Below, piece by piece: positions 1 to 64,000 of a stretch of 64,000 nucleotides of DNA (within the stretch, counting starts at the first letter, position 1; each line of letters begins with the position of its first letter). Below the pieces are notes generated by a model, which was not told where the DNA came from, ran no database searches, and worked only from the letters and a program-made list of their open reading frames with translations. Made by a program: the position numbers and the translations under genes. The stretch lies in contig JANBVK010000001.1 in assembly GCA_024239035.1 (NCBI GenBank), positions 42,262 through 106,261 on the forward strand, written 5' to 3'. The stretch is from Patescibacteria group bacterium. GTDB taxonomy: Bacteria > Patescibacteriota > Minisyncoccia > UBA6257 > GWB1-50-10.

Positions 1-55
1 TCTCATTTTATTTTTTGCTCGTCAGTGGCTTCCTGGCATAGGATCTACAATAGCG

Positions 56-421
56 GTGTCTTTTCCAATCATTGTTATAGCAGCTATAGGTTTTGCTGAG
101 CCAATTACAACGGGGACATCTGGAGTTGCACCCCACGCACACGCCCCTGGGTGGCTTATTATTCTTTCGTTATTACTTCCTGCACTCTTTTTGGATTTAA
201 AGAAATCCACAGGAGTTTTCTCCGCGGCACTGGCGGGTCTAATTTCAGGAGGAGTTCTGTATGGGTTTGCAACACTCTTTATTGATCCCGCTTTTCAGTA
301 TGGCGTTACAGAAGTTGTGACTGTCCTCATTGTAAGTTTCTTCGGTGGTTTGATAGCAGGGATACTTGTGAAAAGTGTTCTCAAGACTAAATTGTTTGGA
401 TCAGTTGAAAACTATACATAA
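56..421 (+). CDS. small hydrophobic membrane protein, hypothetical
   Basis: 121-aa ORF with several hydrophobic helices; no recognisable motif. Confidence 0.35.
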   Translation: MSFPIIVIAAIGFAEPITTGTSGVAPHAHAPGWLIILSLLLPALFLDLKKSTGVFSAALAGLISGGVLYGFATLFIDPAFQYGVTEVVTVLIVSFFGGLIAGILVKSVLKTKLFGSVENYT

Positions 422-525
422 AAAAATCCGTACTCTCTAAATCGAGCTTAGCCTGTATCCAGTTTATAGTTCTGAACATATCCTATAGGTTTATTTTAGA
501 ACTATAATAGTGTAGGATAAAAAGT

Positions 526-855
526 ATGAAAAAATTTGTATTTGTCTATTATGGCAAAATGAAACATGACGAGATGGACAAAGAAACCAGGAGTAAAATC
601 ATGAATAAATGGAAGGCTTGGTTTGGTTCATTCGGCGATAAGATAGTTGACGGCGGTAATCCGTTTGCTGATGGGGCCCAAGCAGTAACAGCAGGAGGCG
701 TAGACGCCATCCCAGAAGACAAGTGGCCCGCTAAAGGCTACACAATCATCAATGCCGAAGACATGAATGAAGCAACAGAAATCGCAAAAGGATGTCCGAC
801 ATTTGAAGATGATAGCGAAGGAGCTGTGCGCGTATATGAAGCTATGCCTATGTAA
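526..855 (+). CDS. YciI-like / dimeric alpha-beta barrel family protein (tentative)
   Basis: 109 aa; overall pattern (GYTIINAEDMNEATEIAKGCP ... VRVYE) resembles YciI-like small proteins; family recalled from memory. Confidence 0.4.
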   Translation: MKKFVFVYYGKMKHDEMDKETRSKIMNKWKAWFGSFGDKIVDGGNPFADGAQAVTAGGVDAIPEDKWPAKGYTIINAEDMNEATEIAKGCPTFEDDSEGAVRVYEAMPM

Positions 856-986
856 GCCAAGCGGTATATTAAAGTGAAAGTGTATGAAGCCCTGCGATAA
901 CATCAAGGGGCTTTTGTTTATATAACGGCGAGTAATTTTACCGGCCGAATGTGTTCTGTAGGGGGAGCAACTACTTAACATAATTA

Positions 987-1301
987 TTGCTTTGGTATAG
1001 AATATCATTAGCATTCTGGAGTAAACTTCCCTCAGAAATCATACTAAGAAAGGAGGCTCTTATGTCCGAGGTATCAGTCTTTCAATTCCTAGTTATTCTA
1101 TGTCTGGTAACTGGTTTCATCCGTACCTTAGTTTTTATTTTCCACCCCGCGAGTCCACACGATGACGTTGGTTTGACAGGCCCCGATATCTTTCTTTATT
1201 TTATCTTGGCAATATTGGGTGCTATATTCTGGCTTCCGGTCCGGACGTCTTACGGAATAGGTCGTTTTATCAAATTTTTACATGGTCTTCACCATGCATA
1301 A
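987..1301 (+). CDS. small membrane protein, hypothetical
   Basis: 104 aa, two predicted TM segments; hairpin plus T-run follows at about 1330-1370. Confidence 0.35.
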   Translation: MLWYRISLAFWSKLPSEIILRKEALMSEVSVFQFLVILCLVTGFIRTLVFIFHPASPHDDVGLTGPDIFLYFILAILGAIFWLPVRTSYGIGRFIKFLHGLHHA

Positions 1302-1423
1302 CTTGAGCTACAACCGCCCACGTGACACGGAAAAACCGTTGCTCATCACACAGGGCGGTTTTTTCTTTTTATGCCCCATCCCTCCAATTGCATTCAGTAT
1401 GAAGCGGGGTTATTGTTTTTTAT

Positions 1424-1867
1424 ATGAAAACAGGCATTGACCATATAGGCGTAACAACCGTTTTCTACTGCATAGACGGGAAGAGAAACTTTCTTTTTCA
1501 TAAGCGCAGCAAGAACTGTCGGGACGAACACGGGAAATGGGATTGTGGTGGTGGAAAATTAGAATTTGGTTCAACGTTGGAGGAGAATGTGTTGCGGGAA
1601 GTAATGGAGGAATATGGCTGCAAAGGAGAGATCCAAGAACAGCTGCCTGCCCATTCATCACTTAGAGAGTGGGATGGCGAGAAAATACATTGGGTTGCTA
1701 TTCCTTTTATAGTCAAAGTAAATCCCGATGAGGTAAGAAATAATGAACCAGAGAAGATTGATGAGATTAGCTGGTTTGGTTTAGATAATCTTCCGTCGCC
1801 GCTTCACCCTGCCGTGCAAGCTGAAATGGAGCGTTATAAAGAGCGGTTTAGGAAATATCTGAAATGA
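1424..1867 (+). CDS. NUDIX hydrolase
   Basis: Nudix box GGGKLEFGSTLEENVLREVMEEYG (GX5EX7REVXEEXG). Confidence 0.75.
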   Translation: MKTGIDHIGVTTVFYCIDGKRNFLFHKRSKNCRDEHGKWDCGGGKLEFGSTLEENVLREVMEEYGCKGEIQEQLPAHSSLREWDGEKIHWVAIPFIVKVNPDEVRNNEPEKIDEISWFGLDNLPSPLHPAVQAEMERYKERFRKYLK

Positions 1868-2496
1868 GCAAAAAGCAGAAGCGTGTCCTGTTATTTGACT
1901 TTGATGGTGTCATCGTAGATACCTTTGATTTGTGTTTGGGTATTAATAGAAAATTAGGCAGTTCGTCACTATCTGCTGACGACTATCGTAAGAGGTTCGA
2001 GGGAAACATCTATAAACATTTTGAAAAACAAAACATAGATATAGAACAAACTGATAATGCTTTCTTTAAACATTACAACCCTGAGCTATTACAATTTAAC
2101 CCCGTAGAAGGCATACAGGAAGTCATTAAAGAGCTTAGAAAACGATATACTCTCGTTATTATTTCTTCCACTATCAACAGTCCAATCCAAGCACATCTTG
2201 AGAAATATAACCTTGCGCAATATTTCGATAAAATATTCGGCAGTGATGTACATAGAAGTAAAATAGAGAAGATCAAAATGGTGTTTGAACAGTATAATGT
2301 TCAACCTAAAAACTGCATCTTCATCACCGATACACTAGGAGATATGCGAGAAGCAGAAGCCACAGGCGTGAGAGCGATTGGTGTAACATGGGGTTATCAT
2401 TCATTGGAAACGTTACAGAGAGGGAATCCTGTTGCTATCGTTCATAAGCCGGAGAATATTGTATCTGCGGTCAACGAGTATTTCACACACAACTAG
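1864..2496 (+). CDS. HAD-superfamily hydrolase (phosphatase)
   Basis: N-terminal LLFDFDGVIVDT (HAD motif I DxDG); ITDTLGDM region carries motif IV D; overlaps previous stop by 4 nt. Confidence 0.75.
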   Translation: MSKKQKRVLLFDFDGVIVDTFDLCLGINRKLGSSSLSADDYRKRFEGNIYKHFEKQNIDIEQTDNAFFKHYNPELLQFNPVEGIQEVIKELRKRYTLVIISSTINSPIQAHLEKYNLAQYFDKIFGSDVHRSKIEKIKMVFEQYNVQPKNCIFITDTLGDMREAEATGVRAIGVTWGYHSLETLQRGNPVAIVHKPENIVSAVNEYFTHN

Positions 2497-2571
2497 CTGT
2501 GAAACGGGTTCTAATATCGTCTAGTTGGGGGAGCCTTTTATTATTTGAAGTATCTTTGTTAGTATAATCTT

Positions 2572-2790
2572 ATGGAACAAGAAACAAACAATCACAACAA
2601 AACCCGTGCGGGGTGGTGTTGTGGCTGCAACACAAAAAGAGGTGCGCTCGGTTGGGGTATATTTTTCTTGATACTCGGAGGGTACTTTTTAGCCCAAGAG
2701 CTTGGTTATGTAAGCACAAGCGTTTCGGCATGGCCTGTCGTGCTTACAGCTTTTGGTATTTATCTCATTGTGAAAAACCTGGGAAAGTAA
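2572..2790 (+). CDS. small membrane protein, hypothetical; possibly leaderless
   Basis: 72 aa with 2 TM; TATAAT at 2562-2567 sits only 4 nt before the ATG. Confidence 0.35.
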   Translation: MEQETNNHNKTRAGWCCGCNTKRGALGWGIFFLILGGYFLAQELGYVSTSVSAWPVVLTAFGIYLIVKNLGK

Positions 2791-2802
2791 GTTATATTAT
2801 TT

Positions 2803-3975
2803 GTGGAGATACAGAAAATTTACATCGGGGCGTGGTTTCAGAGAACGCCTCTACACTTGTCGGAGATTTATGATTTCCTGACGGGCAAAGATTCCCCACT
2901 TGAACTCGATAAGAAAAAACTCAAGAAGTTACTGCAAGATCTTCAGATTCAGGAGCTTAAGCTGGTGCCGTCTGATCTCGATTATATCAATGTCTCAACT
3001 ACAAAGGGCATCAGTTTTAGAATATATGAGGATGGCTTAGTTCGGTTAGAAAAAGGGAACACAGAGTTGGCGCAGGATATCGAGCAACTTAGAAATTATT
3101 ACGAAAAAAAACTCTCGCCCGCGATAAGTTATCTTTTTATTTTGGGAGCACCCATACCGAAAGAACTCGCTAATATTAAGAACATTTATCCTTACTTCGT
3201 TGTGTTGCGAAATGCCGACAAGGAAGACATTTATAAAATAATTAAAGAGCACGGACAGAAAAAGCATTTTGAAATCCGCCAAAAGACATTTGAGGTGTAT
3301 CGAGGAGATAAGCTCTATATCATTAACAACCTTTCTGAAGATTTACTTTCGATTGAAAAGTTCATAGAGGAGAATATATTTATTCGCGAGTATAAAAGCC
3401 AACTTCACCGTTATTTAAACCTTCACAGAATTATTTGGGAGCGCATAGCGGACATTAAAGAAAAAGGAGAAATCAAGGGGCGAGACATTGGATTGTTTAA
3501 GAATAAGATGGAAGAGTATGACAAAACAATTAATTTGATTGATGCTCGTATTAACCAAATGGATACTTTTGTCTCGACGCGCAGCAGAGTGGTACAAGAT
3601 AACCCGTCCCTTAAGCCATTTCTTGAGATATTACAATTCAAGCACGAGACATTATCCGACACATTAAATTACATCAAGGATTTATGGAAAATGACACAAG
3701 AGTACGTCAAGTCCGCACTCAACATCTTCGCAGAGCTCCAAGCAAAAAGTACTGAGGGCGCAGTCAAGAACTTAACGGTAGTGACCTCGATGGGTGTCGG
3801 TGCGACACTGATCGGTCTCTTTACAAAGAAACTTCCCAGCTTAACATTCGATGGATTCGTTTACTTTCTTGTTGTTGCCGGGATCGGATATGCAGCTCAT
3901 AGGATAATAGCCCTTATTTACGCAAGGAAGAAATATTCTATTAAGGATATTAAAATCGCTAAAGATATTAAATAG
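2803..3975 (+). CDS. hypothetical protein, large soluble domain plus two C-terminal TM helices
   Basis: 390 aa; C-terminal TM1-loop-TM2 topology like CorA, but no GMN motif, so no transporter call is made. Confidence 0.5.
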   Translation: MEIQKIYIGAWFQRTPLHLSEIYDFLTGKDSPLELDKKKLKKLLQDLQIQELKLVPSDLDYINVSTTKGISFRIYEDGLVRLEKGNTELAQDIEQLRNYYEKKLSPAISYLFILGAPIPKELANIKNIYPYFVVLRNADKEDIYKIIKEHGQKKHFEIRQKTFEVYRGDKLYIINNLSEDLLSIEKFIEENIFIREYKSQLHRYLNLHRIIWERIADIKEKGEIKGRDIGLFKNKMEEYDKTINLIDARINQMDTFVSTRSRVVQDNPSLKPFLEILQFKHETLSDTLNYIKDLWKMTQEYVKSALNIFAELQAKSTEGAVKNLTVVTSMGVGATLIGLFTKKLPSLTFDGFVYFLVVAGIGYAAHRIIALIYARKKYSIKDIKIAKDIK

Positions 3976-4086
3976 GGTCGGTACTGGGATGAAATTCTAA
4001 TGGCGGGCGGTTTTCTTTATTGATAAAATAGCGTGTTTCGTTTAGAATGTTGGAGGTTCATCACACAACGCACATAGGAGGGGTTA

Positions 4087-4250
4087 TGCCGACTCTTGAA
4101 GAATTATGGCACGTAGTCGCAGAACCTTTGTTCAATGCGGCATTCGTGCTTCCTGTTATCTTCGTTATCTACCTTTTTATCACCATTATCTACGATTTTC
4201 TTATCTTCCTTGGTTTCATTTCAACCAAGAAAAAGAAAAGAAGTTCGTGA
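4087..4250 (+). CDS. small membrane protein, hypothetical
   Basis: RBS GGAGGGG 6 nt before ATG at 4087; hydrophobic stretch VLPVIFVIYLFITIIYDFLIFLGFI. Confidence 0.35.
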
Positions 4251-4610
4251 GGGAGGAAGAAAATGGTACATGAAGCATTAATGCGGGAACTCCCAAAGGA
4301 TCATGAAAGGGTGTCCGAAGACGGTATTTTCTACATTCGAGACAACAGTGGATCGTGGTCGGTTGTTGTTTTGGCTCCGGTCTTGGTTACTTGTGGAGGT
4401 GAAAATGGAAAGGGTAGAGCGACTCATCTCGCAAGGTGTTTCAATAATGTTTGGAATGAAGAAGTTGGAAAATAAACCGCCGGGTCATTATAAAATCCGC
4501 CAATAAAAAAGGGTCTGCTCTTTTGGCGGATTCTTTTTATATAAATAGCTTGTCCAGTGGGGGAGTAAACAAAAAACCGCTGCTGCGCTGTAACACGCGG
4601 CAACGGTAAT

Positions 4611-4850
4611 TTAGTTAAGGTTGGGTTGTTGTGGTCTGGGTAAAGAACATAGCGTGGATGGGTTAAGTGGCCACGGGGTAGGTAACTCACCCGGTGGCCC
4701 TGTAAGTTCAACAAGAACATCATCACGCGTGAACCCGATGACCAGATATATCTCCCCAAAAAAATCACCTTCTTTTACAACCATTACTTGTTGCCCACGA
4801 CGAAATCCAAACTTTGATTCTTCGCCTGTATCCTCAAAAGGATTGGTCAT
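4611..4850 (-). CDS. hypothetical small protein in GC-rich patch
   Basis: 79 aa; GAAAGG-like RBS before ATG; hairpin plus TTTTTT after stop at about 4560-4600. Confidence 0.35.
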   Translation of the reverse strand: MTNPFEDTGEESKFGFRRGQQVMVVKEGDFFGEIYLVIGFTRDDVLVELTGPPGELPTPWPLNPSTLCSLPRPQQPNLN

Positions 4851-5010
4851 AACAAACCTTTCTCATGTAGTGTTCTAAGAAAAATGTAGCAGAACTCTCT
4901 TTATTTGTCTATGAAATTGCTGTCAGAGAATTCCCCTCTAGCGACCCAGGTGTCTCAAATTCGCGAGTAGAAAAATCGTTCAAAAACCTTTACAATGTCT
5001 GAATAGTTTT

Positions 5011-5412
5011 ATGGAATTACAAGTCGGCGTAAAAGCACTGCTAAAAAATAAAGAAGGGAAGTATTTACTGCTTCGGCGGTCGCCGGAGAAGTACCCCGAG
5101 GTTGTCGGCAAGTGGGATATTGTCGGCGGGCGGATAGACCCCGGGTCGCATCTCTTAGAAAACTTAAAAAGAGAAATTAGAGAAGAAACCTCTCTTGAAT
5201 TGGAGGGAGAGCCGAAATTAATAGCCGCCCAGGACATTTTGCGCGTTTCCGGACGGCATGTAGTGCGATTGACCTACGTTGCCGACATTAACGGCGAACC
5301 GACGCTGGACGGGGACCATATGGAATTTAAGTGGTTTACAAAGGGTGAATTGGAAAATCTTGAGGACTTGGATGTATATTTTAAAGAGGTTTTAGATAGG
5401 GGATTGGTGTGA
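5011..5412 (+). CDS. NUDIX hydrolase
   Basis: GGRIDPGSHLLENLKREIREETSLELE Nudix box. Confidence 0.75.
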   Translation: MELQVGVKALLKNKEGKYLLLRRSPEKYPEVVGKWDIVGGRIDPGSHLLENLKREIREETSLELEGEPKLIAAQDILRVSGRHVVRLTYVADINGEPTLDGDHMEFKWFTKGELENLEDLDVYFKEVLDRGLV

Positions 5413-5426
5413 TAAAGTGGTAATGA

Positions 5427-6410
5427 ATGAACCAAGAATATAAAAAACTTAGAGTTGCGGTCTTAATGGGCGGGCCTTCAGAAGAGCACGAAGTGTCTTT
5501 GAAGAGCGGGGAGATGGTAGCAAATGTTCTGGATTCGGGTAAATACGAAATTAGAAAAGTTCTAATAAGCAAAGAGGGGGAGTGGGAAATTCTTCCTCAT
5601 CATTTGAAATCTTACGCCGACGTCGCTTTTATTGCTCTCCACGGGCCGTATGGCGAGGACGGTACCGTTCAGGACATGCTCGGCCAGGCGAACATTCCTT
5701 ACCACGGAACAGGTCCGCTTGAGAGCGCCTTAGCCATGAATAAATTTTTGTCTCTCCAACTTTTTCGGGACGCGGGGTTCGCCGTACCGCTTTCTTTCTT
5801 AATTACGGAGAAAGATTGGCAAAACGGACCTTCGGGCGTTTTGCGCCAGATTCAACACTATCTTGAGTTTCCATTCGTTGTTAAGCCGAATAATAACGGC
5901 TCAAGTTATGGGATAACCATCGTAAAGAATAAGAGCGATATCTCTCCGGCTTTTAATGAAGCGTTTAACGTTTCACAAGAGGTATTGATTCAAGAATACG
6001 TTGAAGGGAAAGAAGTTACCTGCGGCGTTTTGGACCATGGTTGGGCCGGCAGTGAGGTTGCTCTTCTCCCAACAGAAATCATTCCCAAGGTAAGCCACTT
6101 CTTTGACTACAAAGCTAAATATGACAAGGGTGGTTCAGATGAGGTTACTCCGCCCGAAGGAATGCCGGAACACACAATTCGTACCATTCAAAAAACCGCG
6201 CGGGAGATTCACAGGCTTGCGGGTTGTAAGGGAGTTTCTCGTGTTGATATGATTTTAAATAATCGCGGCCAACTTTTTATATTAGAAGTAAACACTCTCC
6301 CCGGACTTACGTCTGAAAGCTTACTGCCTAAAGCAGCTGAGGCAAGCGGGATTCCATTTACCACATTGCTTGACAGGTTAATTCATTCCGCGTTTCTTAA
6401 TTACTTCTAA
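5427..6410 (+). CDS. ddl: D-alanine--D-alanine ligase
   Basis: LRVAVLMGGPSEEHEVSLKSG ... ALHGPYGEDGTVQDMLGQANIPYHG; typical Ddl length and motifs. Confidence 0.9.
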   Translation: MNQEYKKLRVAVLMGGPSEEHEVSLKSGEMVANVLDSGKYEIRKVLISKEGEWEILPHHLKSYADVAFIALHGPYGEDGTVQDMLGQANIPYHGTGPLESALAMNKFLSLQLFRDAGFAVPLSFLITEKDWQNGPSGVLRQIQHYLEFPFVVKPNNNGSSYGITIVKNKSDISPAFNEAFNVSQEVLIQEYVEGKEVTCGVLDHGWAGSEVALLPTEIIPKVSHFFDYKAKYDKGGSDEVTPPEGMPEHTIRTIQKTAREIHRLAGCKGVSRVDMILNNRGQLFILEVNTLPGLTSESLLPKAAEASGIPFTTLLDRLIHSAFLNYF

Positions 6411-6411
6411 G

Positions 6412-7047
6412 ATGAGTTCCTTAGAAAAACTTATTAAAAGTTTAGTTGACGACGGCTATTTGAAAACACCGTCTATTATTGAAGCGTTCCAAAAAATTAA
6501 TAGGGTTGATTTCGTTCCTGAAGACCTGAAAGAGGTTGCCTATGAGAACAACCCGCTTCCTATCGGCTATGAGCAGACCATCTCACAACCGCTCACGGTT
6601 GCTTTTATGCTGGAGCTCTTGGAACCAAAGAAGGGAGAGAAAATTTTAGACATCGGAGCGGGGTCGGGTTGGCAAACGGCGCTTTTGGCGCACATCGTAG
6701 CAGACGGCGGGGGAAAGGTAATTGCTATTGAGCGCATTCCGGAATTAAAGACAATAGCAGAAGAAAACGTAGCCAAATATAATTTCCTGGAGAAGGATGT
6801 CGTCCAGATTATTCAAGGAGACGGATCTAAAGGACGTAAAGACAAAGCGCCGTATGACAAAATTATTGCGGCGGCCTCGGCAGACAAAATACCGTCCGCC
6901 TGGAAAGAGCAATTAAAAATTGGCGGTCGCATAGTCGCCCCGGTGGGTCAGAGCATTGTAATGATTGAAAAAACAGAACAGAATCAATTTGCTCAAAAAC
7001 AGTACTTTGGATTTAGCTTCGTGCCGCTTGTTAAGGGGAAAGTCTGA
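6412..7047 (+). CDS. pcm: protein-L-isoaspartate O-methyltransferase
   Basis: ILDIGAGSGWQTALLAHIV SAM-binding motif; QTISQP motif; 211 aa. Confidence 0.85.
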   Translation: MSSLEKLIKSLVDDGYLKTPSIIEAFQKINRVDFVPEDLKEVAYENNPLPIGYEQTISQPLTVAFMLELLEPKKGEKILDIGAGSGWQTALLAHIVADGGGKVIAIERIPELKTIAEENVAKYNFLEKDVVQIIQGDGSKGRKDKAPYDKIIAAASADKIPSAWKEQLKIGGRIVAPVGQSIVMIEKTEQNQFAQKQYFGFSFVPLVKGKV

Positions 7048-7183
7048 TAGAAACGGGAGTTTTTGGGGTTGACCCAGCGGGTGAAAATTTGACTAGGCAA
7101 AGGGCTAAAACTTTTGGATTTGAAAATAAAGAAGTCGCAACCCAAGGTTTGAATTACGACTTCAATATAACTACTTAATCATC

Positions 7184-7375
7184 CTACAGCAGAAGAACTA
7201 GCGCGATAACGACGAGTGCTAGAAGAATGACAAACCCGATATCGAACAGTTCCCAGTGTCGATCGAGAATAGGAACAATAATGGATAAATTCCTGATTCT
7301 CACAAGAAATTTAAACAGGAACAGTGCGATTGCGGCGATTACTCCGATAAGGAGCAATTTCAGTAGGATGGGCAT
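7184..7375 (-). CDS. small membrane protein, hypothetical
   Basis: 63 aa, two hydrophobic helices. Confidence 0.3.
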   Translation of the reverse strand: MPILLKLLLIGVIAAIALFLFKFLVRIRNLSIIVPILDRHWELFDIGFVILLALVVIALVLLL

Positions 7376-7535
7376 GAAACAGCTCCCTGAAAGGTCTAGA
7401 TAAAATCTTATTATAAAAATATATTTTTGTCGAACCTATATAACTGTGATATTACGCTAAAATTACTTGATTTTTAATAGAGAAAAACCCATTTTTTTGA
7501 TGTGAAAAGAGTCGTTTCCTTTACAAAAGGGCGGG

Positions 7536-7573
7536 GTCAATCCCCCACATAAGTACTTATGTGGGGGATTGAC
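7536..7573. promoter_or_regulatory. 38-bp perfect palindrome (gtcaatcccccacataagt|acttatgtgggggattgac) overlapping a TTGACA -35-like hexamer
   Basis: Read directly; same CCACATA..TATGTGG core as three other palindromes in this window. Confidence 0.5.
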
Positions 7574-7680
7574 AAATATTATCCTCTTGCTCTACACTTA
7601 TAGGGAATGAACATCAGAAGTGCATACCTCGGTGGACAGGGTTTTGATACCTAAGTGCTTTTGGGTGTCTTATAAATCTT

Positions 7681-7706
7681 ATCCGCCGGATCGGCGGATT
7701 TTTTGT
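7681..7706 (+). terminator. rho-independent terminator (8-bp stem atccgccg/cggcggat, loop gat, T-run)
   Basis: Perfect hairpin followed by TTTTTT, about 110 nt downstream of the palindrome and TTGACA. Confidence 0.6.
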
Positions 7707-7867
7707 TTGAAACGAAAGAACCTAATGCCATTTGAAAAATTAGGTGCAAAGTTGTTCAGTGTATGAGTATAGACAAACATTGAACTCATCTTACTTTGCA
7801 CAACGCCAATTTTGTTTTTGAACATGCGATTAGTTCTGCACAAAATCGGCATCAGTTTTTTGAGGTA

Positions 7868-10845
<2,978 letters not shown>

Positions 10846-10896
10846 ACCTCTAAGAACTGATAATGTAAGCGTTAATGAGTTAGTTGAGCTCTTACA

Positions 10897-11010
10897 TGCC
10901 GGTGTTTTATCTACGCGTGTCCCACCTCATTCCATTCCGAACTGAGAAGTGAAAACGTGTAGATCCGATGATACTGAGCCTTGAGCTTGGGACAGTAGGA
11001 TGTGCCGGCG
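10897..11010 (+). rRNA. rrf: 5S ribosomal RNA
   Basis: CCGAACTGAGAAGTGAAAACG core; helix I gccggtg/tgccggc; flanking processing stem gagctcttaca(10886)/tgtaagagct(11011). Confidence 0.8.
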
Positions 11011-11036
11011 TGTAAGAGCTTAACTTTTACACTCCT

Positions 11037-12317
11037 TTACCCTAACCGATCATTTTGGATAAATACCCAAAATCCCTTCAACCAAATTCTAAAAGCCCGC
11101 CAGATAGGCATAATTGAAATAAAATAATTCAACTCAACGAATCCCTTTAAAACCCAACCCAAAAATCCCGAAATTACAAACGGTCCAAACTTGGCAACCG
11201 CAAACTTCCCGCCAACCGGAATAATATAAGGATAAGTTTTGGGAATATATACGTACTGCTTAACAGACTTCACTAAACGGTTCTCTTTTTTTATCTCTTC
11301 AATAATGTTTTTAGCCACTACCTTCCCTTGGGTGATGGCCGCTCTGGCAACTTGCGGGACAGGTTGTTTAGTTTTCGGGTTATAAATACACGCAATATCC
11401 CCAATAGCATACATCCGGCCATAGATTTTCAAATCGGGACTCTCAGGCAAACATTCAAGGGCGCCGATTATCTCAACCCGCCCGCGCCCCTCACGTTTCA
11501 AGGGCAGCTTTTCCGTTAAAGATACTGCTCTCACTCCGCCGGCCCAAACCAAGACATCAAAAGGAATCGCCCTACCGCTTGCGAGGATCATTTTCTCGCC
11601 CGCAATCTTTTCAATAATTTCGTTATTAATAATCTTGACACCTAACCAGCGAAGCCGCCTACTTACTTTTTTAATAACTCGCGCGTCAAAGCCCGGAAGA
11701 ATCGCCGGCATCCCCTCAATAATAGTTACCTGAACCTCGCGGTTACCCTGCCCCTTATCCTGAAGATTATAAGTCCATTTCTTAATCTCACCGGCCAACT
11801 CCACCCCCGTTGACCCGCCGCCACCGACAACCACCCGCAAATCTTTTCTACTCTTTTTTGTATGGGACCAAATAGCATCACGAATGGCTATGGCTTCGTC
11901 AAAAGTTTTAAAACTAAAAGAGTTTTCTTTAAGTCCGGGAATATTGAAATAATTTGTCTCCGAACCCAGTGCCAAAACTAAATAATTAAACTGAACTTTA
12001 ACCTTCTTTAAATGAACAGCGCCCTGAGCCAGATCGATATGCATCACCTCGTCTTTTATAAATCTAACACCTCTCTTCTTTAAAAGTTCAGACAAGGAGT
12101 AAGTGACGAGCGATTTTAACTCCAGATAATCAGCCGTATTTTTTGAAGTAGTCGCAATTTCATAGAGAAGGGGAGTAAAAACGTGGTAGGTACACCGATC
12201 AATAAGCACCACTTCGTAATCGTGTCTTATGGGAAGTGCCTTAAGTTTTTTTGAAAGTATAAGGGCGGCCTGTAGTCCGCCAAAACCGCCGCCTAAGACG
12301 ACAATATTTTTCTTCAT
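11037..12317 (-). CDS. ndh: type II NADH dehydrogenase (NDH-2, FAD-dependent pyridine nucleotide-disulfide oxidoreductase)
   Basis: VVLGGGFGGLQAALIL FAD-binding GxGxxG; second GGGSTGVE NAD(P) motif; C-terminal membrane-anchor helices. Confidence 0.8.
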   Translation of the reverse strand: MKKNIVVLGGGFGGLQAALILSKKLKALPIRHDYEVVLIDRCTYHVFTPLLYEIATTSKNTADYLELKSLVTYSLSELLKKRGVRFIKDEVMHIDLAQGAVHLKKVKVQFNYLVLALGSETNYFNIPGLKENSFSFKTFDEAIAIRDAIWSHTKKSRKDLRVVVGGGGSTGVELAGEIKKWTYNLQDKGQGNREVQVTIIEGMPAILPGFDARVIKKVSRRLRWLGVKIINNEIIEKIAGEKMILASGRAIPFDVLVWAGGVRAVSLTEKLPLKREGRGRVEIIGALECLPESPDLKIYGRMYAIGDIACIYNPKTKQPVPQVARAAITQGKVVAKNIIEEIKKENRLVKSVKQYVYIPKTYPYIIPVGGKFAVAKFGPFVISGFLGWVLKGFVELNYFISIMPIWRAFRIWLKGFWVFIQNDRLG

Positions 12318-12355
12318 ATTTTCATTTAATTCGTGAATTCAAGTATAATTATTTT

Positions 12356-13492
12356 ATGTCCATCCCGCATCTTAACCAATCTAATTTAAAAAAATGGCGC
12401 GGTAAAACCTGCATATTGCGCGCTGATTTGGATATTAAATCCGGCGAAGAACATATCACTCTTCGAATCCCTGCCATTCTCCCAACAATACATCTACTCT
12501 TAAAACACGAAATTAAAGTAGTGCTCGTGGGTCATAGGGGGCGTCCTACAACACGTAAGCCGACGTTAAGTCTTAATCCTTTTGCAAAACTCATCGCTAA
12601 AAAACTGAAACAAAAAATAACCTTTATCCCTCATTTTAACTTTTCCCGTATCCAGAAACAAATCCAAAAATCAAAAAACCAAGTGTTCCTACTTGAAAAT
12701 CTACGCTTTCTACCCGCTGAACGAAAAAATAGCACCCGACTAGCCAAAACACTCGCTAGCTTAGGTGATTTTTTCGTAAACGATGCCTTTGCCGTCTCGC
12801 ACCATAAAAACGCCTCCGTCGTCGCAATCGCTAAATTCCTGCCATCTTACGCCGGCCTGCATCTTGAGCTTGAAATGCAACGTCTCACATATGTAATGAA
12901 ACATTTTAAACATCCGCTAACAATTATTTTAGGAGGGGTAAAAGTATTAGGCAAAGTAGGGGTTATCCAATATTTTTGGAAGAAAGCCGACCATTTTTTA
13001 TTAGGGGGTGGACCGGCTAACACTTTCTTTATGGCACAAGGTTTGCCAATAGCTGACTCAATCTCTGAGCCACGCGCAGTGCCACTCATAAAAAAATTCA
13101 TCAGTTCGGATAAAATCAAACTGCCGACTGATCTAAAAATTAAAAATCGTCAAATTTTTGACATCGGCCCGCAAACAGTGAGAGAATATGGCAAGCTTAT
13201 CAAGCGTTCCAAAACAATTGTATGGAGTGGTCCTTTAGGTTTATTCGAAAAGAAAGAATTCAGAGAGGGTACGAGGGGAATTTGGAAGGCAGTTTTATCC
13301 GTCAGCCGACGGAACAAAAAGGCATTGATTGTCGTAGGCGGCGGCGAAACCGCTGCATCATTAAAATTAATCACTAATTACAAATCACTAATTACTAGAA
13401 ACAAAAATATTTTTATCTCCACCGGCGGCGGCGCAATGCTGGCATATCTATCTGGAAAGAAATTGCCAGGAATTGAAGTATTAAAAAAATAA
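12356..13492 (+). CDS. pgk: phosphoglycerate kinase
   Basis: ILRADLDIK...ITLRIPAILPTI matches PGK N-terminus (RVDFNVP...RIRAALPTI); VVGGGETAASL matches the GGGD(T/S)A hinge motif; TATAAT lies 11 nt before the start. Confidence 0.85.
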   Translation: MSIPHLNQSNLKKWRGKTCILRADLDIKSGEEHITLRIPAILPTIHLLLKHEIKVVLVGHRGRPTTRKPTLSLNPFAKLIAKKLKQKITFIPHFNFSRIQKQIQKSKNQVFLLENLRFLPAERKNSTRLAKTLASLGDFFVNDAFAVSHHKNASVVAIAKFLPSYAGLHLELEMQRLTYVMKHFKHPLTIILGGVKVLGKVGVIQYFWKKADHFLLGGGPANTFFMAQGLPIADSISEPRAVPLIKKFISSDKIKLPTDLKIKNRQIFDIGPQTVREYGKLIKRSKTIVWSGPLGLFEKKEFREGTRGIWKAVLSVSRRNKKALIVVGGGETAASLKLITNYKSLITRNKNIFISTGGGAMLAYLSGKKLPGIEVLKK

Positions 13493-13494
13493 AC

Positions 13495-14346
13495 ATGAAA
13501 AAAATAGTCGTTCTATACCACTCTGATTGTCGCGACGGATTCAGCGCCGCATGGGTTGCGTGGAAAAAATTTAAAAACAAAGCCGACTACGTCCCGATTG
13601 AAGCAAGGGTGCTTCCTAAAAAACCGCTGAAAGGAAAAGAGATTTATGTTTTGGATAATAGTTTTCCGGCTTCAACTCTCAAGCGTCTCATAAAAAACAA
13701 CCTGAGTCTTATGGTGATTGACCATCATAAAAGCAGCGAAAAAGACGTCAAAAGCATCCCATCTCACGTATTTGATTTAAATCACTCCGGAGCAGTGCTC
13801 TCTTGGAAATACTTTCATCCCAAGAAACCGGTACCAAAGTTCCTCCGTTACGTGGAGGATGCGGATATTTGGCGTTTCAGAGAACCTTTCACTAAAGAGA
13901 TAAGCACTCGGCTCAATCTGGAAGAATTCACGTTCACGCGGTGGACCCACTTGGCAAATTTACTTGAAACAGCGGCAAAAAGAAAAAAGTACGCCGAGGA
14001 AGGGAAACTACTCCTTCGTTATAAGCACATGCTCATTGACCGACTGGTTGCCAAAGCGAATGACGTTGTTTTTGAGAAAATAAAAACAAAAGCCGTAAAC
14101 TCGCCTTTATTTAGATCAGAAGTCGGTCACATATTAGCAAAAAAACACGGACCCATTGGTATTATCTGGCGTCAAAGTAAGGAAAAAATAAACGTTTCCC
14201 TGCGGTCAAACGGAAAGGTTGATGTTTCAAAGCTCGCGGCAAAATACGGTGGGGGAGGGCATAAGGCGGCAGCTGCATTCACGCTTGGCATAAACAGTAA
14301 ACTCCCTTGGAGATACCTCAAACCCAAAACAAAAAATAGAAAATAG
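13495..14346 (+). CDS. DHH/DHHA1 phosphoesterase (NrnA-like nanoRNase/pAp phosphatase)
   Basis: DHH motif VIDHHK; DHHA1 motif GGGHKAAAAF. Confidence 0.75.
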   Translation: MKKIVVLYHSDCRDGFSAAWVAWKKFKNKADYVPIEARVLPKKPLKGKEIYVLDNSFPASTLKRLIKNNLSLMVIDHHKSSEKDVKSIPSHVFDLNHSGAVLSWKYFHPKKPVPKFLRYVEDADIWRFREPFTKEISTRLNLEEFTFTRWTHLANLLETAAKRKKYAEEGKLLLRYKHMLIDRLVAKANDVVFEKIKTKAVNSPLFRSEVGHILAKKHGPIGIIWRQSKEKINVSLRSNGKVDVSKLAAKYGGGGHKAAAAFTLGINSKLPWRYLKPKTKNRK

Positions 14347-14765
14347 TGGACACTCTTTTTGAAAATAAAAAAATAGTTATCTACACCGATGGCGGCGCCA
14401 GGGGTAACCCAGGCCCCGCCGCAATTGGCGCTGTCGTGGGAAACAAAAGGTATGCCGATACGATAGGGGAGACAACCAACAACGTCGCCGAATACAAAGC
14501 GATAATCTTCGCCCTTAAAAAAGCAAAACATTTAATCGGGAAAGCAAAAAGCAAGGAATCCGAAATAGAAGTGCGCTCAGACAGCGAACTTATAGTGAAG
14601 CAGCTGGAAGGGGAGTACAAAATTAAAGACGAAGAATTAAAACCTCTTTTCGTTGACGTTTGGAATTTAAGGCAAGATTTCAAAAATATTGAATTCACGC
14701 TCATTCCCCGGGAAGAAAACAAAGAAGCTGATAGACTGGTAAACGACGCGCTGGACTTGACTTAA
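14346..14765 (+). CDS. rnhA: ribonuclease HI
   Basis: IYTDGGARGNPGPAAIGAV ... C-terminal EENKEADRLVNDA; RNase H type 1 fold motifs. Confidence 0.8.
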   Translation: MDTLFENKKIVIYTDGGARGNPGPAAIGAVVGNKRYADTIGETTNNVAEYKAIIFALKKAKHLIGKAKSKESEIEVRSDSELIVKQLEGEYKIKDEELKPLFVDVWNLRQDFKNIEFTLIPREENKEADRLVNDALDLT

Positions 14766-14832
14766 CATTAGATTTCTGCTATTCTAAAACATTCACTATT
14801 GGAACATTAACAATTAGATATGGAGGTATAGA

Positions 14833-15525
14833 GTGAGTGAACACGCGGATTGTGAGAAGAAGATTCGTGAGTTGGAGAGAAAACTGGACGATGCAAGAAG
14901 AGAAAACAGACAAAAACTGGACGATGCAAAAAGAAAAAACAAACAACTTCAAAAACTCGCCCACCGAGATGAACTCACCAAACTTCTGAACCGTCGCGGA
15001 TTTGGTAACGGTTTCGAAAGATTTTTGGGGGAAGCGTTTGCGTCCGGGCGCAGTTCGGAACGAAGGTCGCACGCCTCAAAAACCGTTGTTAGTTTGGCTA
15101 TTATAGATGTCGATCACTTCAAAAAACTGAACGACGTCTACGGCCACGACGCCGGCGACGAGGCGCTGAAGGTGCTAGCCAAACTTCTCACGAAGTTAGT
15201 GAGGCACATTGACTTCGTCGCCCGGTGGGGCGGAGAAGAATTCGTCGTCGGTTTCGTCGGCGCAAACGAGGAGGACGCAGCACGGATCGTCGAGAAAATC
15301 AGAGCCGCGGTGGAAAAACTTAAAATTTCCTATAAGAGGGAAAAACTGTGTTTTACCATAAGCGCGGGTGTCGCAACCTCTAACCGAGCGCGGAGTTTTG
15401 ACGAGTTGCTCCGAAAAGCCGACCGGGCTCTCTTGAAAGCGAAGGGAGGAGGCAGGAATCGGGTGGTGAGATACAGCCAAGCAGAACAGGTGCCGTCAAT
15501 TCCCAAAACCGCCGTCGCAAAATGA
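14833..15525 (+). CDS. diguanylate cyclase (GGDEF domain) with N-terminal coiled coil
   Basis: RWGGEEFVV active-site GGEEF; LAIIDVDHFKKLNDVYGHDAGD; GTG start after GGAGGT; GC-rich relative to flanks. Confidence 0.8.
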   Translation: MSEHADCEKKIRELERKLDDARRENRQKLDDAKRKNKQLQKLAHRDELTKLLNRRGFGNGFERFLGEAFASGRSSERRSHASKTVVSLAIIDVDHFKKLNDVYGHDAGDEALKVLAKLLTKLVRHIDFVARWGGEEFVVGFVGANEEDAARIVEKIRAAVEKLKISYKREKLCFTISAGVATSNRARSFDELLRKADRALLKAKGGGRNRVVRYSQAEQVPSIPKTAVAK

Positions 15526-15603
15526 TAACTAATTCAAAAACAAGACCCGAGGTCAATGATCTCGGGTCTCTTGTTATTATGTAATCTTGATTTTAATCAA
15601 GTT

Positions 15604-15618
15604 TTATGCTAGTATAAT
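15604..15618 (+). promoter_or_regulatory. promoter of rnpB (ttttatgctagTATAAT)
   Basis: TATAAT at 15613-15618, 4 nt before the P1 helix start; same ttttatgctagt motif precedes the lipoprotein gene at about 18428. Confidence 0.5.
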
Positions 15619-15621
15619 TTT

Positions 15622-15960
15622 GGTAAGTCAAGCGATAGCGCTTCGCGCAAGCGGAGTGAGGAAAGTCCGGACACTCCTGTCTGCCGAAAGGTAGGTAGTA
15701 ACAAGGTAGCGGCTAACAGCCGTCGTTCGTAAGAATAGAGGTGCGAGCAGTGACGTCCTAAGGTGAAAGCTAAAGGAAGACCCAATCCCAAGCTTGCTGG
15801 TCTAACTCCGTGATAGGGATAACAAAGCGGAGATGAAACGGCTAAATCCTTACTGAGTGCAAGGTCGTACTGTCAGTTTGACAGAGTGCCGCATTGAGCC
15901 TGAGGGTAACCGATGGCCCAGACGAATTATCGCATAAACAGAATCCGGCTTATGACTTGC
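15622..15960 (+). ncRNA. rnpB: RNase P RNA (bacterial type, reduced, about 339 nt)
   Basis: GAGGAAAGTCCGGAC (P4 5' strand), AAGGTGAAAG, ACAGAATCCGGCTTA (P4 3' strand); P1 ggtaagtca/tgacttgcc. Confidence 0.8.
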
Positions 15961-15996
15961 CCCGAGCACTTAAATCTTAGGTGCTCGGTTTTTTTA
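15961..15996 (+). terminator. rho-independent terminator after rnpB
   Basis: ccgagcac-loop-gtgctcgg followed by TTTTTTT. Confidence 0.6.
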
Positions 15997-16035
15997 TTTA
16001 CACCTTCTGTTCCTTGTTGTAATATAAAAAGTTCA

Positions 16036-16509
16036 ATGATTATTACCCCACCAGAATTTCTCCACGACCGCAACGCGGCAATTATTTTCCTAGCCGGTCC
16101 GATTAAAGAAACTCCTCTCTGGAGAGAAGAGGCGATACGTATTATCCAAAGCAAAGACAAAACTCTCTGTATTGCATCTCCCCAGAGACCTGGAGAAATA
16201 GAAGAAGAGTTTAGGGGAAAGAAATTCCATGAACAAACCAGGTGGGAATTATTTTATATTAAGCGTGCTCTTGAGAAAGGAGTCATGTTATTCTGGTTTC
16301 CAAAAGAACAGCCGTACATCAGAAACTCAGGCCTTGAATTGGGGATAGCACTCGCCTCAAAAGGAAATATGGTCGTCGGTATAGAGCCAGGGTTCTCTGA
16401 AGTTTATCTTCGTATGACTATTGCTGAAACATGCCCCGACGTTAAAGTATGCAGCACTCTTGAAGAAACGTGCGTCACTGCGGCACAACTATTACAAGCG
16501 GCTCGATAA
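16036..16509 (+). CDS. hypothetical Rossmann-like protein, possibly nucleoside 2-deoxyribosyltransferase-like
   Basis: Start moved to MIITPPEF, because the annotated 15913 start lies inside rnpB; AAIIFLAGPI motif resembles NDT-like folds; weak. Confidence 0.35.
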   Translation: MIITPPEFLHDRNAAIIFLAGPIKETPLWREEAIRIIQSKDKTLCIASPQRPGEIEEEFRGKKFHEQTRWELFYIKRALEKGVMLFWFPKEQPYIRNSGLELGIALASKGNMVVGIEPGFSEVYLRMTIAETCPDVKVCSTLEETCVTAAQLLQAAR

Positions 16510-16563
16510 TGAGCCGCTTTTTTTTGATCCTTGAGAGGCGTTTCTCTTTTTAAAAGTGATACT

Positions 16564-16600
16564 TGACGAATAGCATATTATATGCTATTATCTGCTCAGA
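16564..16600 (+). promoter_or_regulatory. promoter TTGACG-17-TATTAT with overlapping 21-bp palindrome aatagcatat-t-atatgctatt (candidate operator)
   Basis: Read directly, upstream of the 16635 ORF. Confidence 0.5.
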
Positions 16601-16634
16601 TCTTCTATTTAGACTATACACAGAAAGGACAACG

Positions 16635-17186
16635 ATGTATAAGCGATTGGTGGTTGCAATTGTGGTGGCTATCGGGATACTCCCGACAACCACCTTCGCC
16701 CAGTCAGGGAATGTTCGGATATTGCTCCACGGAACGAAGACGATCACTGAGAATGGCTTCTTCGGTTGGAGTGGGTGGGTTGTAGCACCGAATGTCGCGA
16801 ACGTCCCAAGTAAGTGGCTTGTCGTGACCGGTCCGCGGCTTCAGACCGATAAGTGGTGGAGCGAGTTCAATTTCGGCGCTTTCGTCCACGATGGCGAGAC
16901 GACACCCACAATCGACATCCGCACCGACTGGCCGTTTCCTGCGCCCTTCTCGTTCTGGACCAACTTTCAATTGACCGATTTTTCTTCGTTCTACGCCTAC
17001 GGCGAGGTGAACTACACTCTTCCGGGCGGTTTCATCATCGGTATTGAGAGCGAGAACGCTCTACCAGACAAGTCGGTCGGTCCTCATCTGTTGATCCCAT
17101 TCGGCGAAGCAGTGATCCAATTAATTTACCAGTTTCACGAGGGAGAGGATCAGTTGTGGTTCCGATTGACGGTCAACTTCCGTTAA
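16635..17186 (+). CDS. secreted Trp-rich hypothetical protein
   Basis: RBS AAAGGA; signal peptide MYKRLVVAIVVAIGILPTTTFAQS; GC-rich; hairpin terminator at about 17200-17240. Confidence 0.5.
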   Translation: MYKRLVVAIVVAIGILPTTTFAQSGNVRILLHGTKTITENGFFGWSGWVVAPNVANVPSKWLVVTGPRLQTDKWWSEFNFGAFVHDGETTPTIDIRTDWPFPAPFSFWTNFQLTDFSSFYAYGEVNYTLPGGFIIGIESENALPDKSVGPHLLIPFGEAVIQLIYQFHEGEDQLWFRLTVNFR

Positions 17187-17484
17187 GAGCGGATAGAGCA
17201 CAAAAGGCGGGTCAGTAACAAACTGCACCCGCCTTTTACATTTCTTCGGTGAACCCCCGCCAACTTTTCTCACGTTCTAGAAGGTTTTCTTGCAGTGAGT
17301 ATACGCCGAAGTGTGTAAAAAAATTATCGAGTGAAGCTTCGCCTCTAAGAAAAGTGTCTCGGAGCCCGAGCGGGCATGGTTCGAAGCGTTGCTAAGAGAG
17401 CGAGGGTGAGAGTCAAGCGGGTGAGCGGCTCGCTGGGCCGCGAGACCCCGTCTTTTCGTGAGGCGAAGCTAAGCGAGAGACTTT

Positions 17485-18246
17485 CTAGAGATACCCAGCC
17501 TTCTTTAACCAATCCACATTCTCCCACTCCCACAACTTCTTCGCTCCCAAAAACGCTTCAAAATCTTCCTGCCAATAAGGGAATTCTCTAAGCTCAACAT
17601 GCCCCTCAATTTCACCCCACTCATGATTACACTTTCTCATAAAAGAGTTCCCCCAATCAACTTTTATCTTATCCCTGCCGCCTTTACTCCGGAGGACAGC
17701 GCCGCAGTTTAAGCAAGGTCGGCTCTGGTCAATACGCAGAATCCAACGAGTCTCTAATTTCTTAACTTGGTTTTTCATCGCTGCAATATAAGCAGAAGTT
17801 TGAAGATTATAGTCCCTGTAAATTTCTTGAGATGTCTTAATGTCCATAATACCCATTTTCCCGTCAATTAAAGCAACGGCATCAAGCGTCCCGGCATATC
17901 TATGCTCATAATTCACCAATCGCTTCTCAATATAATCATGGTCAACTTGAATGTTTCTCTTGGTCATAAATCTCAAAAAAGCTTTGATAGAGGGCTCAAT
18001 AGAGGAGGGGACTTCCGGTTTCTTTCCGGTCAAAATCTTCTCAATTACCTCATGAACCAAGGTTCCTTCCTTAGCTGAATTATTTTTAACCCTCTCGGCG
18101 GCCGCAAAATTACTCATCCCCGCATAAAAATAATAGAGAGCCGGTTTTGACTTAATATTCACTATCTTCGTCACCCGCGGATACCAAAATCCCTCAATCT
18201 CATATCCGCAAAGCTCTTTAAACTTTTCAACATCTCGGTAATACAT
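17485..18246 (-). CDS. PD-(D/E)xK nuclease superfamily protein (Cas4/RecB-like fold) with C-terminal Cys cluster
   Basis: GTLDAVALIDGKMGIMDIKTS (D..D-x-K); CLNCG...CNHEWG cysteines. Confidence 0.5.
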   Translation of the reverse strand: MYYRDVEKFKELCGYEIEGFWYPRVTKIVNIKSKPALYYFYAGMSNFAAAERVKNNSAKEGTLVHEVIEKILTGKKPEVPSSIEPSIKAFLRFMTKRNIQVDHDYIEKRLVNYEHRYAGTLDAVALIDGKMGIMDIKTSQEIYRDYNLQTSAYIAAMKNQVKKLETRWILRIDQSRPCLNCGAVLRSKGGRDKIKVDWGNSFMRKCNHEWGEIEGHVELREFPYWQEDFEAFLGAKKLWEWENVDWLKKAGYL

Positions 18247-18325
18247 ACAACCTCCATCTTAACAAGCGTTTAACTTTCTAACAAGATTTTTGAAACTTGC
18301 TACTAAAAAATAATACATTGACCGG

Positions 18326-18394
18326 CGGGGCTTTTTTTTCAAATTTAGAGCGTCTTCACTAGTACCACATATATATGTGGATAAAGTGAAGATC
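18326..18394. repeat. about 65-bp repeat unit (cggggcttttttttcaaatttagagcgtcttcact + imperfect palindrome ..ccacatatatatgtgg..), copy A
   Basis: Near-identical to 19087-19148; palindrome core shared with 7536-7573 and 57860-57893. Confidence 0.7.
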
Positions 18395-18488
18395 AACATA
18401 ACCATTGACAAAAAGTAGATTTTATGCTAGTGTCTTTAGTAGCACATCGCAGAATTCACTCTTGATGCCTAATAGGCGGAGGATACAA

Positions 18489-19022
18489 ATGAGTAGCAAG
18501 ATTACAGTTTGGTCTCTGGCTTGGGTGCTGGTTGCACTCAGCGCCTGCTCGTCGAGCAGTGAGATGGATTCGTTACCACTTCAAGAACAGACGGATTCTC
18601 AGGCCCTGCAATTGCAATGTCCCGAAGGAGTTGCCGCCTGCGAGTTCCCGGTAGTTGTGTCGGACGATTTCTTTTACTCGACTCGCTGGCTCATATTGCC
18701 CGGCGAGGTCGAGGAGGTTGGTCGTCGGCTTGGGTCTTCGCTCGAGTCCATCACCTCGTCGGAAACGGGATGGGTAAAAGAGATCACGTGCCCGCTCATG
18801 TTAACTAGCGAGGGGGCAACAACTCGGTGTTGGGATACTCTGTGTCGCTACGCCATGGGTGACGACACATGTGATGTCGCATCAGTGGCACAGCATCTAG
18901 TGAATGTGGTTGGTGGCTCGAAGCCCGATGAGTTAAGGCTTTTAGGCCTGACGAACCCAATAGAGGGTGGGTACTGGGGCTACGAGCGGGCACTGCTCGT
19001 AGCCTTCTATTACCGCCGCTAA
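18489..19022 (+). CDS. lipoprotein (lipobox LSAC), GC-rich, hypothetical
   Basis: RBS GGAGGA before ATG at 18489; MSSKITVWSLAWVLVALSAC lipobox; far higher GC than surroundings. Confidence 0.6.
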   Translation: MSSKITVWSLAWVLVALSACSSSSEMDSLPLQEQTDSQALQLQCPEGVAACEFPVVVSDDFFYSTRWLILPGEVEEVGRRLGSSLESITSSETGWVKEITCPLMLTSEGATTRCWDTLCRYAMGDDTCDVASVAQHLVNVVGGSKPDELRLLGLTNPIEGGYWGYERALLVAFYYRR

Positions 19023-19064
19023 CACTCCGCTGGTTTCAATTTATAGTTCGCGAGAACGACAAAG

Positions 19065-19097
19065 CCCCGCGGTCATCATCGACCAGCGGGGTTTTTT
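19065..19097 (+). terminator. rho-independent terminator (ccccgcggtc/gaccagcgggg plus T-run)
   Basis: Hairpin plus TTTTTT after the lipoprotein gene. Confidence 0.6.
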
Positions 19098-19148
19098 CAA
19101 ATTTAGAGCGTCTTCACTTCATCCACATATGTGGATGAAGTGAAGATA
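19087..19148. repeat. copy B of the about 65-bp repeat, with perfect 34-bp palindrome cttcacttcatccacat|atgtggatgaagtgaag
   Basis: Read directly. Confidence 0.7.
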
Positions 19149-20534
19149 TTATTTTTTAACTAATAAATCAGTATATTCCACAATATCCCCGGCGCCCATC
19201 ATTACAATTACCGAATTTCTGATTTCGAATTTAGGATTTAGGATTTCCGCCCGCAGGCGGGTGGGGGAGGGGAGATAAGAAACATCAAGCTTTCTTTTTT
19301 TAATTTTTTCCGCAAGATCTTTGGAGGTATACCCTTTATGCACTTTGTCGCGGCCGGCGACCTGGTAAATTGGTAATAAAATGAGGTAATCAACTTCTTG
19401 AAAAGCGGTTGTAAATTCCTTAAACAAGTTTTTTAAACGGTGAGCCTGATGTGGTTGAAACACGCAAATAATTTTCTTTTTAGGAAATTTTTCACGGAAA
19501 CCTTGAAGAGAGGCTTTTATCTCGGTCGGGTGATGAGCGTAATCGTCGTAAACAGGAATTTGCGATTTGCGATTTGCTATTTGCAGTTTGCCGCGAAGTT
19601 CCATTCTTCGCCATGCACCGCGATACCCGCCAAGCGCCTGCAAAATTACCCGCTCGCTGATTCCGAGCACCCTTGCTAGAGTATAGGCCGCGAGGGCATT
19701 TGATACGTTGTGCGTACCCGGCACCTTAAGCACTTTCTTAATTTTCTTGGATACATTGGGAGTCAAATAATACCAAACAACCCGAACTTTATGTCTTTTA
19801 CAAATAATCTGAACCCTGCTTTTCAAACTATAAAGATTCTTATTATCTTTGTTTAAAACTAAAACACCACCGGGCCGAATATTTCTGATAAATCTTAGAA
19901 ACGCCTTTTTAACGTTAGAGAAATTTTTATAGTAATCTAAATGTTCGCGGTCAACATTAGTAATAATTGCAAAAGCGGGGGAGTAGTTTAAAAATGATGC
20001 TTTCCACTCATCAGCCTCAATTACCAGATACTCGCTCCGGCCAAACCGAAAGTTTTTTCCGCCCGCCGGCGGACTGAACTGCCGAAGTTTCGTCCCGACA
20101 ATAACTGTTGGATCAAAACCCGCCTTAACTAAAATTAAAGAAAGTAGGGAAGTGGTGGTGCTCTTGCCGTGAGTGCCGGCAACGGCAATGGTTTTATATT
20201 CCTGACTTACGTCGCTCAACGCCTGCGGGTAGGATAAAGTTCTGACTCCTCTCCTCTTAGCTTCCTTAAATTCCGGATTTATTGGGAGAACAGCTTGACT
20301 GTATATAACCAGCGTGGTTTCAGGACTATGCCTGTCCACCACAGGCAGGTTGGCTTTTTTATGGCCTATTTTGACCTTTACACCTTCTTTTTTGAGGTCT
20401 TGAGTGATTACACTCGAACAGAGATCAGACCCCGAAACAGCCCAATTTTGAGCCAAAAACCACCTCGCAAGGGCACTCATCCCTATTCCTCCTATACCTA
20501 TAAAATGAACTTTATTTTGCCGTTTTTTCATCAT
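19149..20534 (-). CDS. murC: UDP-N-acetylmuramate--L-alanine ligase
   Basis: VHFIGIGGIGMSALARW signature; GTHGKSTTTSL ATP-binding; start set at MMKKRQ. Confidence 0.9.
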   Translation of the reverse strand: MMKKRQNKVHFIGIGGIGMSALARWFLAQNWAVSGSDLCSSVITQDLKKEGVKVKIGHKKANLPVVDRHSPETTLVIYSQAVLPINPEFKEAKRRGVRTLSYPQALSDVSQEYKTIAVAGTHGKSTTTSLLSLILVKAGFDPTVIVGTKLRQFSPPAGGKNFRFGRSEYLVIEADEWKASFLNYSPAFAIITNVDREHLDYYKNFSNVKKAFLRFIRNIRPGGVLVLNKDNKNLYSLKSRVQIICKRHKVRVVWYYLTPNVSKKIKKVLKVPGTHNVSNALAAYTLARVLGISERVILQALGGYRGAWRRMELRGKLQIANRKSQIPVYDDYAHHPTEIKASLQGFREKFPKKKIICVFQPHQAHRLKNLFKEFTTAFQEVDYLILLPIYQVAGRDKVHKGYTSKDLAEKIKKRKLDVSYLPSPTRLRAEILNPKFEIRNSVIVMMGAGDIVEYTDLLVKK

Positions 20535-20766
20535 TTTAGACACGGGTCTTTTACCCCTAAAAATCACGAGGGGAGTAGTATGATTTAAAAATCCTATCTG
20601 TCGCACAATATACCTTTTGTAACAGATGGGTATCTATTACAAAAGATTGCGGCCATTTTACAACAGTTGATTTAAGAAACTATCGTAAAATGGCCTTTCT
20701 TTATATTATGTCCTATTTATCTTACATAACAAGCATAGAAAAACCCGCCTAAGCTTCTAAGCGGGT

Positions 20767-21090
20767 TTAAACTTTCTCCAATAGATCCTGTAATCCCTTG
20801 AGAAATGTCTCCTCGGGAGCAGAATCACCATCGGATTCCCTAGTCCCAATCACGAACGGGAATTGGCGTTCGAAACGAAATACTTTCTTGTCCTCTCTAG
20901 CTATAGTGATAAATAGAAATCGGCGCCTAAAACGAATAAGCACGTAACGCCACTGGTTACTAGCACCCAAAAACGCGCCGAACCCATGAAGCGGAATGGT
21001 ATAACCACTCCTTAACAGTTCCAGCATCTCCTCTACGACCGCGCGATCAAAGTAATAAGACAGCGGTTTCTGTTCTATATCCTCCTGCAT
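20767..21090 (-). CDS. hypothetical protein
   Basis: 107-aa ORF, no motif recognised. Confidence 0.35.
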   Translation of the reverse strand: MQEDIEQKPLSYYFDRAVVEEMLELLRSGYTIPLHGFGAFLGASNQWRYVLIRFRRRFLFITIAREDKKVFRFERQFPFVIGTRESDGDSAPEETFLKGLQDLLEKV

Positions 21091-21186
21091 ACTTTACCCC
21101 ACCCCTTCTATTTTAGTAAATTGTCAAAGTTCTCCGCGAGCTATTAGCATAAAAAACCCACTCACAAAAAGCAAGCATATTATAAC

Positions 21187-21573
21187 TCACACAAAAGAAA
21201 TTCCCCATTCAATTAATCTAATAATCAACCTAAGCGACCATACAAAGAAATTAGCCACCACCCGGATAATTTCACGAAAACTCACCCCGATATTATCCTC
21301 AAGCCAGTTGTTTATATTATCCCAAACCCCTTGTACATATGAAAAAAACTCACCGGGTGTAAGAACAATTGTAAAGAAAAAGTCTTTAATGTTCTCTAGC
21401 GTCCTTTTTAAAAAAGATCCGCCGCCAACGTCAATATCAACCCGCACTTTACTGAACGTGTCCACTAATTCGGTTACCGGTTCCGGTATGTCTTCTAATG
21501 AAAATTCCTGAGCCAAGCCCATAAATGGAATGCCAATTGCTATTAAAATTATAATTGCGAAGGTTTTAATCAT
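21187..21573 (-). CDS. small secreted/membrane hypothetical protein
   Basis: N-terminal signal-like helix; 4-nt overlap with upstream M23 peptidase gene suggests an operon. Confidence 0.4.
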   Translation of the reverse strand: MIKTFAIIILIAIGIPFMGLAQEFSLEDIPEPVTELVDTFSKVRVDIDVGGGSFLKRTLENIKDFFFTIVLTPGEFFSYVQGVWDNINNWLEDNIGVSFREIIRVVANFFVWSLRLIIRLIEWGISFV

Positions 21574-22937
21574 CTTGCATCATCAAGTGAAGATAATTGT
21601 CTGCTGTTCGGCAGATAATCCGCAGGATCAATAGTTACTCCCACTGGAACAAACCCCGCCGCCGGAGCGATCTTTTTATACTGAATGCTCGGCGCCCAAT
21701 ACAGACCAAAATGAAGGTGCGCCCCGTAAGAGTAGCCTGTGTTGCCTGAGTAGCCAATCAAATCCCCTCTTTGCACAGTATCCCCTTCTTCTACAACAAC
21801 TCGCGAAAGATGCGCATAAAGCGTGCTTAGATTATTCTCGTGTTCAATCACAACATATCTGCCATATTGATATCTTCGCCACCGCGATGTTCCCTTATCA
21901 TTATTGTCCACCGCCGCCACCTTACCGTAAAAAGCGGCTAAAATAGGCGTGCCAAGACGAGCTCTAAAATCAACGCCGGTATGTGTCTTGGTTCGATATG
22001 CCCTTTGGGCAAACTTCGTCGGTCCATAATATTGCGTTATGAGCGGCTCTTCAACCGGAAAACCAATAACACCCGGTCGTTTTAGGGGGAGTAAACTTGG
22101 ATCAAAAGCTGCCCGCAGTTGGTCTTCAAATTCTTCTATTATCCGACTGATCTCTTCCTGTTTTTCATCAATTTCAGCAATCTGGCTCTCATAAACCCTC
22201 TCCTGATTTTTTGTTTGAGCAAGTACCTGATTTTTATAGTCTTTTTGGTCTCGAACAATATACTGCCGGTTTATCAAATTAGAACCTTCAATCTTCTTAT
22301 TCCTTTGCTTGCCCTGCTCCTCACTTAATTTCTGAACCATTTCATATTGAAAATTTCTTAGCTCCTCAGCGCTAACAGTTAAATCGCTATTCAAGGTTAC
22401 AATGGATTGGGCCTCAGAAACGCTCTCTGCTAAGCTCTTATTCTTTAGAAAAATTATCAGTATGTTTTCACGGTCTCTCTGCTGCAGTTCCACCATCAAC
22501 TTCGCAACGGTAGATTTCTTGTTTTGAATGCTCTCCTCAATACTTCTAATATCTCTTCCTAAAGAGGTAATCTCTAAATCAAGTCTTTCTAAAATTAATT
22601 TGTTTGCCTTAATGGAAAGATTGAGCTGGTTGATACTGTAATCAATAGTTCTTATCTCTCTTACAAGCGAGTTTTTTTGTTTGCTTGTCTCTTCTAAGTT
22701 TTTCTCAACCTCTTCCCGCTCTTCCAAAATTTTCTGGAGCAGGGTGTTTCTATTCTCAATCTCCTGCCTTAAGCTCTCAGCAGTAGAACCATTGGGTGTC
22801 ACCTCCTCCGCTGTATCTTCCGAACTGTCCGATGAATCGGCCTGTGAAAAAACCGGGTTCGCAGAAAATAACAAACCCACGACAAGAATGACGGATAATA
22901 AATAACGAAAAGTACGTTTTGTTAATTCTTTATTCAT
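21570..22937 (-). CDS. M23 family metallopeptidase with N-terminal coiled coil (EnvC/LytM-like murein hydrolase or activator)
   Basis: HTGVDF...; C-terminal YAHL...GDTVQRGDLIGYSGNTGYSYGAHLHFGLY; long coiled-coil N-terminal region; signal peptide. Confidence 0.8.
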   Translation of the reverse strand: MNKELTKRTFRYLLSVILVVGLLFSANPVFSQADSSDSSEDTAEEVTPNGSTAESLRQEIENRNTLLQKILEEREEVEKNLEETSKQKNSLVREIRTIDYSINQLNLSIKANKLILERLDLEITSLGRDIRSIEESIQNKKSTVAKLMVELQQRDRENILIIFLKNKSLAESVSEAQSIVTLNSDLTVSAEELRNFQYEMVQKLSEEQGKQRNKKIEGSNLINRQYIVRDQKDYKNQVLAQTKNQERVYESQIAEIDEKQEEISRIIEEFEDQLRAAFDPSLLPLKRPGVIGFPVEEPLITQYYGPTKFAQRAYRTKTHTGVDFRARLGTPILAAFYGKVAAVDNNDKGTSRWRRYQYGRYVVIEHENNLSTLYAHLSRVVVEEGDTVQRGDLIGYSGNTGYSYGAHLHFGLYWAPSIQYKKIAPAAGFVPVGVTIDPADYLPNSRQLSSLDDAR

Positions 22938-22952
22938 AACTCTAATTACTAA

Positions 22953-24734
22953 TTATACCACCTCACTTTGATAACATTGCTCACAGTAAACAACCTCTCC
23001 CCTCTCTGGTGCATAGCTCGTCTCAAATTCGTTGGGACATCTCCCTTCTGGGTGATGACTATGTTTTGCGGTATTCTGGTACATCTCGTAGTCACACACA
23101 CACTGACGGTGCCAGGTCAAAGGCGGATTTCGTAATTCTATTCGTTCCCCATGACGGCAGTTAGGACAAAGACGTGGAAGCGGCAGCTTGAGTTGCTTAT
23201 AGAACGCCAATTCCGAACTGATGATTCGGAATGCTTTCGTGCACGCGTGTTTGCATTCTGCATTGTGTTTGCAACCAACAATCTCTCTCACAACAGAATC
23301 TTCCACTTGCTCAATTGAGTCCGGTAAATCGTCAGGAGCAATCGTCACTTTGTAATCTCGCCTTTCTGGTTCTCTCCACAAATTGTAGCCCCGTTTTTTA
23401 ATCTCTTCTTTTGTGAGTGGAAAATATTCCTGCGCAGTTGTTTCGTTGTAGGCGAACGGGGAAATTTCAATGGGGAAAAATTCTCCATAACTATATTTTC
23501 TTCCGTTATCACCCTCGTATGGCAAATCGCTCATGTGTTTAATGATTTTCTCTCTCAAGGATTCGTATTCTTCTTTGGAGTATTGTTTGTTTAATATGCA
23601 ATATTGCTTCTTTCTTAAACTTACACACCCGAAAATATTTGATGAGCCCATAATTTGAACACCGTAATCAATATCCTGGCTATCATTCAAAACAAACCAG
23701 CTCCCTCGCACTCTGGAAATACCGTTCCCCCCTTGTAACACTTCATACGACAACTCTGTTCCCGCACCGAATTGCGAAATATCGTAACAATCTTTTGTGG
23801 TCGGAGCCACCTGATACTGCAAATACTTATTATCTTCTCCGTCATATACAATCCATGAATTGTAGGTGTTCTTTGAATTGTAAATGTAATCTCCAGAAAC
23901 ATTAATGTTTTGGATGCCATGTATATATTTGTGAATGCTTTTGCCCCAAAATTCTTTGCTTCTTGCCTTATGTTTTGCAATATTAAGGTACGATGTGAGA
24001 TTAAACTGCTTCAACTTCTTTTCGTAATCCTCTTTCGTATACGGCTTGTTAAAAATGTGGTACTTTTGGTTTCTTAAATTCGTGCATCCGAAACAGGACT
24101 GACATCCATGAAGGTCGCGAGAAAACCATACATCGCTGCATGCTTTGCAATCCTGAGACCAAAGCGTCTGATAGCACTTATGACAATTAATTACCTCGTA
24201 GCACAACTCTGATTCGCTCACTAAATTAGTGTCAACACAGTTTTTTGATTTCTCAAGTTCGCAACCATAAGAACAATCTTCATCAAAATCTGAATCGGTA
24301 AGCAGATAACAATTCTTTAAATCAAGCACCATATTGTTATAAGGGCTATTAAGCATTCTTGATTCATCTACTACGAAATTCGCTATAATTGGCACTCGCT
24401 TTAGGAGTGCGTCGAATTGCTCAAAAAAAGATTTATTAAAATCGTATTCGGTCCCATATTCCAAAGGATCCCATTTATCTGACCACCAACAAGACTGGCA
24501 ATACACAATATAAGGGCTGTCTTTGTGGTAGATGGAAATTACATCTTTCTCGCATCGACTACACTTCCGCTTAAAAAGCGTCCTGTCGTTACGGAAAGAA
24601 AACCGCCTCTGCATTCTGCAATGAAAGCAAAATGTCGGTGCCGGCACTTTTATCTTCTCGTAGAACGCAAAATCGTCCGGTTCAATTGTGAACTCGGATT
24701 TACAATTCTGACACTGTTTCTTCTCTTGATTCAT
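22953..24734 (-). CDS. cysteine-rich protein with terminal zinc-ribbon-like repeats, hypothetical
   Basis: N-terminal CQNCKSEFTIEPDDFAFYEKIKVPAPTFCFHCRMQRR mirrored by C-terminal CTKAFRIISSELAFYKQLKLPLPRLCPNCRHGER; internal repeat C..LRNQKYHIFNKPYTKEDYEKKLK / CVSLRKKQYCILNKQYSKEEYESLREKI. Confidence 0.6.
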   Translation of the reverse strand: MNQEKKQCQNCKSEFTIEPDDFAFYEKIKVPAPTFCFHCRMQRRFSFRNDRTLFKRKCSRCEKDVISIYHKDSPYIVYCQSCWWSDKWDPLEYGTEYDFNKSFFEQFDALLKRVPIIANFVVDESRMLNSPYNNMVLDLKNCYLLTDSDFDEDCSYGCELEKSKNCVDTNLVSESELCYEVINCHKCYQTLWSQDCKACSDVWFSRDLHGCQSCFGCTNLRNQKYHIFNKPYTKEDYEKKLKQFNLTSYLNIAKHKARSKEFWGKSIHKYIHGIQNINVSGDYIYNSKNTYNSWIVYDGEDNKYLQYQVAPTTKDCYDISQFGAGTELSYEVLQGGNGISRVRGSWFVLNDSQDIDYGVQIMGSSNIFGCVSLRKKQYCILNKQYSKEEYESLREKIIKHMSDLPYEGDNGRKYSYGEFFPIEISPFAYNETTAQEYFPLTKEEIKKRGYNLWREPERRDYKVTIAPDDLPDSIEQVEDSVVREIVGCKHNAECKHACTKAFRIISSELAFYKQLKLPLPRLCPNCRHGERIELRNPPLTWHRQCVCDYEMYQNTAKHSHHPEGRCPNEFETSYAPERGEVVYCEQCYQSEVV

Positions 24735-24744
24735 AGCTCAAAGT

Positions 24745-26175
24745 TCATGAATCTAATTTCTTAATCGCTTCATTTATTCTTTTCACCGTTTCGATTTTCC
24801 CCAGAACGCCTAGAATTTCTAAGGGCCCCGGCGATGCCGCTTGCCCGGATAACGCAACCCGGAGAGGCCACAACACGTCTCCCCTGCCCTCCCGCTCAGC
24901 AAAAGCCATAACCCGATTTTCTACCCTCTTTTTAAAAGATGAACCGGACGGAATGCTCTTAACTATCTCCAATACACCCCTTAAATTAGCTAAGGTTATC
25001 TTCGCGTCTGTTTTTCCCCAAATAAGCATCTCCTTCTTATAAGCCGGCAGCTTAAAGAAAAATTTTACTATTCCCGAAAACTCCTTCAAATTTTTTATTC
25101 TCCCTTTCTCCACTTCTAAAATTCTAATAAGCAGTTTTTTCTTACTAAGCTGCGCCGAAGTAACAAAAGGCTTTAGATAAACTAATAATTCTTCGGTCGG
25201 AAGCTGTCTGATGTAGTAAGTATTCAACCAGTCCAATTTTTCCTTATTAAACGCTGCGCCTCCTTTCTGAACCCGCTCCAAACTAAACTCCTTAATCATC
25301 TCCGGCACGCTCAACACTTCCCTATCCTGCTCCGGATGCCACCCCAAAAGAACCAAAAAATTGAGCACCGCTTGAGGCAAATAACCCATTTTTTTGTAAT
25401 CACCTAAAGATATATCCAACTTACGCTTGGATAGTTTCCTTCGGTCCGGCCCTAAAATCAAAGGGAGATGAGCAAACGTCGGATGGCTAAAACCAAGCGC
25501 CTCCTGAATTACAATCTGCTTCGGCGTGTTACTTAAATGGTCTTCACCTCTTATTACCTGATTCGCTCCCATCTCCACATCATCCACCGCCGCCGCAAAA
25601 TTATAGAGCGGTTTCTTTAAACCTTTTGCAATAATAATGTCCCCGAATAATCCGGTATCAAACTCAACTCTGCCTCTTACAATATCGTTAATAACTACCC
25701 GCTTGTCAGGCATTTTAAAGCGAATAACAGCCGAATCCCCTCTTCTCAAGCGCAGAGCAACCTCTTTCTCAGTAAGCGGCAGGCATCGTCCGCCGTACTT
25801 CGGAGCCAATCCTTGACTCAACTGCGCCTGGCGCTCCGCCTCAAGCTCCTCCGGAGTGCAAAAACAATAGTACGCTCTTTTTTCTTTAAGAAGTTTTTGC
25901 AGATGACCCTCATAGATATCCAATCGCTCACTCTGCCGAATAAGTTTTTCATCCCATTCAAGTCCAAGCCACTTTAAACTGTCTAAAATATCTTTCTCAA
26001 ACTTTTTCTTGGAACGCTCCTTGTCAGTATCCTCAATTCGCAGCAAAAACTTTCCTCCCTCGTGCCGGGCAAAAAGCCAGTTAAACAAGGCGGTACGGGC
26101 ATTCCCTATACTGAAAGGTCCGGTCGGCGAAGGCGCAAACCGCACCCTCGCGGGCTTTTTAGGGTCAGGATTCAT
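24745..26175 (-). CDS. gltX: glutamyl-tRNA synthetase
   Basis: RVRFAPSPTGPFSIGNARTALFNWLFAR...GGKFLLRIEDTDKERS class I GluRS N-terminus; KLSKR (KMSKS-like). Confidence 0.9.
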   Translation of the reverse strand: MNPDPKKPARVRFAPSPTGPFSIGNARTALFNWLFARHEGGKFLLRIEDTDKERSKKKFEKDILDSLKWLGLEWDEKLIRQSERLDIYEGHLQKLLKEKRAYYCFCTPEELEAERQAQLSQGLAPKYGGRCLPLTEKEVALRLRRGDSAVIRFKMPDKRVVINDIVRGRVEFDTGLFGDIIIAKGLKKPLYNFAAAVDDVEMGANQVIRGEDHLSNTPKQIVIQEALGFSHPTFAHLPLILGPDRRKLSKRKLDISLGDYKKMGYLPQAVLNFLVLLGWHPEQDREVLSVPEMIKEFSLERVQKGGAAFNKEKLDWLNTYYIRQLPTEELLVYLKPFVTSAQLSKKKLLIRILEVEKGRIKNLKEFSGIVKFFFKLPAYKKEMLIWGKTDAKITLANLRGVLEIVKSIPSGSSFKKRVENRVMAFAEREGRGDVLWPLRVALSGQAASPGPLEILGVLGKIETVKRINEAIKKLDS

Positions 26176-26288
26176 CCCCCTTATTATGCCACAATTCGGC
26201 TATTCTTAGGAAAACTATTACTCTAAGATGGATAAAAAAATGCCCCAGCGGTTAAAAAACCCGCCGAGGCACGATACTACATACTAGC

Positions 26289-26897
26289 TCACGTCACCTG
26301 CGTACTTAGACGTCGCTGGCGGCGTTGCCGTTGAAATTCTTCGCCGCTGGCCAGTAAATTGGCAAGCTCTATTTCTTCATCGCTGAAGTGGGACATGAAC
26401 TCGTGAACGAGATCTGGGAGCTGCGAAAAATGGTTATGACGAATGAATTGTCCGAAAGCTCGTCGGGCAACCCGGCCCCGAAACTCTTCCTCGTGGGCAC
26501 GCTCCTCACGGGCAATTTCAAGGGCTGACCCTACATCGTAGTTGGGGTGCTCAAGAGTGTGTTCGCTGCAGCGGACCGCCGCCTCGTAGATACGTTTGCC
26601 TAGTTTGTACTCTCGCGCAATCTTGAGCGCATCCCACGGCCGCTTCTCAAGAACACTCGCATACCACGTATCAATAATCCATCGGTAATCTATCCTGTGC
26701 TCCCGGGCGTAGCGCACAGCAACGGCATACTGCCCCTCCTCCACGTGCTCCCGCATCTTTGAGACGCGGGATTCTGTTGCGAGCTCTACATCACCCGTTG
26801 CCTCAGCAAAGAGAGCTAAGACATCGAGGTCATCGGTGTGAGTTTCAAGAATCTCCTGCAACTGCTCATGCGCTGCCATCATAAACCTCCATTTCAA
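26289..26897 (-). CDS. hypothetical protein, strongly GC-rich (likely acquired)
   Basis: 202-aa ORF with no recognisable motif; composition contrasts with neighbours. Confidence 0.4.
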   Translation of the reverse strand: MKWRFMMAAHEQLQEILETHTDDLDVLALFAEATGDVELATESRVSKMREHVEEGQYAVAVRYAREHRIDYRWIIDTWYASVLEKRPWDALKIAREYKLGKRIYEAAVRCSEHTLEHPNYDVGSALEIAREERAHEEEFRGRVARRAFGQFIRHNHFSQLPDLVHEFMSHFSDEEIELANLLASGEEFQRQRRQRRLSTQVT

Positions 26898-26961
26898 AAA
26901 TCATAAATGTTCTGCTAAGCAAAAATTAGCACCTCCGTGCTAATTTATCAACCCCGCCCCG

Positions 26962-28122
26962 CTACCTTACAAACTCCACAATCTGTCTTGCAATAATCTC
27001 GGCCGCCTCCGGCTTTGCGAAATTCCTTGCCGCCTCAGACATTCTCCGAACGGCTTCCGCATCTTTTAATAAATTCTCTATCTGAATCCGAACTACGTTA
27101 AACGTAAAATTTGTCTCTTCAATAACCACAGCCGCTCCCCCACGGGCATACTCATAAGCATTTATCCGTTGATGATCACTCGCCGCCTCGGGAAGCGGAA
27201 TGAGAATTGATGGTTTGCCGAAAGAGGCCACTTCAAAAATCGCGCCTGACCCCGCCCGAGACACAACAACATTTGCAGCAGTAAGCACGATTTTAGAACG
27301 CTCGGCATCAAGGAAACCCGCAAACTGATAACGGCCCTGAAGATCCCCCTTATCCTTAAAGAAAAATTTAACGAATTCCTGTGCCTCCTTAATATTCCCC
27401 TCCCCCACTAAATGAAAGACTTGGGTAACGTTAAGAAATCCCTCCAGATTATCAAAAACAAAAGTATTTAACCTAGCGGCGCCCTGTGACCCTCCCAAAA
27501 AAAGAACCAAAGGCTTTTTTGAGTCAAACCTAAGGCGTGCCTTAGCTCCTTCCATATCCGGCGGTCGGTTCAAAAAAAGTTCGTGTCTTATTGGGTTGCC
27601 CACCAGGGTGGTTTTAGACGCCTTAAAGTAGGACGCCGCAGTTTTGAAAGCTATAAAAATACGCTTGGTAAAAATTGCCGATATTTTATTAGTTAAACCC
27701 GGCACTGCATCGGACTCGTGAATTATAACCGGAATGAAATAAAAACGAGCGGCTAAAACAACAGCGAGCGCCCCCGGTCCCCCTTTTGAGAAAATTACAT
27801 CCGGCATTAAAAAGTAGAGCCGAAAAAGCGCCTGAAAAAAACTGAAGAAGAACTTAGGAATGTCTATAAAATTAGCCAGCGCAAAATAGCGCCTTAGCTT
27901 GCTTGAGGCAACCCTGTAAACCTGAATATCCCTTTTCACAAACTCTTCGTTCAATGTGTGTTTCGTTCCTAAATACAAAATCTCCACCTCTCCTTGGGTC
28001 ATTCTCTTAATCTCGTCGGCTACGGCAAGTAAAGGGTAAATATGTCCTCCCGTACCCCCGCCAGTTAGTAAAATTCTTTTCTTCATACGTCCGGTTAAAT
28101 CACCTTCTATACTTTGAAACAT
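26962..28122 (-). CDS. murG: undecaprenyldiphospho-muramoylpentapeptide beta-N-acetylglucosaminyltransferase
   Basis: KRILLTGGGTGGHIYPLLAVADE N-terminal G-loop; GT28 C-terminal region. Confidence 0.9.
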   Translation of the reverse strand: MFQSIEGDLTGRMKKRILLTGGGTGGHIYPLLAVADEIKRMTQGEVEILYLGTKHTLNEEFVKRDIQVYRVASSKLRRYFALANFIDIPKFFFSFFQALFRLYFLMPDVIFSKGGPGALAVVLAARFYFIPVIIHESDAVPGLTNKISAIFTKRIFIAFKTAASYFKASKTTLVGNPIRHELFLNRPPDMEGAKARLRFDSKKPLVLFLGGSQGAARLNTFVFDNLEGFLNVTQVFHLVGEGNIKEAQEFVKFFFKDKGDLQGRYQFAGFLDAERSKIVLTAANVVVSRAGSGAIFEVASFGKPSILIPLPEAASDHQRINAYEYARGGAAVVIEETNFTFNVVRIQIENLLKDAEAVRRMSEAARNFAKPEAAEIIARQIVEFVR

Positions 28123-29206
28123 TAACGATAATGCCGCTCATCGTCAAAAAAACAGCCAAAGAGGTTCCCCCAAAACTGATAAAAGGCAGAGGGACACCGG
28201 TTAAAGGAATAAGTCCCGAGACGGCAGCGATGTTGATAAAGGCCTGAACACCTATAAGCGACGAAAACCCCGTGACAATAAGCCGCCCGAAATTATCGGG
28301 CGCGGATCTGGCAATTCTCAAGCCCCGCCAAACCAAAAAAAGGAATATTGTAATGAGAAGAGCGGCGCCGACAAAACCAAACTCTTCCGCGATTACGGCA
28401 AAAATTGAATCTCCAATCTGTTCAGGTAAATACCTCAGTTTTGCGGTTGAATTTCCATAACCTACTCCAAGCAGTCCCCCGGAACCAATTGCAGTTAAAG
28501 ACTGGTCAATGTGGTACCCCGCTTCTAATCGGTCAACTTCTGGATTAAAAAAACTTATCACTCTCTCCAAACGATACGGCGTAATATAAATTATAACCGA
28601 GAGAGCCAAACCGGCTAAAAGAATGGCGGCAATTACAAACCTAAAATGAGCACCAGCGGTAAAGTACGTGATAAGAGCGGCTGCAAAAATGATAACTGCC
28701 GTTGTTGTGGAAGGCTGGAAAATTATAAGCAGCGTTACTACGCCCACCAGAATAAGAAAAGGGAAAAACCCTTCAACTAAACTCTTGCCTCTTTTCTGAC
28801 TCTTACTAAGCCAAGCAGATAAATATATAAGAAAAGTTAATTTTAAAATTTCGGCCGGCTGAATGGTAGATCCGCCGAAAGTCAACCACCTTGCCGCCCC
28901 CTTAACGGTCAAGCCCAGCGGAGAGAGCACTAAAATCAGCATCAGTATTGTAAGAGCTAAAAGAAACATTGACCACTTCTCCAAGCGGCGATAAAACACG
29001 AACGTCCCCAGAATAAATCCGCTTATCCCCGCCGAGAGACCGTACAAAATTTGGTGGTTTAAATAGTGATAACTGTTGTTAAATCTGGTCTGAGCTAAAT
29101 CAGAAGAAGCACTTGTGAGCATTACTAATCCGAAAATAACAAGTATCACTACAAGACCAATGAAAACGTAGTCTGGGGATGAAGTTACTCTAGTTTTATA
29201 GCGCAT
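28100..29206 (-). CDS. ftsW: SEDS-family peptidoglycan glycosyltransferase (FtsW/RodA)
   Basis: 10-TM profile; conserved C-terminal PLPFISFGGTSL motif. Confidence 0.85.
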   Translation of the reverse strand: MRYKTRVTSSPDYVFIGLVVILVIFGLVMLTSASSDLAQTRFNNSYHYLNHQILYGLSAGISGFILGTFVFYRRLEKWSMFLLALTILMLILVLSPLGLTVKGAARWLTFGGSTIQPAEILKLTFLIYLSAWLSKSQKRGKSLVEGFFPFLILVGVVTLLIIFQPSTTTAVIIFAAALITYFTAGAHFRFVIAAILLAGLALSVIIYITPYRLERVISFFNPEVDRLEAGYHIDQSLTAIGSGGLLGVGYGNSTAKLRYLPEQIGDSIFAVIAEEFGFVGAALLITIFLFLVWRGLRIARSAPDNFGRLIVTGFSSLIGVQAFINIAAVSGLIPLTGVPLPFISFGGTSLAVFLTMSGIIVNVSKYRR

Positions 29207-29207
29207 A

Positions 29208-30752
29208 TCACTTACTGGCCCTCAAAACGTTTCCTGCTAAAACTTTTTTGAAATTTCCCTGCTCCAACGCTAACTGACCATTCACTAACACGTCGCTGGG
29301 TCCGTCATCACGCAAAACCACAATATCAGCGTAGTTGTCTTCTTTAATTAATCCCCTCTTCTCAATTTTATACTTCCCGGCCGGCAAGGAAGTAACTTTG
29401 GCTATCGCTTTCTCCATTGAAATCTTCTTTTCCTTTTTCACCCACTTGATAAATTCGGTAAAAACCCGCGACTCACACCCGCTTTTTGAATCGGCGGGTT
29501 TACTCTGAGTCTGCCCGCCCTGAGGTATCTCGAGGGGTCGAATGGGCAGGCCCACTTCCCCTGAGGCAATAAAAGAATAAGACGAGGTCAAAAACCCCTC
29601 TAAAAGTCCAACATCAACAAGCCTGTGAAAAAGAACTGCCCTAAGATGAGAAAGTTTCATCAGTTTCAAGAGTGCCTCGTCAGACCTAAAATTATTGCCT
29701 CCAGCATACTCTTCTAAAGATTTTCCAACAAGAAACTTCAAGGATTTATCAACATGACAAATATAAACGTCCTCCGGGGAAACTTTCCTGAAGTGCGCCA
29801 AGAGTTTTTTCTCTAAATGATCTGAATTAACGCGACGGAGCATCGCCTCCAAATTACCCTTCTTTGCCCAGTCCGGTAGAAATTGGTAAATCGGCACAGC
29901 CAACTTATCAGAAGGATAACAGTCAAAATTAATGGAAGTTTCGGCCATCTCCCTCTCTATAACTTCTTTGGCTTTTAAGTAGTTTTTGTCAAATCCTTTT
30001 AGCGGTTGGAAGTGGCTAATCTCAATATTTGCCCCCGTAAGTTTCGCAATATCGATAACTTCCTGAAAAGATTTCTTCAGGCCGTTTCCTAACTCCCTTA
30101 AATGAGTAGCGTAAACCCGTTTTTCTTTTGCTGTGACTTGAACGAGCTCAGCAATCTCGTGGTGGGGAACCATTTTTGAGTGGACATACTCCAAACCGGT
30201 GGAGAAACCGTAGGCGCCATCCTTAAAAGCTTGGGTGAGAGTTTCCTTAAGGATTTCGAGCTCGCTGTCTGTTAAATCTCTGGGAGTTTCACCGGTAAGC
30301 GCCCGCCTAATCGTTGAATGACCCACTAAAGTGCCAAAGTTGACGCCCAATCCCTGCTTCTCAAGAGTTAAAAAAAATTCAGCTAAGCTGTGCCAATTAA
30401 TGTTTATTTCTGATACATTTCCCCATTTACGAATGGGGGCCAAAGAGCCGCTAAAGAGCGGCGCAAGCGATGCCCCGCAGTTCCCGCCAATAACAGTAGT
30501 AACTCCCTGCCTGATATAACCCTCCAGCGTGCTGTCGGTAAAAATATTAAGGTAGTGATCAAGAGAGGCGTTAATGTCAATAAAACCGGGAGTAACAATT
30601 GCGCCGACCGCATCAACAATCAAATCCGCCTGTCTTTTCGGCATATTATCCGAAATGCGCACAATCCTCTCTCCCCGCACAAGAATATCTTTTTTAACCG
30701 GTGTCTCCCCGCTTCCGTCATAAACAAGACCGTTTTTAATGAGAACAGTCAT
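29208..30752 (-). CDS. amidohydrolase family protein (N-acyl-D-amino-acid deacylase-like)
   Basis: ILVRGERIVRI...ADLIVDAVGAIVTPGFIDIN N-terminus typical of the amidohydrolase-3 / D-aminoacylase group. Confidence 0.65.
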   Translation of the reverse strand: MTVLIKNGLVYDGSGETPVKKDILVRGERIVRISDNMPKRQADLIVDAVGAIVTPGFIDINASLDHYLNIFTDSTLEGYIRQGVTTVIGGNCGASLAPLFSGSLAPIRKWGNVSEININWHSLAEFFLTLEKQGLGVNFGTLVGHSTIRRALTGETPRDLTDSELEILKETLTQAFKDGAYGFSTGLEYVHSKMVPHHEIAELVQVTAKEKRVYATHLRELGNGLKKSFQEVIDIAKLTGANIEISHFQPLKGFDKNYLKAKEVIEREMAETSINFDCYPSDKLAVPIYQFLPDWAKKGNLEAMLRRVNSDHLEKKLLAHFRKVSPEDVYICHVDKSLKFLVGKSLEEYAGGNNFRSDEALLKLMKLSHLRAVLFHRLVDVGLLEGFLTSSYSFIASGEVGLPIRPLEIPQGGQTQSKPADSKSGCESRVFTEFIKWVKKEKKISMEKAIAKVTSLPAGKYKIEKRGLIKEDNYADIVVLRDDGPSDVLVNGQLALEQGNFKKVLAGNVLRASK

Positions 30753-31020
30753 AACCTTATCTTACATTATCGGTTCCATTAAGTCCCTGTTAATCTTATC
30801 CAGCCTTATAGAACTCAGCGCTGATTTCACCAGTCTTAACAAGAATCTGTTTATCTGGTATAAGTATTTTAGCTCCGAGTAAATCATTCTAACCCAGGTG
30901 GAGAAGTAAACGGTGTTCTGTAGCTGTTGTATGCCCTCGGGTCCATCCTGAGAGCAAAATCACTTCCACTTCACGTTTGCACTTGAGTGAAAACGAGGAA
31001 GGATTAGGAAGGAGTAACAC

Positions 31021-31290
31021 ATGTTCAGAACGATTAAAGAAGGTCTTGGGGTCTACAAGCGAGAGCTCGGTAGATACAGGTGTTGGCTCTACAGGCTGCG
31101 ATCTGACTTCCCGAGATTATTTAGATCAGGAAGGTTCGGAGTCTTGGAGTTAGATGACGCAGACCGTGAGAGATATACCCACTGGAACGCCAAGCTCCGC
31201 GGTATGATTCTCTCTCTAGGACTCACAAAGAAAGAGGTAATAATGATTAACGAGGAGGTTGGTCTTGGTCCTCCTCTGGCTACAACCTGA
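31021..31290 (+). CDS. small hypothetical protein in GC-rich patch
   Basis: RBS GGAGG 8 nt before ATG; terminator hairpin gcccgctcag-taacc-tgagcgggc plus T-rich run at 31298-31330. Confidence 0.4.
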   Translation: MFRTIKEGLGVYKRELGRYRCWLYRLRSDFPRLFRSGRFGVLELDDADRERYTHWNAKLRGMILSLGLTKKEVIMINEEVGLGPPLATT

Positions 31291-31385
31291 TCCTCCACCG
31301 GGGTTTCGCGCCCGCTCAGTAACCTGAGCGGGCTTTCTCTTTTACGCAAAGGCAAGAAAAAGAAAATGCTCGCGAGGTCTTAACC

Positions 31386-31565
31386 TCAACGAGCACTTTG
31401 ATCACTATCAGGGGATTCTAGATCTCCCAATAAAAACTCCTGTTCACATTCGGTACACTGACCAGTATTGGTCCCCTTGATTGGATAAACCAACCCTCCA
31501 CAATCCGGGCAGGGTTCCTGCTTAACAACAAGGTTTTCTCGTTGTTTTCTCTCTGATTCTGCCAT
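31386..31565 (-). CDS. 59-aa zinc-ribbon protein (CPDCGG...CTEC)
   Basis: Hand-translated: MAESERKQRENLVVKQEPCPDCGGLVYPIKGTNTGQCTECEQEFLLGDLESPDSDQSAR; below the ORF-track length cutoff. Confidence 0.35.
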   Translation of the reverse strand: MAESERKQRENLVVKQEPCPDCGGLVYPIKGTNTGQCTECEQEFLLGDLESPDSDQSAR

Positions 31566-31591
31566 AGAAACCTCCTTCGCTGTTCATCCGC

Positions 31592-31804
31592 TCAAATCAA
31601 ACCCCGACTCACCGGGTCCCAAGGTTGACCGAATTTGTCACGGTCCGCAAAACCATCTTCATCACGGTAAACCTCACTCTCCCGGTCGAAAGTCAGTCTG
31701 CGAGCTCTAGCGGCTTCTAAGTTGTGAACATTGTCCGGAGGAAGACTGGGCTGAAACTCCGGTAGCTTCTTCTCTTTCTTTTTCTGCTGCCCTTTACTGT
31801 CCAT
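31592..31804 (-). CDS. hypothetical small basic protein (GC-rich patch)
   Basis: ORF only. Confidence 0.25.
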   Translation of the reverse strand: MDSKGQQKKKEKKLPEFQPSLPPDNVHNLEAARARRLTFDRESEVYRDEDGFADRDKFGQPWDPVSRGLI

Positions 31805-31828
31805 ACTACCCTCCTTGAAAAGCTTGAA

Positions 31829-32230
31829 TCAAGACCTTCTAAGCGACTTGATGATGCGTAGAATTACAAGACGTATCCTCGGTCTGACCTTCTCACCGTT
31901 GGTATGCCTATTCCCGCAATGTGGGCAAGGACCCGCATTGCCCAGAACTTTACCATCCCGCCTCCTGCCATTCCGACGAGCGATATCCTCACGAACCCGA
32001 CGCTCACAGTGGAAAATCCGTGAACTGTTAGGCAACTCCCAATACCAGCAACACGGTCCGCAATTCGTCACGAAATCAACTTCTTCTCCTGCCTGCCGAG
32101 CACGGACAACTTTTTCAGGAACGTACTGCGCCCCACGGTCTAGATCTTCAGTACTTCTTTCCGACCCTCTGACTAAAGAACCAAGCACATAAAAACCGAC
32201 TTTACTTGAACGCCTGTCGCCCGCTGCCAT
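31829..32230 (-). CDS. hypothetical Cys-rich protein (GC-rich patch); strand uncertain
   Basis: CGPCC...HCERR...CPHCGNRH cysteine/histidine pattern; an overlapping + strand ORF at 31815-32192 cannot be excluded. Confidence 0.3.
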   Translation of the reverse strand: MAAGDRRSSKVGFYVLGSLVRGSERSTEDLDRGAQYVPEKVVRARQAGEEVDFVTNCGPCCWYWELPNSSRIFHCERRVREDIARRNGRRRDGKVLGNAGPCPHCGNRHTNGEKVRPRIRLVILRIIKSLRRS

Positions 32231-32347
32231 AACGCCTCTTTCTTTTTTTAAGGTGCGATATTACCAACGCTCTCTCGCGAAACACTAGATCATCTGCCCG
32301 TCTGGTGCTAACTTACACATTATCAATTTAAGCCTATTAAGGTCAAG

Positions 32348-32860
32348 TCAAACCTCTCTCACCTCAAATTTATCAAAAGTATCGCCCTTGTCATTAAAAT
32401 GAAACTCGGCTTCAATTTTCTTACCCGCAAGAACAAGCGGCAACCAATGAATATCATCAGCCCACATTTCTTTATAAGGAATTTCCTGATGTTTATACCA
32501 CTGGGGTTTCATCTCCTCCGATTCCCTTGGTTCTCTCTCCCATTCCCTGATAAGGAAAACATGCATATGATTATCCCATCCCGGATTATCCTTAAAGTAG
32601 AACTTAATGCTACCGACGTTCTCTAAACACTCCAGATTCGCGGTTATTCCAATTTCCTCATTCATCTCCCGAATAGCAGCTTCTTCAACGGTTTCTTTTT
32701 TCCCAACTTTTCCTCCAACGCCATTCCACTTCCCCACCCCAAACCCCCGCTTCTTCATAGCGAGGAGTATCTCGTTCTCCCTAACCAATAAACACAAAGT
32801 TGTCGGTTTCATAAAATTTATTAAAACATTCTTACTTTTTTTATCCACGCCTTCATGCAA
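32348..32860 (-). CDS. NUDIX hydrolase (MutT-like)
   Basis: GKWNGVGGKVGKKETVEEAAIREMNEEIGI Nudix box. Confidence 0.75.
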   Translation of the reverse strand: MHEGVDKKSKNVLINFMKPTTLCLLVRENEILLAMKKRGFGVGKWNGVGGKVGKKETVEEAAIREMNEEIGITANLECLENVGSIKFYFKDNPGWDNHMHVFLIREWEREPRESEEMKPQWYKHQEIPYKEMWADDIHWLPLVLAGKKIEAEFHFNDKGDTFDKFEVREV

Positions 32861-33899
32861 ATCTCGCTAAGAAAAACAACACTAAACCGAGGGTGGTAGC
32901 AACGGCAGAAATTATCCAAAAGCGCATGGTAATCTGACTCTCAGGCCAGCCCAATGCTTCAAAGTGGTGATGAATCGGCGCCGAGAGAAAAACTTTCTTC
33001 CCCCTAAGCTTCTTGCTCGTAACCTGTATAATCACAGAAAGCGATTCTATTACCAAGATAAATCCGAAAAACGGAAGAAAAAGAGCGGTATTCGTAAGCA
33101 TTGCCATAACCCCAAGAGTAATCCCTAAAGACATTGAACCGGTGTCCCCTATAAAGAATCTCGCCGGGTAAATATTAAACCAAAGAAATGCTAAGAGCGC
33201 CCCCAAAATTGCCGCATTCATAACCGCCAAGTCAAACCTACCGAGAACAAATGAAACAACCGCCAAAGCAGCAAAAGCAAAAAAGAGCACCCCCTCCATC
33301 AACCCGTCTAAACCGTTCGTTTCATTGGCTGAAAAGGCCGTGGCAACAAGTATGAAAATAAAGAATGGAATGTACCAAAGGCCAATTGTGATGTTGCCAA
33401 TAAAAGGAACGTATAAAACGTCAAACCCTAATTTAAAATAAAACCACCACGCCCCGAGAACTGCTACCGCGGTGTAAAGAAGCAGCCTTTGTTTCATGTT
33501 CAGTCCCCCGCCGTGAGGCCCCTTTCCAAAAATTCCAAAAAAATCATCAACCAGACCAACAAGCGCCGCAAGAAATAATGCCGCAAGAGGCAAATACGTC
33601 TCGGCGCGATTCACAAAATCAAAGTAGTTCGCAAAGCCGTCAAATAAAGCGCGCAGAATAAAAAACACCAGCGCTATCCCCAAAACAGTAACCCATATAA
33701 TCACTCCCCCCATCGTGGGAGTATTCGATTTATTTTTATGAAACTGATAAAAGACGGGTGCGCTTTCTTTTCCCCGAATATTATTTTTTCTTAAATTAAA
33801 CTTTTCTAAAAAGTATACAAAAAAGGGCGTGATGATAAGAGCCACCACAAAGGACAAAGCAAACATTATTAAAACCCTAACTGCTTCAAATATTATCAT
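32853..33899 (-). CDS. mraY: phospho-N-acetylmuramoyl-pentapeptide transferase
   Basis: Polytopic membrane protein; VGLVDDF and ANETNGLDGL motifs; start trimmed to MIIFEAV to limit overlap with upstream gene. Confidence 0.9.
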   Translation of the reverse strand: MIIFEAVRVLIMFALSFVVALIITPFFVYFLEKFNLRKNNIRGKESAPVFYQFHKNKSNTPTMGGVIIWVTVLGIALVFFILRALFDGFANYFDFVNRAETYLPLAALFLAALVGLVDDFFGIFGKGPHGGGLNMKQRLLLYTAVAVLGAWWFYFKLGFDVLYVPFIGNITIGLWYIPFFIFILVATAFSANETNGLDGLMEGVLFFAFAALAVVSFVLGRFDLAVMNAAILGALLAFLWFNIYPARFFIGDTGSMSLGITLGVMAMLTNTALFLPFFGFILVIESLSVIIQVTSKKLRGKKVFLSAPIHHHFEALGWPESQITMRFWIISAVATTLGLVLFFLARFA

Positions 33900-34881
33900 A
33901 CGCCTCTTCAATCCAATTAAAGAGTGACTTAATTTCTTTATTCCGGTCTGGACTGCCGAGCAGTATCGCAATCAATCGTTTGTTGCCTAAAGATAAAATT
34001 GCCAAAAGATTCTCCCCTGCCACATCAGACGTTCCTGTCTTCCCTCCCAGAAAATTCTGTTCGTTTACCAAAGCGTTGATGTTTAAAATAGTGCGGCTTG
34101 TTACGTCATTTATCGGCTGAACAAGCTGGCTCGGCAAGCGGCTCCAGTTAAAAATGTCCGGCTCGTTTTCCAAAATGTATTTGGCAAGCCGCAAGAGATC
34201 ACTGGCGGTGGAAAAATTGATATCCGACAAACCCGAGGCATCATGGAGTATTGTCTGAGTCATACCCAACTTCCGGGCTTTTTGGTTCAGCAATCTCACA
34301 AACTCGTCCTTGCCCAGATAGTTCTCAAAAGCGGCGGCGGCGTCATTGCTTGAGGTTAAAAGCATTATCCTTAAAAGGTCCCTTGCTGTGTAAACCTCGC
34401 CGCTTCGGAGTTCTCCGGCTTTCCCTTCGGTAGCCACAACCTCTTCAGTAATTAGAATTTTTTTATTAGCACCGACGTCCTCCAAAACAACCAAAGCCGT
34501 CAAAAGCTTTGTTAAAGATGCCATCGGCCAGGTTTTATACGTGTTGAGGTGGAAAAAGGGGTAGTTATCATCAAGTGACTGAATAAGCACTGACTCCGCC
34601 CCCACTCGCGGATCCAAAACTTCCCAATCACGCGCCGGGGCTTTCTCTACTTCAAAGGAAGTTCTTAAAATAGAAGTTCTTTGAAAATCAAGCTCCGGTG
34701 AAGGTGTCAGAGAGTTAACCGCGCTATTTTCCTCCGAAGATACTAACGCCTCCGAGGGGCGCACGGACTCATCTCCAATCCTCGTAATTGTAACTGAAAC
34801 CAAAATTAAAATTACCAATAATAATGTCTGCCACTGAATATTCATGCTAATTTTTTCCGATATTCCATGATTTTTATTCAC
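33886..34881 (-). CDS. D-alanyl-D-alanine carboxypeptidase (class A low-molecular-weight PBP)
   Basis: SxxK (MASLTK), SxN (TSSNDAA), KTG (GKTGTS) motifs; N-terminal signal anchor. Confidence 0.8.
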   Translation of the reverse strand: MNKNHGISEKISMNIQWQTLLLVILILVSVTITRIGDESVRPSEALVSSEENSAVNSLTPSPELDFQRTSILRTSFEVEKAPARDWEVLDPRVGAESVLIQSLDDNYPFFHLNTYKTWPMASLTKLLTALVVLEDVGANKKILITEEVVATEGKAGELRSGEVYTARDLLRIMLLTSSNDAAAAFENYLGKDEFVRLLNQKARKLGMTQTILHDASGLSDINFSTASDLLRLAKYILENEPDIFNWSRLPSQLVQPINDVTSRTILNINALVNEQNFLGGKTGTSDVAGENLLAILSLGNKRLIAILLGSPDRNKEIKSLFNWIEEAYDNI

Positions 34882-35437
34882 TGCTACTCACCTCAAATCG
34901 TTGCAATATATCCTTATACTTTTCATACTCCGGTAACTCCTCCTGTTTACTCAAACCTATGTGCCCTAAGAAATTAAAGCTAACCCGATATTCATAAACG
35001 TTTTTCTTTTTAGGGTCCGTCTCCCGTTCAATAAGTCCTCGCATTAACAGGCCTCTTAAAATAAAGCTGGAATTCACGCCCCGTACATAATCAATCATTA
35101 ATCTGGGTATGGGCCCCAAATAAGCAATAATAGAAAGTGTCTCAAGCGATGCTGGTGAGAGCTCTTCTCTAAACTCCTCCCGAATTAAACTTTCATTAAT
35201 GTTTTTCAAGTCAGGCTTAGTTACTAGCTGAACCCGCGTTTCTTGCCGCAAAAGCATAAGTCCTCTAGCTGAATTCTGTTTCAGTTCTTGCTCCAAGCCG
35301 TCCAGCAATTTCCCGCATTCAACTTCTTTTATTTTAAGCAACTTAGCGATTTTTTTAACGGTTATCGGCTCTCCGTAATGAAAAAGCAGCGCCTCAAGCT
35401 CCGCTGATTTCTTCGGATTCAATCCACTTACATCCAT
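34874..35437 (-). CDS. scpB: segregation and condensation protein B
   Basis: LEALLFHYGEPITVKKIAKLL winged-helix N-terminus; adjacent to scpA. Confidence 0.85.
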   Translation of the reverse strand: MDVSGLNPKKSAELEALLFHYGEPITVKKIAKLLKIKEVECGKLLDGLEQELKQNSARGLMLLRQETRVQLVTKPDLKNINESLIREEFREELSPASLETLSIIAYLGPIPRLMIDYVRGVNSSFILRGLLMRGLIERETDPKKKNVYEYRVSFNFLGHIGLSKQEELPEYEKYKDILQRFEVSSSE

Positions 35438-35476
35438 CTTGTTTATCCTATCAGCCCTATTTAATCTTATCTAGTC

Positions 35477-36184
35477 CTACGCCGCCTTTCTCTTTGTAAT
35501 CTTGATTTCATCAAAATGCCCGCTCTGTTCTACGTGTACAAGCTGATCCTTAATAAGATGTAAAATTGCCAAGAAAAGCACCACCAGCTCACTCCTCGAA
35601 CGACGCCCGTGCAACTCTCTAAACCCCGTGGGATTCTCAGTCAATCTTTTCAACACTTCCTCAATCTTAGTTTCTAAATTAACAACTTCGGTTTTAATGG
35701 TTAGAACCGGCTTAAACACTTTTTCTAACTCACCAACCACCTTAAACAGCGCCCGAGCAAGCTCTTTTTTAGTCACGCCCGGCGGCGGATAAAACGACGG
35801 ACCCACACCCATCAAAAATTCCCGACCCGCCATCTGAGGTAAATTATTCCATTCTCCTTTAATAAGTTTCTGGGCATGCTTGAGCTCAGCATAAAGTTTA
35901 AGCCGCTCCTCAAGACCCCTTATATCTGATTCTTCCTCCTCATCTAACGGTAAGGATGGCAGAAGCACTTTTGACTTTATGAGCACCAACCTTGAAGCCA
36001 CAACCAAAAAATCACTGATCAACGAACGATTCGGCTGATTTTCCTCTAATTTCTTTAGATAGTTTAAAAAATCAGCCGTAACTTCGGCTAAACTAATCTG
36101 GGTAATTTCAAGCTTTTTCCCCTCTACTAATTCTAAAAGCTTATCTAACGGCCCCTTATAATATTCCAAAGACAGCTCATACAT
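35477..36184 (-). CDS. scpA: segregation and condensation protein A
   Basis: YKGPLDKLLELVEGKKLEITQISLAEVTADFLNYL kleisin N-terminus. Confidence 0.85.
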   Translation of the reverse strand: MYELSLEYYKGPLDKLLELVEGKKLEITQISLAEVTADFLNYLKKLEENQPNRSLISDFLVVASRLVLIKSKVLLPSLPLDEEEESDIRGLEERLKLYAELKHAQKLIKGEWNNLPQMAGREFLMGVGPSFYPPPGVTKKELARALFKVVGELEKVFKPVLTIKTEVVNLETKIEEVLKRLTENPTGFRELHGRRSRSELVVLFLAILHLIKDQLVHVEQSGHFDEIKITKRKAA

Positions 36185-36206
36185 ACCTCTGTGTTATAAT
36201 GTTAAC

Positions 36207-36593
36207 ATGTTCAAAATCAAAAATCTTAAATTAATAAATCCTGCGCTAGCCCTCCGAATCGGTTTGGGTTTAACTCTAATCTACGCCGGTGTTAACATGT
36301 TCCTAAACCCGTTCAACTGGATTGGTTTCATCCCCCGCTGGATAGGCAATATTATTGATCCCCAAACGTTCCTCTATATTCACTCAACCTTCGAACTTGT
36401 CTTGGGATTAATACTTATTATAGGCCTGTGGCTGCCTCTCGCGGCGCTTCTAATGTTCCTTAATATGTTTGCAATCCTTCTGTTCTTCGGCGTAGACGAC
36501 ATCACTTTCCGCGACTTTGGATTACTTATGGCCGCCCTCGCTCTTTTCCTCCTCGCAGTTGAACGAAAGAGCGGATCTAGCCGTGACGGATGA
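36207..36593 (+). CDS. DoxX-like small membrane protein
   Basis: 4 TM; LIYAGVNMFLNP pattern resembles DoxX family. Confidence 0.4.
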   Translation: MFKIKNLKLINPALALRIGLGLTLIYAGVNMFLNPFNWIGFIPRWIGNIIDPQTFLYIHSTFELVLGLILIIGLWLPLAALLMFLNMFAILLFFGVDDITFRDFGLLMAALALFLLAVERKSGSSRDG

Positions 36594-37578
36594 CCATCAC
36601 GTCCCCGTCCTGAATCACATACTCTTTCCCCTCCAACCTTAACCAGCCCTTTTGTTTTGCCGCACTCCAACCACTGCTCTCCAAAAGTTTATCCCATTGA
36701 ATTACCTCGGCTCTGATAAATTTTTCTTCAAAGTCCGTATGGATTACACCGGCCGCCTCAGGAGCCTTGGCGCCGGAATGAATTGTCCAAGCCCGAGATT
36801 CATCTTCCCCTGTAGTAAAGAAACTGATTAAATCCAAAACTTCATATGCTTTTTGAATTAATTTTGATAAATCAATATCAGAAAGAGACAGATTATAAAT
36901 AACATAGTCAGCGTCTAGTTTCTTTATCATGACTTTAAGTTCGTCGGATACATCGCTCTCAGTCCCGTTCAAAAGAAAAAGCTGCTGCTTAGCCGTTAAA
37001 AGATTTAATTGCTTGTGATACTTAGTATCGGTTGTAATCTGCCGGACTAATTCTCCTCTTTCAAGTCCGCTCTTAATAATTTCAAGTTCCTTGCATTCCG
37101 CAATCGCATCCTTTTCCCCGGAACGGGCTTCTTTCGCGGCACTGCTTAGTCTTTTTTCAACTGTATCAAGGTCTTTAAAAATAAGTTCTGTGTTAACGAT
37201 TTCCAAATCTCGAATTGGATGAACGGTATTTTCAACGTGAGTAATATCGCTACTTTCAAAACAACGCAGCACCGTGCAAATCGCATCAACTTCGCGAATA
37301 TGCGTAAGAAATTGATTCCCTAATCCCTCACCCTTTGAAGCGCCGCGAACCAGCCCCGCAATATCATGGAACTCGACAACAGCCGGAATGACTTTTTTTG
37401 AATCGCTAAGTTCACCAAGTTTAATAAGGCGTTCATCAGGAACGCTCACAACGCCGACATTCGGGTCAATAGTCGCAAACGGGTAATTCGCAATGTTCAC
37501 CTCCTGCTTAGTAAGCGCCTTAAAAAGCGTTGACTTGCCAACGTTCGGCAAGCCGACAATTCCTATACTTAATTTCAT
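36577..37578 (-). CDS. ychF: ribosome-binding ATPase YchF (Obg-like)
   Basis: MKLSIGIVGLPNVGKSTLFKALT G1 motif; C-terminal TGS domain. Confidence 0.9.
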   Translation of the reverse strand: MKLSIGIVGLPNVGKSTLFKALTKQEVNIANYPFATIDPNVGVVSVPDERLIKLGELSDSKKVIPAVVEFHDIAGLVRGASKGEGLGNQFLTHIREVDAICTVLRCFESSDITHVENTVHPIRDLEIVNTELIFKDLDTVEKRLSSAAKEARSGEKDAIAECKELEIIKSGLERGELVRQITTDTKYHKQLNLLTAKQQLFLLNGTESDVSDELKVMIKKLDADYVIYNLSLSDIDLSKLIQKAYEVLDLISFFTTGEDESRAWTIHSGAKAPEAAGVIHTDFEEKFIRAEVIQWDKLLESSGWSAAKQKGWLRLEGKEYVIQDGDVMVIRHG

Positions 37579-37639
37579 AAGTATAGATTCTACACCTTAT
37601 ATGGTTTAAATTCCAAACTGATGTATAATTTAAAATATA

Positions 37640-37981
37640 ATGGCTCAGAAAATTACTACGGAAGAATTAAAAAAGAAAATAGACGGCAAAGAAAATTTAT
37701 ATCTCATTGACACCCTTTCTGCTAATAGTTTTGAAGGCCGTCATATACCGGCCGCAAAAAGCGTCCCTTTCGGAGCAGATTTTATGGAGAAATTTGAAAA
37801 AGAAGTAGAAGCGCCTAAAGATGCGGAGATTATTACCTACTGCGCTTCAAGTAGTTGTCAAGCAAGTGTCTTAGCGGCTAATGCTCTTGAAAAAGCCGGA
37901 TACACCAACGTAAAGCATTTCGAAGATGGTATTGCCGGCTGGCAAAATGCCGGATATCAGTTCGAAGGCGAGGCGGCTTAA
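37640..37981 (+). CDS. rhodanese-domain protein (sulfurtransferase)
   Basis: Active-site loop ITYCASSSCQAS with catalytic Cys. Confidence 0.8.
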   Translation: MAQKITTEELKKKIDGKENLYLIDTLSANSFEGRHIPAAKSVPFGADFMEKFEKEVEAPKDAEIITYCASSSCQASVLAANALEKAGYTNVKHFEDGIAGWQNAGYQFEGEAA

Positions 37982-37988
37982 AACTTCA

Positions 37989-38528
37989 TTATTTCTCAAC
38001 GTAAAACCTATACAATTTCTTCGACCACACCGGCCCGGCGTAGTGAACGCCGATGCGAGGTGAGCGTTTAATTTTTTTCCGCCCGCTGACTGATTCCACC
38101 CCCCTATCCTCCATCCATAAACCGCTCTGCCGACTGGCGAATTTACTATTAAAACGCTTGTCAATTTTAAAAAATTTAGTGAGGCGAGCCGGACCGTTAA
38201 TCCGGCCGTGGACGGACTCCACTCCCCGAATAAGCACCGCCGCCGGATACCCTTTTTCTCCCGTCACAATGTTCAGCATCCAGTGCATCCCGTATGTAAA
38301 ATACACATACCAGTGTCCTGCGGGCCCAAACATGACCTTATTTCTTGGCGTAAGCCCCCGCGAGGCATGACACGCCTTATCGCGCGGCCCATCATACGCC
38401 TCAACTTCTGTAATCATCGTTCGGATAATCTTCCCGCGACCTTGTCGCACAAGATATTTCCCAAGCAGCCCACGCGCAACCGCAACCACCGGCCGCTCAA
38501 AGAATTTTGCAGTTAGAATTTCAGACAC
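37989..38528 (-). CDS. mpg: DNA-3-methyladenine glycosylase (MPG/AAG family)
   Basis: FFERPVVAVARGLLGKYLVR...EVEAYDGPRDKACHASRGLTPRNKVMFGPAGHWYVYFTYGMHWMLNIV. Confidence 0.8.
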   Translation of the reverse strand: MSEILTAKFFERPVVAVARGLLGKYLVRQGRGKIIRTMITEVEAYDGPRDKACHASRGLTPRNKVMFGPAGHWYVYFTYGMHWMLNIVTGEKGYPAAVLIRGVESVHGRINGPARLTKFFKIDKRFNSKFASRQSGLWMEDRGVESVSGRKKIKRSPRIGVHYAGPVWSKKLYRFYVEK

Positions 38529-38531
38529 TTT

Positions 38532-38873
38532 TTATAGAAGTTTTCTCACCTCTTCAATTACTTCTTGCGGAATCGGGTCCCGTTCCGGACTTTTCCCCGG
38601 ATAACGCCACGCGGTAATAATCTTCAATTTCTTAGCCCCCTGCTCTTTCCCGCTTACGCTTTGCACCTTATACATCACCCAAACTTCCTGATAACGCTTA
38701 GTGCCTGCCGATTGCATCACCGCCACCGTATCCAGCGCAATTCCCTCTTCCGTACGTTGCGGGTACCGAATAATCCTTTTTATACGACTCTCGGAGATAC
38801 CGTACTGCCGCATTTTCACAAAAGAGTGCGCCGTCCAGGAATATCTCGCATCTTCTTTGGGTTGTTTGAACAT
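38532..38873 (-). CDS. DUF4258-like putative toxin-family protein (orphan)
   Basis: HSFVKMRQYGISESRIKRII ... IITAWRYPGKSP matches the DUF4258 pattern from memory; no adjacent antitoxin-sized ORF seen. Confidence 0.4.
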   Translation of the reverse strand: MFKQPKEDARYSWTAHSFVKMRQYGISESRIKRIIRYPQRTEEGIALDTVAVMQSAGTKRYQEVWVMYKVQSVSGKEQGAKKLKIITAWRYPGKSPERDPIPQEVIEEVRKLL

Positions 38874-38879
38874 GCCTGT

Positions 38880-39335
38880 TCACTTCCTTTGATAGAGCCC
38901 CGTAAAAACTGTCTTGTCTAAAACGTGTCCTTCCATTGCTTTTAAAACTTCAGTTTTTGGGGATCCTTCGGGGATATCAAGCATTACGTCCAACGCGAAC
39001 ACTCTAAACATATACCGATGTGCCTTATCCCCTTTCGGCGGACAAGGACCACCATAACCCTCGCGACTAAAACTCGTTTTCCCTTGAAGAGCACTCCCCG
39101 GCACACTGTCCTCCGGAATATAGTGCGTCTTGGGATCTATGTTCCATAAAATCCAGTGATCCCAAGTGCCGGCCGGCGCATCGGGGTCATCCATAATTAA
39201 GACAGTGCTCTTTGCTCCCTCGGGAACATTTAAAATTTCAATCAAGGGATTCACGTCCTCACCGTCACAAGTGTACTTAGCGGGAATAAGCCCATTATTC
39301 TTAAAAGCCGAACTTTTTAGTAAAAGATTTCCCAT
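38880..39335 (-). CDS. YbhB/YbcL (PEBP/Raf-kinase-inhibitor-like) family protein
   Basis: FKNNGLIPAKYTCDGEDVNPLI...DPDAPAGTWDHW...GPCPPKGDKAHRYMFRVFALD. Confidence 0.8.
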   Translation of the reverse strand: MGNLLLKSSAFKNNGLIPAKYTCDGEDVNPLIEILNVPEGAKSTVLIMDDPDAPAGTWDHWILWNIDPKTHYIPEDSVPGSALQGKTSFSREGYGGPCPPKGDKAHRYMFRVFALDVMLDIPEGSPKTEVLKAMEGHVLDKTVFTGLYQRK

Positions 39336-39369
39336 AAATTTCTTTACTTATTAATCTAACAGAAAGACA

Positions 39370-40656
39370 TCACTCCAGAAAGAGCGCCCGTCGATCGTAG
39401 ATATTACTCGGATTCCAAAGCATAAACCCGTCAATAAACTCCAGCGTGCTCGTGGGAACATCATAAACGGCGTCAATTTGTAAACGGACCATCTCGGGAG
39501 TATACTCCGCCCCCAAATCGAATGCCTGCAGCCAAGGACGCAACTTAGATTTTACTTGAGGACTTGCCGGCAGGGTTTCTGGTGTGGATGTTGCCGTTGA
39601 GGTGCTGTTACCGATTCCAAGCGTATAATCCCTAAGCCGAGCCGCCGCCCTGCTTATTGAATAGTTCACCACTTCATATGGATGAACGGCAGGATTCTGA
39701 AAATCCAAAAAACCGCTTATGTAGTGCGAGGGATACACCATCGGAGAAACGTAGTCAAAACTCTCATAAGCGTCTTCAATAATTTGCCCTATTCCTAAAT
39801 CGCCAAAATCCACCGTACTCTGCCCGAAAAGATCCGCAGAAATTTTTGCATCACCCAATTCCTTGCGGAGATACCTGTAAAAATCTCTCATCACTTCATT
39901 TCTCGGAGTCACGCCGTCCCAAAACGGATACGCAATCGCACTAAGATCACCGTCTGAAGGAAACCGAATGTAATCAAAATTAATCTCATCAAAACCGTGG
40001 CTTAGAACGTCACGCACAATTTTAATGTTATAATCCCATACTTCCTTGCTTGCCGGGTCCATCCATCCCAACCCTTTCCGGTCTGTCCAGATACCGCCTG
40101 TCTCCTTGTTCTGAACCGCCAAGTCTGGTCGCGCCAGCGAAAGCCTCGGATCCTGGAAAATCGTAACTCGTGCAATGGCATATATATTTTTCTCGTGCAA
40201 TCTTCTTACTAAATCATCAATGTTTGCAATCCGAATTTCCTTCGCATTGTATTCCTCTACCTCCGGCACTGCAGTATCATACCCCACATACCCTGAGTAA
40301 TCCTTAACGTCAACAACAATGGCGTTTAACTCGGTGGCTCCAATAAGATCAACGAGATAATCAACTCTACTGCGGGTCCCCGCCGACCAATTTGTGGCGT
40401 AGACAGCTTTAATGGTTGAAGGAGGATTTGCAAGGGGTTTAGGCGGCGGGGGTGGAGGTGGAGGCGGCTCTCGTGAAAGCTCCGGACGAGAAGACGTCGC
40501 GGTAAGAGCTAACTCCCCGCCATTATCCCCCGCCTCAGACACAACAACCTCAGTAGTGTTCTCATAGAGAAATAAAAAAATACCGCCCGCAACGAGAAGC
40601 AATATTAACGTAATATAGGTTATAATCCGCACCATACTTTCTATTCTTTTTAACAA
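39370..40656 (-). CDS. putative glycoside hydrolase-like TIM-barrel protein (GHL/YngK-like), membrane-anchored, with poly-Pro linker
   Basis: N-terminal TM; PPPPPPPPPKP linker; GFDEINFDYIRFPSDGD region typical of glycoside-hydrolase-like family proteins. Confidence 0.5.
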   Translation of the reverse strand: MLKRIESMVRIITYITLILLLVAGGIFLFLYENTTEVVVSEAGDNGGELALTATSSRPELSREPPPPPPPPPKPLANPPSTIKAVYATNWSAGTRSRVDYLVDLIGATELNAIVVDVKDYSGYVGYDTAVPEVEEYNAKEIRIANIDDLVRRLHEKNIYAIARVTIFQDPRLSLARPDLAVQNKETGGIWTDRKGLGWMDPASKEVWDYNIKIVRDVLSHGFDEINFDYIRFPSDGDLSAIAYPFWDGVTPRNEVMRDFYRYLRKELGDAKISADLFGQSTVDFGDLGIGQIIEDAYESFDYVSPMVYPSHYISGFLDFQNPAVHPYEVVNYSISRAAARLRDYTLGIGNSTSTATSTPETLPASPQVKSKLRPWLQAFDLGAEYTPEMVRLQIDAVYDVPTSTLEFIDGFMLWNPSNIYDRRALFLE

Positions 40657-40678
40657 TCCCTATAATAAGTTTACCATT

Positions 40679-41806
40679 ATGCTCGCAATTTACCGAAAAT
40701 ACAGACCCGTCACATTTGAAAGCCTCCTGGGGCAGGACTTAGTCGTAAAAATCTTAAAAGAAGCAGCAAGATCCGACAGACTAGCCCATGCTTATCTCTT
40801 AGCCGGGCCTCGCGGCACCGGTAAAACTACGACCGCCCGGCTTATCGCCAAAATTGCCAATTGCGAAACCAGGAGTACCGACAAAACCTTCAAACAAAAA
40901 GGCGAACCCTGCAACAACTGCAATTCATGCAATACCATAAACGACGGCAGAGCGCTTGACGTTATTGAAATTGACGCCGCATCCAACAGGGGCATCGATG
41001 AGATCAGAAATCTTAAAGAAAGCGTCCGCGTCTCACCCGCCTCTTTGCGCTATAAAGTTTTTATTATTGACGAAGCGCACATGTTAACTAAAGACGCCTT
41101 TAACGCGCTCTTGAAAACCCTTGAAGAACCGCCGCCGTACGTCATTCTCATTCTGGCGACAACGGAAGCGGAAAAAATCCCCGCCACCATTTCCTCGCGA
41201 ACCCAGCAATTCTACTTTAAAAAAGTTTCCGTAAACCAAATTGTAAATAAACTAAAAGACATCATTGCCAAAGAGAAAATAAAAATCTCCGGCGAAGCGC
41301 TGGAGTTAATTGCCGCCTCAGCCGAAGGCAGCTTCCGGGATGCTGAATCTCTCTTGGACCAGTTGGTTTCTTTTAGCTTGCCCGTCGGCAATCAGGGCGG
41401 CTCGGAAATCAATCTAACCGACGTTGAGAAAACACTCGGCAAGGTTGGTTTTGACAAGCTCTCAGAATTTAGCGGGTTCTTATTAAACAGTAACTTGGAA
41501 AAAGCCCTTGAATCAATATCACAAATTGAAGATCACGGGTTTAACCTTGCTCAATTTACCAAGGACTTAATTCAATATCTCCGCCGCGCAGCCGTCCTAA
41601 AATACAATCCTGATATGAAAGATATGTTTAAAAGCGAACTTATGGAAGAACACTTGAATAAACTTATAAACCACTCTAAACTCTTCAATGAAAATCACTT
41701 AGACCTCTTAAAAGGCCTTATCAACGCATATTCTCAAATGCGCTACAGCCAATTCCCAATCATCCCTCTAGAAGTAGCGATTGTTGAGAGTTTAAAAGAC
41801 AAATAA
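40679..41806 (+). CDS. dnaX: DNA polymerase III subunit gamma/tau (short form)
   Basis: AYLLAGPRGTGKTTTARLIAK Walker A; CNNCNSCNTINDG zinc module; FIIDEAHMLT Walker B; SRTQQF sensor. Confidence 0.85.
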   Translation: MLAIYRKYRPVTFESLLGQDLVVKILKEAARSDRLAHAYLLAGPRGTGKTTTARLIAKIANCETRSTDKTFKQKGEPCNNCNSCNTINDGRALDVIEIDAASNRGIDEIRNLKESVRVSPASLRYKVFIIDEAHMLTKDAFNALLKTLEEPPPYVILILATTEAEKIPATISSRTQQFYFKKVSVNQIVNKLKDIIAKEKIKISGEALELIAASAEGSFRDAESLLDQLVSFSLPVGNQGGSEINLTDVEKTLGKVGFDKLSEFSGFLLNSNLEKALESISQIEDHGFNLAQFTKDLIQYLRRAAVLKYNPDMKDMFKSELMEEHLNKLINHSKLFNENHLDLLKGLINAYSQMRYSQFPIIPLEVAIVESLKDK

Positions 41807-41845
41807 AAAAAATCAGCAACCGAATGGGTTACTGATTTTTTTATA

Positions 41846-42325
41846 CTACCTAGTCACTGCTATACTCTCACTCAACTCTGCCGACGTCGCTCTCACCGTA
41901 ATTCTCCCCGTCGTTGCATCCCTAATGACTTCGTAGCCAGTGTCGTAGTCGGTATTACTTGTGTAATGCGCTGCTGTATCACTCGGGTCAAACGGCATGG
42001 TTGAAATGTAGGTCGGAACTACACACGGAGCAATATCATAACCACCACTTGAAGCCATCGTTGTTGATGCAGTTGGAATCACCCCGGCAGCACAACCCGT
42101 CTCAAATAGACCTTGGTTATCCGCCATCCTCTGACCAATGGAATTTAAAATAGTGTTCACATTACTCCAACGCTGGGTGTTCCGGGCCTGGGCAAACTGA
42201 CGAGCGGGGTTAAGAGCGACGATAACCACTCCGGCTAAAATGGCAATGATGCCAATCACTACCAAAAGCTCAATTAGGGTAAATCCGCCATCACCGCCTC
42301 TAATTTGCAGTTTTTTCTTGGTCAT
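41846..42325 (-). CDS. type IV pilin (prepilin with class III signal)
   Basis: GFTLIELLVVIGIIAILAGVV prepilin N-terminus. Confidence 0.7.
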   Translation of the reverse strand: MTKKKLQIRGGDGGFTLIELLVVIGIIAILAGVVIVALNPARQFAQARNTQRWSNVNTILNSIGQRMADNQGLFETGCAAGVIPTASTTMASSGGYDIAPCVVPTYISTMPFDPSDTAAHYTSNTDYDTGYEVIRDATTGRITVRATSAELSESIAVTR

Positions 42326-42481
42326 TCTGTTTATTTTCTAATTTAAAAATTCGACCTTGTTTTAATAATGCTAACACATCTCTACTTTTTGGGTTATCCA
42401 CATGCCGATTTTCCCCAAGAACGAAGTGATTGGCTGAAAAATCGAGCATCCCGAGAAGCAAAGCGACGAGGGACAGCAAAA

Positions 42482-42892
42482 CTAAAACGCAACCACCTCC
42501 TCCAACAACACCGTCTCCAGTGTGTAATCATCAATTGTTAGCCGCAAATTCGTCGTCCGGTTACTAACTGAGGCGGTGGACTTAATAATAATCTGATTAC
42601 TTATGGTCTCAATCGGCAGCACACGACAAGAATAACTTCCAACACTTACCGTTTCATCACCGTTGTAGGGCCCGGTCGCAATCTGCAATCTGGCATACTC
42701 CAGACATCCCTCCCCTACTTTCCTTGAAATATCCTTCATCTCCAATGCCTGGCTGTCAAAACGCCCCAAAAAATTACTATTGCTAAAAATAATAGCAATA
42801 ATCATAACGATGGCTGTAATAATAATAGCCGAAACTACGGCAACGTAGCCGCCTTCTGAATTTTTTGCTTTGTCTTGTGTTGGTATTCGCAT
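42482..42892 (-). CDS. minor pilin-like membrane protein, hypothetical
   Basis: N-terminal hydrophobic helix; lies inside the pilus gene cluster. Confidence 0.4.
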   Translation of the reverse strand: MRIPTQDKAKNSEGGYVAVVSAIIITAIVMIIAIIFSNSNFLGRFDSQALEMKDISRKVGEGCLEYARLQIATGPYNGDETVSVGSYSCRVLPIETISNQIIIKSTASVSNRTTNLRLTIDDYTLETVLLEEVVAF

Positions 42893-42904
42893 TTTCTAGG
42901 GATC

Positions 42905-43426
42905 CTATCTCAGAACGTAAAAAAGTGTCTCAACAGAAACAAGATAAGGGAAAATCTCACTCTGGAGACTTAAAGAAATTTTCAACGTTGACGTTGCCTC
43001 ACTGCTGGAGAAATGTTCAACCTCAAACTTGGTTACTTTAATTCTGTTATTTGTAATAGGTGCCGCCGGTTCACCGCCCAGTGAAAGCAGGAGTTCACCG
43101 GTAGAGAGAGAAAGAACTGCTGGATCAATGTTTCCCTGTCTTTCTTTTAATTCCAACTGGGTTGAAGAACTACCTGCTGGCGGAGCCGTAACGCTCGCCG
43201 CCTGACTAACAAGCCACTCCAGCTTACCGTCAATAAATTCCCTGTTTACAACCACCTCCCCCCGCTCAACAAGCGTATCAGTTGTGCTAAAAATACTGCT
43301 AATAAAGGAAAATGCCGCTCCTAAAAACATGGCGAGGATAAGGGAATAAATTAAAACCTCAATAAGCGTAAAACCGCCTTCGGTTTTTAGTTCGTTGTTT
43401 TTAGTTTGTTGTTTCTTTAATTTCAT
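42905..43426 (-). CDS. pseudopilin/minor pilin
   Basis: GGFTLIEVLIYSLILAMF prepilin N-terminus. Confidence 0.6.
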   Translation of the reverse strand: MKLKKQQTKNNELKTEGGFTLIEVLIYSLILAMFLGAAFSFISSIFSTTDTLVERGEVVVNREFIDGKLEWLVSQAASVTAPPAGSSSTQLELKERQGNIDPAVLSLSTGELLLSLGGEPAAPITNNRIKVTKFEVEHFSSSEATSTLKISLSLQSEIFPYLVSVETLFYVLR

Positions 43427-43454
43427 CTAAAACCTAAAAGCTAACACCTATCAC

Positions 43455-44909
43455 CTACGGTGAAGACGTAATAATTCTCAAAGCATCATTACTCCTGACT
43501 GAGATGTAAACCAGGTTACTTTCATAATCAATGCCGGTTGCGACCTGCGGAAAATTAAGATGAGAATGAAGTGTTGGATTTGTCGGGTCGGAAACATTAA
43601 TTACTTGAAACTCACGATTACCGTTTGAAGTGGCAAGAAATGCAAGATGATTACGGGTTGTCATATCATTTATAACATTGCCAACGTTAATAAATCCTAG
43701 ATTTGTCATGTTTGCCGGGTCAGTTGTATTAACGGTATAAAAATCCTGGCCGGGAGCTATAAGCGTAAGCGAAGAACGGATGTTAAAAACACTCGCTACG
43801 TCTCCGGAAAACGTCTGTCCCAAAAAAGTAATTGCCGCAGGGTTGGAAACATCTAAAACCATAAGGCCTGCTCCGCCCTTATCAGTTGCAAGATAAGCTC
43901 TTCCGTCACGCACATGAATGTCATTCACATTATCGTTTATCTCATACGAACCCAACGTGGAAGGGGTTGAGGGTTGGGAGACGTCAACTATGAAAAACTC
44001 CGAACCGTCTGAATCTTCTTGAGTTCCGACGTAGACTTTGGAGTCCAGGTAAAATACTGTATTCCCCACAGTATCATCCTCCGTAGTTCCCGGGAGTCGG
44101 TATGAAACAATTAGCGCTGGATTATTGATATCACGCACATCAATAATTTGGAGCTGAGCCGTTCCTTCATTATTGGCAACATAAGCATAGTCTCCCGACA
44201 CATCTATCGCATTTAGGGTCGGACTGGTATTTAAACTTGACGCAATAAAAGGATTTTCTCCGTCAGTTGCATCAACTATCCAAAAATCCGGTTTCGCTGC
44301 CGCAGAAGCAGCGGCAGATATGTAGACAATTTTATTCAAAACATCAAGGTCTGTCGCCTCATTACCTGGACCAAGATCAACCGAACCAAGCGTCTGAGGA
44401 TTCTGCCAATTCCCGGATACACCCCCTCCCCCGGTGTCTCCTGGATCCCCTCCTCCCGGCGGAGCGTTCTGCCAGTCAGTCAAAAGCGTGACCAGTTCAA
44501 CTTTCTGTTCTCTTTGGGGGTCAGTCTGCCAGGTAACCCTGCTCTCTATTCTCTTTGTATCACTACTCTCACTCACAACAATAACCTTTCGGGTTAACAC
44601 TCCGATTACGTCGGACGTGCCGCTAAACTGCCATTTACCTCCCGAAAAAGTTAAGCCGTGTTCTCCATCAGTAAGCCCGTCCCAGTCAAGATCACGAATA
44701 GTCCGAGCGGCTTCAAACCCTTCTTTAGCTAACACTCTCGCTTGAACAGCATTATCCCGGTCAATGAGAATTTTCTGGCCGCCAAAAACTAAAATCACGG
44801 CAAAACTCACGCTAAGCGCAATCAAAGCCAAACCAATCAAAATATCAACCAATGTTTGGCCTGCCTCACCTCGCTTATCACCAGGAAATTGTCCCATGTT
44901 CATTAACAT
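43455..44909 (-). CDS. large pilin-like protein with C-terminal beta-propeller/LVIVD-like repeats (pilus tip adhesin candidate)
   Basis: GQTLVDILIGLALIALSVSF prepilin-like N-terminus; Gly-rich linker; repeated ...YVANNEG..L.IIDV.. blades. Confidence 0.55.
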   Translation of the reverse strand: MLMNMGQFPGDKRGEAGQTLVDILIGLALIALSVSFAVILVFGGQKILIDRDNAVQARVLAKEGFEAARTIRDLDWDGLTDGEHGLTFSGGKWQFSGTSDVIGVLTRKVIVVSESSDTKRIESRVTWQTDPQREQKVELVTLLTDWQNAPPGGGDPGDTGGGGVSGNWQNPQTLGSVDLGPGNEATDLDVLNKIVYISAAASAAAKPDFWIVDATDGENPFIASSLNTSPTLNAIDVSGDYAYVANNEGTAQLQIIDVRDINNPALIVSYRLPGTTEDDTVGNTVFYLDSKVYVGTQEDSDGSEFFIVDVSQPSTPSTLGSYEINDNVNDIHVRDGRAYLATDKGGAGLMVLDVSNPAAITFLGQTFSGDVASVFNIRSSLTLIAPGQDFYTVNTTDPANMTNLGFINVGNVINDMTTRNHLAFLATSNGNREFQVINVSDPTNPTLHSHLNFPQVATGIDYESNLVYISVRSNDALRIITSSP

Positions 44910-45408
44910 TCATTGTTTGAGCATTAACGTTATTGGTTAAAACAATTGTCGTCGTCACGTTAGGCAGCCCCGAAATCTGCGAAAAAACAATCTCATCAAG
45001 CCCGGAAACCCCAATCAAAGGAGCTCTGAAATAATCTTCGTCAAAAGCGGGGTCCCGACCGGCGAAAGACAACCCTTGGAAAAGAACGAAACGGTCACTC
45101 TCCAGCGAAACGCCGCGGCTAATCTCGCGATCGTTGGCGGCGGCTAAACTCCGGGCTCTGCGCAGAATGCTCAAAAGATTTTTCGTCTCAGAAGTTAAAA
45201 CGTAGCTCCGGTAACCGTCCATGCTAATGGGTAAACCAATACTAAACAAAAGTCCCAACAACCCTAAAACGATTAGAACCTCAATGAGAGTGAATCCTGC
45301 CCTCATACTAAAATCTAAGTCCCTGTGTAACTTTATAAATGGGGGTGATGATCGAAATTGCCACAAACCCCACCAAGAGTCCCATAAATAGTAAAAGTAA
45401 GGGTTCAA
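44878..45408 (-). CDS. pseudopilin (GspH/FimT-like)
   Basis: GFTLIEVLIVLGLLGLLFSIG prepilin N-terminus. Confidence 0.6.
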   Translation of the reverse strand: MNPYFYYLWDSWWGLWQFRSSPPFIKLHRDLDFSMRAGFTLIEVLIVLGLLGLLFSIGLPISMDGYRSYVLTSETKNLLSILRRARSLAAANDREISRGVSLESDRFVLFQGLSFAGRDPAFDEDYFRAPLIGVSGLDEIVFSQISGLPNVTTTIVLTNNVNAQTMNVNEHGTISW

Positions 45409-46387
45409 GAATGGTGGTAAAATTCTTCACAATTTCCTCAATCTCACTTTCATAGTATTCGGAAAGATAAAGCAGGTTCTGTTCCAGGTTACCGGTACTT
45501 TCCCCGACCTCAATCATCCCCACTAGCATCGGTGGAAAGAACTTCGGTTTTTGAGCCAAATATCGAGCTATCTCTTCTCCTTTTTTCACCCGTTCAATCA
45601 TCTGATCAATTAGATAACGGTAGTAAAGATTATGAACGGTTCCCCGAGTAGCTGTGAGAGCATCAATAATGGTCATACCGCTTTTTAAGAGAATGCCCAA
45701 AGATCGGCTGAAATTAACCATCGTAACGTCAATAATAATTCCTGAAATAAAGGGGAAAGAAAGCAAAGCTCTGTCAAATACAAAATGTATTTTTTTAACG
45801 GTCAGCAAAACCTGAATTAAAATAACAAAAGCGATGACACCGCCGAGAATTACAAAACCGTAACTGCTCAAAAGCGTCAGAACTTTAATGAGAAGTTGGG
45901 TAGTAAAAGGGAGCTCAACGTTCAAACTGACGAATATCGGCAAAATCTTGGGAAAAATAAAAAGCGTTAGAAAAAGAGTAACACCTAAAGTGGCAAAGAG
46001 AATGACCGCCGGATAAATAAGCGCCGACCGAATTTGATGATTGATTTCTTTTTGTTTCTTTAATTCCTGGGAAAGATGAAGAAGCGTAGAGGAAAGAGTG
46101 CCGCTCTTCTCTCCCACCCGCACCATATTGACAAAAAAACCACTGAAGAGATAACTAAAATTCTCCAAGCTTTGAGCTAAGGACTGGCCGCTGTTTACAT
46201 TATCCGTAATGGTATCAATAACTTTCGCAAACCGTTTAGCCCGCGTCTGACGACGAATAAGGCGCAGCGCCTCAATAATAGGCAAACCGCTTTTTATGGT
46301 TACCGACAAGTGGCGGGCGAAATTTATTCTTTCCTGGAGAGAAGCTGGTTTAAAAATCTTAAGAAAAAAATTCCGCAATTTATTCAT
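45308..46387 (-). CDS. pilC: type IV pilus assembly platform protein PilC (GspF family)
   Basis: Two GspF-like repeats; 3 TM; typical length. Confidence 0.85.
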   Translation of the reverse strand: MNKLRNFFLKIFKPASLQERINFARHLSVTIKSGLPIIEALRLIRRQTRAKRFAKVIDTITDNVNSGQSLAQSLENFSYLFSGFFVNMVRVGEKSGTLSSTLLHLSQELKKQKEINHQIRSALIYPAVILFATLGVTLFLTLFIFPKILPIFVSLNVELPFTTQLLIKVLTLLSSYGFVILGGVIAFVILIQVLLTVKKIHFVFDRALLSFPFISGIIIDVTMVNFSRSLGILLKSGMTIIDALTATRGTVHNLYYRYLIDQMIERVKKGEEIARYLAQKPKFFPPMLVGMIEVGESTGNLEQNLLYLSEYYESEIEEIVKNFTTILEPLLLLFMGLLVGFVAISIITPIYKVTQGLRF

Positions 46388-47606
46388 AGATTATCCGCAC
46401 CACCTCCTCAATGGTAGTAATCCCTTTCTGCGCTTTATCAAAACCGTCCTCAACCATAGTTTTCATACCATTTCTAACTGCCGCCTCCTTGATGTGTGAC
46501 GCATCGGCGCGGCTTACGATAAGATTGCGGATATCCTCATTCACTTCCAAAACTTCGTGAACGCCAATTCTGCTTTTGTAACCGCTTCCGTCACATTCCT
46601 TACAACCAGGACCAATTGTATACACCTTCTTGGTTTGAGAACTGTCTGCTGCAAAACCCAAACTCTTAATCTCGGGAATACTTAAAGAACGTTCCTTTCG
46701 ACAAGCCGTACACGCCATCCTCACAAGGCGTTGAGCTATAACGACGTTCAAGGTTGAGGCAGCTAAAAATGGCGGCACTCCCATGTCGGTCAAACGCGGA
46801 AAGGTGGTGGCGGCATCGTTAGTGTGAAGGGTTGAGAGCATAATATGGCCTGTAAGCGCCGCATTTACCGCAATGTTCGCGGTCTCGGAATCCCTGATCT
46901 CTCCTACCATAATAATATTTGGGTCCTGGCGGAGAATTGACCGGAGTCCATTTGCGAAAGTGAGCCCGGCTGAGACGTTAACTGGTATCTGGGTAATTCC
47001 TTCAATTGAATATTCAATCGGGTCCTCGATGGTTATAATGGAAACCTTACGGTCATTTAACTTCTTGATAACTGTATACAGAGTAGTTGTTTTCCCGGAA
47101 CCGGTCGGTCCATTAGCTAAGATCATTCCGTAGGGCTTATAAATTGCTTTGGTTAAAGACTTCATTTGCTCCTTGGTAAACCCTAAATCTTCCAGCGTGA
47201 ACTTCTGGGAAGTTTCGGCTAGAATCCTCATAACCGTGTTCTCCCCGTAAAAAGTGGGGGCAATGGAAACCCTGATATCAACCTCTCCCGACTTCTCTAT
47301 TTTCGCCTTAAACCTGCCGTCCTGAGGAAGGTGATGAATGTCGGTTTTCAAACCTGAGAGAACCTTCACCCGACTTACTATTTCCGATTGGAGCTCTTTA
47401 GAAAAGGAAAAAGCGTCTTTAAGAATTCCGTCAACCCGAAACCGAATAACTACCTTTTCCTCGGCCGGTTCAATGTGAATGTCGGAGGCTCGGGAGCTGT
47501 AAGCGTACTCAACAAAGAGGTCAACAATATCAATAATAGAGACCTCCCCCGCTGAAGCGGTAAGCTGCTTCTCAATTAACGGTTTTAAGGATTTAATATC
47601 ACGCAT
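46380..47606 (-). CDS. pilB: type IV pilus ATPase (GspE/PilB family) with tetracysteine motif
   Basis: GPTGSGKTTTLY Walker A; IMVGEIRD; LSTLHTND; CTAC...CKEC zinc motif. Confidence 0.8.
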   Translation of the reverse strand: MRDIKSLKPLIEKQLTASAGEVSIIDIVDLFVEYAYSSRASDIHIEPAEEKVVIRFRVDGILKDAFSFSKELQSEIVSRVKVLSGLKTDIHHLPQDGRFKAKIEKSGEVDIRVSIAPTFYGENTVMRILAETSQKFTLEDLGFTKEQMKSLTKAIYKPYGMILANGPTGSGKTTTLYTVIKKLNDRKVSIITIEDPIEYSIEGITQIPVNVSAGLTFANGLRSILRQDPNIIMVGEIRDSETANIAVNAALTGHIMLSTLHTNDAATTFPRLTDMGVPPFLAASTLNVVIAQRLVRMACTACRKERSLSIPEIKSLGFAADSSQTKKVYTIGPGCKECDGSGYKSRIGVHEVLEVNEDIRNLIVSRADASHIKEAAVRNGMKTMVEDGFDKAQKGITTIEEVVRIIYE

Positions 47607-47639
47607 TGGTTTGATTATATCATTTTCATTTCTATTTTT

Positions 47640-48611
47640 TTACTCTTCTAGCCCTTTTACGAGTAAATCTTGAACCTTTTTTATTGCTTCATCGTCATAT
47701 AAAGATATTGTGTAAACCGCCGGAGTAATCTTTTTCATCTTCTTCACAATTTTCTCAACCTCTTTTTTGTCGGCAATTAAGTCTGTTTTACTTAACAGTA
47801 TGATTTCTTTTTTCTCTAAAAGTTTTGAGTCGAAACTTTCTAACTCTTTTCTAATTGTTCTATAAGCTTTTACCATGTCTTCATTTTCTAAAGATATTAA
47901 ATGTACCAGTATTTTCGTGCGCCGCACGTGCCGTAAAAACTTATGTCCCAATCCCTTACCTTTAGCGGCACCCTCTATAAGTCCGGGTATGTCGGAGATA
48001 ATATACCCGTAAAACTCACCCAAGTTAGGTTCTAACGTTGTAAAGGGATAAGCGCCAACCTTTCCCTTGGCGCGCGTTAGGGTATTTAACAAACTGGTCT
48101 TACCCGCGTTAGGCAACCCGATAAAGCCTATGTCGGCTATCAACTCTACCTCTATAAAAAATTCTTCTTCATCCCCCGGTCTGCCAAGGGTAAATTCTTT
48201 AGGCGCTCGGTTAGTAGAACTTTTAAAAGATTCGTTCCCCCTGCCGCCTTTTCCGCCCGTTAATATTAAAACTCTATCCCCTTCTTTTTTAAAAGAAAAT
48301 TTCTCCCCGCTCTGAGTGTTAGTAATTATCGATCCCGTAGGCAGCAATATATCCAGGTCTTTGCCGTCAGCGCCGTGTAAGCTGTTTTTTCCACCATCTT
48401 TCCCGTTGTCGGCTCTAAACTCTTTTTTAGTGCGGTACTTAGAAAGTAAGTGAATGTCGCGGACGGCAACGGCGTAAACATTTCCACCTTTCCCCCCGTC
48501 ACCGCCGGAGGGTCCGCCAAACTCCCGGTTTTTTTCGTGCCGAAAGCGCCGAACGCCGTTGCCTCCAGACCCCGCAGCCACATCTATTATTATCTCATCT
48601 ACAAAAGCCAT
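47640..48611 (-). CDS. obg: GTPase Obg
   Basis: FVDEIIIDVAAGSGGNGVRRFRHEK Obg fold N-terminus; GLPNAGKTSL G1 motif. Confidence 0.9.
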   Translation of the reverse strand: MAFVDEIIIDVAAGSGGNGVRRFRHEKNREFGGPSGGDGGKGGNVYAVAVRDIHLLSKYRTKKEFRADNGKDGGKNSLHGADGKDLDILLPTGSIITNTQSGEKFSFKKEGDRVLILTGGKGGRGNESFKSSTNRAPKEFTLGRPGDEEEFFIEVELIADIGFIGLPNAGKTSLLNTLTRAKGKVGAYPFTTLEPNLGEFYGYIISDIPGLIEGAAKGKGLGHKFLRHVRRTKILVHLISLENEDMVKAYRTIRKELESFDSKLLEKKEIILLSKTDLIADKKEVEKIVKKMKKITPAVYTISLYDDEAIKKVQDLLVKGLEE

Positions 48612-48623
48612 TTTTTTAACACC

Positions 48624-49190
48624 TTAGAGTTTATTATACCTAAAACACCCCACCTCATGATCATTCACCATCCCTATCGTTTGCATAATAGCGTAGATAA
48701 TCGTGGAACCGACGAAGTTCATTCCGCGGCGTTTGAGATCTTTGCTTATATTATCCGACAGTTCTGTGCGCGCAGGCAGATCGGACATACGTTTCCATTT
48801 GTTTTTTATCGGTTTGCCATTCACAAACCCCCATATATATTTATCAAACGATCCAAACTCTTTCTGTATTTCTATAAACACCTTCGCGTTCCTCACGGCC
48901 GAGGCGATCTTTAATCTGTTACGCACAATCCCCTTATCTTGCAGTAATTTTCGTGTTTTCTTCGCATCGTACTTCGCGATTTTTTTCACATCAAAATTAT
49001 CAAACGCTTTTCGGTAATTCTCACGCTTGTTCAAGATAGTTCTCCACGAAAGCCCCGCTTGCGCGCCATCTAGGATAAGTATCTCAAACAAATGGCGGTC
49101 ATCGTGGACGGGAACACCCCATTCCTTATCATGATACTCCGTCATGAGCGTATCACTCCCATCCAACCACCGGCATCGAAGGAGACTCAT
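48624..49190 (-). CDS. tag: DNA-3-methyladenine glycosylase I
   Basis: MSLLRCRWLDGSDTLMTEYHDKEWGVP matches Tag N-terminus (RCGW...YHDNEWGVP); start trimmed accordingly. Confidence 0.8.
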   Translation of the reverse strand: MSLLRCRWLDGSDTLMTEYHDKEWGVPVHDDRHLFEILILDGAQAGLSWRTILNKRENYRKAFDNFDVKKIAKYDAKKTRKLLQDKGIVRNRLKIASAVRNAKVFIEIQKEFGSFDKYIWGFVNGKPIKNKWKRMSDLPARTELSDNISKDLKRRGMNFVGSTIIYAIMQTIGMVNDHEVGCFRYNKL

Positions 49191-49194
49191 CAGC

Positions 49195-49656
49195 TTACTT
49201 TCTCTCAATGTAGAACTTCTTTTGAAGATAATTCTCAATGACTTCAAAACTTGGAAAATAGCGGGGTTGAGGAAGATTATTTAAATCAAACCATTTCCAT
49301 TCAATGATTTCATCCGGCTCCGTAACAGAAGCCTCCCCTTCCCACTCATGAGCAACAAGTCCGACGGTCATAAAATGGGCATGCTCATTTTTACAATTAT
49401 GAACTGATATCACTTGAGGATTTTTAATTGTAATACTTGTCTCTTCTTTGACTTCGCGAATTGCTCCTTCTTCAAGGGACTCATTCCATTCAAGCTTGCC
49501 TCCTGGGATACACCATTCTCCTGAGCTTCTGAATTCGGAATCAGCTTTATCCGGATCAGGATGTCTCATACCAAGAAGAAGCTTCCCTTCTTTTTCAAGA
49601 ATGACTCCGAAACCTGCTCCTACCCTCTTTTTCTTTTCTGGTATAGGGTCTTGCAT
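49195..49656 (-). CDS. NUDIX hydrolase
   Basis: GGKLEWNESLEEGAIREVKEETSI Nudix box. Confidence 0.75.
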   Translation of the reverse strand: MQDPIPEKKKRVGAGFGVILEKEGKLLLGMRHPDPDKADSEFRSSGEWCIPGGKLEWNESLEEGAIREVKEETSITIKNPQVISVHNCKNEHAHFMTVGLVAHEWEGEASVTEPDEIIEWKWFDLNNLPQPRYFPSFEVIENYLQKKFYIERK

Positions 49657-49718
49657 TATCTTCCATTTTATTAGTATTATACGGCTAGTACAAACCCCAA
49701 CTGTTACAGGAGGATCTT

Positions 49719-50003
49719 ATGTCGTCTCTGAGCGCAGTAGCAAATCGGTTCATGGCATTATGGCAAGGGATTTTCCGTCGCGCAAGCATTGAGGTGATTT
49801 TCCTGAAAATCCTACTGGCACTTACGATTTTAGGTGAATACTTTGTAATCCGAGGGGGAGATCCAAATCAGTTTATTCTTGGATTCAGGACAAACATATT
49901 ATTTTTGGCTGGTGTAGCTCTTTTCGTGATTGCAGTTTGGCGTATCTCCTATATCAAGCATCGCAAGCAGAACCGGCGGGACTGTATGCTAGATTTCTTC
50001 TGA
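49719..50003 (+). CDS. small membrane protein, hypothetical
   Basis: 94 aa with 2 TM. Confidence 0.3.
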   Translation: MSSLSAVANRFMALWQGIFRRASIEVIFLKILLALTILGEYFVIRGGDPNQFILGFRTNILFLAGVALFVIAVWRISYIKHRKQNRRDCMLDFF

Positions 50004-50223
50004 GAAAGAGATCACAGCATGTAACAGTGGTGGTCGATAAAGCTAATTAAAGACCTGTGAGTAGCGAAAGCGAAAGCAGGTCTTTCTGTTTTTTAAACCC
50101 GCCTTGGTCTTCCGATACTATGTATTGAAGTGCTGCCCCTCCGGAACGCTTGCCCGCCCGAAAGTTTACTGAAAGAGGGATATTGGGATTATTTTAGCAC
50201 CAAAAGGGAAACATAGATAAATT

Positions 50224-51147
50224 ATGTGGGTTTGCTACTATGCATACATGAATCAAAAAGGTTCTATAACATTGATCATAGTGGTGATTATTGCCGTTGT
50301 GGCTACAGGTGGTGTTTATTTTGCATTGAAAGGAAAACAACAAACAGCACCAAAAGATATTAGCACTAACAAAAAAGGGAGCGTTACCGTAGCAGGAAAC
50401 TCTGCGGTAACGCCGGAGATTCCTAAAAACGTGATAGAAAAGTATCAGGAATTAGAAAAAATATACGAACAATCTCTGGGTGCTACTTTATCATACTGTA
50501 CAAAAGGAAGTGAATCTATTTATGACGTAAGTGGAAATGGTGGATTTTCTGCAGTTTCGTTCTATTTTGATACCAATGGAAATCAATTAGCGGAATACAG
50601 ACGAGGTGATGTTATTATCCCTGGAAAAGAATTGCCAAAACCACCAATAAATATATTAGAATATGAGTGCACGGTGCTCAAAGAGTCGAAGAGTGGCGAC
50701 ATAAATATTCCAACCGAGGAAGAAAATATCCCTGAGGGTACGGTTGTAATCCGCGCTGGGGAAACTGAATCGGTTAACATAGGCACGGGTGACCAACTGA
50801 CAGTGCCGGTTGTAGTTGATGCGTCTGATATAGGCAATTTAAGTGTTGCCAGTGTGGATATTACGTTAAAGTGGAATCCTTCCGTTTTACGTTTTGTGTC
50901 TACCTCGCAGGGCGAGTTTGGTTCATTAACTATAAACGATAGTGAAACAGGAAACGGAGTAATTCGAGCGGTCACTTTCAACGCGGAAGGCACAACTCAG
51001 TCTTTCACAATGTTTGAAGTAAAATTCCAAGCCGAAAGCTCTGGTATGACAAATTTGGACGTGACGGTTAATGTTGTAGGCGATGAGTTTGGTATCAATA
51101 TTACAAGCGCAGCATCGTCCAGAGATTTGAGCGTGGTAGTGAATTAG
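50224..51147 (+). CDS. membrane-anchored surface protein with C-terminal cohesin-like beta-sandwich domain
   Basis: N-terminal TM (ITLIIVVIIAVVATGGVYFAL); C-terminal VVVDASDIGNLSVASVDITLKWNPSVLRFVSTSQGEF resembles cohesin type modules. Confidence 0.5.
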   Translation: MWVCYYAYMNQKGSITLIIVVIIAVVATGGVYFALKGKQQTAPKDISTNKKGSVTVAGNSAVTPEIPKNVIEKYQELEKIYEQSLGATLSYCTKGSESIYDVSGNGGFSAVSFYFDTNGNQLAEYRRGDVIIPGKELPKPPINILEYECTVLKESKSGDINIPTEEENIPEGTVVIRAGETESVNIGTGDQLTVPVVVDASDIGNLSVASVDITLKWNPSVLRFVSTSQGEFGSLTINDSETGNGVIRAVTFNAEGTTQSFTMFEVKFQAESSGMTNLDVTVNVVGDEFGINITSAASSRDLSVVVN

Positions 51148-51148
51148 T

Positions 51149-54100
51149 TTATTTCCTCCAATACACCTTAAAATTCTCAATTTCAGAAACTAACTCTTTT
51201 GCCGATTGGCCGTTGTACTGAATAGCTCTATCATCCACATATACATATGCAATGGGTTTCCCTGGGTTCTTTCCCTGCAATTCCAGATTGTGATTGATAA
51301 AATCAAATGGAATTGAAAACTTTTTGCAGTATTTTTCTAAAAATTCATTCCCCCGTGTTGAATGAATCAAGATCCGGTATCCCCTCTCCCTTAATGTTTT
51401 GATTGTCTCTACTACCTCCTGTATTGGCTCTTTAATATCGTCCGGGGACACGAAACCGGTATATTTAGCGATTGTTCCGTCAAAATCAAAAGCAATAATT
51501 CTTTCTTTAGGCACAGGGTTAATTCTACTATAACAGTCAAACGAGTGAACCGATACATTAGGGATTCTTTGGAATATTTCTTTGACTTCTGATAAATTCT
51601 TCGCCTTATCATTGTCAACAACCAGTAAAATCCCGTGCGACGCGCCGAAACCGTATATGTATCGGCTCATACTGACATACGAGGGAGATCGATCTATTTT
51701 TGTACCTTTGAGATCAGTACTGGAGGTGAGTTTAGTTTCGACCACAATGGGGCCAACGAAACCATATCTAACAAGGAAGTCTACCTTTTTACCGTCAAGT
51801 AGTTCTACCTCTCTATCTACATCAACTTCAAAGCCACGTTTTAACATAATTTGTTCGATTTTCGATTTGAGAGTCTTCTGAATAAGCTTCTCGTACGCCT
51901 GCTGTTTCGCGTCGTAAACCTTTTCACCAAGTATGAGGTCGTACGCGCCCTCGCCCTCAATCCACCGCCTCAAGTCTGTTTCCAGAGCGTCTTGAAGCTG
52001 TCTAAATAGGTCTGTAGAGGTTAATATCTTCTTATCATCATACGCTCGGGCATCATTGTATTTCTTTATTGCTTCTGAAATATTACGGGGTTTGCCTAAA
52101 TAGCCTAGATAGGACCGCCGGAGGTTTATCATCCGACTGGCAAGCCAATTCGCTCCGTCTCGGTCTTTCATTTCGGCAATTTTTCTCTCAAGCTGCCGCA
52201 GGGGATCGTAAACACGTTCGTCCTTTAGATTATCAAAGTATGCGTACACTATGCTCCAAAGATACTCCGCATACGCCTGAAACTCCTTGCTCCGGGCGAA
52301 TACACCCATGGCTTCCTCCAATAATTTAAGGTAGTCTGGTTCATAGCCATGGTGTTTGAGATCCATGAGTGGCTTAGCAAAACTCTTGCTGTGCTCTATT
52401 TCTTCTTCAAGACTATTTACTTTGTGCATGCCTGGGAGTCGTATGAATGCTGCTGCCCTTTGAACCACTTCACGCAACCGCCACTTGATTGCCTCTGCGT
52501 CACCCTGGGAAGTAATGAGGAGCCCATTGGCAATGTAGGCAAGTTTTTTCTCGTCCTCATTTTTACTTTCCTTGTAGAGGTTGAATATTTCTTTAAGGAA
52601 GGTGGGGTCAGAAGAAAGCGTACCAACGACGGTGAGTGATTGCTCCCGAGTGTATCTGTCGAGAGCGGATTCTTTAATGAAACCTTTTAGAATAGGGATA
52701 GCTTCAACGACATGATATTGCTCTACTGCCTCCACGAAGCTAGAAGTCATATGTTGCCAGAGATCCGATTTTCTACTTTTGTACACCTTAAGCACTCCCT
52801 CCATTTCTCCGGGCTTTATATCTTTTACTAACTCAAAGATAGTTTTGAGTTCGTCGTTGTAAGCAAAGGGAATGAAATTGAGGATATTCTGCCGAAAAGG
52901 GGTTATATCAATTTCAAGATGCTTTGCGGTAACGAGAGCGTCACCGAACACGAACACTGAACTACTGGTCGTATAAGTCTTGGAGCCGTCGTGTTGCGCT
53001 GTGATGGTAAGATCGTGCTTTACGGGGTCAACGAATTTGAAAATCGTACCTGTGATGAGTTCGGCAAGACGCTTTTTCTCATCGGTCGACACGAGGGGTT
53101 CTAGGCACTTGATATTTTTATTGTAAAACTCAAATACGGAATTACTGAATTTCCCTGGATTAGGTTCCAAAAGTGTCCGAAATTGTTGCAGGAGCTTTTC
53201 ATTCTGCATTTCGGTATGCGTATCCGGTTTTGCGCGTGCCTCCTCCCACTGCTTATATTCCTCGGAGAGCAGGGACCGGCCAGCTTCGTATATCTCATTA
53301 GCCCCTTCTCTTTTCGAGAATTTCATCCTTGACATGACTGAAGCCGCGGAGTCTTTCTCTCCCATTGCAATCATTACTTCGATATAGCGCGGCACGTCTT
53401 CTTTCTCAATAACCTCCGCAAAAAATCTGTGCGCGAAATACAGACCAGTTTTGCCATCCTCGCTTTTCTTTATACGCTCGACCATTTCGGTGACGAAATT
53501 CGGGTCGCCCCTCCGCAGAAGTTTCCACAGACCAACGATAAACGTGGAGTGCTCCGCGTCATGTGCGATGTTGTAGTTTACGGAGCGCACCAGCGTCTCC
53601 TTGCACAGCTTTTTTATTTCGTCGTCAAGAACAGCTTCGATGTGTTCAACAAGTACGTGGTCTTCATCCTGGAATATCCGCGTATCGTTGATGAACTCGC
53701 GCCGGAAGTTCTCATCTACGTTGTACGTTTTTAAAAAGCTCTCTATCGAAGCTCTTTTCTTTAATGCGAAAATACCGTACCTACCGTGGAATTCGTTTCT
53801 CCTGATAGCCTCGAAAAAGTAACCAAGGGATTTTGGATTTTCAGGATTGAGCTCCACACACATATCGAGAAATTCCCTCCTTACAAGCTCGTCCGACTCC
53901 ATGAGATTGGGCAGTTCATCTATGACCGACGGATCACGCAGCCATGTGAGCGCCAGGAGCGCGTGCCGCTGCAGCACGCCGTTTTCGTTTTTGTCGCCCG
54001 CGTACTCGATGAGTTTGCCGCGCCAATATGACCGATCTAACGAGACACCCCGTCTAAACAGGTAAGCGATCACGTAGACGATGTTTCCGAGCGGCACGAA

Positions 54101-55504
54101 ACGAGCAGCATTTTTTTCTTTATCCGCTTTTGTGATTCCCGCTTTAAGTTTTCCCTCAAGCGTGTTGTCGAAAAAGCTTGGTAATGCTGAAGTGAGTTGG
54201 CCGGGCAACCATTGCAGAGTTCGCTGATGGTAATCCATAGCAAGTATAAATATCTGACGTCGGAGTTCCAATGGTACGTTGCGCGGATCTACCCTACTTA
54301 GAAACACCAAGAAACCCTCGTCGATAAGCTTGAATTGTGTGCCGCGCAGGCCCGAAAAATCAACAAGTTGTCCGAGTAAATCCGGCCGCATGTCTACCAA
54401 GAACGTCAGCGCGTTAAACCATGTTGGGTACATTTCTTTAGCGTCAGGGTCGATTGCAAAGCCAGCCGCCGCCCGGTTTGGATCGGGAAAGCGCGATATC
54501 TCTTTGGCGGCGAGATACTCTTGAAACTCCGTATTATCAAACTCGACCGTGTCCACATTATTTTTCAGCAGAGATTTATCGAAGAAAATTTCAAGTTCAA
54601 TTTGTGTGAGAGCCACAAGTTTTAGGTCAGATTTTATTTCGTCGAAAAAAGTCATAAGCTCATCCTTAGAGATTACATTTGTTTGGTATATCTCCATGGT
54701 GAGGGCGAGTTTTTCCAGCACACGCTTTATGATGGCACGTTTGTCAGCATTAAGTTTCTTATCTTCGAGTTCAAGCTTCGAGTAAATGAAATACTCGAAA
54801 AGTTTGTTGCGTGAGACCTCAGCAGCGGCTGGGATCCCTTTTTCCTCCAAGAATTTCTCCAGATATGAAAGGTATCGAGGTATCTGTATAACGAGCATTC
54901 TATGACTGAAAGGCATAATCCGACCCAGCAACGCGTCTATGTCGCTATCGGAATGTTTCGCTGCTCGTAGATACTCCCGTACCTGCCCTTGAGTGAATGG
55001 AGAAATAGTTATGAAACGGTAGTTGGGAAATGACGTGGCGTGTTGGTTAATAAAAATCCACCGAGAGGACAAAAATATAGGTAGGTTGGGATACCTAGTG
55101 GAAACCTCCTCGATTTTTTGCAGAACCGCTGGAAACAAGCTTGACTGAACCTCGTCCAGAGCATCTAGTAAGAGCGCTTTTGGTGCTTCAGTTTCAGTCG
55201 TCACAAAAATGTCAATGCGATCCATGGCGTTTGGTTGTCGAAGACCAACCAGCTCCGTCACACACCCATCCGTATCAAGTTGATCCTTTATCTTGCCGAG
55301 AAGCATAGATTTGCCAACGCCCGGTTCTCCCACAATTAGAGTACGCTGGCCTTTAATAATATCTACAATTCCAAGGCGTTCCTCGTCGTCAAAAATTGAG
55401 ACTCCTTGGAATTTATCGTAAAACTCCTTAGCCTCGGCGAATATCGAGTAGATCTTTGTGATAGGGATGATGTATTTATCAGCACTATTAATTTTTGTAG
55501 TCAT
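51149..55504 (-). CDS. 1451-aa NACHT/STAND-type NTPase fused to C-terminal PD-(D/E)xK nuclease-like and HAD phosphatase-like modules
   Basis: Walker A GEPGVGKS; Walker B LLLDALDEV; FLSSR (TSR-like); about 900-aa helical repeat region; VDFLV...VVETK (D..E-x-K); IIAFDFDGT / ILIHST / GKP...YVYVDDRA (HAD motifs I-IV). Confidence 0.8.
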   Translation of the reverse strand: MTTKINSADKYIIPITKIYSIFAEAKEFYDKFQGVSIFDDEERLGIVDIIKGQRTLIVGEPGVGKSMLLGKIKDQLDTDGCVTELVGLRQPNAMDRIDIFVTTETEAPKALLLDALDEVQSSLFPAVLQKIEEVSTRYPNLPIFLSSRWIFINQHATSFPNYRFITISPFTQGQVREYLRAAKHSDSDIDALLGRIMPFSHRMLVIQIPRYLSYLEKFLEEKGIPAAAEVSRNKLFEYFIYSKLELEDKKLNADKRAIIKRVLEKLALTMEIYQTNVISKDELMTFFDEIKSDLKLVALTQIELEIFFDKSLLKNNVDTVEFDNTEFQEYLAAKEISRFPDPNRAAAGFAIDPDAKEMYPTWFNALTFLVDMRPDLLGQLVDFSGLRGTQFKLIDEGFLVFLSRVDPRNVPLELRRQIFILAMDYHQRTLQWLPGQLTSALPSFFDNTLEGKLKAGITKADKEKNAARFVPLGNIVYVIAYLFRRGVSLDRSYWRGKLIEYAGDKNENGVLQRHALLALTWLRDPSVIDELPNLMESDELVRREFLDMCVELNPENPKSLGYFFEAIRRNEFHGRYGIFALKKRASIESFLKTYNVDENFRREFINDTRIFQDEDHVLVEHIEAVLDDEIKKLCKETLVRSVNYNIAHDAEHSTFIVGLWKLLRRGDPNFVTEMVERIKKSEDGKTGLYFAHRFFAEVIEKEDVPRYIEVMIAMGEKDSAASVMSRMKFSKREGANEIYEAGRSLLSEEYKQWEEARAKPDTHTEMQNEKLLQQFRTLLEPNPGKFSNSVFEFYNKNIKCLEPLVSTDEKKRLAELITGTIFKFVDPVKHDLTITAQHDGSKTYTTSSSVFVFGDALVTAKHLEIDITPFRQNILNFIPFAYNDELKTIFELVKDIKPGEMEGVLKVYKSRKSDLWQHMTSSFVEAVEQYHVVEAIPILKGFIKESALDRYTREQSLTVVGTLSSDPTFLKEIFNLYKESKNEDEKKLAYIANGLLITSQGDAEAIKWRLREVVQRAAAFIRLPGMHKVNSLEEEIEHSKSFAKPLMDLKHHGYEPDYLKLLEEAMGVFARSKEFQAYAEYLWSIVYAYFDNLKDERVYDPLRQLERKIAEMKDRDGANWLASRMINLRRSYLGYLGKPRNISEAIKKYNDARAYDDKKILTSTDLFRQLQDALETDLRRWIEGEGAYDLILGEKVYDAKQQAYEKLIQKTLKSKIEQIMLKRGFEVDVDREVELLDGKKVDFLVRYGFVGPIVVETKLTSSTDLKGTKIDRSPSYVSMSRYIYGFGASHGILLVVDNDKAKNLSEVKEIFQRIPNVSVHSFDCYSRINPVPKERIIAFDFDGTIAKYTGFVSPDDIKEPIQEVVETIKTLRERGYRILIHSTRGNEFLEKYCKKFSIPFDFINHNLELQGKNPGKPIAYVYVDDRAIQYNGQSAKELVSEIENFKVYWRK

Positions 55505-55615
55505 ATTTTTACTTCATTAATCCTCCAATCCCCCACTCTAGAACACTATAAATACAAAAATATCCCGCTACAAGAGCGGGATATCAAACCATCCTAACCT
55601 CCTCGCCATAATCCC

Positions 55616-55654
55616 GAAATACGTATTTTAATACGTATTTAAATACGTACTTTT
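55616..55654. promoter_or_regulatory. three tandem AATACGTATT palindromes (12-13 bp period)
   Basis: aaatacgtatttt aatacgtattta aatacgtactttt, read directly, upstream of the STAND gene. Confidence 0.5.
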
Positions 55655-55689
55655 ATTATACCTTTCCAACCCCTCAACAAACCAGAGAA

Positions 55690-55800
55690 TGATATGACGC
55701 GTCATATCACCTCTTCCACCACTCTCCAGAAACAGTATGACATGTCATACTGTTCATCTTCACAACAAATAGGGGTGTGATGACATGTCATCACACCCCT
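55690..55800. promoter_or_regulatory. three perfect palindromes (20, 24, 30 bp) sharing core ATGAC-NN-GTCAT with centres 43 bp apart
   Basis: tgatatgacgcgtcatatca (55690-55709); aacagtatgacatgtcatactgtt (55731-55754); aggggtgtgatgacatgtcatcacacccct (55771-55800). Confidence 0.6.
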
Positions 55801-56062
55801 TTAAACCAACCATTCGCTAACCCACTACAAGAGCGGGTTATTTTTATTAATACTGGGCAGGGAAATCGAACAAAATAATTTGACTAGCAAATTATTTTTT
55901 TAAAACCCTCGGTTTTAAATCCGTTGCACTCATTCCTACACAGGGGAACCTCGAACTTTCCCCCGACCCCCTGCCTACCGGCAGGCAGGCCTTTCGTGTT
56001 CGAATCATTGCTGCCGGGTACTTCAACTCACTGCGCTCGCTCAGCACGGGCAGGGATTCTCA

Positions 56063-56305
56063 CTACTCTCTTTTAACTAAATCTAACTTCTTTTCTCTGC
56101 GCCAACCTTTTATCTGTGCCTCACGTTTTAATGCCTCATTCTTCGTCTTGAATGTTTCTGTGTAAATAATCTTTTCTACTTTATGCGATGCAGTATAGTG
56201 ACCACCAATCTTGTCTTTGTGTTCCTTAAGTCTCCGTTCAATATCATTCGTGATACCGGTATATAAGCTAGCGTCTTCACATTGAACAATGTAGACATAG
56301 TACAT
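56063..56305 (-). CDS. GIY-YIG nuclease family small protein (UPF0213-like)
   Basis: MYYVYIVQCEDASLYTGITNDIERRLKEH (GIY..YIG with R and E); 80 aa. Confidence 0.75.
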   Translation of the reverse strand: MYYVYIVQCEDASLYTGITNDIERRLKEHKDKIGGHYTASHKVEKIIYTETFKTKNEALKREAQIKGWRREKKLDLVKRE

Positions 56306-56410
56306 AATTTGAAAGAGGTCCTTCGGCTTCGCTCAGGACACTTCGCCTCGCGTTATTGTTGAAGATGGCTTGCACTGAGCGAGCCCTTTATTTAAGGGCG
56401 AGTCGAAGTG

Positions 56411-56481
56411 CTGCCGGGCAGGGATTCGAACCCCGATACCCAGGACCAAAACCTGGTGTCCTACCGTTAGACGACCCGGCA
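56411..56481 (-). tRNA. tRNA-Gln (anticodon TTG), no encoded CCA
   Basis: Minus-strand cloverleaf TGCCGGG...CCAGG-TTTTGGT-CCTGG...GGTTCGAATCCC...CCCGGCA; U1:A72 typical of bacterial tRNA-Gln. Confidence 0.75.
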
Positions 56482-56496
56482 AATACAAAAAACCTA

Positions 56497-56536
56497 TTTT
56501 AAAATTCTGACACAAATCCCCGTTTCTAGCAATTTT
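56497..56536. repeat. 40-bp conserved element tttaaaattctgacacaaatccccgtttctagcaatttt (copy 1), immediately upstream of tRNA-Gln
   Basis: 37/40 identical to 59491-59530, which lies upstream of purB. Confidence 0.7.
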
Positions 56537-56612
56537 TACAGCCACCCCACAACGTCTCCCAACAAACGTCCTGACGCCTATCAGGATATTTTTTTGTGCT
56601 AAAATATACAAT

Positions 56613-57248
56613 GTGAAATTATATTTTGTTCGTCACGGAGAAACACAAACCAATAAAAAGGAAACCATTAGTGCGGCGGACGATAAACTTACATCGCTTG
56701 GCGTCAAACAAGCAGAAATTCTTGCAAAAAGATTCTCTAATATTACCGTTGATCTAGTACTGGCAAGTCCCTATCTTCGTGCTCAGAAAACAGCGGAAAT
56801 AATAAATACTACTCTTAAAAAGGAGATTGTCTCAACCAAGCTCTTAAAAGAAAGGAAATGGCCTAAAGAAATTGAGGGTGAACCACTTCAAGATCCCAGT
56901 GTAACAAAGTTATTAAACTTAGTAAGAGATAAGAGCTTAATCAACCCAAAGTGGCATTATAGTGACGAAGAAAACTTTTTCGATACAAAAGAAAGAGCAC
57001 GGCTATTTTTGGATTATCTTAATAAATTTTCTGAAAAATACATTCTTGCTGTTGCGCATGAATATATTTTAAAAGTAATTCTAGCCGTAATGATGCACGG
57101 TGAGAGTTTGTCTTATGAAATTTTTAGAAATTTCTTCCTTTTCACAAAATTAGATAATACCTCCCTAACGATCTGTGAAAAAAAGGAAAATGATCGCTGG
57201 AGACTTATCGTTCTGAACGATATCATGCACCTTGGAGAGATAAAATAG
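56613..57248 (+). CDS. histidine phosphatase family protein (phosphoglycerate mutase-like)
   Basis: LYFVRHGETQTN RHG catalytic motif; AHEYIL second His region. Confidence 0.75.
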   Translation: MKLYFVRHGETQTNKKETISAADDKLTSLGVKQAEILAKRFSNITVDLVLASPYLRAQKTAEIINTTLKKEIVSTKLLKERKWPKEIEGEPLQDPSVTKLLNLVRDKSLINPKWHYSDEENFFDTKERARLFLDYLNKFSEKYILAVAHEYILKVILAVMMHGESLSYEIFRNFFLFTKLDNTSLTICEKKENDRWRLIVLNDIMHLGEIK

Positions 57249-57344
57249 AAGTATCCCGGCTTTACACCGCTCCAACAAACATCCTACCTTGACCTTCCGG
57301 AAAAAATAAGATATTAATAAAATAGATTCTTTTCGGAGGTTATA

Positions 57345-57809
57345 ATGACTGTGATTGAACTCACAGCGCTCATTGAGGTGCCCTGCCTCAATTGCGGGAA
57401 GCCGGTAGCCGCGGCAGTCACAGGACGAGACGAATGCATAGAGCTTGACGAGAAAAGTTTAGTTGTTTACAACCGAACTTTCCCAGACAGCACCGGGTTC
57501 GTAGGCATATGCTCTTCTTGTTTATCCCAACTCTCTATCCCCCGATACATCTCGGGGATCGCATACTACTCATGCGGCGGGAAAGTTAACGGACAACACT
57601 GCCCCAACACGATCCTCTGCCTTGTCTCGGCTTTTGGAGATCAAAAAGTCTTTGGGGGAAGAGCTGTTTTCGAACCCAAAAGCGAGCGGTGGCTTTACGA
57701 CGTGTCTGAAACGAAATGCAACTCCTGCCTCAAAGCATTGCGGCCACTCGCACAACTCAAGCGGTTCGTCCAGCAGTTTATATCTGCTCTGCATGAACCC
57801 ACAGTTTAG
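57345..57809 (+). CDS. Cys-rich hypothetical protein
   Basis: CLNCGK...CSSC...CGG...CPN...CNSC cysteine pattern; GC-rich. Confidence 0.35.
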   Translation: MTVIELTALIEVPCLNCGKPVAAAVTGRDECIELDEKSLVVYNRTFPDSTGFVGICSSCLSQLSIPRYISGIAYYSCGGKVNGQHCPNTILCLVSAFGDQKVFGGRAVFEPKSERWLYDVSETKCNSCLKALRPLAQLKRFVQQFISALHEPTV

Positions 57810-57859
57810 AACGCCCAAAGCATAAAAAGTGCTACGGGCGTTCTTTCATTTTCCCACAT

Positions 57860-57893
57860 CCTCACTTCATCCACATACGTGGGACTAGTGAGG
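57860..57893. repeat. copy C of the CCACATA..GTGG palindrome family (cctcacttcatccacatacgtgggactagtgagg)
   Basis: Shares cttcacttcatccacata arm with 19112-19145. Confidence 0.55.
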
Positions 57894-57984
57894 ACGCCTT
57901 TTCCTGCCTGATCCTCCTTTTAAATAAAAAGAGCCCCGCGCTTTGCGCAGGGCTCACGATGACGTGTTATATTGAAACTTTTTC

Positions 57985-59412
57985 TTACACGCCAAGATAC
58001 TGTTCCGCACGGCTAGCAACTGCTAGCGCCTGTTCTTTCGCGTCGCCCGTGTATCGTTCAGGATGGCGCAGTAATTCAATGACGTCGCGAGGAATGCGAT
58101 CAAGAGCTTGAGTAATTACCCCATCATCGCTCCCGGCACATTCAGCAAGCACTTCGATGAAAGACCGACCGCTCGATCTGACTTTTGGTACAAGCTTCCA
58201 GTTGACCAGCTCGTGGGCATCGCCCTCGTAACCGGCCATCTGAAGAGCAATGTAGAGCGGCTCGGCTAAAATCACATTGGCACTCATCGCAAGATTTCGC
58301 TCTAGCGCTTCCCCGTCCACCGTAATTCGGGCAAGCCACGGCGTCCCGCTCTTGTCACACCGCAACAGTGTATCAAGCTGCTGCTGAAGATTTACCACAA
58401 TGATTGGGAAATCCCGGGAAACGGAACTCCCTACCAAATCGCGCTGGTGTTCACTGATGAGCGTCTGCTGTACCTTGAAAAACTCGGCGAGATTCCTGGT
58501 GAACATACCCTCAAGATTTTCAAAGTTAATTGGGTTGCGCTTGTGGGCCATGGTTGATGAACCGACCTGCCCCGACTCAAACGCTTCCGCAATCTCACCG
58601 ATCTCACTGCGCATGAGATGCCGACCATCCCTGCCAAACTGAGCAAAAGCCGCCGACATCATCACGCAGGAGAAAAGATAATAAGCGAGCCCCTCCGGCG
58701 GCAAAATCTGAGTACTGATCATAGCCGGTTTGAGACCAAGTTTTGCAAGCACGCGCTCTTCAAAACTCTTATCGCAGCAGCAGTCCGTAAATTGCAAACC
58801 GTACTGCGCGTTGTGGGCTCCAACCGCACCGGAGATTTTACCTTCCAGAAGTGACGCATACCTGTCCATCTCCTGCGCGTTGCGCAGGATTCGGTCAAGA
58901 ATTGTCGCGAGCCAAAAACCGACGGTGACCGGAAGGGCATGCTGGCCGTGAGTTCTGCCAATCTGCGCAACGTCGGCAAAACGCCGCACCATATCAATAA
59001 AAATAGAAACCACTTCTTTCACTGACGGCTTGATGACATCGTTGTGCGCGCGAACAAACTGTAGAACGCGGCCGGTTGAAATCGGATCATAGCTTGTGAG
59101 CGGGACATGAAGCCACCGACCCAACTTCGGATCCAGAATTTCCTGAGCGCGCCGCACCCATGCGCGAATGTCATGTTTTGTAATCTCGCGTTCAATCCTA
59201 TCAACCTCCGTAGTCGGAATCGCAAGAATTAAATCGCGTTTCTCCGGCGTGAGCAGAGCCATCTCATCGTCTGGGATAACACCAATCTCACCCAAGACCT
59301 CAAGCGTTGCAAGTTCAACCTCTGCTACGGTCTGGTAGAGACGGTCATAGCCAAATACCGGTTCGAGCTTCTGAGGCTGGTATCGGGGATTCCCCGGGAG
59401 AGCAGTATTCAC
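57985..59412 (-). CDS. purB: adenylosuccinate lyase (fumarate-lyase family)
   Basis: GSSTMAHKRNP lyase signature; N-terminal NPRYQP...LEVLGEIGVIP typical of PurB; GC-rich. Confidence 0.75.
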   Translation of the reverse strand: MNTALPGNPRYQPQKLEPVFGYDRLYQTVAEVELATLEVLGEIGVIPDDEMALLTPEKRDLILAIPTTEVDRIEREITKHDIRAWVRRAQEILDPKLGRWLHVPLTSYDPISTGRVLQFVRAHNDVIKPSVKEVVSIFIDMVRRFADVAQIGRTHGQHALPVTVGFWLATILDRILRNAQEMDRYASLLEGKISGAVGAHNAQYGLQFTDCCCDKSFEERVLAKLGLKPAMISTQILPPEGLAYYLFSCVMMSAAFAQFGRDGRHLMRSEIGEIAEAFESGQVGSSTMAHKRNPINFENLEGMFTRNLAEFFKVQQTLISEHQRDLVGSSVSRDFPIIVVNLQQQLDTLLRCDKSGTPWLARITVDGEALERNLAMSANVILAEPLYIALQMAGYEGDAHELVNWKLVPKVRSSGRSFIEVLAECAGSDDGVITQALDRIPRDVIELLRHPERYTGDAKEQALAVASRAEQYLGV

Positions 59413-59490
59413 GGATTCCTCCTGTTGTGCGAAATTAAGTTAAAGAGCAAAGAAAAAGGGCTTATAAAAAGCTATCACGTTTTTCAATAA

Positions 59491-59530
59491 TTTCAAAATT
59501 CTGACACAAATCCCTTTTTCTAGCAATTTT
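59491..59530. repeat. 40-bp conserved element (copy 2), upstream of purB
   Basis: See copy 1 at 56497-56536. Confidence 0.7.
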
Positions 59531-59653
59531 ATGCAATAAAAACCTAACGGCTCAACGAGGATTATCGTTGAGCCGTTCAGATTACCATCCCCCACATCTT
59601 CGCTTTGAAACTATAAATTTCAGACCGACCCACAAAAGCTTTATACTGTTAAG

Positions 59654-60157
59654 ATGGACGAACTAAAATTAATATACGACGAAGACCAGAAAGACAGGAA
59701 AGAAAAATTGTGGGAAAGAGATAGTAAATTGTTTGTAAAAAGAGACAAGATCAGACTAGAAAGAATTCTACAACTAATTAAAGAGAACAAACTCCGCTCT
59801 CCAGCGGATTACCTTCATGCGGCAATGATTCTCCAACACGGCAAAGAAACTAAACATTATGAACTCGCTCATGAATTTGCAAAAAGAGCCGCGGATAAAG
59901 GTTACACGCCACAAAAAGGAGAGGTGGATCCTTTATGGCTTTCCGCCGCCGCAAAAGATAGAGCACTCATGTCACAAGGGAAACCCCAACTCTATGGCAC
60001 CCAATTTAGAAAAAAATCACCAGATGGACCTTGGCATCTCTATGAGGTTGATCCGACCGTGACGGACGAAGAACGTGCTAAACTTCACGTCCCTCCTCTC
60101 ATAACAGCAAAAAAATGGACTGAAGAATCAAACAAATCAGAAAATGAGAAAAAATAA
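59654..60157 (+). CDS. hypothetical protein
   Basis: 167-aa charged ORF, no motif recognised. Confidence 0.35.
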   Translation: MDELKLIYDEDQKDRKEKLWERDSKLFVKRDKIRLERILQLIKENKLRSPADYLHAAMILQHGKETKHYELAHEFAKRAADKGYTPQKGEVDPLWLSAAAKDRALMSQGKPQLYGTQFRKKSPDGPWHLYEVDPTVTDEERAKLHVPPLITAKKWTEESNKSENEKK

Positions 60158-60230
60158 ATATAACTAAAACACCACCCCAACTTCTTCACCTCCCCACGTC
60201 CTCACTTCCAACCAATCCCCCCATTCCTTC

Positions 60231-61424
60231 TTATCTATAATATCTTTTTCCTTGACCTTCGGGAAAACTGTTCGGACAAATTCCACTAGAAGAATAAACA
60301 ACATCCATTGTCTCGTCATCAATTAACTTGAAATAAACCCATCCTTCCGCATCACCAAAGTTAGGATAAAATTGATAACAATGATTATTAGTAACATCTT
60401 TTAGATCTTTGTACGTAGGGTTATTTGGATAAATCCAATGGGTGTTTTTATCGCCTAAACGCCCTATCGTAATTCTTTCTTCATCTCCCACAATTGGAAG
60501 AACGCTTCCATAATCTCCATCTTGGTAATATTCATAGAAACTTGTTAATACTTCCTTATCCAAAAACCACTGCCCGGAAATTGTTCCGGGAAAATCTCTG
60601 GAAACAGGTCCGCATTCTTGAACTTCAAACAACGTTCCTCCTCCACCTCCAATCAAATTATAATAGGCTTCTTTTTTCTCTCCGCTGTAAAAATCATAAG
60701 GGCAAACAGCATGCAATAAATTACTTCCACGTCCTGCTTCCTGCCTTTCTTGATTAGCAAACTGATTCACAACATTTATGTCATGAACTATAAAATCAAT
60801 TCCTGGACCTGCTGAATCCTGAATAAAATATGCAATTAAATCTCCTGCTTCAAATTTAATAGGATCTAACTGCGCTCCCCTACTATCTGATTTAACCTCA
60901 GGCAATTGCTGTGCAACGGAATCAACAACTTCTTTTAAATGAGAAAAAGACATTGTAACACCACATCCTGCATCGAAACTCAAAGCATAATCAGGACTCG
61001 AAGCATAATCAGGCAAATATCCTTCTTTTCCCGTAACCAGGTCCGGGTAATAGCGGCTTCCATATGTTAAAACCATTTCAGTAGGAGCATAAATAGGGAC
61101 TTTCTCTGTGCTATTTTTATTTAAGTCAATATAAACTCTCCCTACAGTATACTTTCCAGAACCGTGAACGCCCCCTATCTGCGTAACTTTCTGAATATGA
61201 ATTGGATCAACAAAATACTCTGTAAACTCAAAATTCTCACAATTTTTATTTTCAATTACTTGCCTTCCCTCTGTTATCTCACCAATATTATTTTCTTCTA
61301 CTCCTCTTTCACGATCATCAAAATCACTTGAAAAAGAGTCTTGTTGGGATTGAAATATAAAAATTACTCCTACTACTAGAAGAACTATTACGATCACAAT
61401 GCTGATTATCAAGTTTCTTTTCAT
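60231..61424 (-). CDS. secreted/membrane-anchored paralog family protein 1 (Cys-containing extracellular domain)
   Basis: N-terminal anchor MKRNLIISIVIVIVLLVVG; shares CP.D.Y, QW/NWF and YCY...C motifs with the next two genes. Confidence 0.6.
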   Translation of the reverse strand: MKRNLIISIVIVIVLLVVGVIFIFQSQQDSFSSDFDDRERGVEENNIGEITEGRQVIENKNCENFEFTEYFVDPIHIQKVTQIGGVHGSGKYTVGRVYIDLNKNSTEKVPIYAPTEMVLTYGSRYYPDLVTGKEGYLPDYASSPDYALSFDAGCGVTMSFSHLKEVVDSVAQQLPEVKSDSRGAQLDPIKFEAGDLIAYFIQDSAGPGIDFIVHDINVVNQFANQERQEAGRGSNLLHAVCPYDFYSGEKKEAYYNLIGGGGGTLFEVQECGPVSRDFPGTISGQWFLDKEVLTSFYEYYQDGDYGSVLPIVGDEERITIGRLGDKNTHWIYPNNPTYKDLKDVTNNHCYQFYPNFGDAEGWVYFKLIDDETMDVVYSSSGICPNSFPEGQGKRYYR

Positions 61425-61449
61425 GGTTCTACTTATATATTATAAAAAT

Positions 61450-62667
61450 CTATCTTCCATATAGAGTGGGAGTCTTAAAGCTATAAGATCCCGAACAACT
61501 ACCAGATTGATGTTCAATTTTCAAATCTACATCACTGGTTAATTCCACAATTATCCTCCCTGATAAATCACTCCATCCAAAATTCCCTGCCTTTAAATTA
61601 TCATAGCAATAGATCTTTCCATCTGCCTTCACTTCATCAAAATCACGGTTAACGGTTCCTGAATGAGCCGGTACAAATTTCCAGAAATTGGCATCTGTAA
61701 AAACACCGCCTACTGAAATGACCTTATAATTTGGATCATCACTTGAGTGGACAAAAGAAAGATGCTCATCCCAAGGTCGAACTTGGTTGCTATCACCAAA
61801 AAACCAATTTCCCTGGAGCGTTGCAGGAACGTCCTGCGAAACCACACCGCACCTTGGGGCTTCCTCACGAGCAATTTTTCCGTAAAGCTCCGCTTGCACC
61901 TTTTGTTCAAAGTAATCAAGCGGACAAACAATATAAATAGATCTTTCGCCACTATACCTGTCCATATTTACATATTCTAAAAGGGTACGCGTATCATATG
62001 TTCCAAGATCAAAATTTCCTTGTAAATGTCCAACGCCTCCAATTACAGTTCCCGCAGCTACTTTGTATGATATTCTTTTCTCACAAGAATCATCTCCTCC
62101 AATGCCAAATTTTGTGCACTTCACCTTATTCAATTCCTCTTTCAAACCATCAGAGATTTCCTTCACATGATTATAATAACCATGAACGTCTTTACATAAT
62201 GAGAATTTAATAGAGTAATCTTTCCTGTCCGGGGCCATAAAATCAGAATTAGAGGTAACACTCGTTATAACAATGTCTCCCGGCGCTCTAAGAGGAATAA
62301 TTTCGGTTGTTAATCCCTGTTCATTGACGGCAATATAGATATGCTCGGTTGGGAACGTATGACCCGGAGGATGAAGACCTCCCAAGGGAGAAATGTCGTC
62401 AATTTCATCTAAGTCAACAGGAGAAACGGTGAAAAGTTCTTTTTTATCTCCACAAGAAGGAATGTTATTATTACTGAGAAGCTTTCTTTTTGCAGCATTG
62501 ATAAAATCAGAGATTGGTTTTGACTCTTCATCAACGTTTTCCTGAAAATCACTACTTTCACCAGAGTCTTCATATGTTTTAAACAAATTTGAGTTATTAA
62601 ATAAAAAAAATCCTCCAACGGCTAAAACCAATACTACTACAATTCCAATTATTAAATTCTTTTTCAT
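61450..62667 (-). CDS. secreted/membrane-anchored paralog family protein 2
   Basis: MKKNLIIGIVVVLVLAVGG anchor; PPGHTFPTEHIY, CPLDYF, QGNWF, IYCYD...C motifs. Confidence 0.6.
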   Translation of the reverse strand: MKKNLIIGIVVVLVLAVGGFFLFNNSNLFKTYEDSGESSDFQENVDEESKPISDFINAAKRKLLSNNNIPSCGDKKELFTVSPVDLDEIDDISPLGGLHPPGHTFPTEHIYIAVNEQGLTTEIIPLRAPGDIVITSVTSNSDFMAPDRKDYSIKFSLCKDVHGYYNHVKEISDGLKEELNKVKCTKFGIGGDDSCEKRISYKVAAGTVIGGVGHLQGNFDLGTYDTRTLLEYVNMDRYSGERSIYIVCPLDYFEQKVQAELYGKIAREEAPRCGVVSQDVPATLQGNWFFGDSNQVRPWDEHLSFVHSSDDPNYKVISVGGVFTDANFWKFVPAHSGTVNRDFDEVKADGKIYCYDNLKAGNFGWSDLSGRIIVELTSDVDLKIEHQSGSCSGSYSFKTPTLYGR

Positions 62668-62670
62668 TTT

Positions 62671-63981
62671 TTATCTGTTATATACAGTAGGGTTAATGAA
62701 CTTATAGCCTCCATTACAATCTCCGCTTTGATGTTCAATTTGCAGTTCTGTATCGCTAACCAATTCAATAATTATCCTGCCTTCGGGTTTTTCTTGACCT
62801 GTCCTACCGGGATCTTCGCCTTCGTAACAATAGATGTTTCCATCTGCAGTTACATCGCTAAATTTCCTATTGAAAAATCCTGTGTTCTTAGGCACGAATT
62901 CGTATTTTCCCGGACCCGTGAAACCTCCATCTATGGATATGATAATTTTAGACGGATTACTATTATCATGAACGAATGCAATGCTGTTTTCCCAGTCTCC
63001 TTCAACCTCACCAATAAACCAATTACCTTGTAATGTTCCCTTAATATCTTGCATCACTTCCCCACACTTTGGGTCGATACCACCAGTCACCTTATCATAA
63101 AGTTGCTGCCTCAACGGATCATCATATAATTCAATGGGGCAAACTACCGACCATCCTTTAACTTCACCCCGTTCAATAAAATATGGGATGCCATATCTTA
63201 AAGGATTGGCGTAGTTTAACCTTGTTCGATAATCATACGTACCAAAATCAACCTGGCCATGATGAGCGCCAACAGTACCCAGCACAGTTCCTGCTTTGAC
63301 CTTATATTGTAACTCTCTTGAACATAGGTCATTTGATTCTGTATACCAACTAGCACAATCAATATCCTTCACTGCTTCTCTGATCTCTTCTGAGAGCGTA
63401 CTTAAATGCCCGAAGTAACCGAACACATCCTTACATAACGCGAATCTAATACCTCGATCTATTTTGTCCAAATCTTTAGAGCCAGATACATCAATGATAT
63501 AGACATCCCCTGGTGCGACTAGCGGAACCTCCCCATCAATACCAAAGTACATATGCTCGGTAGGAAGCGTATGCCCCGGAGGGTTAATGCTCCCAAGTGG
63601 AAAAATATATTCAAGATTATTTACATCAACAACAGGAACTGTAAATGTCTGACCATCACATTCAGGCAGGACAGATTCCTCAACTTCTGTTTCCTGCTCG
63701 GCTAAATCGCTTTGTTCGTCAATTGGCTCTTCTTCAACATTTTCTTGAGAACCACTGACTTCACTAGAACCTTCGTCGTTATTACTGAGAGGCTTTCTTT
63801 CCGCAGTATCGATAAGATCAGAGACTGGTTTTGGCTCTTTATCAACGTTTTCCTGAAAATCACTACTTTCACCAGAATCTTCATATGTTTTGAACAAATT
63901 TGAGTTATTAAATAAAAAAAATCCTCCGCCAATGACTAAAACCAATACTACTAGAATTCCAATTATTAATTCTTTTTTCAT
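62671..63981 (-). CDS. secreted/membrane-anchored paralog family protein 3
   Basis: N-terminal about 65 aa nearly identical to paralog 2; PPGHTLPTEHMY, CPIELY, QGNWF, IYCYE...C motifs; acidic linker insert. Confidence 0.6.
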   Translation of the reverse strand: MKKELIIGILVVLVLVIGGGFFLFNNSNLFKTYEDSGESSDFQENVDKEPKPVSDLIDTAERKPLSNNDEGSSEVSGSQENVEEEPIDEQSDLAEQETEVEESVLPECDGQTFTVPVVDVNNLEYIFPLGSINPPGHTLPTEHMYFGIDGEVPLVAPGDVYIIDVSGSKDLDKIDRGIRFALCKDVFGYFGHLSTLSEEIREAVKDIDCASWYTESNDLCSRELQYKVKAGTVLGTVGAHHGQVDFGTYDYRTRLNYANPLRYGIPYFIERGEVKGWSVVCPIELYDDPLRQQLYDKVTGGIDPKCGEVMQDIKGTLQGNWFIGEVEGDWENSIAFVHDNSNPSKIIISIDGGFTGPGKYEFVPKNTGFFNRKFSDVTADGNIYCYEGEDPGRTGQEKPEGRIIIELVSDTELQIEHQSGDCNGGYKFINPTVYNR

Positions 63982-64000
63982 TCTATCTTATGTAAATTAT

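Follow-up and report, generated by a model that had tools for sequence, protein, structure and literature searches.

A lipoprotein gene between two palindrome-bearing repeats in a variable slot beside murC of a Patescibacterium

The lipoprotein gene and its neighbors

The DNA analysed here, referred to as the window, is a stretch of 64,000 nucleotides from a Jorgensenbacteria-like Patescibacterium (CPR). An orphan lipoprotein gene lies on its forward strand between two conserved genes, a PD-(D/E)XK exonuclease-like gene at 17485-18246 and murC, both of which are encoded on the reverse strand, and it is convergent with murC. The window also contains the type IV pilus genes of the host at 41846-47606. 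The features of the locus are as follows.

15602-15967, plus strand: promoter motif of rnpB (15602-15613) and RNase P RNA (15620-15967), listed as context for the common promoter motif
17485-18246, minus strand: PD-(D/E)XK exonuclease-like gene, 253 aa, first conserved flank (Pfam, PHROG, homologs)
18316-18394, plus strand: repeat copy A, whole (local alignment to copy B)
18320-18339, plus strand: terminator tail of copy A, 3' arm GACCGGCGGGGC and T8 with no 5' arm (read from the sequence)
18340-18352, plus strand: spacer of copy A, CAAATTTAGAGCG, inside the 27-nt exact core
18353-18392, no strand: palindrome A, imperfect, 40 nt long, forming a hairpin interrupted by a 4x4 internal loop (fold, alignment)
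18405-18433, plus strand: putative promoter of the lipoprotein gene, with -35 TTGACA (18405-18410), a 17-nt spacer and extended -10 TGcTAGTGT (18425-18433) (read from the sequence)
18453-18488, plus strand: 5' UTR kept in L003, including the Shine-Dalgarno sequence GGAGG (18478-18482) (blastn homology to L003 from 18453)
18489-19022, plus strand: orphan lipoprotein gene, 534 bp, 177 aa, lipobox LSAC at residues 17-20 (ORF, signal peptide, homology)
19064-19097, plus strand: intrinsic terminator behind the lipoprotein gene, folding into a bulged stem of 10-11 bp with a 6-nt loop, then T6 (RNA fold)
19077-19148, plus strand: repeat copy B, whole, comprising terminator loop and 3' arm, T6, spacer and palindrome (alignment to copy A)
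19111-19146, no strand: palindrome B, 36 bp, perfect, 2 nt from the murC stop codon (sequence, fold)
19149-20606, minus strand: murC, longest ORF 485 aa, second conserved flank (three Mur ligase Pfam domains)
57860-57893, no strand: palindrome C, the third member of the subfamily in the window, imperfect and in the opposite orientation to A and B, just past a terminator between convergent genes

The PD-(D/E)XK protein has a weak match to Pfam PDDEXK_1 and matches the PHROG exonuclease family phrog_298 with E = 7.6e-24. More than 2000 homologs of it were found in Jorgensen-, Wolfe- and Brennerbacteria at 60-77% identity, and the nearest relative by this protein is 77% identical at best. In the ENA gene call, murC encodes 443 aa and starts near 20480.

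The lipoprotein begins with MSSKITVWSLAWVLVALSAC, a signal peptide that ends in the lipobox L-S-A-C; bacterial lipoproteins are recognized by an N-terminal signal peptide ending in [LVI][ASTVI][GAS]C. The 534-bp lipoprotein gene with lipobox LSAC described in the initial annotation was thus recovered. P0002, its sole close homolog (73% identity) among 5.8 billion proteins, has LGAC at the equivalent position. An exhaustive HMMER search found one real remote homolog, the membrane-anchored protein P0123, and a second match to a 3442-aa leucine-rich-repeat protein is probably spurious. Pfam, PHROGs and NCBIfam gave no family match, and an AlphaFold2 model based on a two-sequence alignment reached a pLDDT of only 33. 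As initially claimed, the GC content of the gene is far above that of its surroundings (0.552 vs 0.34-0.43 in the flanking DNA). It is the highest among the 56 window genes (z = 2.7), and the GC3 of 0.61 is the second highest. The gene of the close homolog is likewise richer in GC than its own flanks (0.53 vs 0.385). Comparison with the lipoprotein gene of L003, one of the loci used for comparison, gave a dN/dS of 0.36 and a dS of 0.44; the L003 organism is known from a single 1,023-bp contig. The GC content, the dN/dS ratio and the one close and one remote homolog suggest that the ORF is probably a real gene of foreign-like character. The gene is absent from all 80 GTDB relatives, so it is not conserved at this position, and its distribution marks it as lineage-specific accessory cargo.

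The gene appears to have its own promoter, as previously proposed. The motif TTTTATGCTAGT at 18420 recurs at 15602, directly 5' of the RNase P RNA. That RNA has a score of 83 bits (E = 7.6e-25), which is under the Rfam gathering score, and it was missed by the default Rfam scan for this reason. The sequence TTGACAAAAAGT is common to the lipoprotein promoter and the slot promoter of L094. An Rfam scan of the repeats and the leader gave nothing past chance microRNA-like matches. An intrinsic terminator, defined as a GC-rich stem-loop followed by a U-tract, was found at 19064-19097; palindrome B agrees with this definition on the plus strand only, and palindrome A does not.

Paired repeats and a family of long hairpins

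Copies A and B are direct repeats that bracket the lipoprotein gene, as first described, although both are slightly longer than was thought. In a gapped alignment (A 18316-18393/4, B 19077-19147/8), 66 of 69 aligned bases are identical, plus indels. The 27-nt exact core TTTTTTCAAATTTAGAGCGTCTTCACT occurs exactly twice, at 18334 and 19092, and none is expected in shuffles. The likeness reaches about 45 nt beyond the palindrome on one side only, where it covers the terminator arm, the T-run and the spacer. The divergence of A from B is about 9%, i.e., they are closer to each other than the lipoprotein genes of the window and L003. Copy B comes after a full terminator hairpin (19064-19097), whereas copy A has only half a terminator. 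The terminator arm and tail of copy A agree at 16/16 bases with their counterparts in the L004 gene-X terminator and are nearly matched in L097 and L094. In contrast, the terminator at copy B groups with the lipoprotein terminator of L003. Relatives of the spacer, ATTTAGAG(C/A)G or AAATTTTAGCGG, occur at the equivalent site in L094, L013 and L003.

No signature of a mobile element was detected at the repeats. No duplicated k-mer is common to the flanks of A, B and C, as a target-site duplication would leave, and no terminal inverted repeats occur at A and B. The attC core sites RYYYAAC/GTTRRRY have no match around A, B and C on either strand, and no recombinase was found among the 56 window ORFs. 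The initial annotation viewed the gene as cargo delimited by repeats, possibly MITE-like. The cargo part stands with the absence from the 80 relatives; the MITE or transposon part is not supported, given direct repeats with no inverted termini, no target-site duplication and no recombinase among the window ORFs, and palindromes of the same family also lie at the empty sites L013, L014 and L089.

Palindrome A has a 4x4 internal mismatch and four extra central bases, and its right arm is identical to the right arm at the equivalent L086 site. Palindrome B is perfect, as originally noted, but its length is 36 bp (19111-19146) and not 34 bp. On the plus strand it is flagged as terminator-like and is followed by ATTATTTTTT, which corresponds to the last KK-stop codons of murC in reverse complement. 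One arm of palindrome C carries the variant CACTAGTNCCAC, which is also present in the left arm of A. Because A and C have this imperfect arm variant in common, the perfect B is the derived form. Perfect palindromes without a spacer and with arms of 12 nt or more number four in the window, while 200 shuffles gave none. Another, partial copy lies about 4.5 kb past the right end of the window. Together with it, the three full copies of the host fall within about 81 kb, whereas about 900 kb of the relatives' loci contain none. The initial annotation had considered a generic REP element as a counter-explanation, and this applies in half: the 27-nt core is private to the locus, whereas the palindrome recurs at 57860 and in part about 4.5 kb outside the window, and related palindromes are present at unrelated loci.

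These palindromes are members of a long-hairpin family that is spread across the clade and has the form CYTCA...CATATG...TGARG; this family is also found at empty sites directly past the murC stop and at unrelated loci. In L013, L014, L089, L086 and the window, a palindrome lies 0-13 nt past the murC stop, and the position of B matches the others. These post-murC palindromes differ in sequence but keep their self-complementarity (e.g., CTTCA/TGAAG vs CCTCA/TGAGG). The interior of B is of the type at L086 site A and not of the relatives' post-murC CCTCAAAAT...GTCCATATGGAC type. Other family palindromes lie after stop codons or terminators. The contexts of 50 long palindromes were 14 convergent, 32 tandem and 4 divergent, a lean to 3' ends that is not significant. 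The arms measure 16-21 nt, the tip and base are conserved, and changes in the arms are compensatory. A U-tract is missing from most family hairpins, and their symmetry nearly always runs through the centre. Between L009 and L089 there is a discrete 43-nt indel, inside which the palindrome lies. Elsewhere, similar palindromes also stand on both sides of a cassette, in no fewer than three cases (L087, L097 and L086, the last of the same family). The pattern was absent from viral contigs. This is a previously undescribed hairpin family at transcription-unit boundaries with conserved tips and bases, compensatory arm changes and presence/absence polymorphism. The hairpins may function as terminators or insulators, recombination sites or operators. 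Between the convergent lipoprotein gene and murC, two strong hairpins fold at -58.5 kcal/mol (z = -8.1), and palindrome B with the adjacent terminator is a plausible two-way stop for both genes.

Gene turnover in the slot and the origin of the repeats

In about 45 of the 80 GTDB-relative loci, the two flanking genes are direct neighbors on the same strand, as a rule with 4-170 bp between them. The slot is filled by unrelated small ORFs in L004, L012, L017, L025, L052, L058, L064, L094 and L097. The occupants include the lipoprotein gene (window, L003), gene X of 162-174 aa (L004, L086, L097, L098), an 85-aa gene (L094), a TrpR-like gene (L097) and genes for a 189-aa membrane protein, a NUDIX protein, a methyltransferase and others. 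L097 has a real two-cassette array of gene X followed by the TrpR-like gene. Empty slots (L013, L014, L089) have one palindrome, while the occupied window and L086, whose left end is assigned to murC on 14 nt, have two; in L004, gene X is present without such palindromes. The murC/PD-(D/E)XK junction is a hot spot, a recurrently variable slot with other small genes or none in relatives, and the lipoprotein gene is an insertion into it.

Regulatory parts are common to cassettes with unrelated ORFs. The terminators of the window (at copy B), L003, L004, L097 and L094 are homologous, and the L003 lipoprotein gene has the promoter and structured leader of gene X in L004, L086 and L097. In L003, the homology to the gene-X leader stops at 312 and that to the 5' UTR of the window lipoprotein gene starts at 314, a junction that would fit a different deletion of the same kind of array. 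Since promoter, leader and terminator are common to cassettes with unrelated ORFs, at least some breakpoints lie inside the regulatory parts and not at the palindromes.

The explanation favored here, to which we give an even chance of being correct, sees A and B as paralogous modules that mark the 3' boundaries of successive cassettes, which turn over in the slot without an element-encoded enzyme. The lipoprotein cassette would be a self-contained unit of promoter, 5' UTR, ORF and intrinsic terminator, accessory and probably foreign, housed between two conserved, ancestrally adjacent and co-directional genes. Each module would consist of the slot-terminator tail, a 13-nt spacer and the clade-wide hairpin palindrome. 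Copy B would end the lipoprotein cassette and abut the murC stop, forming with the canonical terminator a two-hairpin stop for convergent transcripts. Copy A would most likely be what is left of a gene-X-type cassette that once lay upstream and whose 3' end survived a deletion running from its promoter to its terminator loop. Alternatively, A may have arisen by local duplication or gene conversion between both boundaries. With either origin, the T-run, the spacer and the start of the palindrome would have been homogenised later in the host lineage; this extra step has to be assumed because A and B are closer than the window and L003 lipoprotein genes. The L086-type interior of B and the arm variant common to A and C speak for homogenisation. 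Turnover may proceed via homologous or illegitimate recombination in the conserved flanks, like a "minimal mobile element". We infer that events in the slot took this order and that the hairpin acts as a terminator or insulator. The absence of mobile-element signatures from the window ORFs and the repeats counts for boundary modules, as do the hot spot, the regulatory parts common to its cassettes, the 16/16 match of the half terminator of A to that of gene X in L004, the array in L097 and the palindromes past the murC stop of relatives. Several observations count against them: copy A sits between divergent promoters with nothing there to terminate, most of the hairpins lack a U-tract, symmetry through the hairpin centre is not required by RNA terminators, and the lean of the palindromes to 3' ends is not significant. 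The palindrome pairs in L087, L097 and L086 could instead mean that insertion duplicates the palindrome or that recombination takes place at it. The shortness of the L003 contig and the 14-nt assignment of L086 also count against them.

It is possible, though unlikely, that the modules are recombination sites of an integron-like or Xer-like system, in which a circular cassette joins a resident module, a copy results on each side and arrays accrete. One palindrome at the empty sites and two at the occupied ones, the pairs that bracket genes in L087 and L097, the array in L097 and the palindrome-bearing indel between L009 and L089 would all be explained, as would the same 30-38-nt palindrome at unrelated loci of different genomes. 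A gene for an Xer-like tyrosine recombinase lies about 22 kb from the locus, just beyond the window, but this protein is generic and under every curated cut-off, and no window ORF (0/56) is a recombinase. The missing attC core sites, gene X without palindromes in L004, the breakpoints within cassettes and the one-sided likeness of about 45 nt also disagree with such a system. Furthermore, a crossover between two different palindromes should leave reciprocal hybrid arms, and A and B lack this pattern.

The one-sided 45 nt upstream of the palindrome is left unexplained by a small mobile or amplifying REP-like extragenic element that landed independently at both boundaries and flanked the lipoprotein gene incidentally, a scenario that we consider quite improbable. 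The copy numbers in the host and its relatives are in its favor, and the copies are all extragenic, mostly past ORFs or terminators. A CGTC head precedes and overlaps the stem in all three window copies (GAGCGTC before TTCAC, GGCGTC before CTCAC), with TGTC in L086, L088 and L014; two of the four motif bases are paired, and CGTC/TGTC variation is also known from CGTC-tagged REPs. The stems of 17-21 bp with a 0- or 4-nt spacer, however, do not resemble the 8-9-bp stems and 4-5-nt loops of CGTC REPs. Palindrome positions are kept across species while sequences diverge, which points to vertical descent, and none of the 56 window ORFs is a RAYT or IS200-like gene.

Very unlikely is a role of the palindromes as operators of a dimeric DNA-binding regulator on the lipoprotein and PD-(D/E)XK promoters, with the duplication as a second site. 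Perfect dyad symmetry with no central spacer would suit an operator, and the palindrome ends 2-13 nt 5' of the -35 in the window (A), L086, L003 and rnpB of L004. Bracketed units encode PaaX-like (L087) and TrpR-like (L097) regulators, and the sequence is kept across genomes that differ in GC content. On the other hand, arms of 16-21 nt that are conserved only at tip and base, with compensatory changes, favor a hairpin over a fixed protein footprint, and the neighbors of B and C are convergent genes, without a promoter close by. The window unit and its surroundings encode no regulator, and since the window lacks a homolog of the PaaX-like protein found in L087, that protein was rejected as the palindrome regulator. 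LexA (Cheo-box) and NrdR boxes were dismissed after a comparison by eye, since the family as a whole keeps CATATG but not the central CCACATATGTGG. DNA uptake sequence pairs were dismissed because the half-site is present only within palindromes. TIGR-Tas stem-loop arrays, which have palindromic stems and occur in CPR, were dismissed for lack of an array, box C/D geometry and a Tas protein; the palindromes here are solitary and fully paired, and no Nop-domain match was found in the window.

A broader reading, a long shot at present, is that the CPR clade has a gene-cassette system, integrase-independent or Xer-dependent, in which the terminator-plus-palindrome module doubles as a recombination or insertion site. 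One palindrome would then mark an empty site and two an insert, e.g., via cruciform or hairpin processing. In such a system, orphan genes for surface proteins would accumulate in slots such as murC/PD-(D/E)XK and be lost from them again. The genomes of CPR/Patescibacteria are tiny, and the gain and loss of lineage-specific surface proteins in them are poorly understood. The murC/PD-(D/E)XK locus is a concrete comparable case, with a core-gene slot, a conserved promoter, leader and terminator, and exchanged orphan ORFs. If the hairpins are entry and exit sites of cassettes, they would represent a new route of gene flux in CPR. If they are only terminators, they would still sharpen terminator and promoter models for CPR annotation.

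Comparison with known systems

MITEs and other IS-derived elements differ from the present repeats, as A and B are direct and have no terminal inverted repeats or target-site duplication. Xer/dif-type sites (IMEX, pdif) are 28-30 bp long, with arms of about 11 bp and a 6-8-bp centre, and normally occur once per chromosome, whereas the window palindromes have 17-20-nt arms, a 0-4-nt centre and at least three copies in 64 kb.

The locus resembles integron attC arrays (e.g., Vibrio VCRs) in its small units of one gene with a palindromic repeat, imperfect or perfect, behind each, in the existence of arrays (L097) and in unit content that differs between genomes. In contrast to integrons, there is no IntI, attI or Pc nearby, the nearest tyrosine recombinase being the distant Xer-like protein, and there are no R'/R'' core sites around A, B and C. 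Integron cassettes are promoterless, while the host cassette has its own putative promoter (18405-18433) and terminator, and family palindromes are also found at ordinary gene boundaries.

Bidirectional intrinsic terminators are similar in that the hairpin at 19064-19091 with T6 is canonical and two hairpins part convergent genes. They differ in that the murC-sense strand has no proper U-tract past either hairpin and copy A has no gene to end.

REPs carry a terminal GTAG or CGTC (or TGTC/CCTC) motif, typically exceed 100 copies per genome and are associated with a RAYT (Y1 transposase). CGTC REPs have 8-9-bp stems, 4-5-nt loops and a short tail (PMC3733652). Like the CGTC-tagged superfamily (PMC3733652), the hairpins studied here are short extragenic repeats, mostly 3' of ORFs in convergent or tandem contexts, with CGTC/TGTC at one end, lineage-specific amplification and a proposed role in RNA-hairpin termination or mRNA stabilisation. 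They depart from it in stems of 16-21 bp, often perfect through the centre, in a low copy number (about one copy every 20-30 kb over the 81 kb covered), in the pairing of part of the CGTC motif and in the absence of head-to-head dimers among the host copies and of a RAYT among the window ORFs.

The minimal mobile elements (MMEs) of Neisseria, described in 2007, also lie between two conserved genes, here murC and the PD-(D/E)XK gene. In both cases, alternative unrelated whole-gene cassettes or none occupy one site in different genomes, no mobility gene is encoded by the element, small extragenic repeats lie in the intergenic DNA, and the host has type IV pilus genes, as in competent bacteria. 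The present comparison differs in that it concerns species and genera of uncultivated CPR bacteria and not strains, and several slot cassettes have a common promoter, leader and terminator, which is outside the MME definition. These common regulatory parts suggest that ORFs may be replaced, or arrays formed, within one expression slot. The mosaic homology and the absence of mobility genes among the window ORFs are indirect hints that cassettes may be incorporated by flank-mediated homologous recombination after DNA uptake, as in MMEs.

The murC and PD-(D/E)XK slot and its lipoprotein gene

The lipoprotein gene and its repeats lie between two minus-strand genes and are arranged as follows.

17485-18246, minus strand: PD-(D/E)XK exonuclease-like gene, 253 aa
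18316-18393/4: repeat copy A
18353-18392: palindrome A, imperfect, with four extra central bases and a 4x4 internal mismatch
18489-19022, plus strand: lipoprotein ORF, 534 bp, between the copies
19077-19147/8: repeat copy B
19111-19146: palindrome B, perfect, 36 bp
19149-20606, minus strand: murC

The lipoprotein ORF is preceded by a GGAGG Shine-Dalgarno sequence, and its product has a signal peptide and, as in the initial annotation, an LSAC lipobox. The unusually high GC content reported there was also confirmed: GC is 0.552, the highest of the 56 window genes (z = 2.7), and GC3 is 0.61, the second highest. The lipoprotein is nearly an orphan. Besides the lipoprotein itself, a search of 5.8 billion proteins returned a single match, P0002 (73% identical), encoded on the 1,023-bp contig L003, where the gene is likewise GC-rich (0.53 against 0.385 in the flanks). 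Profile searching, run exhaustively over 1.84 billion representatives, contributed one more relative, remote and membrane-anchored (P0123); one further match was probably spurious. Pfam, PHROGs, and NCBIfam searches gave no match, and the AlphaFold2 model has a pLDDT of 33. The window and L003 genes show a dN/dS of 0.36 at dS = 0.44, and the ORF is a real gene.

Eighty loci from GTDB species representatives were retrieved with the 253-aa neighbour as query; its homologs carry the names Jorgensen-, Brenner-, Wolfebacteria or Paceibacterota, which places the host among the CPR/Patescibacteria. The window itself belongs to a 729-kb scaffold of an ENA metagenome assembly. murC lies immediately upstream of the PD-(D/E)XK gene on the same strand in about 45 of the 80, usually across a gap of 4-170 bp, and the commonest gene order is M23 peptidase, small gene, murC, PD-(D/E)XK gene. 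In the window, the lipoprotein gene separates the two on the opposite strand, and none of the 80 loci encodes a homolog, which supports its earlier description as cargo. Other genes occupy the same slot in relatives.

Slot occupants in relatives
Gene X, 162-174 aa, unrelated to the lipoprotein: L004, L086, L097, L098
85-aa gene: L094
TrpR-like gene: L097
189-aa membrane protein, NUDIX protein, methyltransferase, and further ORFs without family match: other genomes

The L097 slot contains two tandem cassettes, gene X with the slot terminator and then the TrpR-like gene, followed by murC. Judged by gene order, the lipoprotein gene has been inserted between core genes at a hot spot. It is an orphan accessory gene of an ordinary kind.

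Several other features were observed in these regions. The ORF at 16563-17186 (plus strand), which the PD-(D/E)XK gene separates from the lipoprotein locus, is a second GC-rich ORF with the window's maximum GC3 (0.63); it encodes a signal peptide, has no family match, and is missing in all 80 relatives. Four NUDIX hydrolase genes occur in the window, at 1424, 5011, 32348, and 49195, and the L058 slot occupant is also a NUDIX gene. In L008, L023, L036, L041, L059, and L070, the short gap between murC and the PD-(D/E)XK gene is filled with tandemly repeated AT-rich heptamers (TTAGAAA or AAACCTT type). L012 has, at 9090-9244 beside a 23S rRNA fragment, a group I intron-like match (RF00028) whose 43.8 bits fall short of the gathering score.

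Repeat copies, shared regulatory parts and the origin of copy A

The 64-kb window contains the 27-nt string TTTTTTCAAATTTAGAGCGTCTTCACT in exactly two places, 18334 and 19092, where shuffles predict none. The two copies reported around the lipoprotein gene are thus real, and gapped local alignment lengthens them, with 66 of 69 aligned bases identical and three indels. The long palindrome forms the end part of both. Palindrome B is perfect, as first described, and measures 36 bp rather than 34 bp. Perfect palindromes that have no spacer and arms of 12 nt or more number 4 in the window and 0 in 200 shuffles. Copy B is preceded by a complete intrinsic terminator (stem 19064-19091, then T6). The terminator of copy A has no 5' arm and comprises just the 3' arm, GACCGGCGGGGC, with T8.

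The lipoprotein promoter motif TTTTATGCTAGT has a second occurrence at 15602, directly upstream of the RNase P RNA.

15620-15967, plus strand: RNase P RNA (bacterial type A), 83 bits

The initial remark that this motif is shared with rnpB is therefore correct. The default Rfam scan missed this RNA because its score is under the gathering score of 100; homologs in L004 and L012 reach 97 and 103 bits, respectively. The window's lipoprotein promoter and the L094 85-aa cassette have an identical -35 region, TTGACAAAAAGT. Homology between the window and L003 spans only 18453-19027, starting 36 nt before the ATG and ending shortly after the stop. Upstream of this point, L003 carries a promoter and a structured leader of about 75 nt, and this leader also stands ahead of gene X, an unrelated gene, in L004, L086, and L097.

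Conserved 5' leader (AAGCTTAAGCTGGGGTCRGAYGACCTTTAACAGCTTGA..GGYAGYACCTTTCCATA)
L003: 250-312
L004: ~5845-5905, reverse
L086: ~700-770, reverse
L097: ~30-95

Both leader helices show compensatory changes. The outer helix is AAGCUG/CAGCUU in L004 and L086 and AUGUUG/CAGCAU in L003 and L097, while the inner hairpin is GGUC/GACC in L003, L004, and L086 and GGCC/GGCU in L097. The leader had no Rfam match and may be an undescribed cis-regulatory RNA. The window's cassette is without its 5' part. The terminators of the window (copy B), L003, L004, L097, and L094 are homologous.

The half terminator of copy A, GACCGGCGGGGCTTTT, shares a 16-nt identity with the 3' arm and tail of the L004 gene-X terminator, whereas the copy B terminator, GACCAGCGGGG-TTTT, groups with the L003 lipoprotein terminator. 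In L003, homology to the gene-X leader stops at 312 and homology to the window lipoprotein 5' UTR starts at 314. Both observations would be accounted for together by an ancestral two-cassette array, gene X and then the lipoprotein gene. In the window lineage, a deletion of the first cassette would have run from the gene-X promoter up to the terminator loop, and the L003 lineage would have undergone a separate deletion from inside the leader to the lipoprotein 5' UTR. This history is plausible, at somewhat under even chances. Alternatively, a duplication within the locus, or gene conversion acting between the slot's two boundaries, would have given rise to copy A. Under both histories A and B must have been homogenised: their T-run, spacer, and palindrome start are 100% identical, yet the sequence after the T-run differs in L003, L004, and L097. 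The interior of palindrome B (CACTTCATCCACAT) is of the type present at site A in L086, while the type following the murC stop in relatives is CCTCAAAAT...GTCCATATGGAC. Palindromes A and C (57860-57893) have the imperfect arm variant CACTAGTNCCAC in common; therefore, the imperfect form is ancestral and the perfect palindrome B derived.

The palindrome family and its possible roles

Palindrome C belongs to the same subfamily as A and B, and other members of the wider family were found in relatives.

57860-57893: palindrome C (TCACT-N4-CCACRT...AYGTGG-N4-AGTGA), after a terminator, between convergent genes
L013, L014, L089-L091: CYTCA...CATATG...TGARG palindromes, 0-13 nt after the murC stop, in empty sites
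L086: palindromes of the CYTCA type flanking gene X on both sides
L004: one of the CYTCA type between a terminator and the rnpB promoter
L013, L032, L049: palindromes of the CYTCA type after other genes

A fourth, partial copy of the TCACT...AGTGA subfamily lies about 4.5 kb past the window's right end. About 900 kb of relatives' loci contain no member of the subfamily, which does occur at unrelated loci in five JGI contigs. Palindrome arms vary among genomes yet stay complementary (CTTCA/TGAAG vs CCTCA/TGAGG; CTTTAT/ATAAAG vs CTGTAT/ATACAG), which indicates selection for self-pairing or a mechanism maintaining it. The near-identical genomes L009 (~5943) and L089 (2901-2945) show one mismatch in about 200 nt of flanks and differ by a clean indel, a 43-nt palindrome unit directly after the murC stop in L089 only; the palindrome being ancestral at this site, the indel is most simply a deletion. 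In these loci, long palindromes (stem of 14 bp or more; central spacer absent from nearly all) have a density of about one per 12-14 kb. Among the 50 that could be placed between two called genes, 14 were convergent, 32 tandem, and 4 divergent, against length-proportional expectations of 11.4, 30.8, and 7.8; the lean toward 3' ends is not significant.

Other palindromes were recorded in the window. A 38-bp perfect palindrome (GTCAATCCCCCACATAAGTACTTATGTGGGGGATTGAC) lies at 7536-7573, about 300 nt upstream of the 23S rRNA; its family (CAATCCCCCACATAAATTTATGTGGGGGAT) is found at the rnpB 3' end in L012 and also in L013. Three long palindromes (55617-55652, 55728-55757, and 55769-55802) cluster upstream of a 1451-aa AAA/STAND-like gene (51149-55504, minus strand); two of them have the centre ATGACATGTCAT, seen also near the L004 murC stop. 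A further hairpin family, CCTAACGGCTCAACGA...TCGTTGAGCCGTT, is present at 59543-59580 and about 4.4 kb past the right end (L099 ~5525-5562), roughly 9 kb apart, and the second copy adjoins a degenerate half-copy of the CGTCCTCACTTCATC palindrome arm.

Between the lipoprotein gene and murC, which converge, lie two strong adjacent hairpins (-58.5 kcal/mol, z = -8.1), the first of which is a canonical terminator for the lipoprotein gene. On the plus strand, palindrome B is followed by ATTATTTTTT, the reverse complement of murC's last codons; on the murC strand, it starts 2 nt past the stop codon. The inferred role of the palindromes is that of hairpins at transcription-unit boundaries, in termination, 3'-end protection or insulation. 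Against a pure terminator role, palindrome A has divergent promoters on either side, a U-tract is missing from most family members, and a palindrome ends 2-13 nt from a -35 hexamer in four cases. Symmetry through the centre, moreover, is not required of RNA hairpins.

Recombination or insertion sites are an unlikely explanation of the palindromes. In this subclade, empty sites have one palindrome and occupied sites two, and paired like palindromes bracket genes in L087 and L097. In L087, two direct copies of CCTCACTGTATCC[A/G]CATATGTGGATACAGTGAGG (1147-1176 and 2815-2844, 1.67 kb apart) enclose a lamin-tail-domain (LTD) secreted protein gene and a PaaX-like regulator gene. In L097, GGTCTAA-N4-TTAGACC hairpins at 751-768 and 1230-1247 flank the TrpR-like gene, the second slot cassette; their loops are mutually reverse complementary, and the upstream copy overlaps this gene's promoter. 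However, none of the 56 window ORFs encodes a recombinase; the nearest such gene, a generic Xer-like one, is some 22 kb away from the lipoprotein locus.

L100 3205-4296, ~4 kb left of the window start: Xer-like tyrosine recombinase, 363 aa

Its best NCBIfam matches, XerD, XerA, and XerC, are all far under the cut-offs. In addition, no attC cores or target-site duplication were found, L004 has gene X without palindromes, and different ORFs share regulatory parts.

A REP-like amplifying element is less probable still. The CGTC/TGTC head resembles that of CGTC-tagged REPs, and location is extragenic with lineage-specific multiplicity. However, the stems have twice the length of those in such REPs, there are few copies, a RAYT gene was not seen, and this reading does not explain the 45-nt flank that A and B share on one side. 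An operator of a dimeric regulator is quite improbable: perfect dyads adjoin promoters and the L087 and L097 units encode regulators, but arm length varies with compensatory changes, some copies have no nearby promoter, and the window locus has no regulator. The recombination-site, REP-like, and operator readings are mutually compatible. The MITE-like unit proposed initially was not supported: with no recombinase among the 56 ORFs and no target-site duplication, copies A and B are not a transposon.

Relation to known systems

No description of such a CPR slot or of a long boundary-palindrome family was found in the searchable literature. Two aspects are mildly new: a CPR gene slot in which promoter, leader, and terminator are conserved and orphan ORFs are interchangeable, and a family of long boundary palindromes with conserved tips and bases. 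That these form a palindrome-mediated cassette system in CPR is a long shot. With two conserved genes and differing whole-gene cassettes between them, the slot agrees with the published definition of the Neisseria minimal mobile element, the exchange mechanism here being putative.

What the first reader, a model, noticed from the sequence alone, without database searches (positions are those of the whole stretch)
51149..55504. Giant NACHT/STAND NTPase with C-terminal PD-(D/E)xK nuclease-like and HAD phosphatase-like modules: candidate undescribed single-gene defence/conflict system
The 1451-aa product starts with a STAND/NACHT NTPase. Its motifs are Walker A GEPGVGKS, Walker B LLLDALDEV, and FLSSR where NACHT proteins carry the TSR motif. 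About 900 residues of helical repeat-like sequence follow. Near the C-terminus there is VDFLV...VVETK, a D..E-x-K restriction-endonuclease-fold signature. After that come the complete HAD motifs FDFDGT, ILIHST, and GKP..YVYVDDRA, which look like PNKP/GmhB-like subfamily IIIA. Known antiviral STAND proteins (Avs, bacterial NACHT families) usually carry effector domains at the N-terminus. Here the NTPase is N-terminal and two catalytic modules are C-terminal. A nuclease-plus-phosphatase pairing suggests nucleic-acid end processing, for example cleaving RNA or DNA and then removing a 3'-phosphate or 2',3'-cyclic phosphate. I do not recall this in a described defence system. Context supports an accessory, conflict-related role. 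The gene is monocistronic and lies next to a tRNA-Gln integration hotspot, near a GIY-YIG element, downstream of an unusually elaborate palindromic control region.
Basis: partly seen in the sequence, partly recalled or inferred. Interest (0 to 1): 0.85.

Follow-up and report, generated by a model that had tools for sequence, protein, structure and literature searches.

The report
NLR-like nuclease fused to neighbour's phosphatase
This giant gene belongs to a mobile family of bacterial NLR-like (NACHT) proteins ending in a restriction-type nuclease, probably an anti-phage defence gene, and its "phosphatase module" is the neighbouring resident gene joined in frame in this one genome.

Summary
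The 1451-codon ORF (51149-55504, minus strand) is real, and all three domain calls hold. It has a NACHT-type STAND NTPase, a restriction-endonuclease-fold (PD-(D/E)xK) domain with invariant E1232/D1242/E1256-x-K1258, and an intact small HAD phosphatase.

The proposed nuclease-plus-phosphatase effector design is not supported. None of the 119 other listed homologues (46-73% identity) carries the HAD, and nothing suggests it among 298 library proteins holding this nuclease domain. Homologues end about 27 residues after ...SFDC, in a Lys/Arg-rich tail.

The HAD part is 88-89% identical to stand-alone 121-aa HAD genes of Patescibacteria. A relative's contig (L007) has the same HAD/cohesin-like gene pair, and its homology to the window starts 18 nt before the HAD start codon, which is GTG here and ATG there. 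So the island gene lost its basic tail and stop codon and now reads into a resident gene.

The core family (NACHT, HEAT-like solenoid, nuclease, basic tail) lies beside integrases, serine recombinases, prophage-like blocks, restriction-modification and Gabija-like genes, and occurs patchily across phyla. It is most likely a single-gene NLR-like abortive-infection nuclease. That makes it an uncharacterised clade of a known kind, only distantly similar to the NCBIfam antiphage NACHT proteins HyoA and EruA.

The parts
51149..55504 (-). Whole ORF, 1451 codons plus stop. It is the island gene (residues 1-1324) joined in frame to the resident HAD gene.
54305..55372 (-). NACHT-type STAND NTPase module (residues about 45-400: nucleotide-binding domain, helical domains and winged helix). 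Walker A is G59-S66 (55307-55330), Walker B is L111-V119 (55148-55174) and the sensor-1 arginine is R148.
   Evidence: Invariant G59, E60, G64, K65, D114, D117, E118 and R148. The best Foldseek pdb matches are NLRP14, NLRC4, NLRP3 and NOD2. Pfam NACHT scores 21.9 bits, below its cut-off of 26.7.
52061..54304 (-). All-helical HEAT/ARM-like solenoid (residues about 401-1148), the presumed sensor region.
   Evidence: The model is almost all helix at pLDDT around 90. Foldseek matches Kap121, CAND1 and importin-4. The family profile matches alphaRep HEAT designs at residues 505-600. This is the least conserved region, with pairwise identity 0.35-0.47.
51527..52060 (-). C-terminal PD-(D/E)xK (restriction-endonuclease-fold) domain, residues 1149-1326. 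The catalytic candidates are E1232, D1242 and E1256-x-K1258.
51515..51532 (-). Fusion junction. This is the 18-nt 5' leader of the resident HAD gene, read here as residues 1325-1330 (YSRINP). It contains a -10-like TAGAAT.
   Evidence: Homology to L007/L008 (90-92%) starts at 51532 and family homology ends at 51549. Alignment; promoter-like TTCACT-16-TAGAAT.
51152..51514 (-). Resident small cap-less HAD phosphatase gene (residues 1331-1451). It begins with GTG where its orthologues have ATG. All four HAD motifs are intact.
   Evidence: dN/dS 0.13 against L007
50224..51147 (+). Resident cohesin-like gene, convergent with the HAD. Its end lies 1 nt from the HAD stop codon. The pair is conserved in relatives.
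55560..55990 (.). Palindrome-rich region upstream of the gene. It holds three ATGAC-NN-GTCAT sites 43 nt apart (55694-55705, 55737-55748, 55780-55791), three tandem 12-nt ATACGTAT units (55617-55656) and two copies of a hairpin (55561-55584, 55818-55841).
   Evidence: none of this was found at the homologue loci fetched by then
56009..56481 (-). tRNA-Gln (56410-56481), the 80-aa GIY-YIG ORF (56063-56305) and a split copy of the tRNA 3' end (56047-56059 and 56009-18). This is the probable far edge of the variable region.

Best explanation
The gene belongs to a horizontally mobile family of single-gene bacterial NLR-like proteins about 1,340 aa long. The family architecture is an N-terminal NACHT NTPase, a HEAT-like helical solenoid, a C-terminal PD-(D/E)xK nuclease and a short Lys/Arg-rich tail.

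By analogy with bNACHT, Avs and Upx proteins (inferred, not shown), the solenoid would recognise a phage- or element-derived trigger. The NACHT module would then switch or oligomerise with ATP. The nuclease would be released or assembled to cut DNA, which aborts infection.

In this Patescibacteria genome the gene sits in a variable spot between tRNA-Gln/GIY-YIG and a resident pair of genes (HAD and cohesin-like). A rearrangement, most simply a deletion, removed the gene's basic tail, its stop codon and everything up to 18 nt before the HAD start. The ORF now runs in frame into the resident HAD phosphatase gene.

The HAD is a passenger, not a family effector. The predicted product is a NACHT-nuclease carrying a C-terminal HAD in place of its basic tail. 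Whether that product still works is unknown.
For: Shown:
- 120 listed relatives at 46-73% identity are nearly all 1310-1410 aa long and cover only about 91% of the query.
- The conserved core stops at ...SFDC (residue 1324).
- 102 of 117 homologues continue with a tail of at least 30% Lys+Arg, median 27 aa, which the query lacks.
- The HAD tail has 216 hits, and all 120 listed are stand-alone proteins (116-167 aa, mostly about 120-128), the best at 88-89% identity.
- GTG sits at the orthologous start position.
- L007 and L008 share 90-92% DNA identity with window 50133-51532 only. They have the same HAD/cohesin arrangement, but different genes upstream: DUF2779, GmrSD and a KAP NTPase.
- The exact fused ORF is found in two assemblies.
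- The query keeps every family-invariant catalytic residue.
- The nuclease domain occurs in 298 library proteins; the 150 listed carry it at the C-terminal end of about 1,340-aa proteins or are fragments of such proteins.

Homologue contexts:
- a tyrosine integrase with HTH_17 next to SmpB;
- a terminase and two methyltransferases, with differing downstream flanks;
- a serine recombinase, a C5 methylase with a MutH-like gene, an OLD+UvrD (Gabija-like) pair and a transposase;
- a serine recombinase inserted after dcw genes in a Saccharibacteria genome;
- AbiEii nearby.

The distribution across phyla is patchy: Patescibacteria, Saccharibacteria, Dormibacteraeota, Nitrospirae, Gammaproteobacteria, Bacteroidota, and Arcobacter plasmids.

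Distant matches exist to the NCBIfam antiphage NACHT proteins HyoA (C-terminal region) and EruA (N-terminal region).
Against: - No experiment links this family to defence.
- PADLOC gives only P-loop-level hits.
- One homologue lies among ordinary genes.
- The solenoid is fairly conserved for an immune sensor, at about 0.35-0.47 pairwise identity.
- A C-terminal effector sits far from the NACHT oligomerisation centre, so the activation geometry is unclear.
- The order of events (deletion or direct insertion) is inferred from a single relative's contig.
- The fused HAD keeps all its catalytic residues and has a low dN/dS of 0.13, so a gained role in the fusion cannot be excluded.
Confidence: 0.72

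Rival explanations
1. The fusion is functional. The HAD would act with the nuclease as a second effector, for example by removing 3'-phosphates from cleaved nucleic acid. Alternatively, it would have been recruited as a new output or regulatory domain.
For: - The ORF is uninterrupted and found in two assemblies.
- The HAD motifs are intact and dN/dS is 0.13.
- The HAD has weak similarity to PNKP-type phosphatase domains: HAD_PNKP, PNK3P and Pnkp1 4xrp.
- The start codon is GTG rather than ATG. A -10-like box ends only 7 nt upstream and there is no Shine-Dalgarno sequence, so separate translation may be poor and the fusion may be the main HAD product (inference).
Against: - None of the 119 other listed homologues carries a HAD, and nothing suggests one among the 298 nuclease-domain representatives.
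- No HAD gene lies downstream of the homologues examined.
- The HAD is an ordinary stand-alone gene, common in Patescibacteria and found in varied contexts.
- The junction lies exactly at the synteny break.
- The low dN/dS mostly reflects history before the fusion.
Confidence: 0.1
2. The fusion marks decay. The deletion disabled the defence protein by removing its basic tail and attaching a bulky domain right after the last nuclease strand. On this view the gene is an early pseudogene, and only the HAD part matters to the cell.
For: - The Lys/Arg tail present in 102 of 117 homologues is missing.
- Only about 8 residues separate the last strand of the nuclease model from the first HAD strand.
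- Small Patescibacteria genomes lose DNA readily (general knowledge).
Against: There are 1324 codons without a stop or frameshift, and every invariant family residue is kept. No other sign of erosion was seen.
Confidence: 0.13
3. The family is not a defence system. It would instead be a NACHT-regulated nuclease with a cellular or mobile-element role, for example element maintenance, addiction, or DNA processing for the element that carries it.
For: - Conservation is high over the full length, with mean column identity about 50%.
- The gene often sits at the edge of prophage-like or recombinase-bearing blocks. That position also fits an element-benefit function.
- No defence model matches above threshold.
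Against: - The architecture (NACHT, repeat solenoid, nuclease effector) is that of validated antiphage NLR-like proteins.
- Neighbours include restriction-modification and Gabija-like genes and AbiEii. An alternative cargo at the same site includes GmrSD.
- There are distant matches to antiphage HyoA and EruA.
Confidence: 0.05

Closest known systems
Bacterial NACHT (bNACHT) NLR-related antiphage proteins (Kibby et al., bioRxiv 10.1101/2022.07.19.500537)
   Same: Both have a NACHT NTPase module followed by a repeat region (HEAT/TPR/LRR type) and a restriction-endonuclease-fold effector. Both are single genes. The paper notes that effectors sometimes sit at the extreme C-terminus.
   Different: - There is no N-terminal effector, only about 45 residues before the P-loop.
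- The nuclease is at the C-terminus, followed by a basic tail.
- This clade has not been tested, and no sequence-level match to a tested bNACHT was obtained.
NCBIfam NF058534 'NACHT domain-containing antiphage protein HyoA' and NF058535 'EruA'
   Same: These are large (1430 and 1318 positions) NACHT antiphage proteins. Family members align with HyoA positions 1245-1383 over the nuclease domain and with EruA positions about 12-218 over the NTPase.
   Different: Scores are 22-37 bits against cut-offs of 1200 and 1000, so this is not an equivalog. I found no paper on either name in the library, so their mechanisms could not be compared.
Avs (antiviral STAND) families, e.g. Avs3/Avs4/Avs7 (PMC13581612; bioRxiv 10.64898/2026.04.30.721860)
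   Same: These are STAND NTPases with a large helical sensor and a PD-(D/E)xK nuclease effector. They are single-gene pattern-recognition receptors that kill the infected cell on binding a phage protein.
   Different: - In Avs the nuclease is N-terminal and is brought together by NTPase tetramerisation.
- Here the order is reversed.
- The NTPase resembles animal NLR NACHT domains, not Avs structures, in Foldseek.
- PADLOC Avs models do not match beyond the P-loop.
Upx (terminase-sensing defence protein; 9wuf)
   Different: Upx has no STAND NTPase, and its sensor is rich in beta-strands. There is no sequence similarity.
BT0820-type / PNKP-type cap-less HAD phosphatases (PDB 2obb; NCBIfam NF046079; TIGR01662 HAD-IIIA)
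   Same: The tail has the four HAD motifs, is a small cap-less domain of about 120 aa, and its best solved relative is 2obb.
   Different: Scores are below the BT0820 (26.9 against 165) and HAD-IIIA (28.6 against 44.6) cut-offs. It belongs to a Patescibacteria-wide stand-alone family of unknown substrate. Nothing links it to nucleic-acid ends.

Membership tests
NACHT clade of STAND NTPases | Walker A GxxxxGK[ST] | tested here: met
   GEPGVGKS at 59-66. G59, E60, G64 and K65 are invariant in 117 sequences.
NACHT clade of STAND NTPases | Walker B followed by extra acidic residues (hhhhD[GA]xDE), and a sensor-1 arginine in a [ST]-[ST]-R strand end (definition from my knowledge of Koonin and Aravind 2000 and Leipe 2004) | tested here: met
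   In LLLDALDE, D114, D117 and E118 are invariant. In FLSSR, R148 is invariant.
NACHT clade of STAND NTPases | Three-dimensional similarity of the nucleotide-binding, helical and winged-helix domains to solved NACHT proteins | tested here: met
   The top 25 Foldseek pdb matches are NLRP14, NLRC4, NLRP7, NLRP3, NLRP9 and NOD2 and complexes containing NLRP subunits (SCMC), then SAMD9, with E from 2e-8 to 2e-5.
NACHT clade of STAND NTPases | Pfam PF05729 gathering score | tested here: not met
   21.9 bits against a cut-off of 26.7 for the query. Precomputed PF05729 and NPHP3_N hits are listed for many homologues, but mostly as faint.
PD-(D/E)xK (restriction endonuclease-like) nucleases | Alpha-beta-beta-beta-alpha-beta core fold | tested here: met
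PD-(D/E)xK (restriction endonuclease-like) nucleases | Acidic residue at the start of strand 2 and (D/E)xK on strand 3 | tested here: met
   D1242 precedes strand 95-99 of the model, and E1256-x-K1258 lies on strand 102-111. All are invariant, as are E1205 and E1232.
PD-(D/E)xK (restriction endonuclease-like) nucleases | Metal-dependent nuclease activity | not testable with these tools
   This needs an in vitro cleavage assay with E1256A and K1258A controls.
HAD superfamily phosphatases | Motifs I (DxD), II (S/T), III (K) and IV (DD) | tested here: met
   D10, D12, T53, K86, D94 and D95 of the tail are invariant in 36 relatives.
HAD superfamily phosphatases | Pfam gathering score | tested here: met
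   The tail alone scores 28.0 on HAD_2 (cut-off 23.8) and 21.7 on Hydrolase_3 (cut-off 20.9). Within the full protein the scores were below cut-off.
HAD-IIIA / BT0820 / PNKP 3'-phosphatase subfamilies | NCBIfam or Pfam subfamily score cut-offs | tested here: not met
   TIGR01662 28.6 against 44.6, NF046079 26.9 against 165, TIGR01664 17.2 against 107.65, and HAD_PNKP 19.7 against 27.6.
Avs (antiviral STAND) | N-terminal effector, central STAND NTPase, C-terminal sensor | tested here: not met
   There is no N-terminal effector, because the P-loop starts at residue 59, and the effector is C-terminal. PADLOC Avs2 scores only 18 bits over the P-loop in one homologue.
HyoA / EruA antiphage NACHT proteins (NCBIfam equivalogs) | Whole-protein score above the curated cut-off (1200 / 1000 bits) | tested here: not met
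   The best scores are 34.8 bits (HyoA, P0099) and 37.5 bits (EruA, P0241). The query scores 23.9 bits on EruA.
Anti-phage defence system (general) | Variable, island- or element-associated genomic context with known defence genes | tested here: met
   Integrases or recombinases, prophage-like blocks, restriction-modification, Gabija-like genes and AbiEii lie beside homologues. Different cargo, including GmrSD and a KAP NTPase, occupies the same site in a relative.
Anti-phage defence system (general) | Protection against phage on expression | not testable with these tools
   This needs heterologous expression and phage challenge.

The most novel reading that the evidence does not exclude
The in-frame capture of a resident HAD phosphatase could be a working new effector or regulatory module. 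That would make this a natural, very recent example of a bacterial NLR-like protein gaining a new C-terminal enzyme domain by deletion-fusion with a host gene. More broadly, this family could be a main innate-immune sensor of the tiny-genome Patescibacteria, with an inverted order (NTPase first, nuclease last) that needs an activation geometry different from Avs tetramers.
Probability: 0.12. Interest if true: 0.6.

Novelty: new member of a known kind. Interest (0 to 1): 0.33.

Why it matters
The result corrects an attractive but wrong reading. The "two-enzyme effector" is a gene-boundary accident, and only comparison with relatives exposes it.

What remains is still useful:
- It defines an untested clade of bacterial NLR-like proteins with about 300 clusters at 50% identity. 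The architecture is fixed: NACHT, HEAT-like solenoid, restriction-type nuclease and a basic tail.
- The clade is common in Patescibacteria, whose 0.7-Mb genomes carry few known defences.
- Here one gene takes about 0.6% of the genome.
- Because the effector lies at the far end from the NTPase, the family could show how NLR-like switches control a distal nuclease.
- The fusion itself shows how new domain combinations in immune proteins can arise.

Tried and rejected
- PADLOC, NCBIfam and Pfam on the full protein gave only sub-threshold hits. PADLOC on six homologues gave P-loop-level hits only.
- A sequence-profile search of the PDB with the family alignment found only HEAT-repeat designs and generic P-loops.
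- Literature searches for EruA and HyoA found no relevant paper. The supplements of the 2026 STAND survey are not held, so I could not check whether this clade is among its 589.
- tblastn against phage records found nothing relevant. Against plasmids it found only distant full-length homologues (about 25% identity) on Arcobacter plasmids.
- The three ATGAC-NN-GTCAT sites are absent from the homologue loci fetched by then. A metagenome scan for the paired sites returned mostly unrelated repeat arrays and nothing informative, so the scan was wasted.
- The Rfam scan of 49-58 kb found only the tRNA.
- The afdb50 fold library was unavailable. The viral fold library gave nothing specific.
- An assembly chimera was considered and rejected, because the same ORF is found in two assemblies.
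- A second copy of the tRNA-Gln end near the HAD junction was sought as a far attachment site and not found.

Full report

The ORF at 51149-55504 on the minus strand is uninterrupted and encodes 1451 aa. It is identical to MCP6719816.1, a hypothetical protein from a Patescibacteria metagenome-assembled genome on a 729-kb scaffold. The same ORF is also found in a separately assembled 5.7-kb Logan contig, so it is not an artefact of one assembler.

The gene stands alone. A convergent gene ends 1 nt from its stop codon, and a 560-nt non-coding stretch lies upstream.

All lie in columns that are invariant or nearly so in the family alignments.

**2. Domain tests**

Whole-protein scans against Pfam, NCBIfam and PADLOC gave only sub-threshold hits, so I tested each part separately.

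- *Residues 1-1148.* I modelled these with a 117-sequence alignment (pLDDT 89.7).
  - The best Foldseek matches in the PDB are animal NLR NACHT modules: NLRP14, NLRC4, NLRP3 and NOD2, with E from 2e-8 to 1e-5.
  - HEAT solenoids such as Kap121, CAND1 and importin-4 follow.
  - The family profile also matches designed HEAT repeats at residues 505-600.
  - With invariant K65, D114/D117/E118 and R148, this region is a NACHT-type STAND module (about 45-400) followed by a HEAT-like solenoid (about 401-1148).
- *Residues 1149-1331.* The model (pLDDT 85.5) has an alpha-alpha-beta-beta-beta-alpha-beta-alpha-beta order.
  - D1242 and E1256-x-K1258 lie at the canonical positions on strands 2 and 3 and are invariant.
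- *The last 121 residues.* Scanned alone, these pass the Pfam HAD_2 and Hydrolase_3 cut-offs.
  - They keep all four HAD motifs.
  - Their nearest solved relative is the small cap-less HAD 2obb.

**3. The HAD is not part of the family**

The database search returned 120 listed relatives at 46-73% identity. Apart from the query, they are nearly all 1310-1410 aa long and cover about 91% of it. Conservation stops at ...IPNVSVHSFDC (residue 1324).

After that motif, 102 of 117 homologues carry a short tail of at least 30% Lys+Arg, median 27 aa. The query has no such tail.

A full scan of 1.84 billion representative proteins with the nuclease domain found 298 proteins. The 150 listed carry the domain at the C-terminal end of proteins about 1,340 aa long, or are fragments of such proteins. 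The one long C-terminal extension I read (P0370) is not HAD-like.

The HAD tail on its own finds 216 proteins. All 120 listed are stand-alone proteins, mostly 120-128 aa; the best are 88-89% identical and begin MPKG(R/K)(V/I)IAFDFDG. In the window the corresponding sequence is V-P-K-E-R-I-I-A-F-D-F-D-G, with GTG at the orthologous start position.

**4. The junction**

The contig that encodes the 89%-identical HAD (L007, and its twin L008) has the HAD followed by a convergent cohesin-like gene that ends 1 nt away. The window has exactly the same arrangement.

DNA identity of 90-92% between that contig and the window runs from 50133 to 51532 and then stops. That is 18 nt upstream of the HAD start. 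Homology of the window to other family members ends at 51549. In the alignment, the shared 18-nt leader TATAGTAGAATTAACC(C/T)T precedes GTG in the window and ATG in L007.

Upstream of the leader, L007 has quite different genes: DUF2779, the type IV restriction enzyme GmrSD, an MFS transporter, a methyltransferase and a KAP NTPase.

The simplest reading is as follows. The interval upstream of the resident HAD is a variable, defence-rich spot. In this genome it holds the NACHT gene. A deletion or an imprecise junction removed that gene's basic tail and stop codon, leaving it in frame with the HAD. The stop triplets present in the leader fall in another reading frame.

The leader also holds a -10-like TAGAAT that ends 7 nt before the start codon, and it has no Shine-Dalgarno sequence. 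This suggests, as inference only, that the HAD is normally made from a near-leaderless mRNA. The ATG-to-GTG change may therefore weaken its separate translation.

The HAD is still under purifying selection overall (dN/dS 0.13 against L007), as expected for a resident gene.

**5. What the core family is**

The family has one fixed architecture and is patchily spread.
- Named sources include Patescibacteria, Pacebacteria, Dormibacteraeota and a Nitrosopumilus bin.
- Genome hits include Saccharibacteria (59%), Nitrospirae (39%), Gammaproteobacteria (37%) and several Bacteroidota, among them Chitinophaga arvensicola WP_089904791.1 (24-29%).
- Distant full-length homologues (about 25%) lie on Arcobacter plasmids.

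Its neighbours differ from locus to locus and are typical of mobile elements and defence islands:
- a tyrosine integrase with HTH_17 next to SmpB;
- a terminase, two N6/N4 methyltransferases and a 209-aa protein, a block kept in three loci whose downstream flanks differ;
- a serine recombinase, a C5 methylase with a MutH-like nuclease, an OLD-family ATPase with a UvrD helicase (Gabija-like) and a transposase;
- a 567-aa serine recombinase inserted after dcw genes in a Saccharibacteria genome;
- AbiEii nearby.

One locus looks ordinary.

**6. Likely mechanism (inferred)**

The mechanism is inferred from studied bacterial NLR-like proteins. These have a helical sensor that binds a phage protein, a STAND NTPase that switches or oligomerises, and a nuclease effector that kills the infected cell.

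By that analogy, the solenoid is the sensor, NACHT is the ATP-dependent switch, and the PD-(D/E)xK domain with its basic tail is the DNA-cutting output.

Shown here:
- the folds;
- the conserved catalytic residues;
- the mobile context.

Not shown:
- the trigger;
- oligomerisation;
- the substrate;
- any protection.

The effector lies at the opposite end from the NTPase. Activation may therefore work by relief of autoinhibition, as suggested for the STAND-less Upx protein, which has a sensor followed by a C-terminal nuclease. That would differ from Avs proteins, in which N-terminal nuclease domains are clustered.

**7. Comparison with known systems**

This is the same kind of protein as the bacterial NACHT proteins. 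[quoted passage not shown]

The family is not an Avs by architecture or by model. It is not an equivalog of NCBIfam's antiphage NACHT proteins HyoA or EruA: the scores are at most 37 bits against cut-offs of 1200 and 1000. HyoA's C-terminal region does, however, align with this nuclease domain.

Precomputed Pfam annotation gives weak or faint hits to PF28130 (DUF8371) in many members. That model is not in the local Pfam copy, so I could not place it on the protein.

I could not check whether the clade is among the 589 STAND clades of Lee et al. 2026, because their tables are not held.

**8. Verdict**

- Right: the domains and the accessory, defence-like nature of the gene.
- Wrong: the idea of a nuclease-plus-phosphatase design.

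The finding is a new member of a known kind (an uncharacterised clade of bacterial NLR-like nuclease proteins) with a one-off in-frame fusion to a resident HAD gene. Interest is moderate to low. The family is worth testing, especially as a defence of Patescibacteria. The feature that made the finding look exceptional has an ordinary explanation.

**9. Upstream region**

Three ATGAC-NN-GTCAT sites lie exactly 43 nt apart, each inside a perfect palindrome of 20-30 nt. That is 3 sites where 0.07 are expected by chance in the window. The region also has three tandem ATACGTAT units and two copies of a hairpin, one of which is followed by a T-run about 50 nt before the ATG.

None of this is found at the other family loci fetched by then, so it is a local feature and not a family one. 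It remains unexplained.

Noticed in passing
window 56009-56481: The 80-aa GIY-YIG ORF (56063-56305, minus strand) is bracketed by the 3' end of tRNA-Gln and a split copy of that end. GAATCCCTGCCCG follows directly after the ORF's stop codon (56047-56059), and CCCGGCAGCA lies 28 nt further on (56009-56018). The 13-mer occurs only at these two places in 64 kb, where 0.04 are expected. This looks like the scar of a small insertion at the tRNA, or an old attachment site.
   Followed up: partly
window 55694-55791: Three palindromic sites ATGAC(AT/GC)GTCAT lie exactly 43 nt apart, each inside a perfect palindrome of 20, 24 or 30 nt. Three sites are found where 0.07 are expected. They look like operators for a dimeric DNA-binding protein, but no regulator gene is nearby. 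They are absent from the homologue loci fetched by then.
   Followed up: partly
window 55561-55656 and 55818-55841: Three tandem 12-nt units containing ATACGTAT lie at 55617-55656. Two copies of the hairpin CCCGCTCTTGTAG(C/T)GGG are also present. The copy at 55561-55584 is followed by a T-run and lies about 50 nt upstream of the ATG, so it resembles a terminator or attenuator in front of the gene.
   Followed up: no
window 51515-51549; L007 7983-8003: The HAD gene's 18-nt leader has a -10-like TAGAAT that ends 7 nt before the start codon, and it has no Shine-Dalgarno sequence, in both the window and the relative. This suggests a near-leaderless mRNA. The start is ATG in the relative and GTG here.
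   Followed up: partly
L007 1-7907: In the relative, the site upstream of the same HAD gene holds a KAP-family NTPase (over 1000 aa), a methyltransferase, an MFS transporter, GmrSD (a type IV restriction enzyme) and DUF2779. So the spot is a hot spot for defence cargo in this lineage.
   Followed up: partly
homologues P0002-P0120, C-terminal ends: Nearly all family members end in a 16-41-aa tail with about 42% Lys+Arg and almost no acidic residues, directly after the nuclease domain. It is likely a nucleic-acid-binding or regulatory tail. It is missing from the window's protein.
   Followed up: partly
L003, L004, L018 (positions about 200-6000): The block DUF4352 - large terminase - 130-aa ORF - two N6/N4 methyltransferases - 209-aa protein with a weak Trans_reg_C hit precedes the NACHT gene in three loci whose downstream flanks differ. 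The gene therefore sits at the edge of a prophage-like element.
   Followed up: partly
L019 11817-17983: Next to one homologue lie a serine recombinase, a C5 DNA methylase with a MutH-like nuclease, and an OLD-family ATPase with a UvrD-type helicase (a Gabija-like pair), followed by a transposase. This is a compact defence island.
   Followed up: no
L024 3300-3961 and L033: A metagenome contig carries a 43-nt tandem repeat that contains ATGACATGTCAT. It has the same period as the spacing of the window's sites but an otherwise unrelated sequence. This is probably coincidence.
   Followed up: no

What the first reader, a model, noticed from the sequence alone, without database searches (positions are those of the whole stretch)
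55562..55846. Phased array of perfect palindromes upstream of the STAND gene
Within 240 bp upstream of the STAND start codon there are several distinct palindromic elements. First, an 8-bp-stem hairpin atcccgct-acaag-agcgggat at 55562-55582, whose stem-loop recurs in degenerate form followed by a T-run at 55821-55846. Second, three tandem AATACGTATT palindromes at 55616-55654. Third, three perfect palindromes of increasing length: 20 bp, 24 bp and 30 bp. All three share the core ATGAC-NN-GTCAT. Their centres sit at about 55699.5, 55742.5 and 55785.5, which is exactly 43 bp apart, or about 4 helical turns. Zero-spacer perfect palindromes with helical phasing are what one expects for cooperative binding of a dimeric regulator on one DNA face. 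They are less likely to be RNA hairpins. No cognate regulator gene is evident nearby. So the system is either controlled in trans, or these are iterons or recombination sites of a mobile element.
Basis: seen in the sequence. Interest (0 to 1): 0.7.

Follow-up and report, generated by a model that had tools for sequence, protein, structure and literature searches.

The report
Orphan palindrome array beside defence-like gene
Three perfect DNA palindromes spaced exactly 43 bases apart lie upstream of a large ATPase gene in a tiny-genome (Patescibacteria) bacterium. They match a widespread protein-binding motif also used by a plasmid replication protein, but they are not a conserved switch for that gene.

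Summary
In 55560-55846 there are two copies of a 24-nt hairpin, three AT-rich 12-bp repeats, and three perfect palindromes of 20, 24 and 30 bp. The palindromes share ATGAC-NN-GTCAT at exactly 43-bp spacing. None of these motifs recurs in 81 kb of this genome.

The regulatory reading is only partly supported:
- Six homologous loci of the NTPase family (46-73% identical; loci read at 61-72%) lack such palindromes.
- The core (C/A)TATGAC-NN-GTCATA recurs in pairs or arrays in many metagenomic contigs. Spacing varies (12-170 bp), so helical phasing is not conserved.
- In other Patescibacteria the core sits inside mosaic intergenic repeats, often within 250-610 bp of tRNA genes.
- In one small plasmid the same half-site forms the 21-bp iterons and the two promoter palindromes of a Rep_3 replication-initiator gene.

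Best reading (confidence about 0.4): these are binding sites for a dimeric DNA-binding protein made elsewhere. They lie in a 290-bp cassette, possibly derived from a mobile element, bounded by terminator-type hairpins in the variable region next to tRNA-Gln.

Two features are unexplained and keep a transcribed-RNA reading alive: the palindrome arms differ between copies yet stay perfectly complementary, and the spacers are almost free of G on the + strand.

The parts
55560..55584 (-). Hairpin 1: 10-bp stem, 5-nt loop, followed on the - strand by TTTTTGTATTT. Terminator-type hairpin 55 nt upstream of the NTPase ATG. Its loop and 3' arm overlap candidate -35 boxes.
   Evidence: terminator-like on the - strand, 11 pairs; DNA fold -10.5 kcal/mol, z -8.5. 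The same 17-mer occurs in 15 IMG/VR contigs, 13 of them with an A-run on the equivalent side, i.e. used as an intrinsic terminator.
55617..55658 (.). Three tandem AT-rich 12-bp units (AATACGTATTTT), each holding a 10-bp palindrome. The third is degenerate.
   Evidence: TRF: period 12, 3.1 copies. The motif is absent from the rest of the 81 kb read and absent as a pair from IMG/VR.
55655..55660 (-). Perfect TATAAT hexamer on the - strand between the palindrome array and the 12-mers. Candidate -10 box with no good -35.
   Evidence: Read directly from the sequence. This is inference only.
55545..55587 (-). Candidate promoters of the NTPase gene overlapping hairpin 1: TTGATA-17-GATATT (55587-55559) and TTGTAG-17-TATAGT (55573-55545).
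   Evidence: for the first (9/12 matches). The second was read (8/12). These are consensus matches only.
55690..55709 (.). Palindrome A, 20 bp: TGATATGACG|CGTCATATCA.
55731..55754 (.). Palindrome B, 24 bp: AACAGTATGACA|TGTCATACTGTT.
55771..55800 (.). Palindrome C, 30 bp: AGGGGTGTGATGACA|TGTCATCACACCCCT.
   Evidence: On the - strand it is flagged as weakly terminator-like.
55585..55817 (+). Spacers between the elements. They are C/A-rich and almost G-free on the + strand (C 49, G 6) and share a CTTCACAACAAA-like motif, i.e. a diverged 43-bp tandem repeat.
   Evidence: skew -0.78; 0.02% of windows are as extreme; alignment of the three units.
55818..55846 (+). Hairpin 2: direct copy of hairpin 1 with one compensatory pair change and one A.C mismatch (G.U on the - strand). 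Followed by a T-run on the + strand.
   Evidence: (88% identity, 257 bp apart).
51149..55504 (-). 1451-aa P-loop NTPase (weak NACHT/AAA_16/DUF8371 matches) with an extra C-terminal HAD-like domain. This is the gene downstream of the cassette.
   Evidence: The N-terminus agrees with homologs.
55855..56481 (-). Context: tRNA-Gln (56410-56481), an 80-aa GIY-YIG gene (56063-56305), and partial repeats of the tRNA 3' end (56047-56059 exact; 55855-55876 degenerate). This is a variable, insertion-prone region.

Best explanation
The three palindromes are most likely double-stranded DNA binding sites, each built from two inverted TATGAC half-sites. The binding protein would be a sequence-specific dimer that is not encoded next to them.

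What the sites belong to:
- They fall in a widespread site family, (C/A)TATGAC-NN-GTCATA(G/T).
- The clearest instance of that family is the iteron and operator set of a Rep_3 (winged-helix) plasmid replication initiator.
- In other Patescibacteria the family appears as pairs or arrays inside mosaic intergenic repeats near tRNA genes.

What is in this window:
- The array is a diverged threefold duplication of a 43-bp unit.
- Next to it lie three AT-rich 12-mers.
- Together they form a 290-bp non-coding cassette closed at each end by a copy of a terminator-type hairpin.
- The cassette sits in the insertion-prone region beside tRNA-Gln and upstream of a STAND-like NTPase.

I read the cassette as a control or replication-type region, possibly derived from a mobile element, that has lost or never had its protein gene here. 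Whatever binds it would sit about 160-250 bp upstream of the likeliest NTPase promoter. It could modulate that promoter, but this is incidental rather than a conserved feature of the gene family.

Shown: the motifs, their statistics, their family, the plasmid precedent, and their absence from homologous loci.
Inferred: DNA-level binding here, the trans-acting protein, and the mobile-element origin.
For: (1) The core is far above chance and unique to this spot in 81 kb.

(2) Database scans for two cores 20-50 bp apart gave more than 119 genome loci and 55 metagenome loci. Flanking bases T(-1) and C/A(-2) are conserved and the centre takes 13 different dinucleotides. That pattern fits a dimeric DNA-binding protein rather than a hairpin loop.

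(3) L187, L159 and L027 are one plasmid carrying, in order: a DnaA box; an AT-rich stretch; 3.5 iterons of 21 bp (TTAACTATGACATTTACACTG); two palindromes (TTAACTATGAC-AA/TT-GTCATAGTTAA); and a Rep_3 gene about 50 bp further on. The Rep has about 2000 plasmid homologs.

(4) In a Paenibacillus locus and in L136, two sites bracket a promoter-like region in the manner of operators.

(5) Jorgensenbacteria-like and Paceibacterota contigs carry the sites at several loci per genome, at synteny breakpoints. Seven of 16 distinct loci lie within 250-610 bp of a tRNA gene, as here.

(6) Homologous NTPase loci lack the array, and one homolog lies between a tRNA and a serine recombinase. So the gene rides on islands whose upstream regions vary.

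(7) An exact 22-mer from 55968-55989 recurs about 150 bp from a PAL array in L152. This links the whole neighbourhood to the same kind of repeat-rich region.
Against: - No rep gene or other DNA-binding gene was found nearby. Pfam was run on nine flanking ORFs (48.6-60.2 kb), and tblastn with the plasmid Rep found nothing in the 64-kb window.
- There is no DnaA box in 55500-56100.
- The sites are palindromes 43 bp apart, not 17-22-bp direct iterons.
- Outside the 12-14-bp core, the three arms differ (TGAT, AACAGT, AGGGGTGTG) yet stay perfectly complementary: 19 extra paired positions. A protein that reads only the core does not explain this. It points either to hairpin or cruciform selection, or to templated (fold-back) mutation.
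- The spacers are almost G-free on the + strand. A pure duplex binding-site array does not predict this.
- Both imperfect stem positions are A.C on the + strand and G.U on the - strand, as expected for a - strand RNA.
- Only about 10% of the genome could be read, so copy number is unknown.
Confidence: 0.4

Rival explanations
1. The cassette is transcribed and acts as a structured RNA. It could be a long C-poor 5' leader or attenuator of the NTPase mRNA on the - strand that ends at, or reads through, hairpin 1. Or it could be a roughly 290-nt G-poor small RNA on the + strand that starts at hairpin 1 and ends at the hairpin 2 terminator. Its single-stranded CCUCC-like spacers could pair with ribosome-binding sites.
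For: - Extreme strand asymmetry confined to 55505-55817 (C 49 / G 6 in the spacers).
- Arms covary while their sequence diverges.
- The hairpin 1/2 pair shows one compensatory T-A to A-T change.
- The two mismatches are G.U only on the - strand.
- Hairpin 1 plus a U-run on the - strand and hairpin 2 plus a U-run on the + strand are terminator-like.
- Folding z-scores are -6.4 (- strand) and -10.2 (+ strand).
- A TATAAT on the - strand at 55660-55655 and a TATAAAT on the + strand at 55547-55553 are candidate -10 boxes.
Against: - The conserved part is the paired stem next to a variable 2-nt centre. That is the reverse of what loop-recognising RNA-binding proteins give.
- The same half-site works as non-hairpin direct repeats in a plasmid.
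- No Rfam family matches.
- Neither candidate -10 box has a convincing -35.
- Perfect palindromes fold well by construction, so the z-scores say little.
Confidence: 0.25
2. The palindromes are REP/BIME- or NIME-like interspersed repeats, selfish or structural. They would have no dedicated role at this locus and happen to have been amplified three times here.
For: - In Jorgensenbacteria-like contigs, the same palindromes flank conserved 30-130-bp segments in mosaic order.
- They occur at several loci per genome and sit at points where gene order differs between related contigs.
- Two Paceibacterota loci lie at gene 3' ends.
- This genome has a general excess of long perfect palindromes: 7536-7573, 19111-19146 and L194 4693-4710.
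Against: - No second copy in 81 kb of this genome.
- The 14-bp core is conserved across lineages with 33-57% GC. Species-specific REP families co-evolving with their transposase (my own knowledge) are not conserved in this way.
- No RAYT or IS200-type gene was seen, though the genome is mostly unread.
Confidence: 0.2
3. One reading: a dedicated, helically phased operator or activator array through which a trans-encoded dimeric regulator controls the STAND gene.
For: - Exact 43-bp spacing.
- Position upstream of the gene; with the TATAAT at 55660-55655 the centres would fall near -51, -94 and -137.
- No other gene is in a position to be served by the array.
Against: - Not conserved in six distinct homologous loci. 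Those loci instead share a different promoter-like motif (L003/L004).
- Spacing is not conserved in the motif family.
- A terminator-type hairpin lies between the array and the gene.
- The constant period is explained by tandem duplication.
Confidence: 0.1
4. A guide-RNA or antitoxin-type repeat array: either a TIGR stem-loop array, or a type III toxin-antitoxin-like 'repeats - terminator - effector gene' unit in which the repeat RNA restrains the NTPase.
For: - On the - strand the order is three 43-nt units, three 12-nt units, a terminator, then the gene.
- TIGR stem-loop arrays are common in Patescibacteria. [quoted passage not shown]
Against: - No Nop-domain (Tas) protein and no ToxN/AbiQ-type protein among the neighbours.
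- The units lack two 8-12-nt spacers flanked by box C/D, and the spacers between palindromes are only 16-21 nt.
- The units are not near-identical, unlike known antitoxin repeats.
Confidence: 0.03

Closest known systems
Iteron/operator region of Rep_3 (RepA/RepE/pi-type) plasmid replicons
   Same: - The half-site TATGAC is the same as in the Rep_3 plasmid L187/L159/L027, where inverted half-sites with a 2-bp centre form palindromes over the rep promoter.
- An AT-rich repeated stretch lies beside the sites.
- There are several sites in a short non-coding region.
   Different: - No rep gene, no DnaA box and no 17-22-bp direct iterons.
- Three palindromes at 43-bp spacing, rather than one or two at the promoter.
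- Arms outside the core differ between copies.
- The location is chromosomal.
F-plasmid sopC centromere (43-bp repeats each holding a 7-2-7 palindrome bound by SopB); from my own knowledge, not tested
   Same: Tandem 43-bp units, each containing an inverted repeat with a 2-bp centre.
   Different: Only three diverged units; a different sequence; no ParA/ParB-type genes next to it.
REP/BIME of enterobacteria and NIME/dRS3 of Neisseria (mosaic intergenic repeats built around short palindromes); from my own knowledge
   Same: In related Patescibacteria the palindromes delimit conserved segments in mosaic order, lie between genes and near tRNA genes, and coincide with rearrangement points.
   Different: The core is conserved across distant lineages; the palindromes are perfect with no spacer; this genome shows a single locus in 81 kb; no associated transposase is known.
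Rho-independent terminators
   Same: Hairpin 1 (- strand) and hairpin 2 (+ strand) have GC-rich stems followed by U-runs. The identical stem-loop serves as a terminator in many phage contigs.
   Different: The two copies are direct repeats but terminate in opposite directions, facing out of the cassette. Palindromes A and B have no U-run.
TIGR-Tas stem-loop arrays (PMC12045711)
   Same: Occur in Patescibacteria; tandem units with variable but palindromic sequences; a terminator at the end of the array.
   Different: No Tas gene adjacent, no paired spacers with box C/D, and a unit length of 43 rather than about 36.

Membership tests
Rep_3 iteron replicon (origin plus rep operator) | Adjacent gene for a Rep_3 initiator | tested here: not met
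   Pfam on nine neighbouring ORFs gave no Rep_3. tblastn with the L187 Rep found nothing in the window.
Rep_3 iteron replicon (origin plus rep operator) | Tandem direct repeats (iterons) of about 17-22 bp | tested here: not met
   Only palindromic sites at a 43-bp period. TRF finds just the 12-bp AT-rich repeat.
Rep_3 iteron replicon (origin plus rep operator) | Inverted repeat made of iteron half-sites (dimer operator) | tested here: met
   Palindromes A and B carry the TATGAC-NN-GTCATA core found in the two L187 operators (C has GATGAC). In L187 the same half-site also builds the iterons.
Rep_3 iteron replicon (origin plus rep operator) | DnaA box and AT-rich unwinding region beside the sites | tested here: inconclusive
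   No DnaA box with one mismatch or fewer in 55500-56100. Three AT-rich 12-mers are present at 55617-55658.
REP/BIME-type interspersed repeats | Many dispersed copies in the same genome | tested here: inconclusive
   None in the other 81 kb read, about 10% of the genome. Several loci per genome in related Patescibacteria.
REP/BIME-type interspersed repeats | Associated RAYT / IS200-like transposase | not testable with these tools
   The rest of the 729-kb scaffold could not be fetched.
Operator array dedicated to the downstream gene | Sites conserved upstream of orthologous genes | tested here: not met
   L003, L004/L005, L188/L189, L190, L192 and L193 have no perfect palindrome with arms of 7 bp or more in about 520 bp upstream.
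Operator array dedicated to the downstream gene | Sites overlap or adjoin the promoter | tested here: inconclusive
   Only consensus-level promoters are predicted. The sites would lie at -51/-94/-137 or at -161/-204/-247, depending on which promoter is real.
Intrinsic terminator (hairpins 1 and 2) | GC-rich stem-loop immediately followed by a U-run on the transcribed strand | tested here: met
   Hairpin 1 on the - strand. The same 17-mer with an adjacent A/T-run occurs in 13 of 15 phage contigs. Hairpin 2 on the + strand has a T-run but one A.C mismatch.
TIGR array | Adjacent Nop-domain Tas gene | tested here: not met
   No Nop domain in the neighbours. The definition is taken from PMC12045711.
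TIGR array | Units with two 8-12-nt spacers flanked by box C (CCA) and box D (UG) | tested here: not met
   The spacers between palindromes are 16-21 nt and the palindromes have no internal unpaired region.
Type III toxin-antitoxin | Near-identical tandem RNA repeats, a terminator, then a ToxN/AbiQ-type endoribonuclease gene | tested here: not met
   The order repeats-terminator-gene is present. However, the units share only the core and the gene is a 1451-aa NTPase.
ParB/SopB-type centromere | Adjacent partition ATPase and centromere-binding protein genes | tested here: not met
   None among the neighbours.

The most novel reading that the evidence does not exclude
TATGAC-RY-GTCATA could be a previously undescribed DNA signal, conserved across Patescibacteria and read by a still unidentified chromosomal protein, perhaps a domesticated Rep-like winged-helix factor. 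The signal would mark tRNA-proximal mosaic repeats and rearrangement or insertion hot spots. At this locus it would be combined with a strand-asymmetric, terminator-bounded transcript to gate expression of a defence-type NTPase.
Probability: 0.2. Interest if true: 0.7.

Novelty: new variant of a known kind. Interest (0 to 1): 0.5.

Why it matters
Almost nothing is known about gene regulation and mobile DNA in Patescibacteria. This work identifies a 14-16-bp palindromic motif that:
- is shared by distant members of the group,
- tends to lie near tRNA genes and at breakpoints of gene order, and
- matches the binding site of a plasmid replication initiator.

If a protein binding this motif can be identified, it would offer a way to study genome plasticity, plasmid or island biology, and control of defence genes in these uncultured organisms.

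At this locus, the perfect palindromes with unrelated arms and the almost G-free spacers also make a clean test case. They can help distinguish whether such palindromes are kept by selection on hairpins or generated by fold-back (template-switch) mutation.

Tried and rejected
- **Rfam.** Gathering and permissive thresholds on the window, plus ten related loci, returned only tRNA and rRNA.
- **BLAST of 55505-56062 against phage and plasmid collections.** No match.
- **Neighbour-gene analysis.** 111 ORFs next to arrays in 36 loci showed no recurrent Pfam family, and all-against-all BLAST found no shared family. So no cognate protein could be named by guilt by association. ORFs beside the TA-centred arrays have no Pfam match.
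- **GIY-YIG as partner.** GIY-YIG genes accompany tRNA genes, not the arrays.
- **Literature search for the motif.** It returned only the pSK41 ArtA ribbon-helix-helix site ACATGACATG, which is an analogy and not a relative. A search for a Patescibacteria LexA motif gave nothing relevant.
- **TIGR arrays, type III antitoxin repeats, resolvase res sites, serine-integrase att sites, parS and matS.** All were considered. They were rejected for lack of the partner gene, or for wrong half-site geometry.
- **Assembly artefact.** Rejected. Two assemblies (apparently from the same sample) agree, and de Bruijn contigs merely break at the longest palindromes.
- **Hairpin 17-mer in phage contigs.** The 15 hits are about the number expected by chance, but the adjacent A-runs show they are real terminators.
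- **Whole-genome copy number.** It could not be obtained.

Full report
**What is there**

The 560-bp gap between an 80-aa GIY-YIG gene (56063-56305, - strand) and a 1451-aa P-loop NTPase gene (51149-55504, - strand) holds the following, read on the + strand:
- Hairpin 1 at 55560-55584, with a 10-bp stem and loop ACAAG.
- Three tandem AT-rich 12-mers at 55617-55658, each built around AATACGTATT; the third copy has one mismatch.
- Three perfect palindromes with no spacer: A at 55690-55709, B at 55731-55754, C at 55771-55800.
- Hairpin 2 at 55818-55841, a direct copy of hairpin 1 (88% identical), followed by TTATTTTTATT.

The cores ATGACNNGTCAT start at 55694, 55737 and 55780, exactly 43 bp apart. 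Three cores are found where 0.07 are expected. Arms of 12 and 15 bp never appeared in shuffled sequence.

The hairpin stem is 10 bp, one 10-mer is imperfect, and the features span 56-342 bp upstream of the ATG.

**Where it comes from**

The NTPase protein is found on a 729-kb metagenomic scaffold annotated as a Patescibacteria group bacterium. tRNA-Gln lies at 56410-56481 on the same strand. Its 3' end is repeated after the GIY-YIG gene: an exact 13-mer at 56047-56059, then fragments down to 55855. So the cassette sits in an insertion-prone region next to a tRNA gene.

**Is it tied to the gene?**

The NTPase belongs to a large family, with 333 hits and best identities of 46-73%. I read six distinct homologous loci: L003, L004/L005, L188/L189, L190, L192 and L193. 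None has a perfect palindrome with arms of 7 bp or more in about 520 bp upstream.

L003 and L004 instead share a promoter-like TTGACGAATTRAG...TTATTGTA. L190 lies between a tRNA and a large serine recombinase. The array is therefore not a conserved control element of this gene family, and the family travels on islands.

**Is it a genome-wide repeat?**

In the window plus 17 kb of flanks (81 kb, about a tenth of the genome), none of the three motif types recurs. The rest of the genome could not be fetched.

**The motif family**

A stricter pattern found 55 metagenomic loci. Across 147 distinct sites:
- The conserved unit is (C/A)TATGAC-NN-GTCATA(G/T).
- The central two bases take 13 different values.
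- Spacing ranges from 12 to about 170 bp, so 43 bp is local, not a family trait.

Conserved half-sites around an unconstrained 2-bp centre are what a dimeric DNA-binding protein produces. An RNA hairpin read at its loop would show the opposite pattern.

**A concrete precedent**

L187, L159 and L027 are one small plasmid. It carries, in order:
- a perfect DnaA box;
- an AT-rich stretch;
- 3.5 iterons of 21 bp (TTAACTATGACATTTACACTG);
- two palindromes (TTAACTATGAC-AA/TT-GTCATAGTTAA);
- about 50 bp further on, a Rep_3 initiator gene.

The Rep has about 2000 plasmid homologs. This is the textbook arrangement in which initiator monomers bind iterons and dimers bind an inverted repeat at their own promoter (established knowledge of Rep_3 replicons; reviewed in PMC4980987, listed but not read).

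So TATGAC is a half-site for a winged-helix protein in at least one system. The same half-site works there as direct repeats that cannot form hairpins.

**Other Patescibacteria**

A Jorgensenbacteria MAG (L038, L047), a Paceibacterota MAG (L073, L086) and many Jorgensenbacteria-like metagenomic contigs carry CTATGAC-RY-GTCATAG in pairs or in groups of up to five.

In the Jorgensenbacteria-like set, the palindromes delimit conserved 30-130-bp segments in mosaic order. They occur at several loci, and the flanks differ between related contigs, so they sit at rearrangement points.

Seven of 16 distinct loci, including this window, lie within 250-610 bp of a tRNA gene. These contigs are tRNA-rich, so I treat that association as suggestive only.

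An exact 22-mer (55968-55989) recurs about 150 bp from the array in L152. Pfam on 111 neighbouring ORFs gave no recurrent family, so no cognate protein could be named.

**The hairpins**

The 17-mer of hairpin 1 occurs in 15 phage contigs. In 13 of these it has an A-run on the same side as here, which means it serves as an intrinsic terminator on the opposite strand.

Hairpin 1 is therefore a - strand terminator 55 nt upstream of the ATG. Hairpin 2 carries its T-run on the + strand. The two copies thus stop transcription leaving the cassette in either direction.

Candidate promoters for the NTPase overlap hairpin 1: TTGATA-17-GATATT and TTGTAG-17-TATAGT (read). A perfect TATAAT lies on the - strand at 55660-55655.

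**Unexplained features**

1. Outside the core, the arms are unrelated between copies (TGAT, AACAGT, AGGGGTGTG) yet perfectly complementary. That is 19 extra paired positions.
2. The period stays at 43 bp while arm length varies and the spacers shrink (21 and 16 nt). The arms therefore grew by replacing spacer sequence, not by insertion.
3. The right arms resemble the C-rich spacers and the left arms are their inverse copies. Fold-back (template-switch) copying would give this pattern; so would selection for hairpins.
4. The same tendency holds across the family: 47 of 147 sites have arms of 8 bp or more, with variable sequence.
5. The spacers have C 49 and G 6 on the + strand (skew -0.78; only 0.02% of windows are as extreme). 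The asymmetry stops at hairpin 2.
6. Both imperfect stem positions are A.C on the + strand and G.U on the - strand.

Features 5 and 6 point to a single-strand (RNA) constraint and keep the RNA reading alive. No Rfam family matches.

**Verdict**

I favour DNA binding sites for a dimeric protein supplied in trans. They sit in a cassette bounded by terminator-type hairpins, possibly derived from a mobile element, next to tRNA-Gln (confidence about 0.4).

The alternatives are:
- a transcribed structured RNA (0.25);
- REP/BIME-like repeats with no local role (0.2);
- a dedicated phased operator array for the NTPase (0.1);
- TIGR or type III antitoxin-like arrays (0.03). These were considered after reading PMC12045711 and the 2026 preprint and rejected for lack of a Tas or ToxN gene and of paired spacers.

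The finding is real and moderately interesting. The locus itself may be a relic. The conserved motif family in Patescibacteria, and the perfect arms with G-free spacers, are not explained by anything I could find described.

Noticed in passing
window 7536-7573: A 38-bp perfect palindrome (GTCAATCCCCCACATAAGT|ACTTATGTGGGGGATTGAC). Its right arm runs into a TTGACA about 300 bp upstream of the 23S rRNA gene (7869-10845), which has no 16S gene beside it. A Logan contig breaks exactly at the palindrome's centre.
   Followed up: partly
window 18365-18384 and 19111-19146: A 36-bp perfect palindrome made of two inverted DnaA-box-like TCATCCACA motifs sits exactly where + strand and - strand genes converge. 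A perfect DnaA box (18376-18384) overlaps a 16-bp palindrome. This may be a replication- or terminus-related site.
   Followed up: partly
window 55855-56481: The 3' end of tRNA-Gln is repeated after the 80-aa GIY-YIG gene: an exact 13-mer at 56047-56059, plus fragments at 56010-56018, 55998-56006 and 55855-55876. The GIY-YIG ORF is flanked by 10-bp inverted repeats GCTCGCTCAG/CTGAGCGAGC. It looks like a small cassette inserted at the tRNA end. In L047 and L167 a GIY-YIG homologue also lies within 10 bp of a tRNA-Phe gene.
   Followed up: partly
window 55968-55989; L152 418-440; L195 3594-3609: The GC-rich quasi-palindrome CCCTGCCTACCGGCAGGCAGGC is identical in a distant Jorgensenbacteria-like contig, where it lies about 150 bp from that contig's palindrome array. 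A related TGCCTGCCGGCAGGCA occurs about 14 kb to the right in this genome.
   Followed up: partly
window 51149-55504 (residues about 1335-1430): This copy of the NTPase has an extra C-terminal HAD-phosphatase-like domain that the roughly 1350-aa homologs lack.
   Followed up: no
window 55584-55592 and 55509-55517 (- strand): Two three-codon mini-ORFs (ATG GTT TGA and ATG AAG TAA) each follow a strong GGAGG-type ribosome-binding site. The second ends 4 nt before the NTPase start codon, which has no good ribosome-binding site of its own. Translational coupling is possible.
   Followed up: no
L004 2750-2880: A homologous NTPase locus carries three direct repeats GTCRGATTNTGTCRGATTT upstream of a promoter-like motif that it shares with L003. 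This is a different, lineage-specific repeat array in the equivalent position.
   Followed up: no
L017, L033, L040, L093, L106: Nitrospirota and related contigs carry pairs of ATGACATGTCAT cores, mostly as AACCATGACATGTCATGGTT, 34 bp apart. In L017, L040 and L106 they lie just after a gene ending in a Fis-type HTH, as sigma-54 activators do. They are probably activator binding sites unrelated to the Patescibacteria family.
   Followed up: no
whole window: The palindromic hexamers ACATGT and TACGTA are under-represented (7 observed against about 19 expected for each). Yet 2 and 3 copies respectively lie inside the 290-bp cassette.
   Followed up: no
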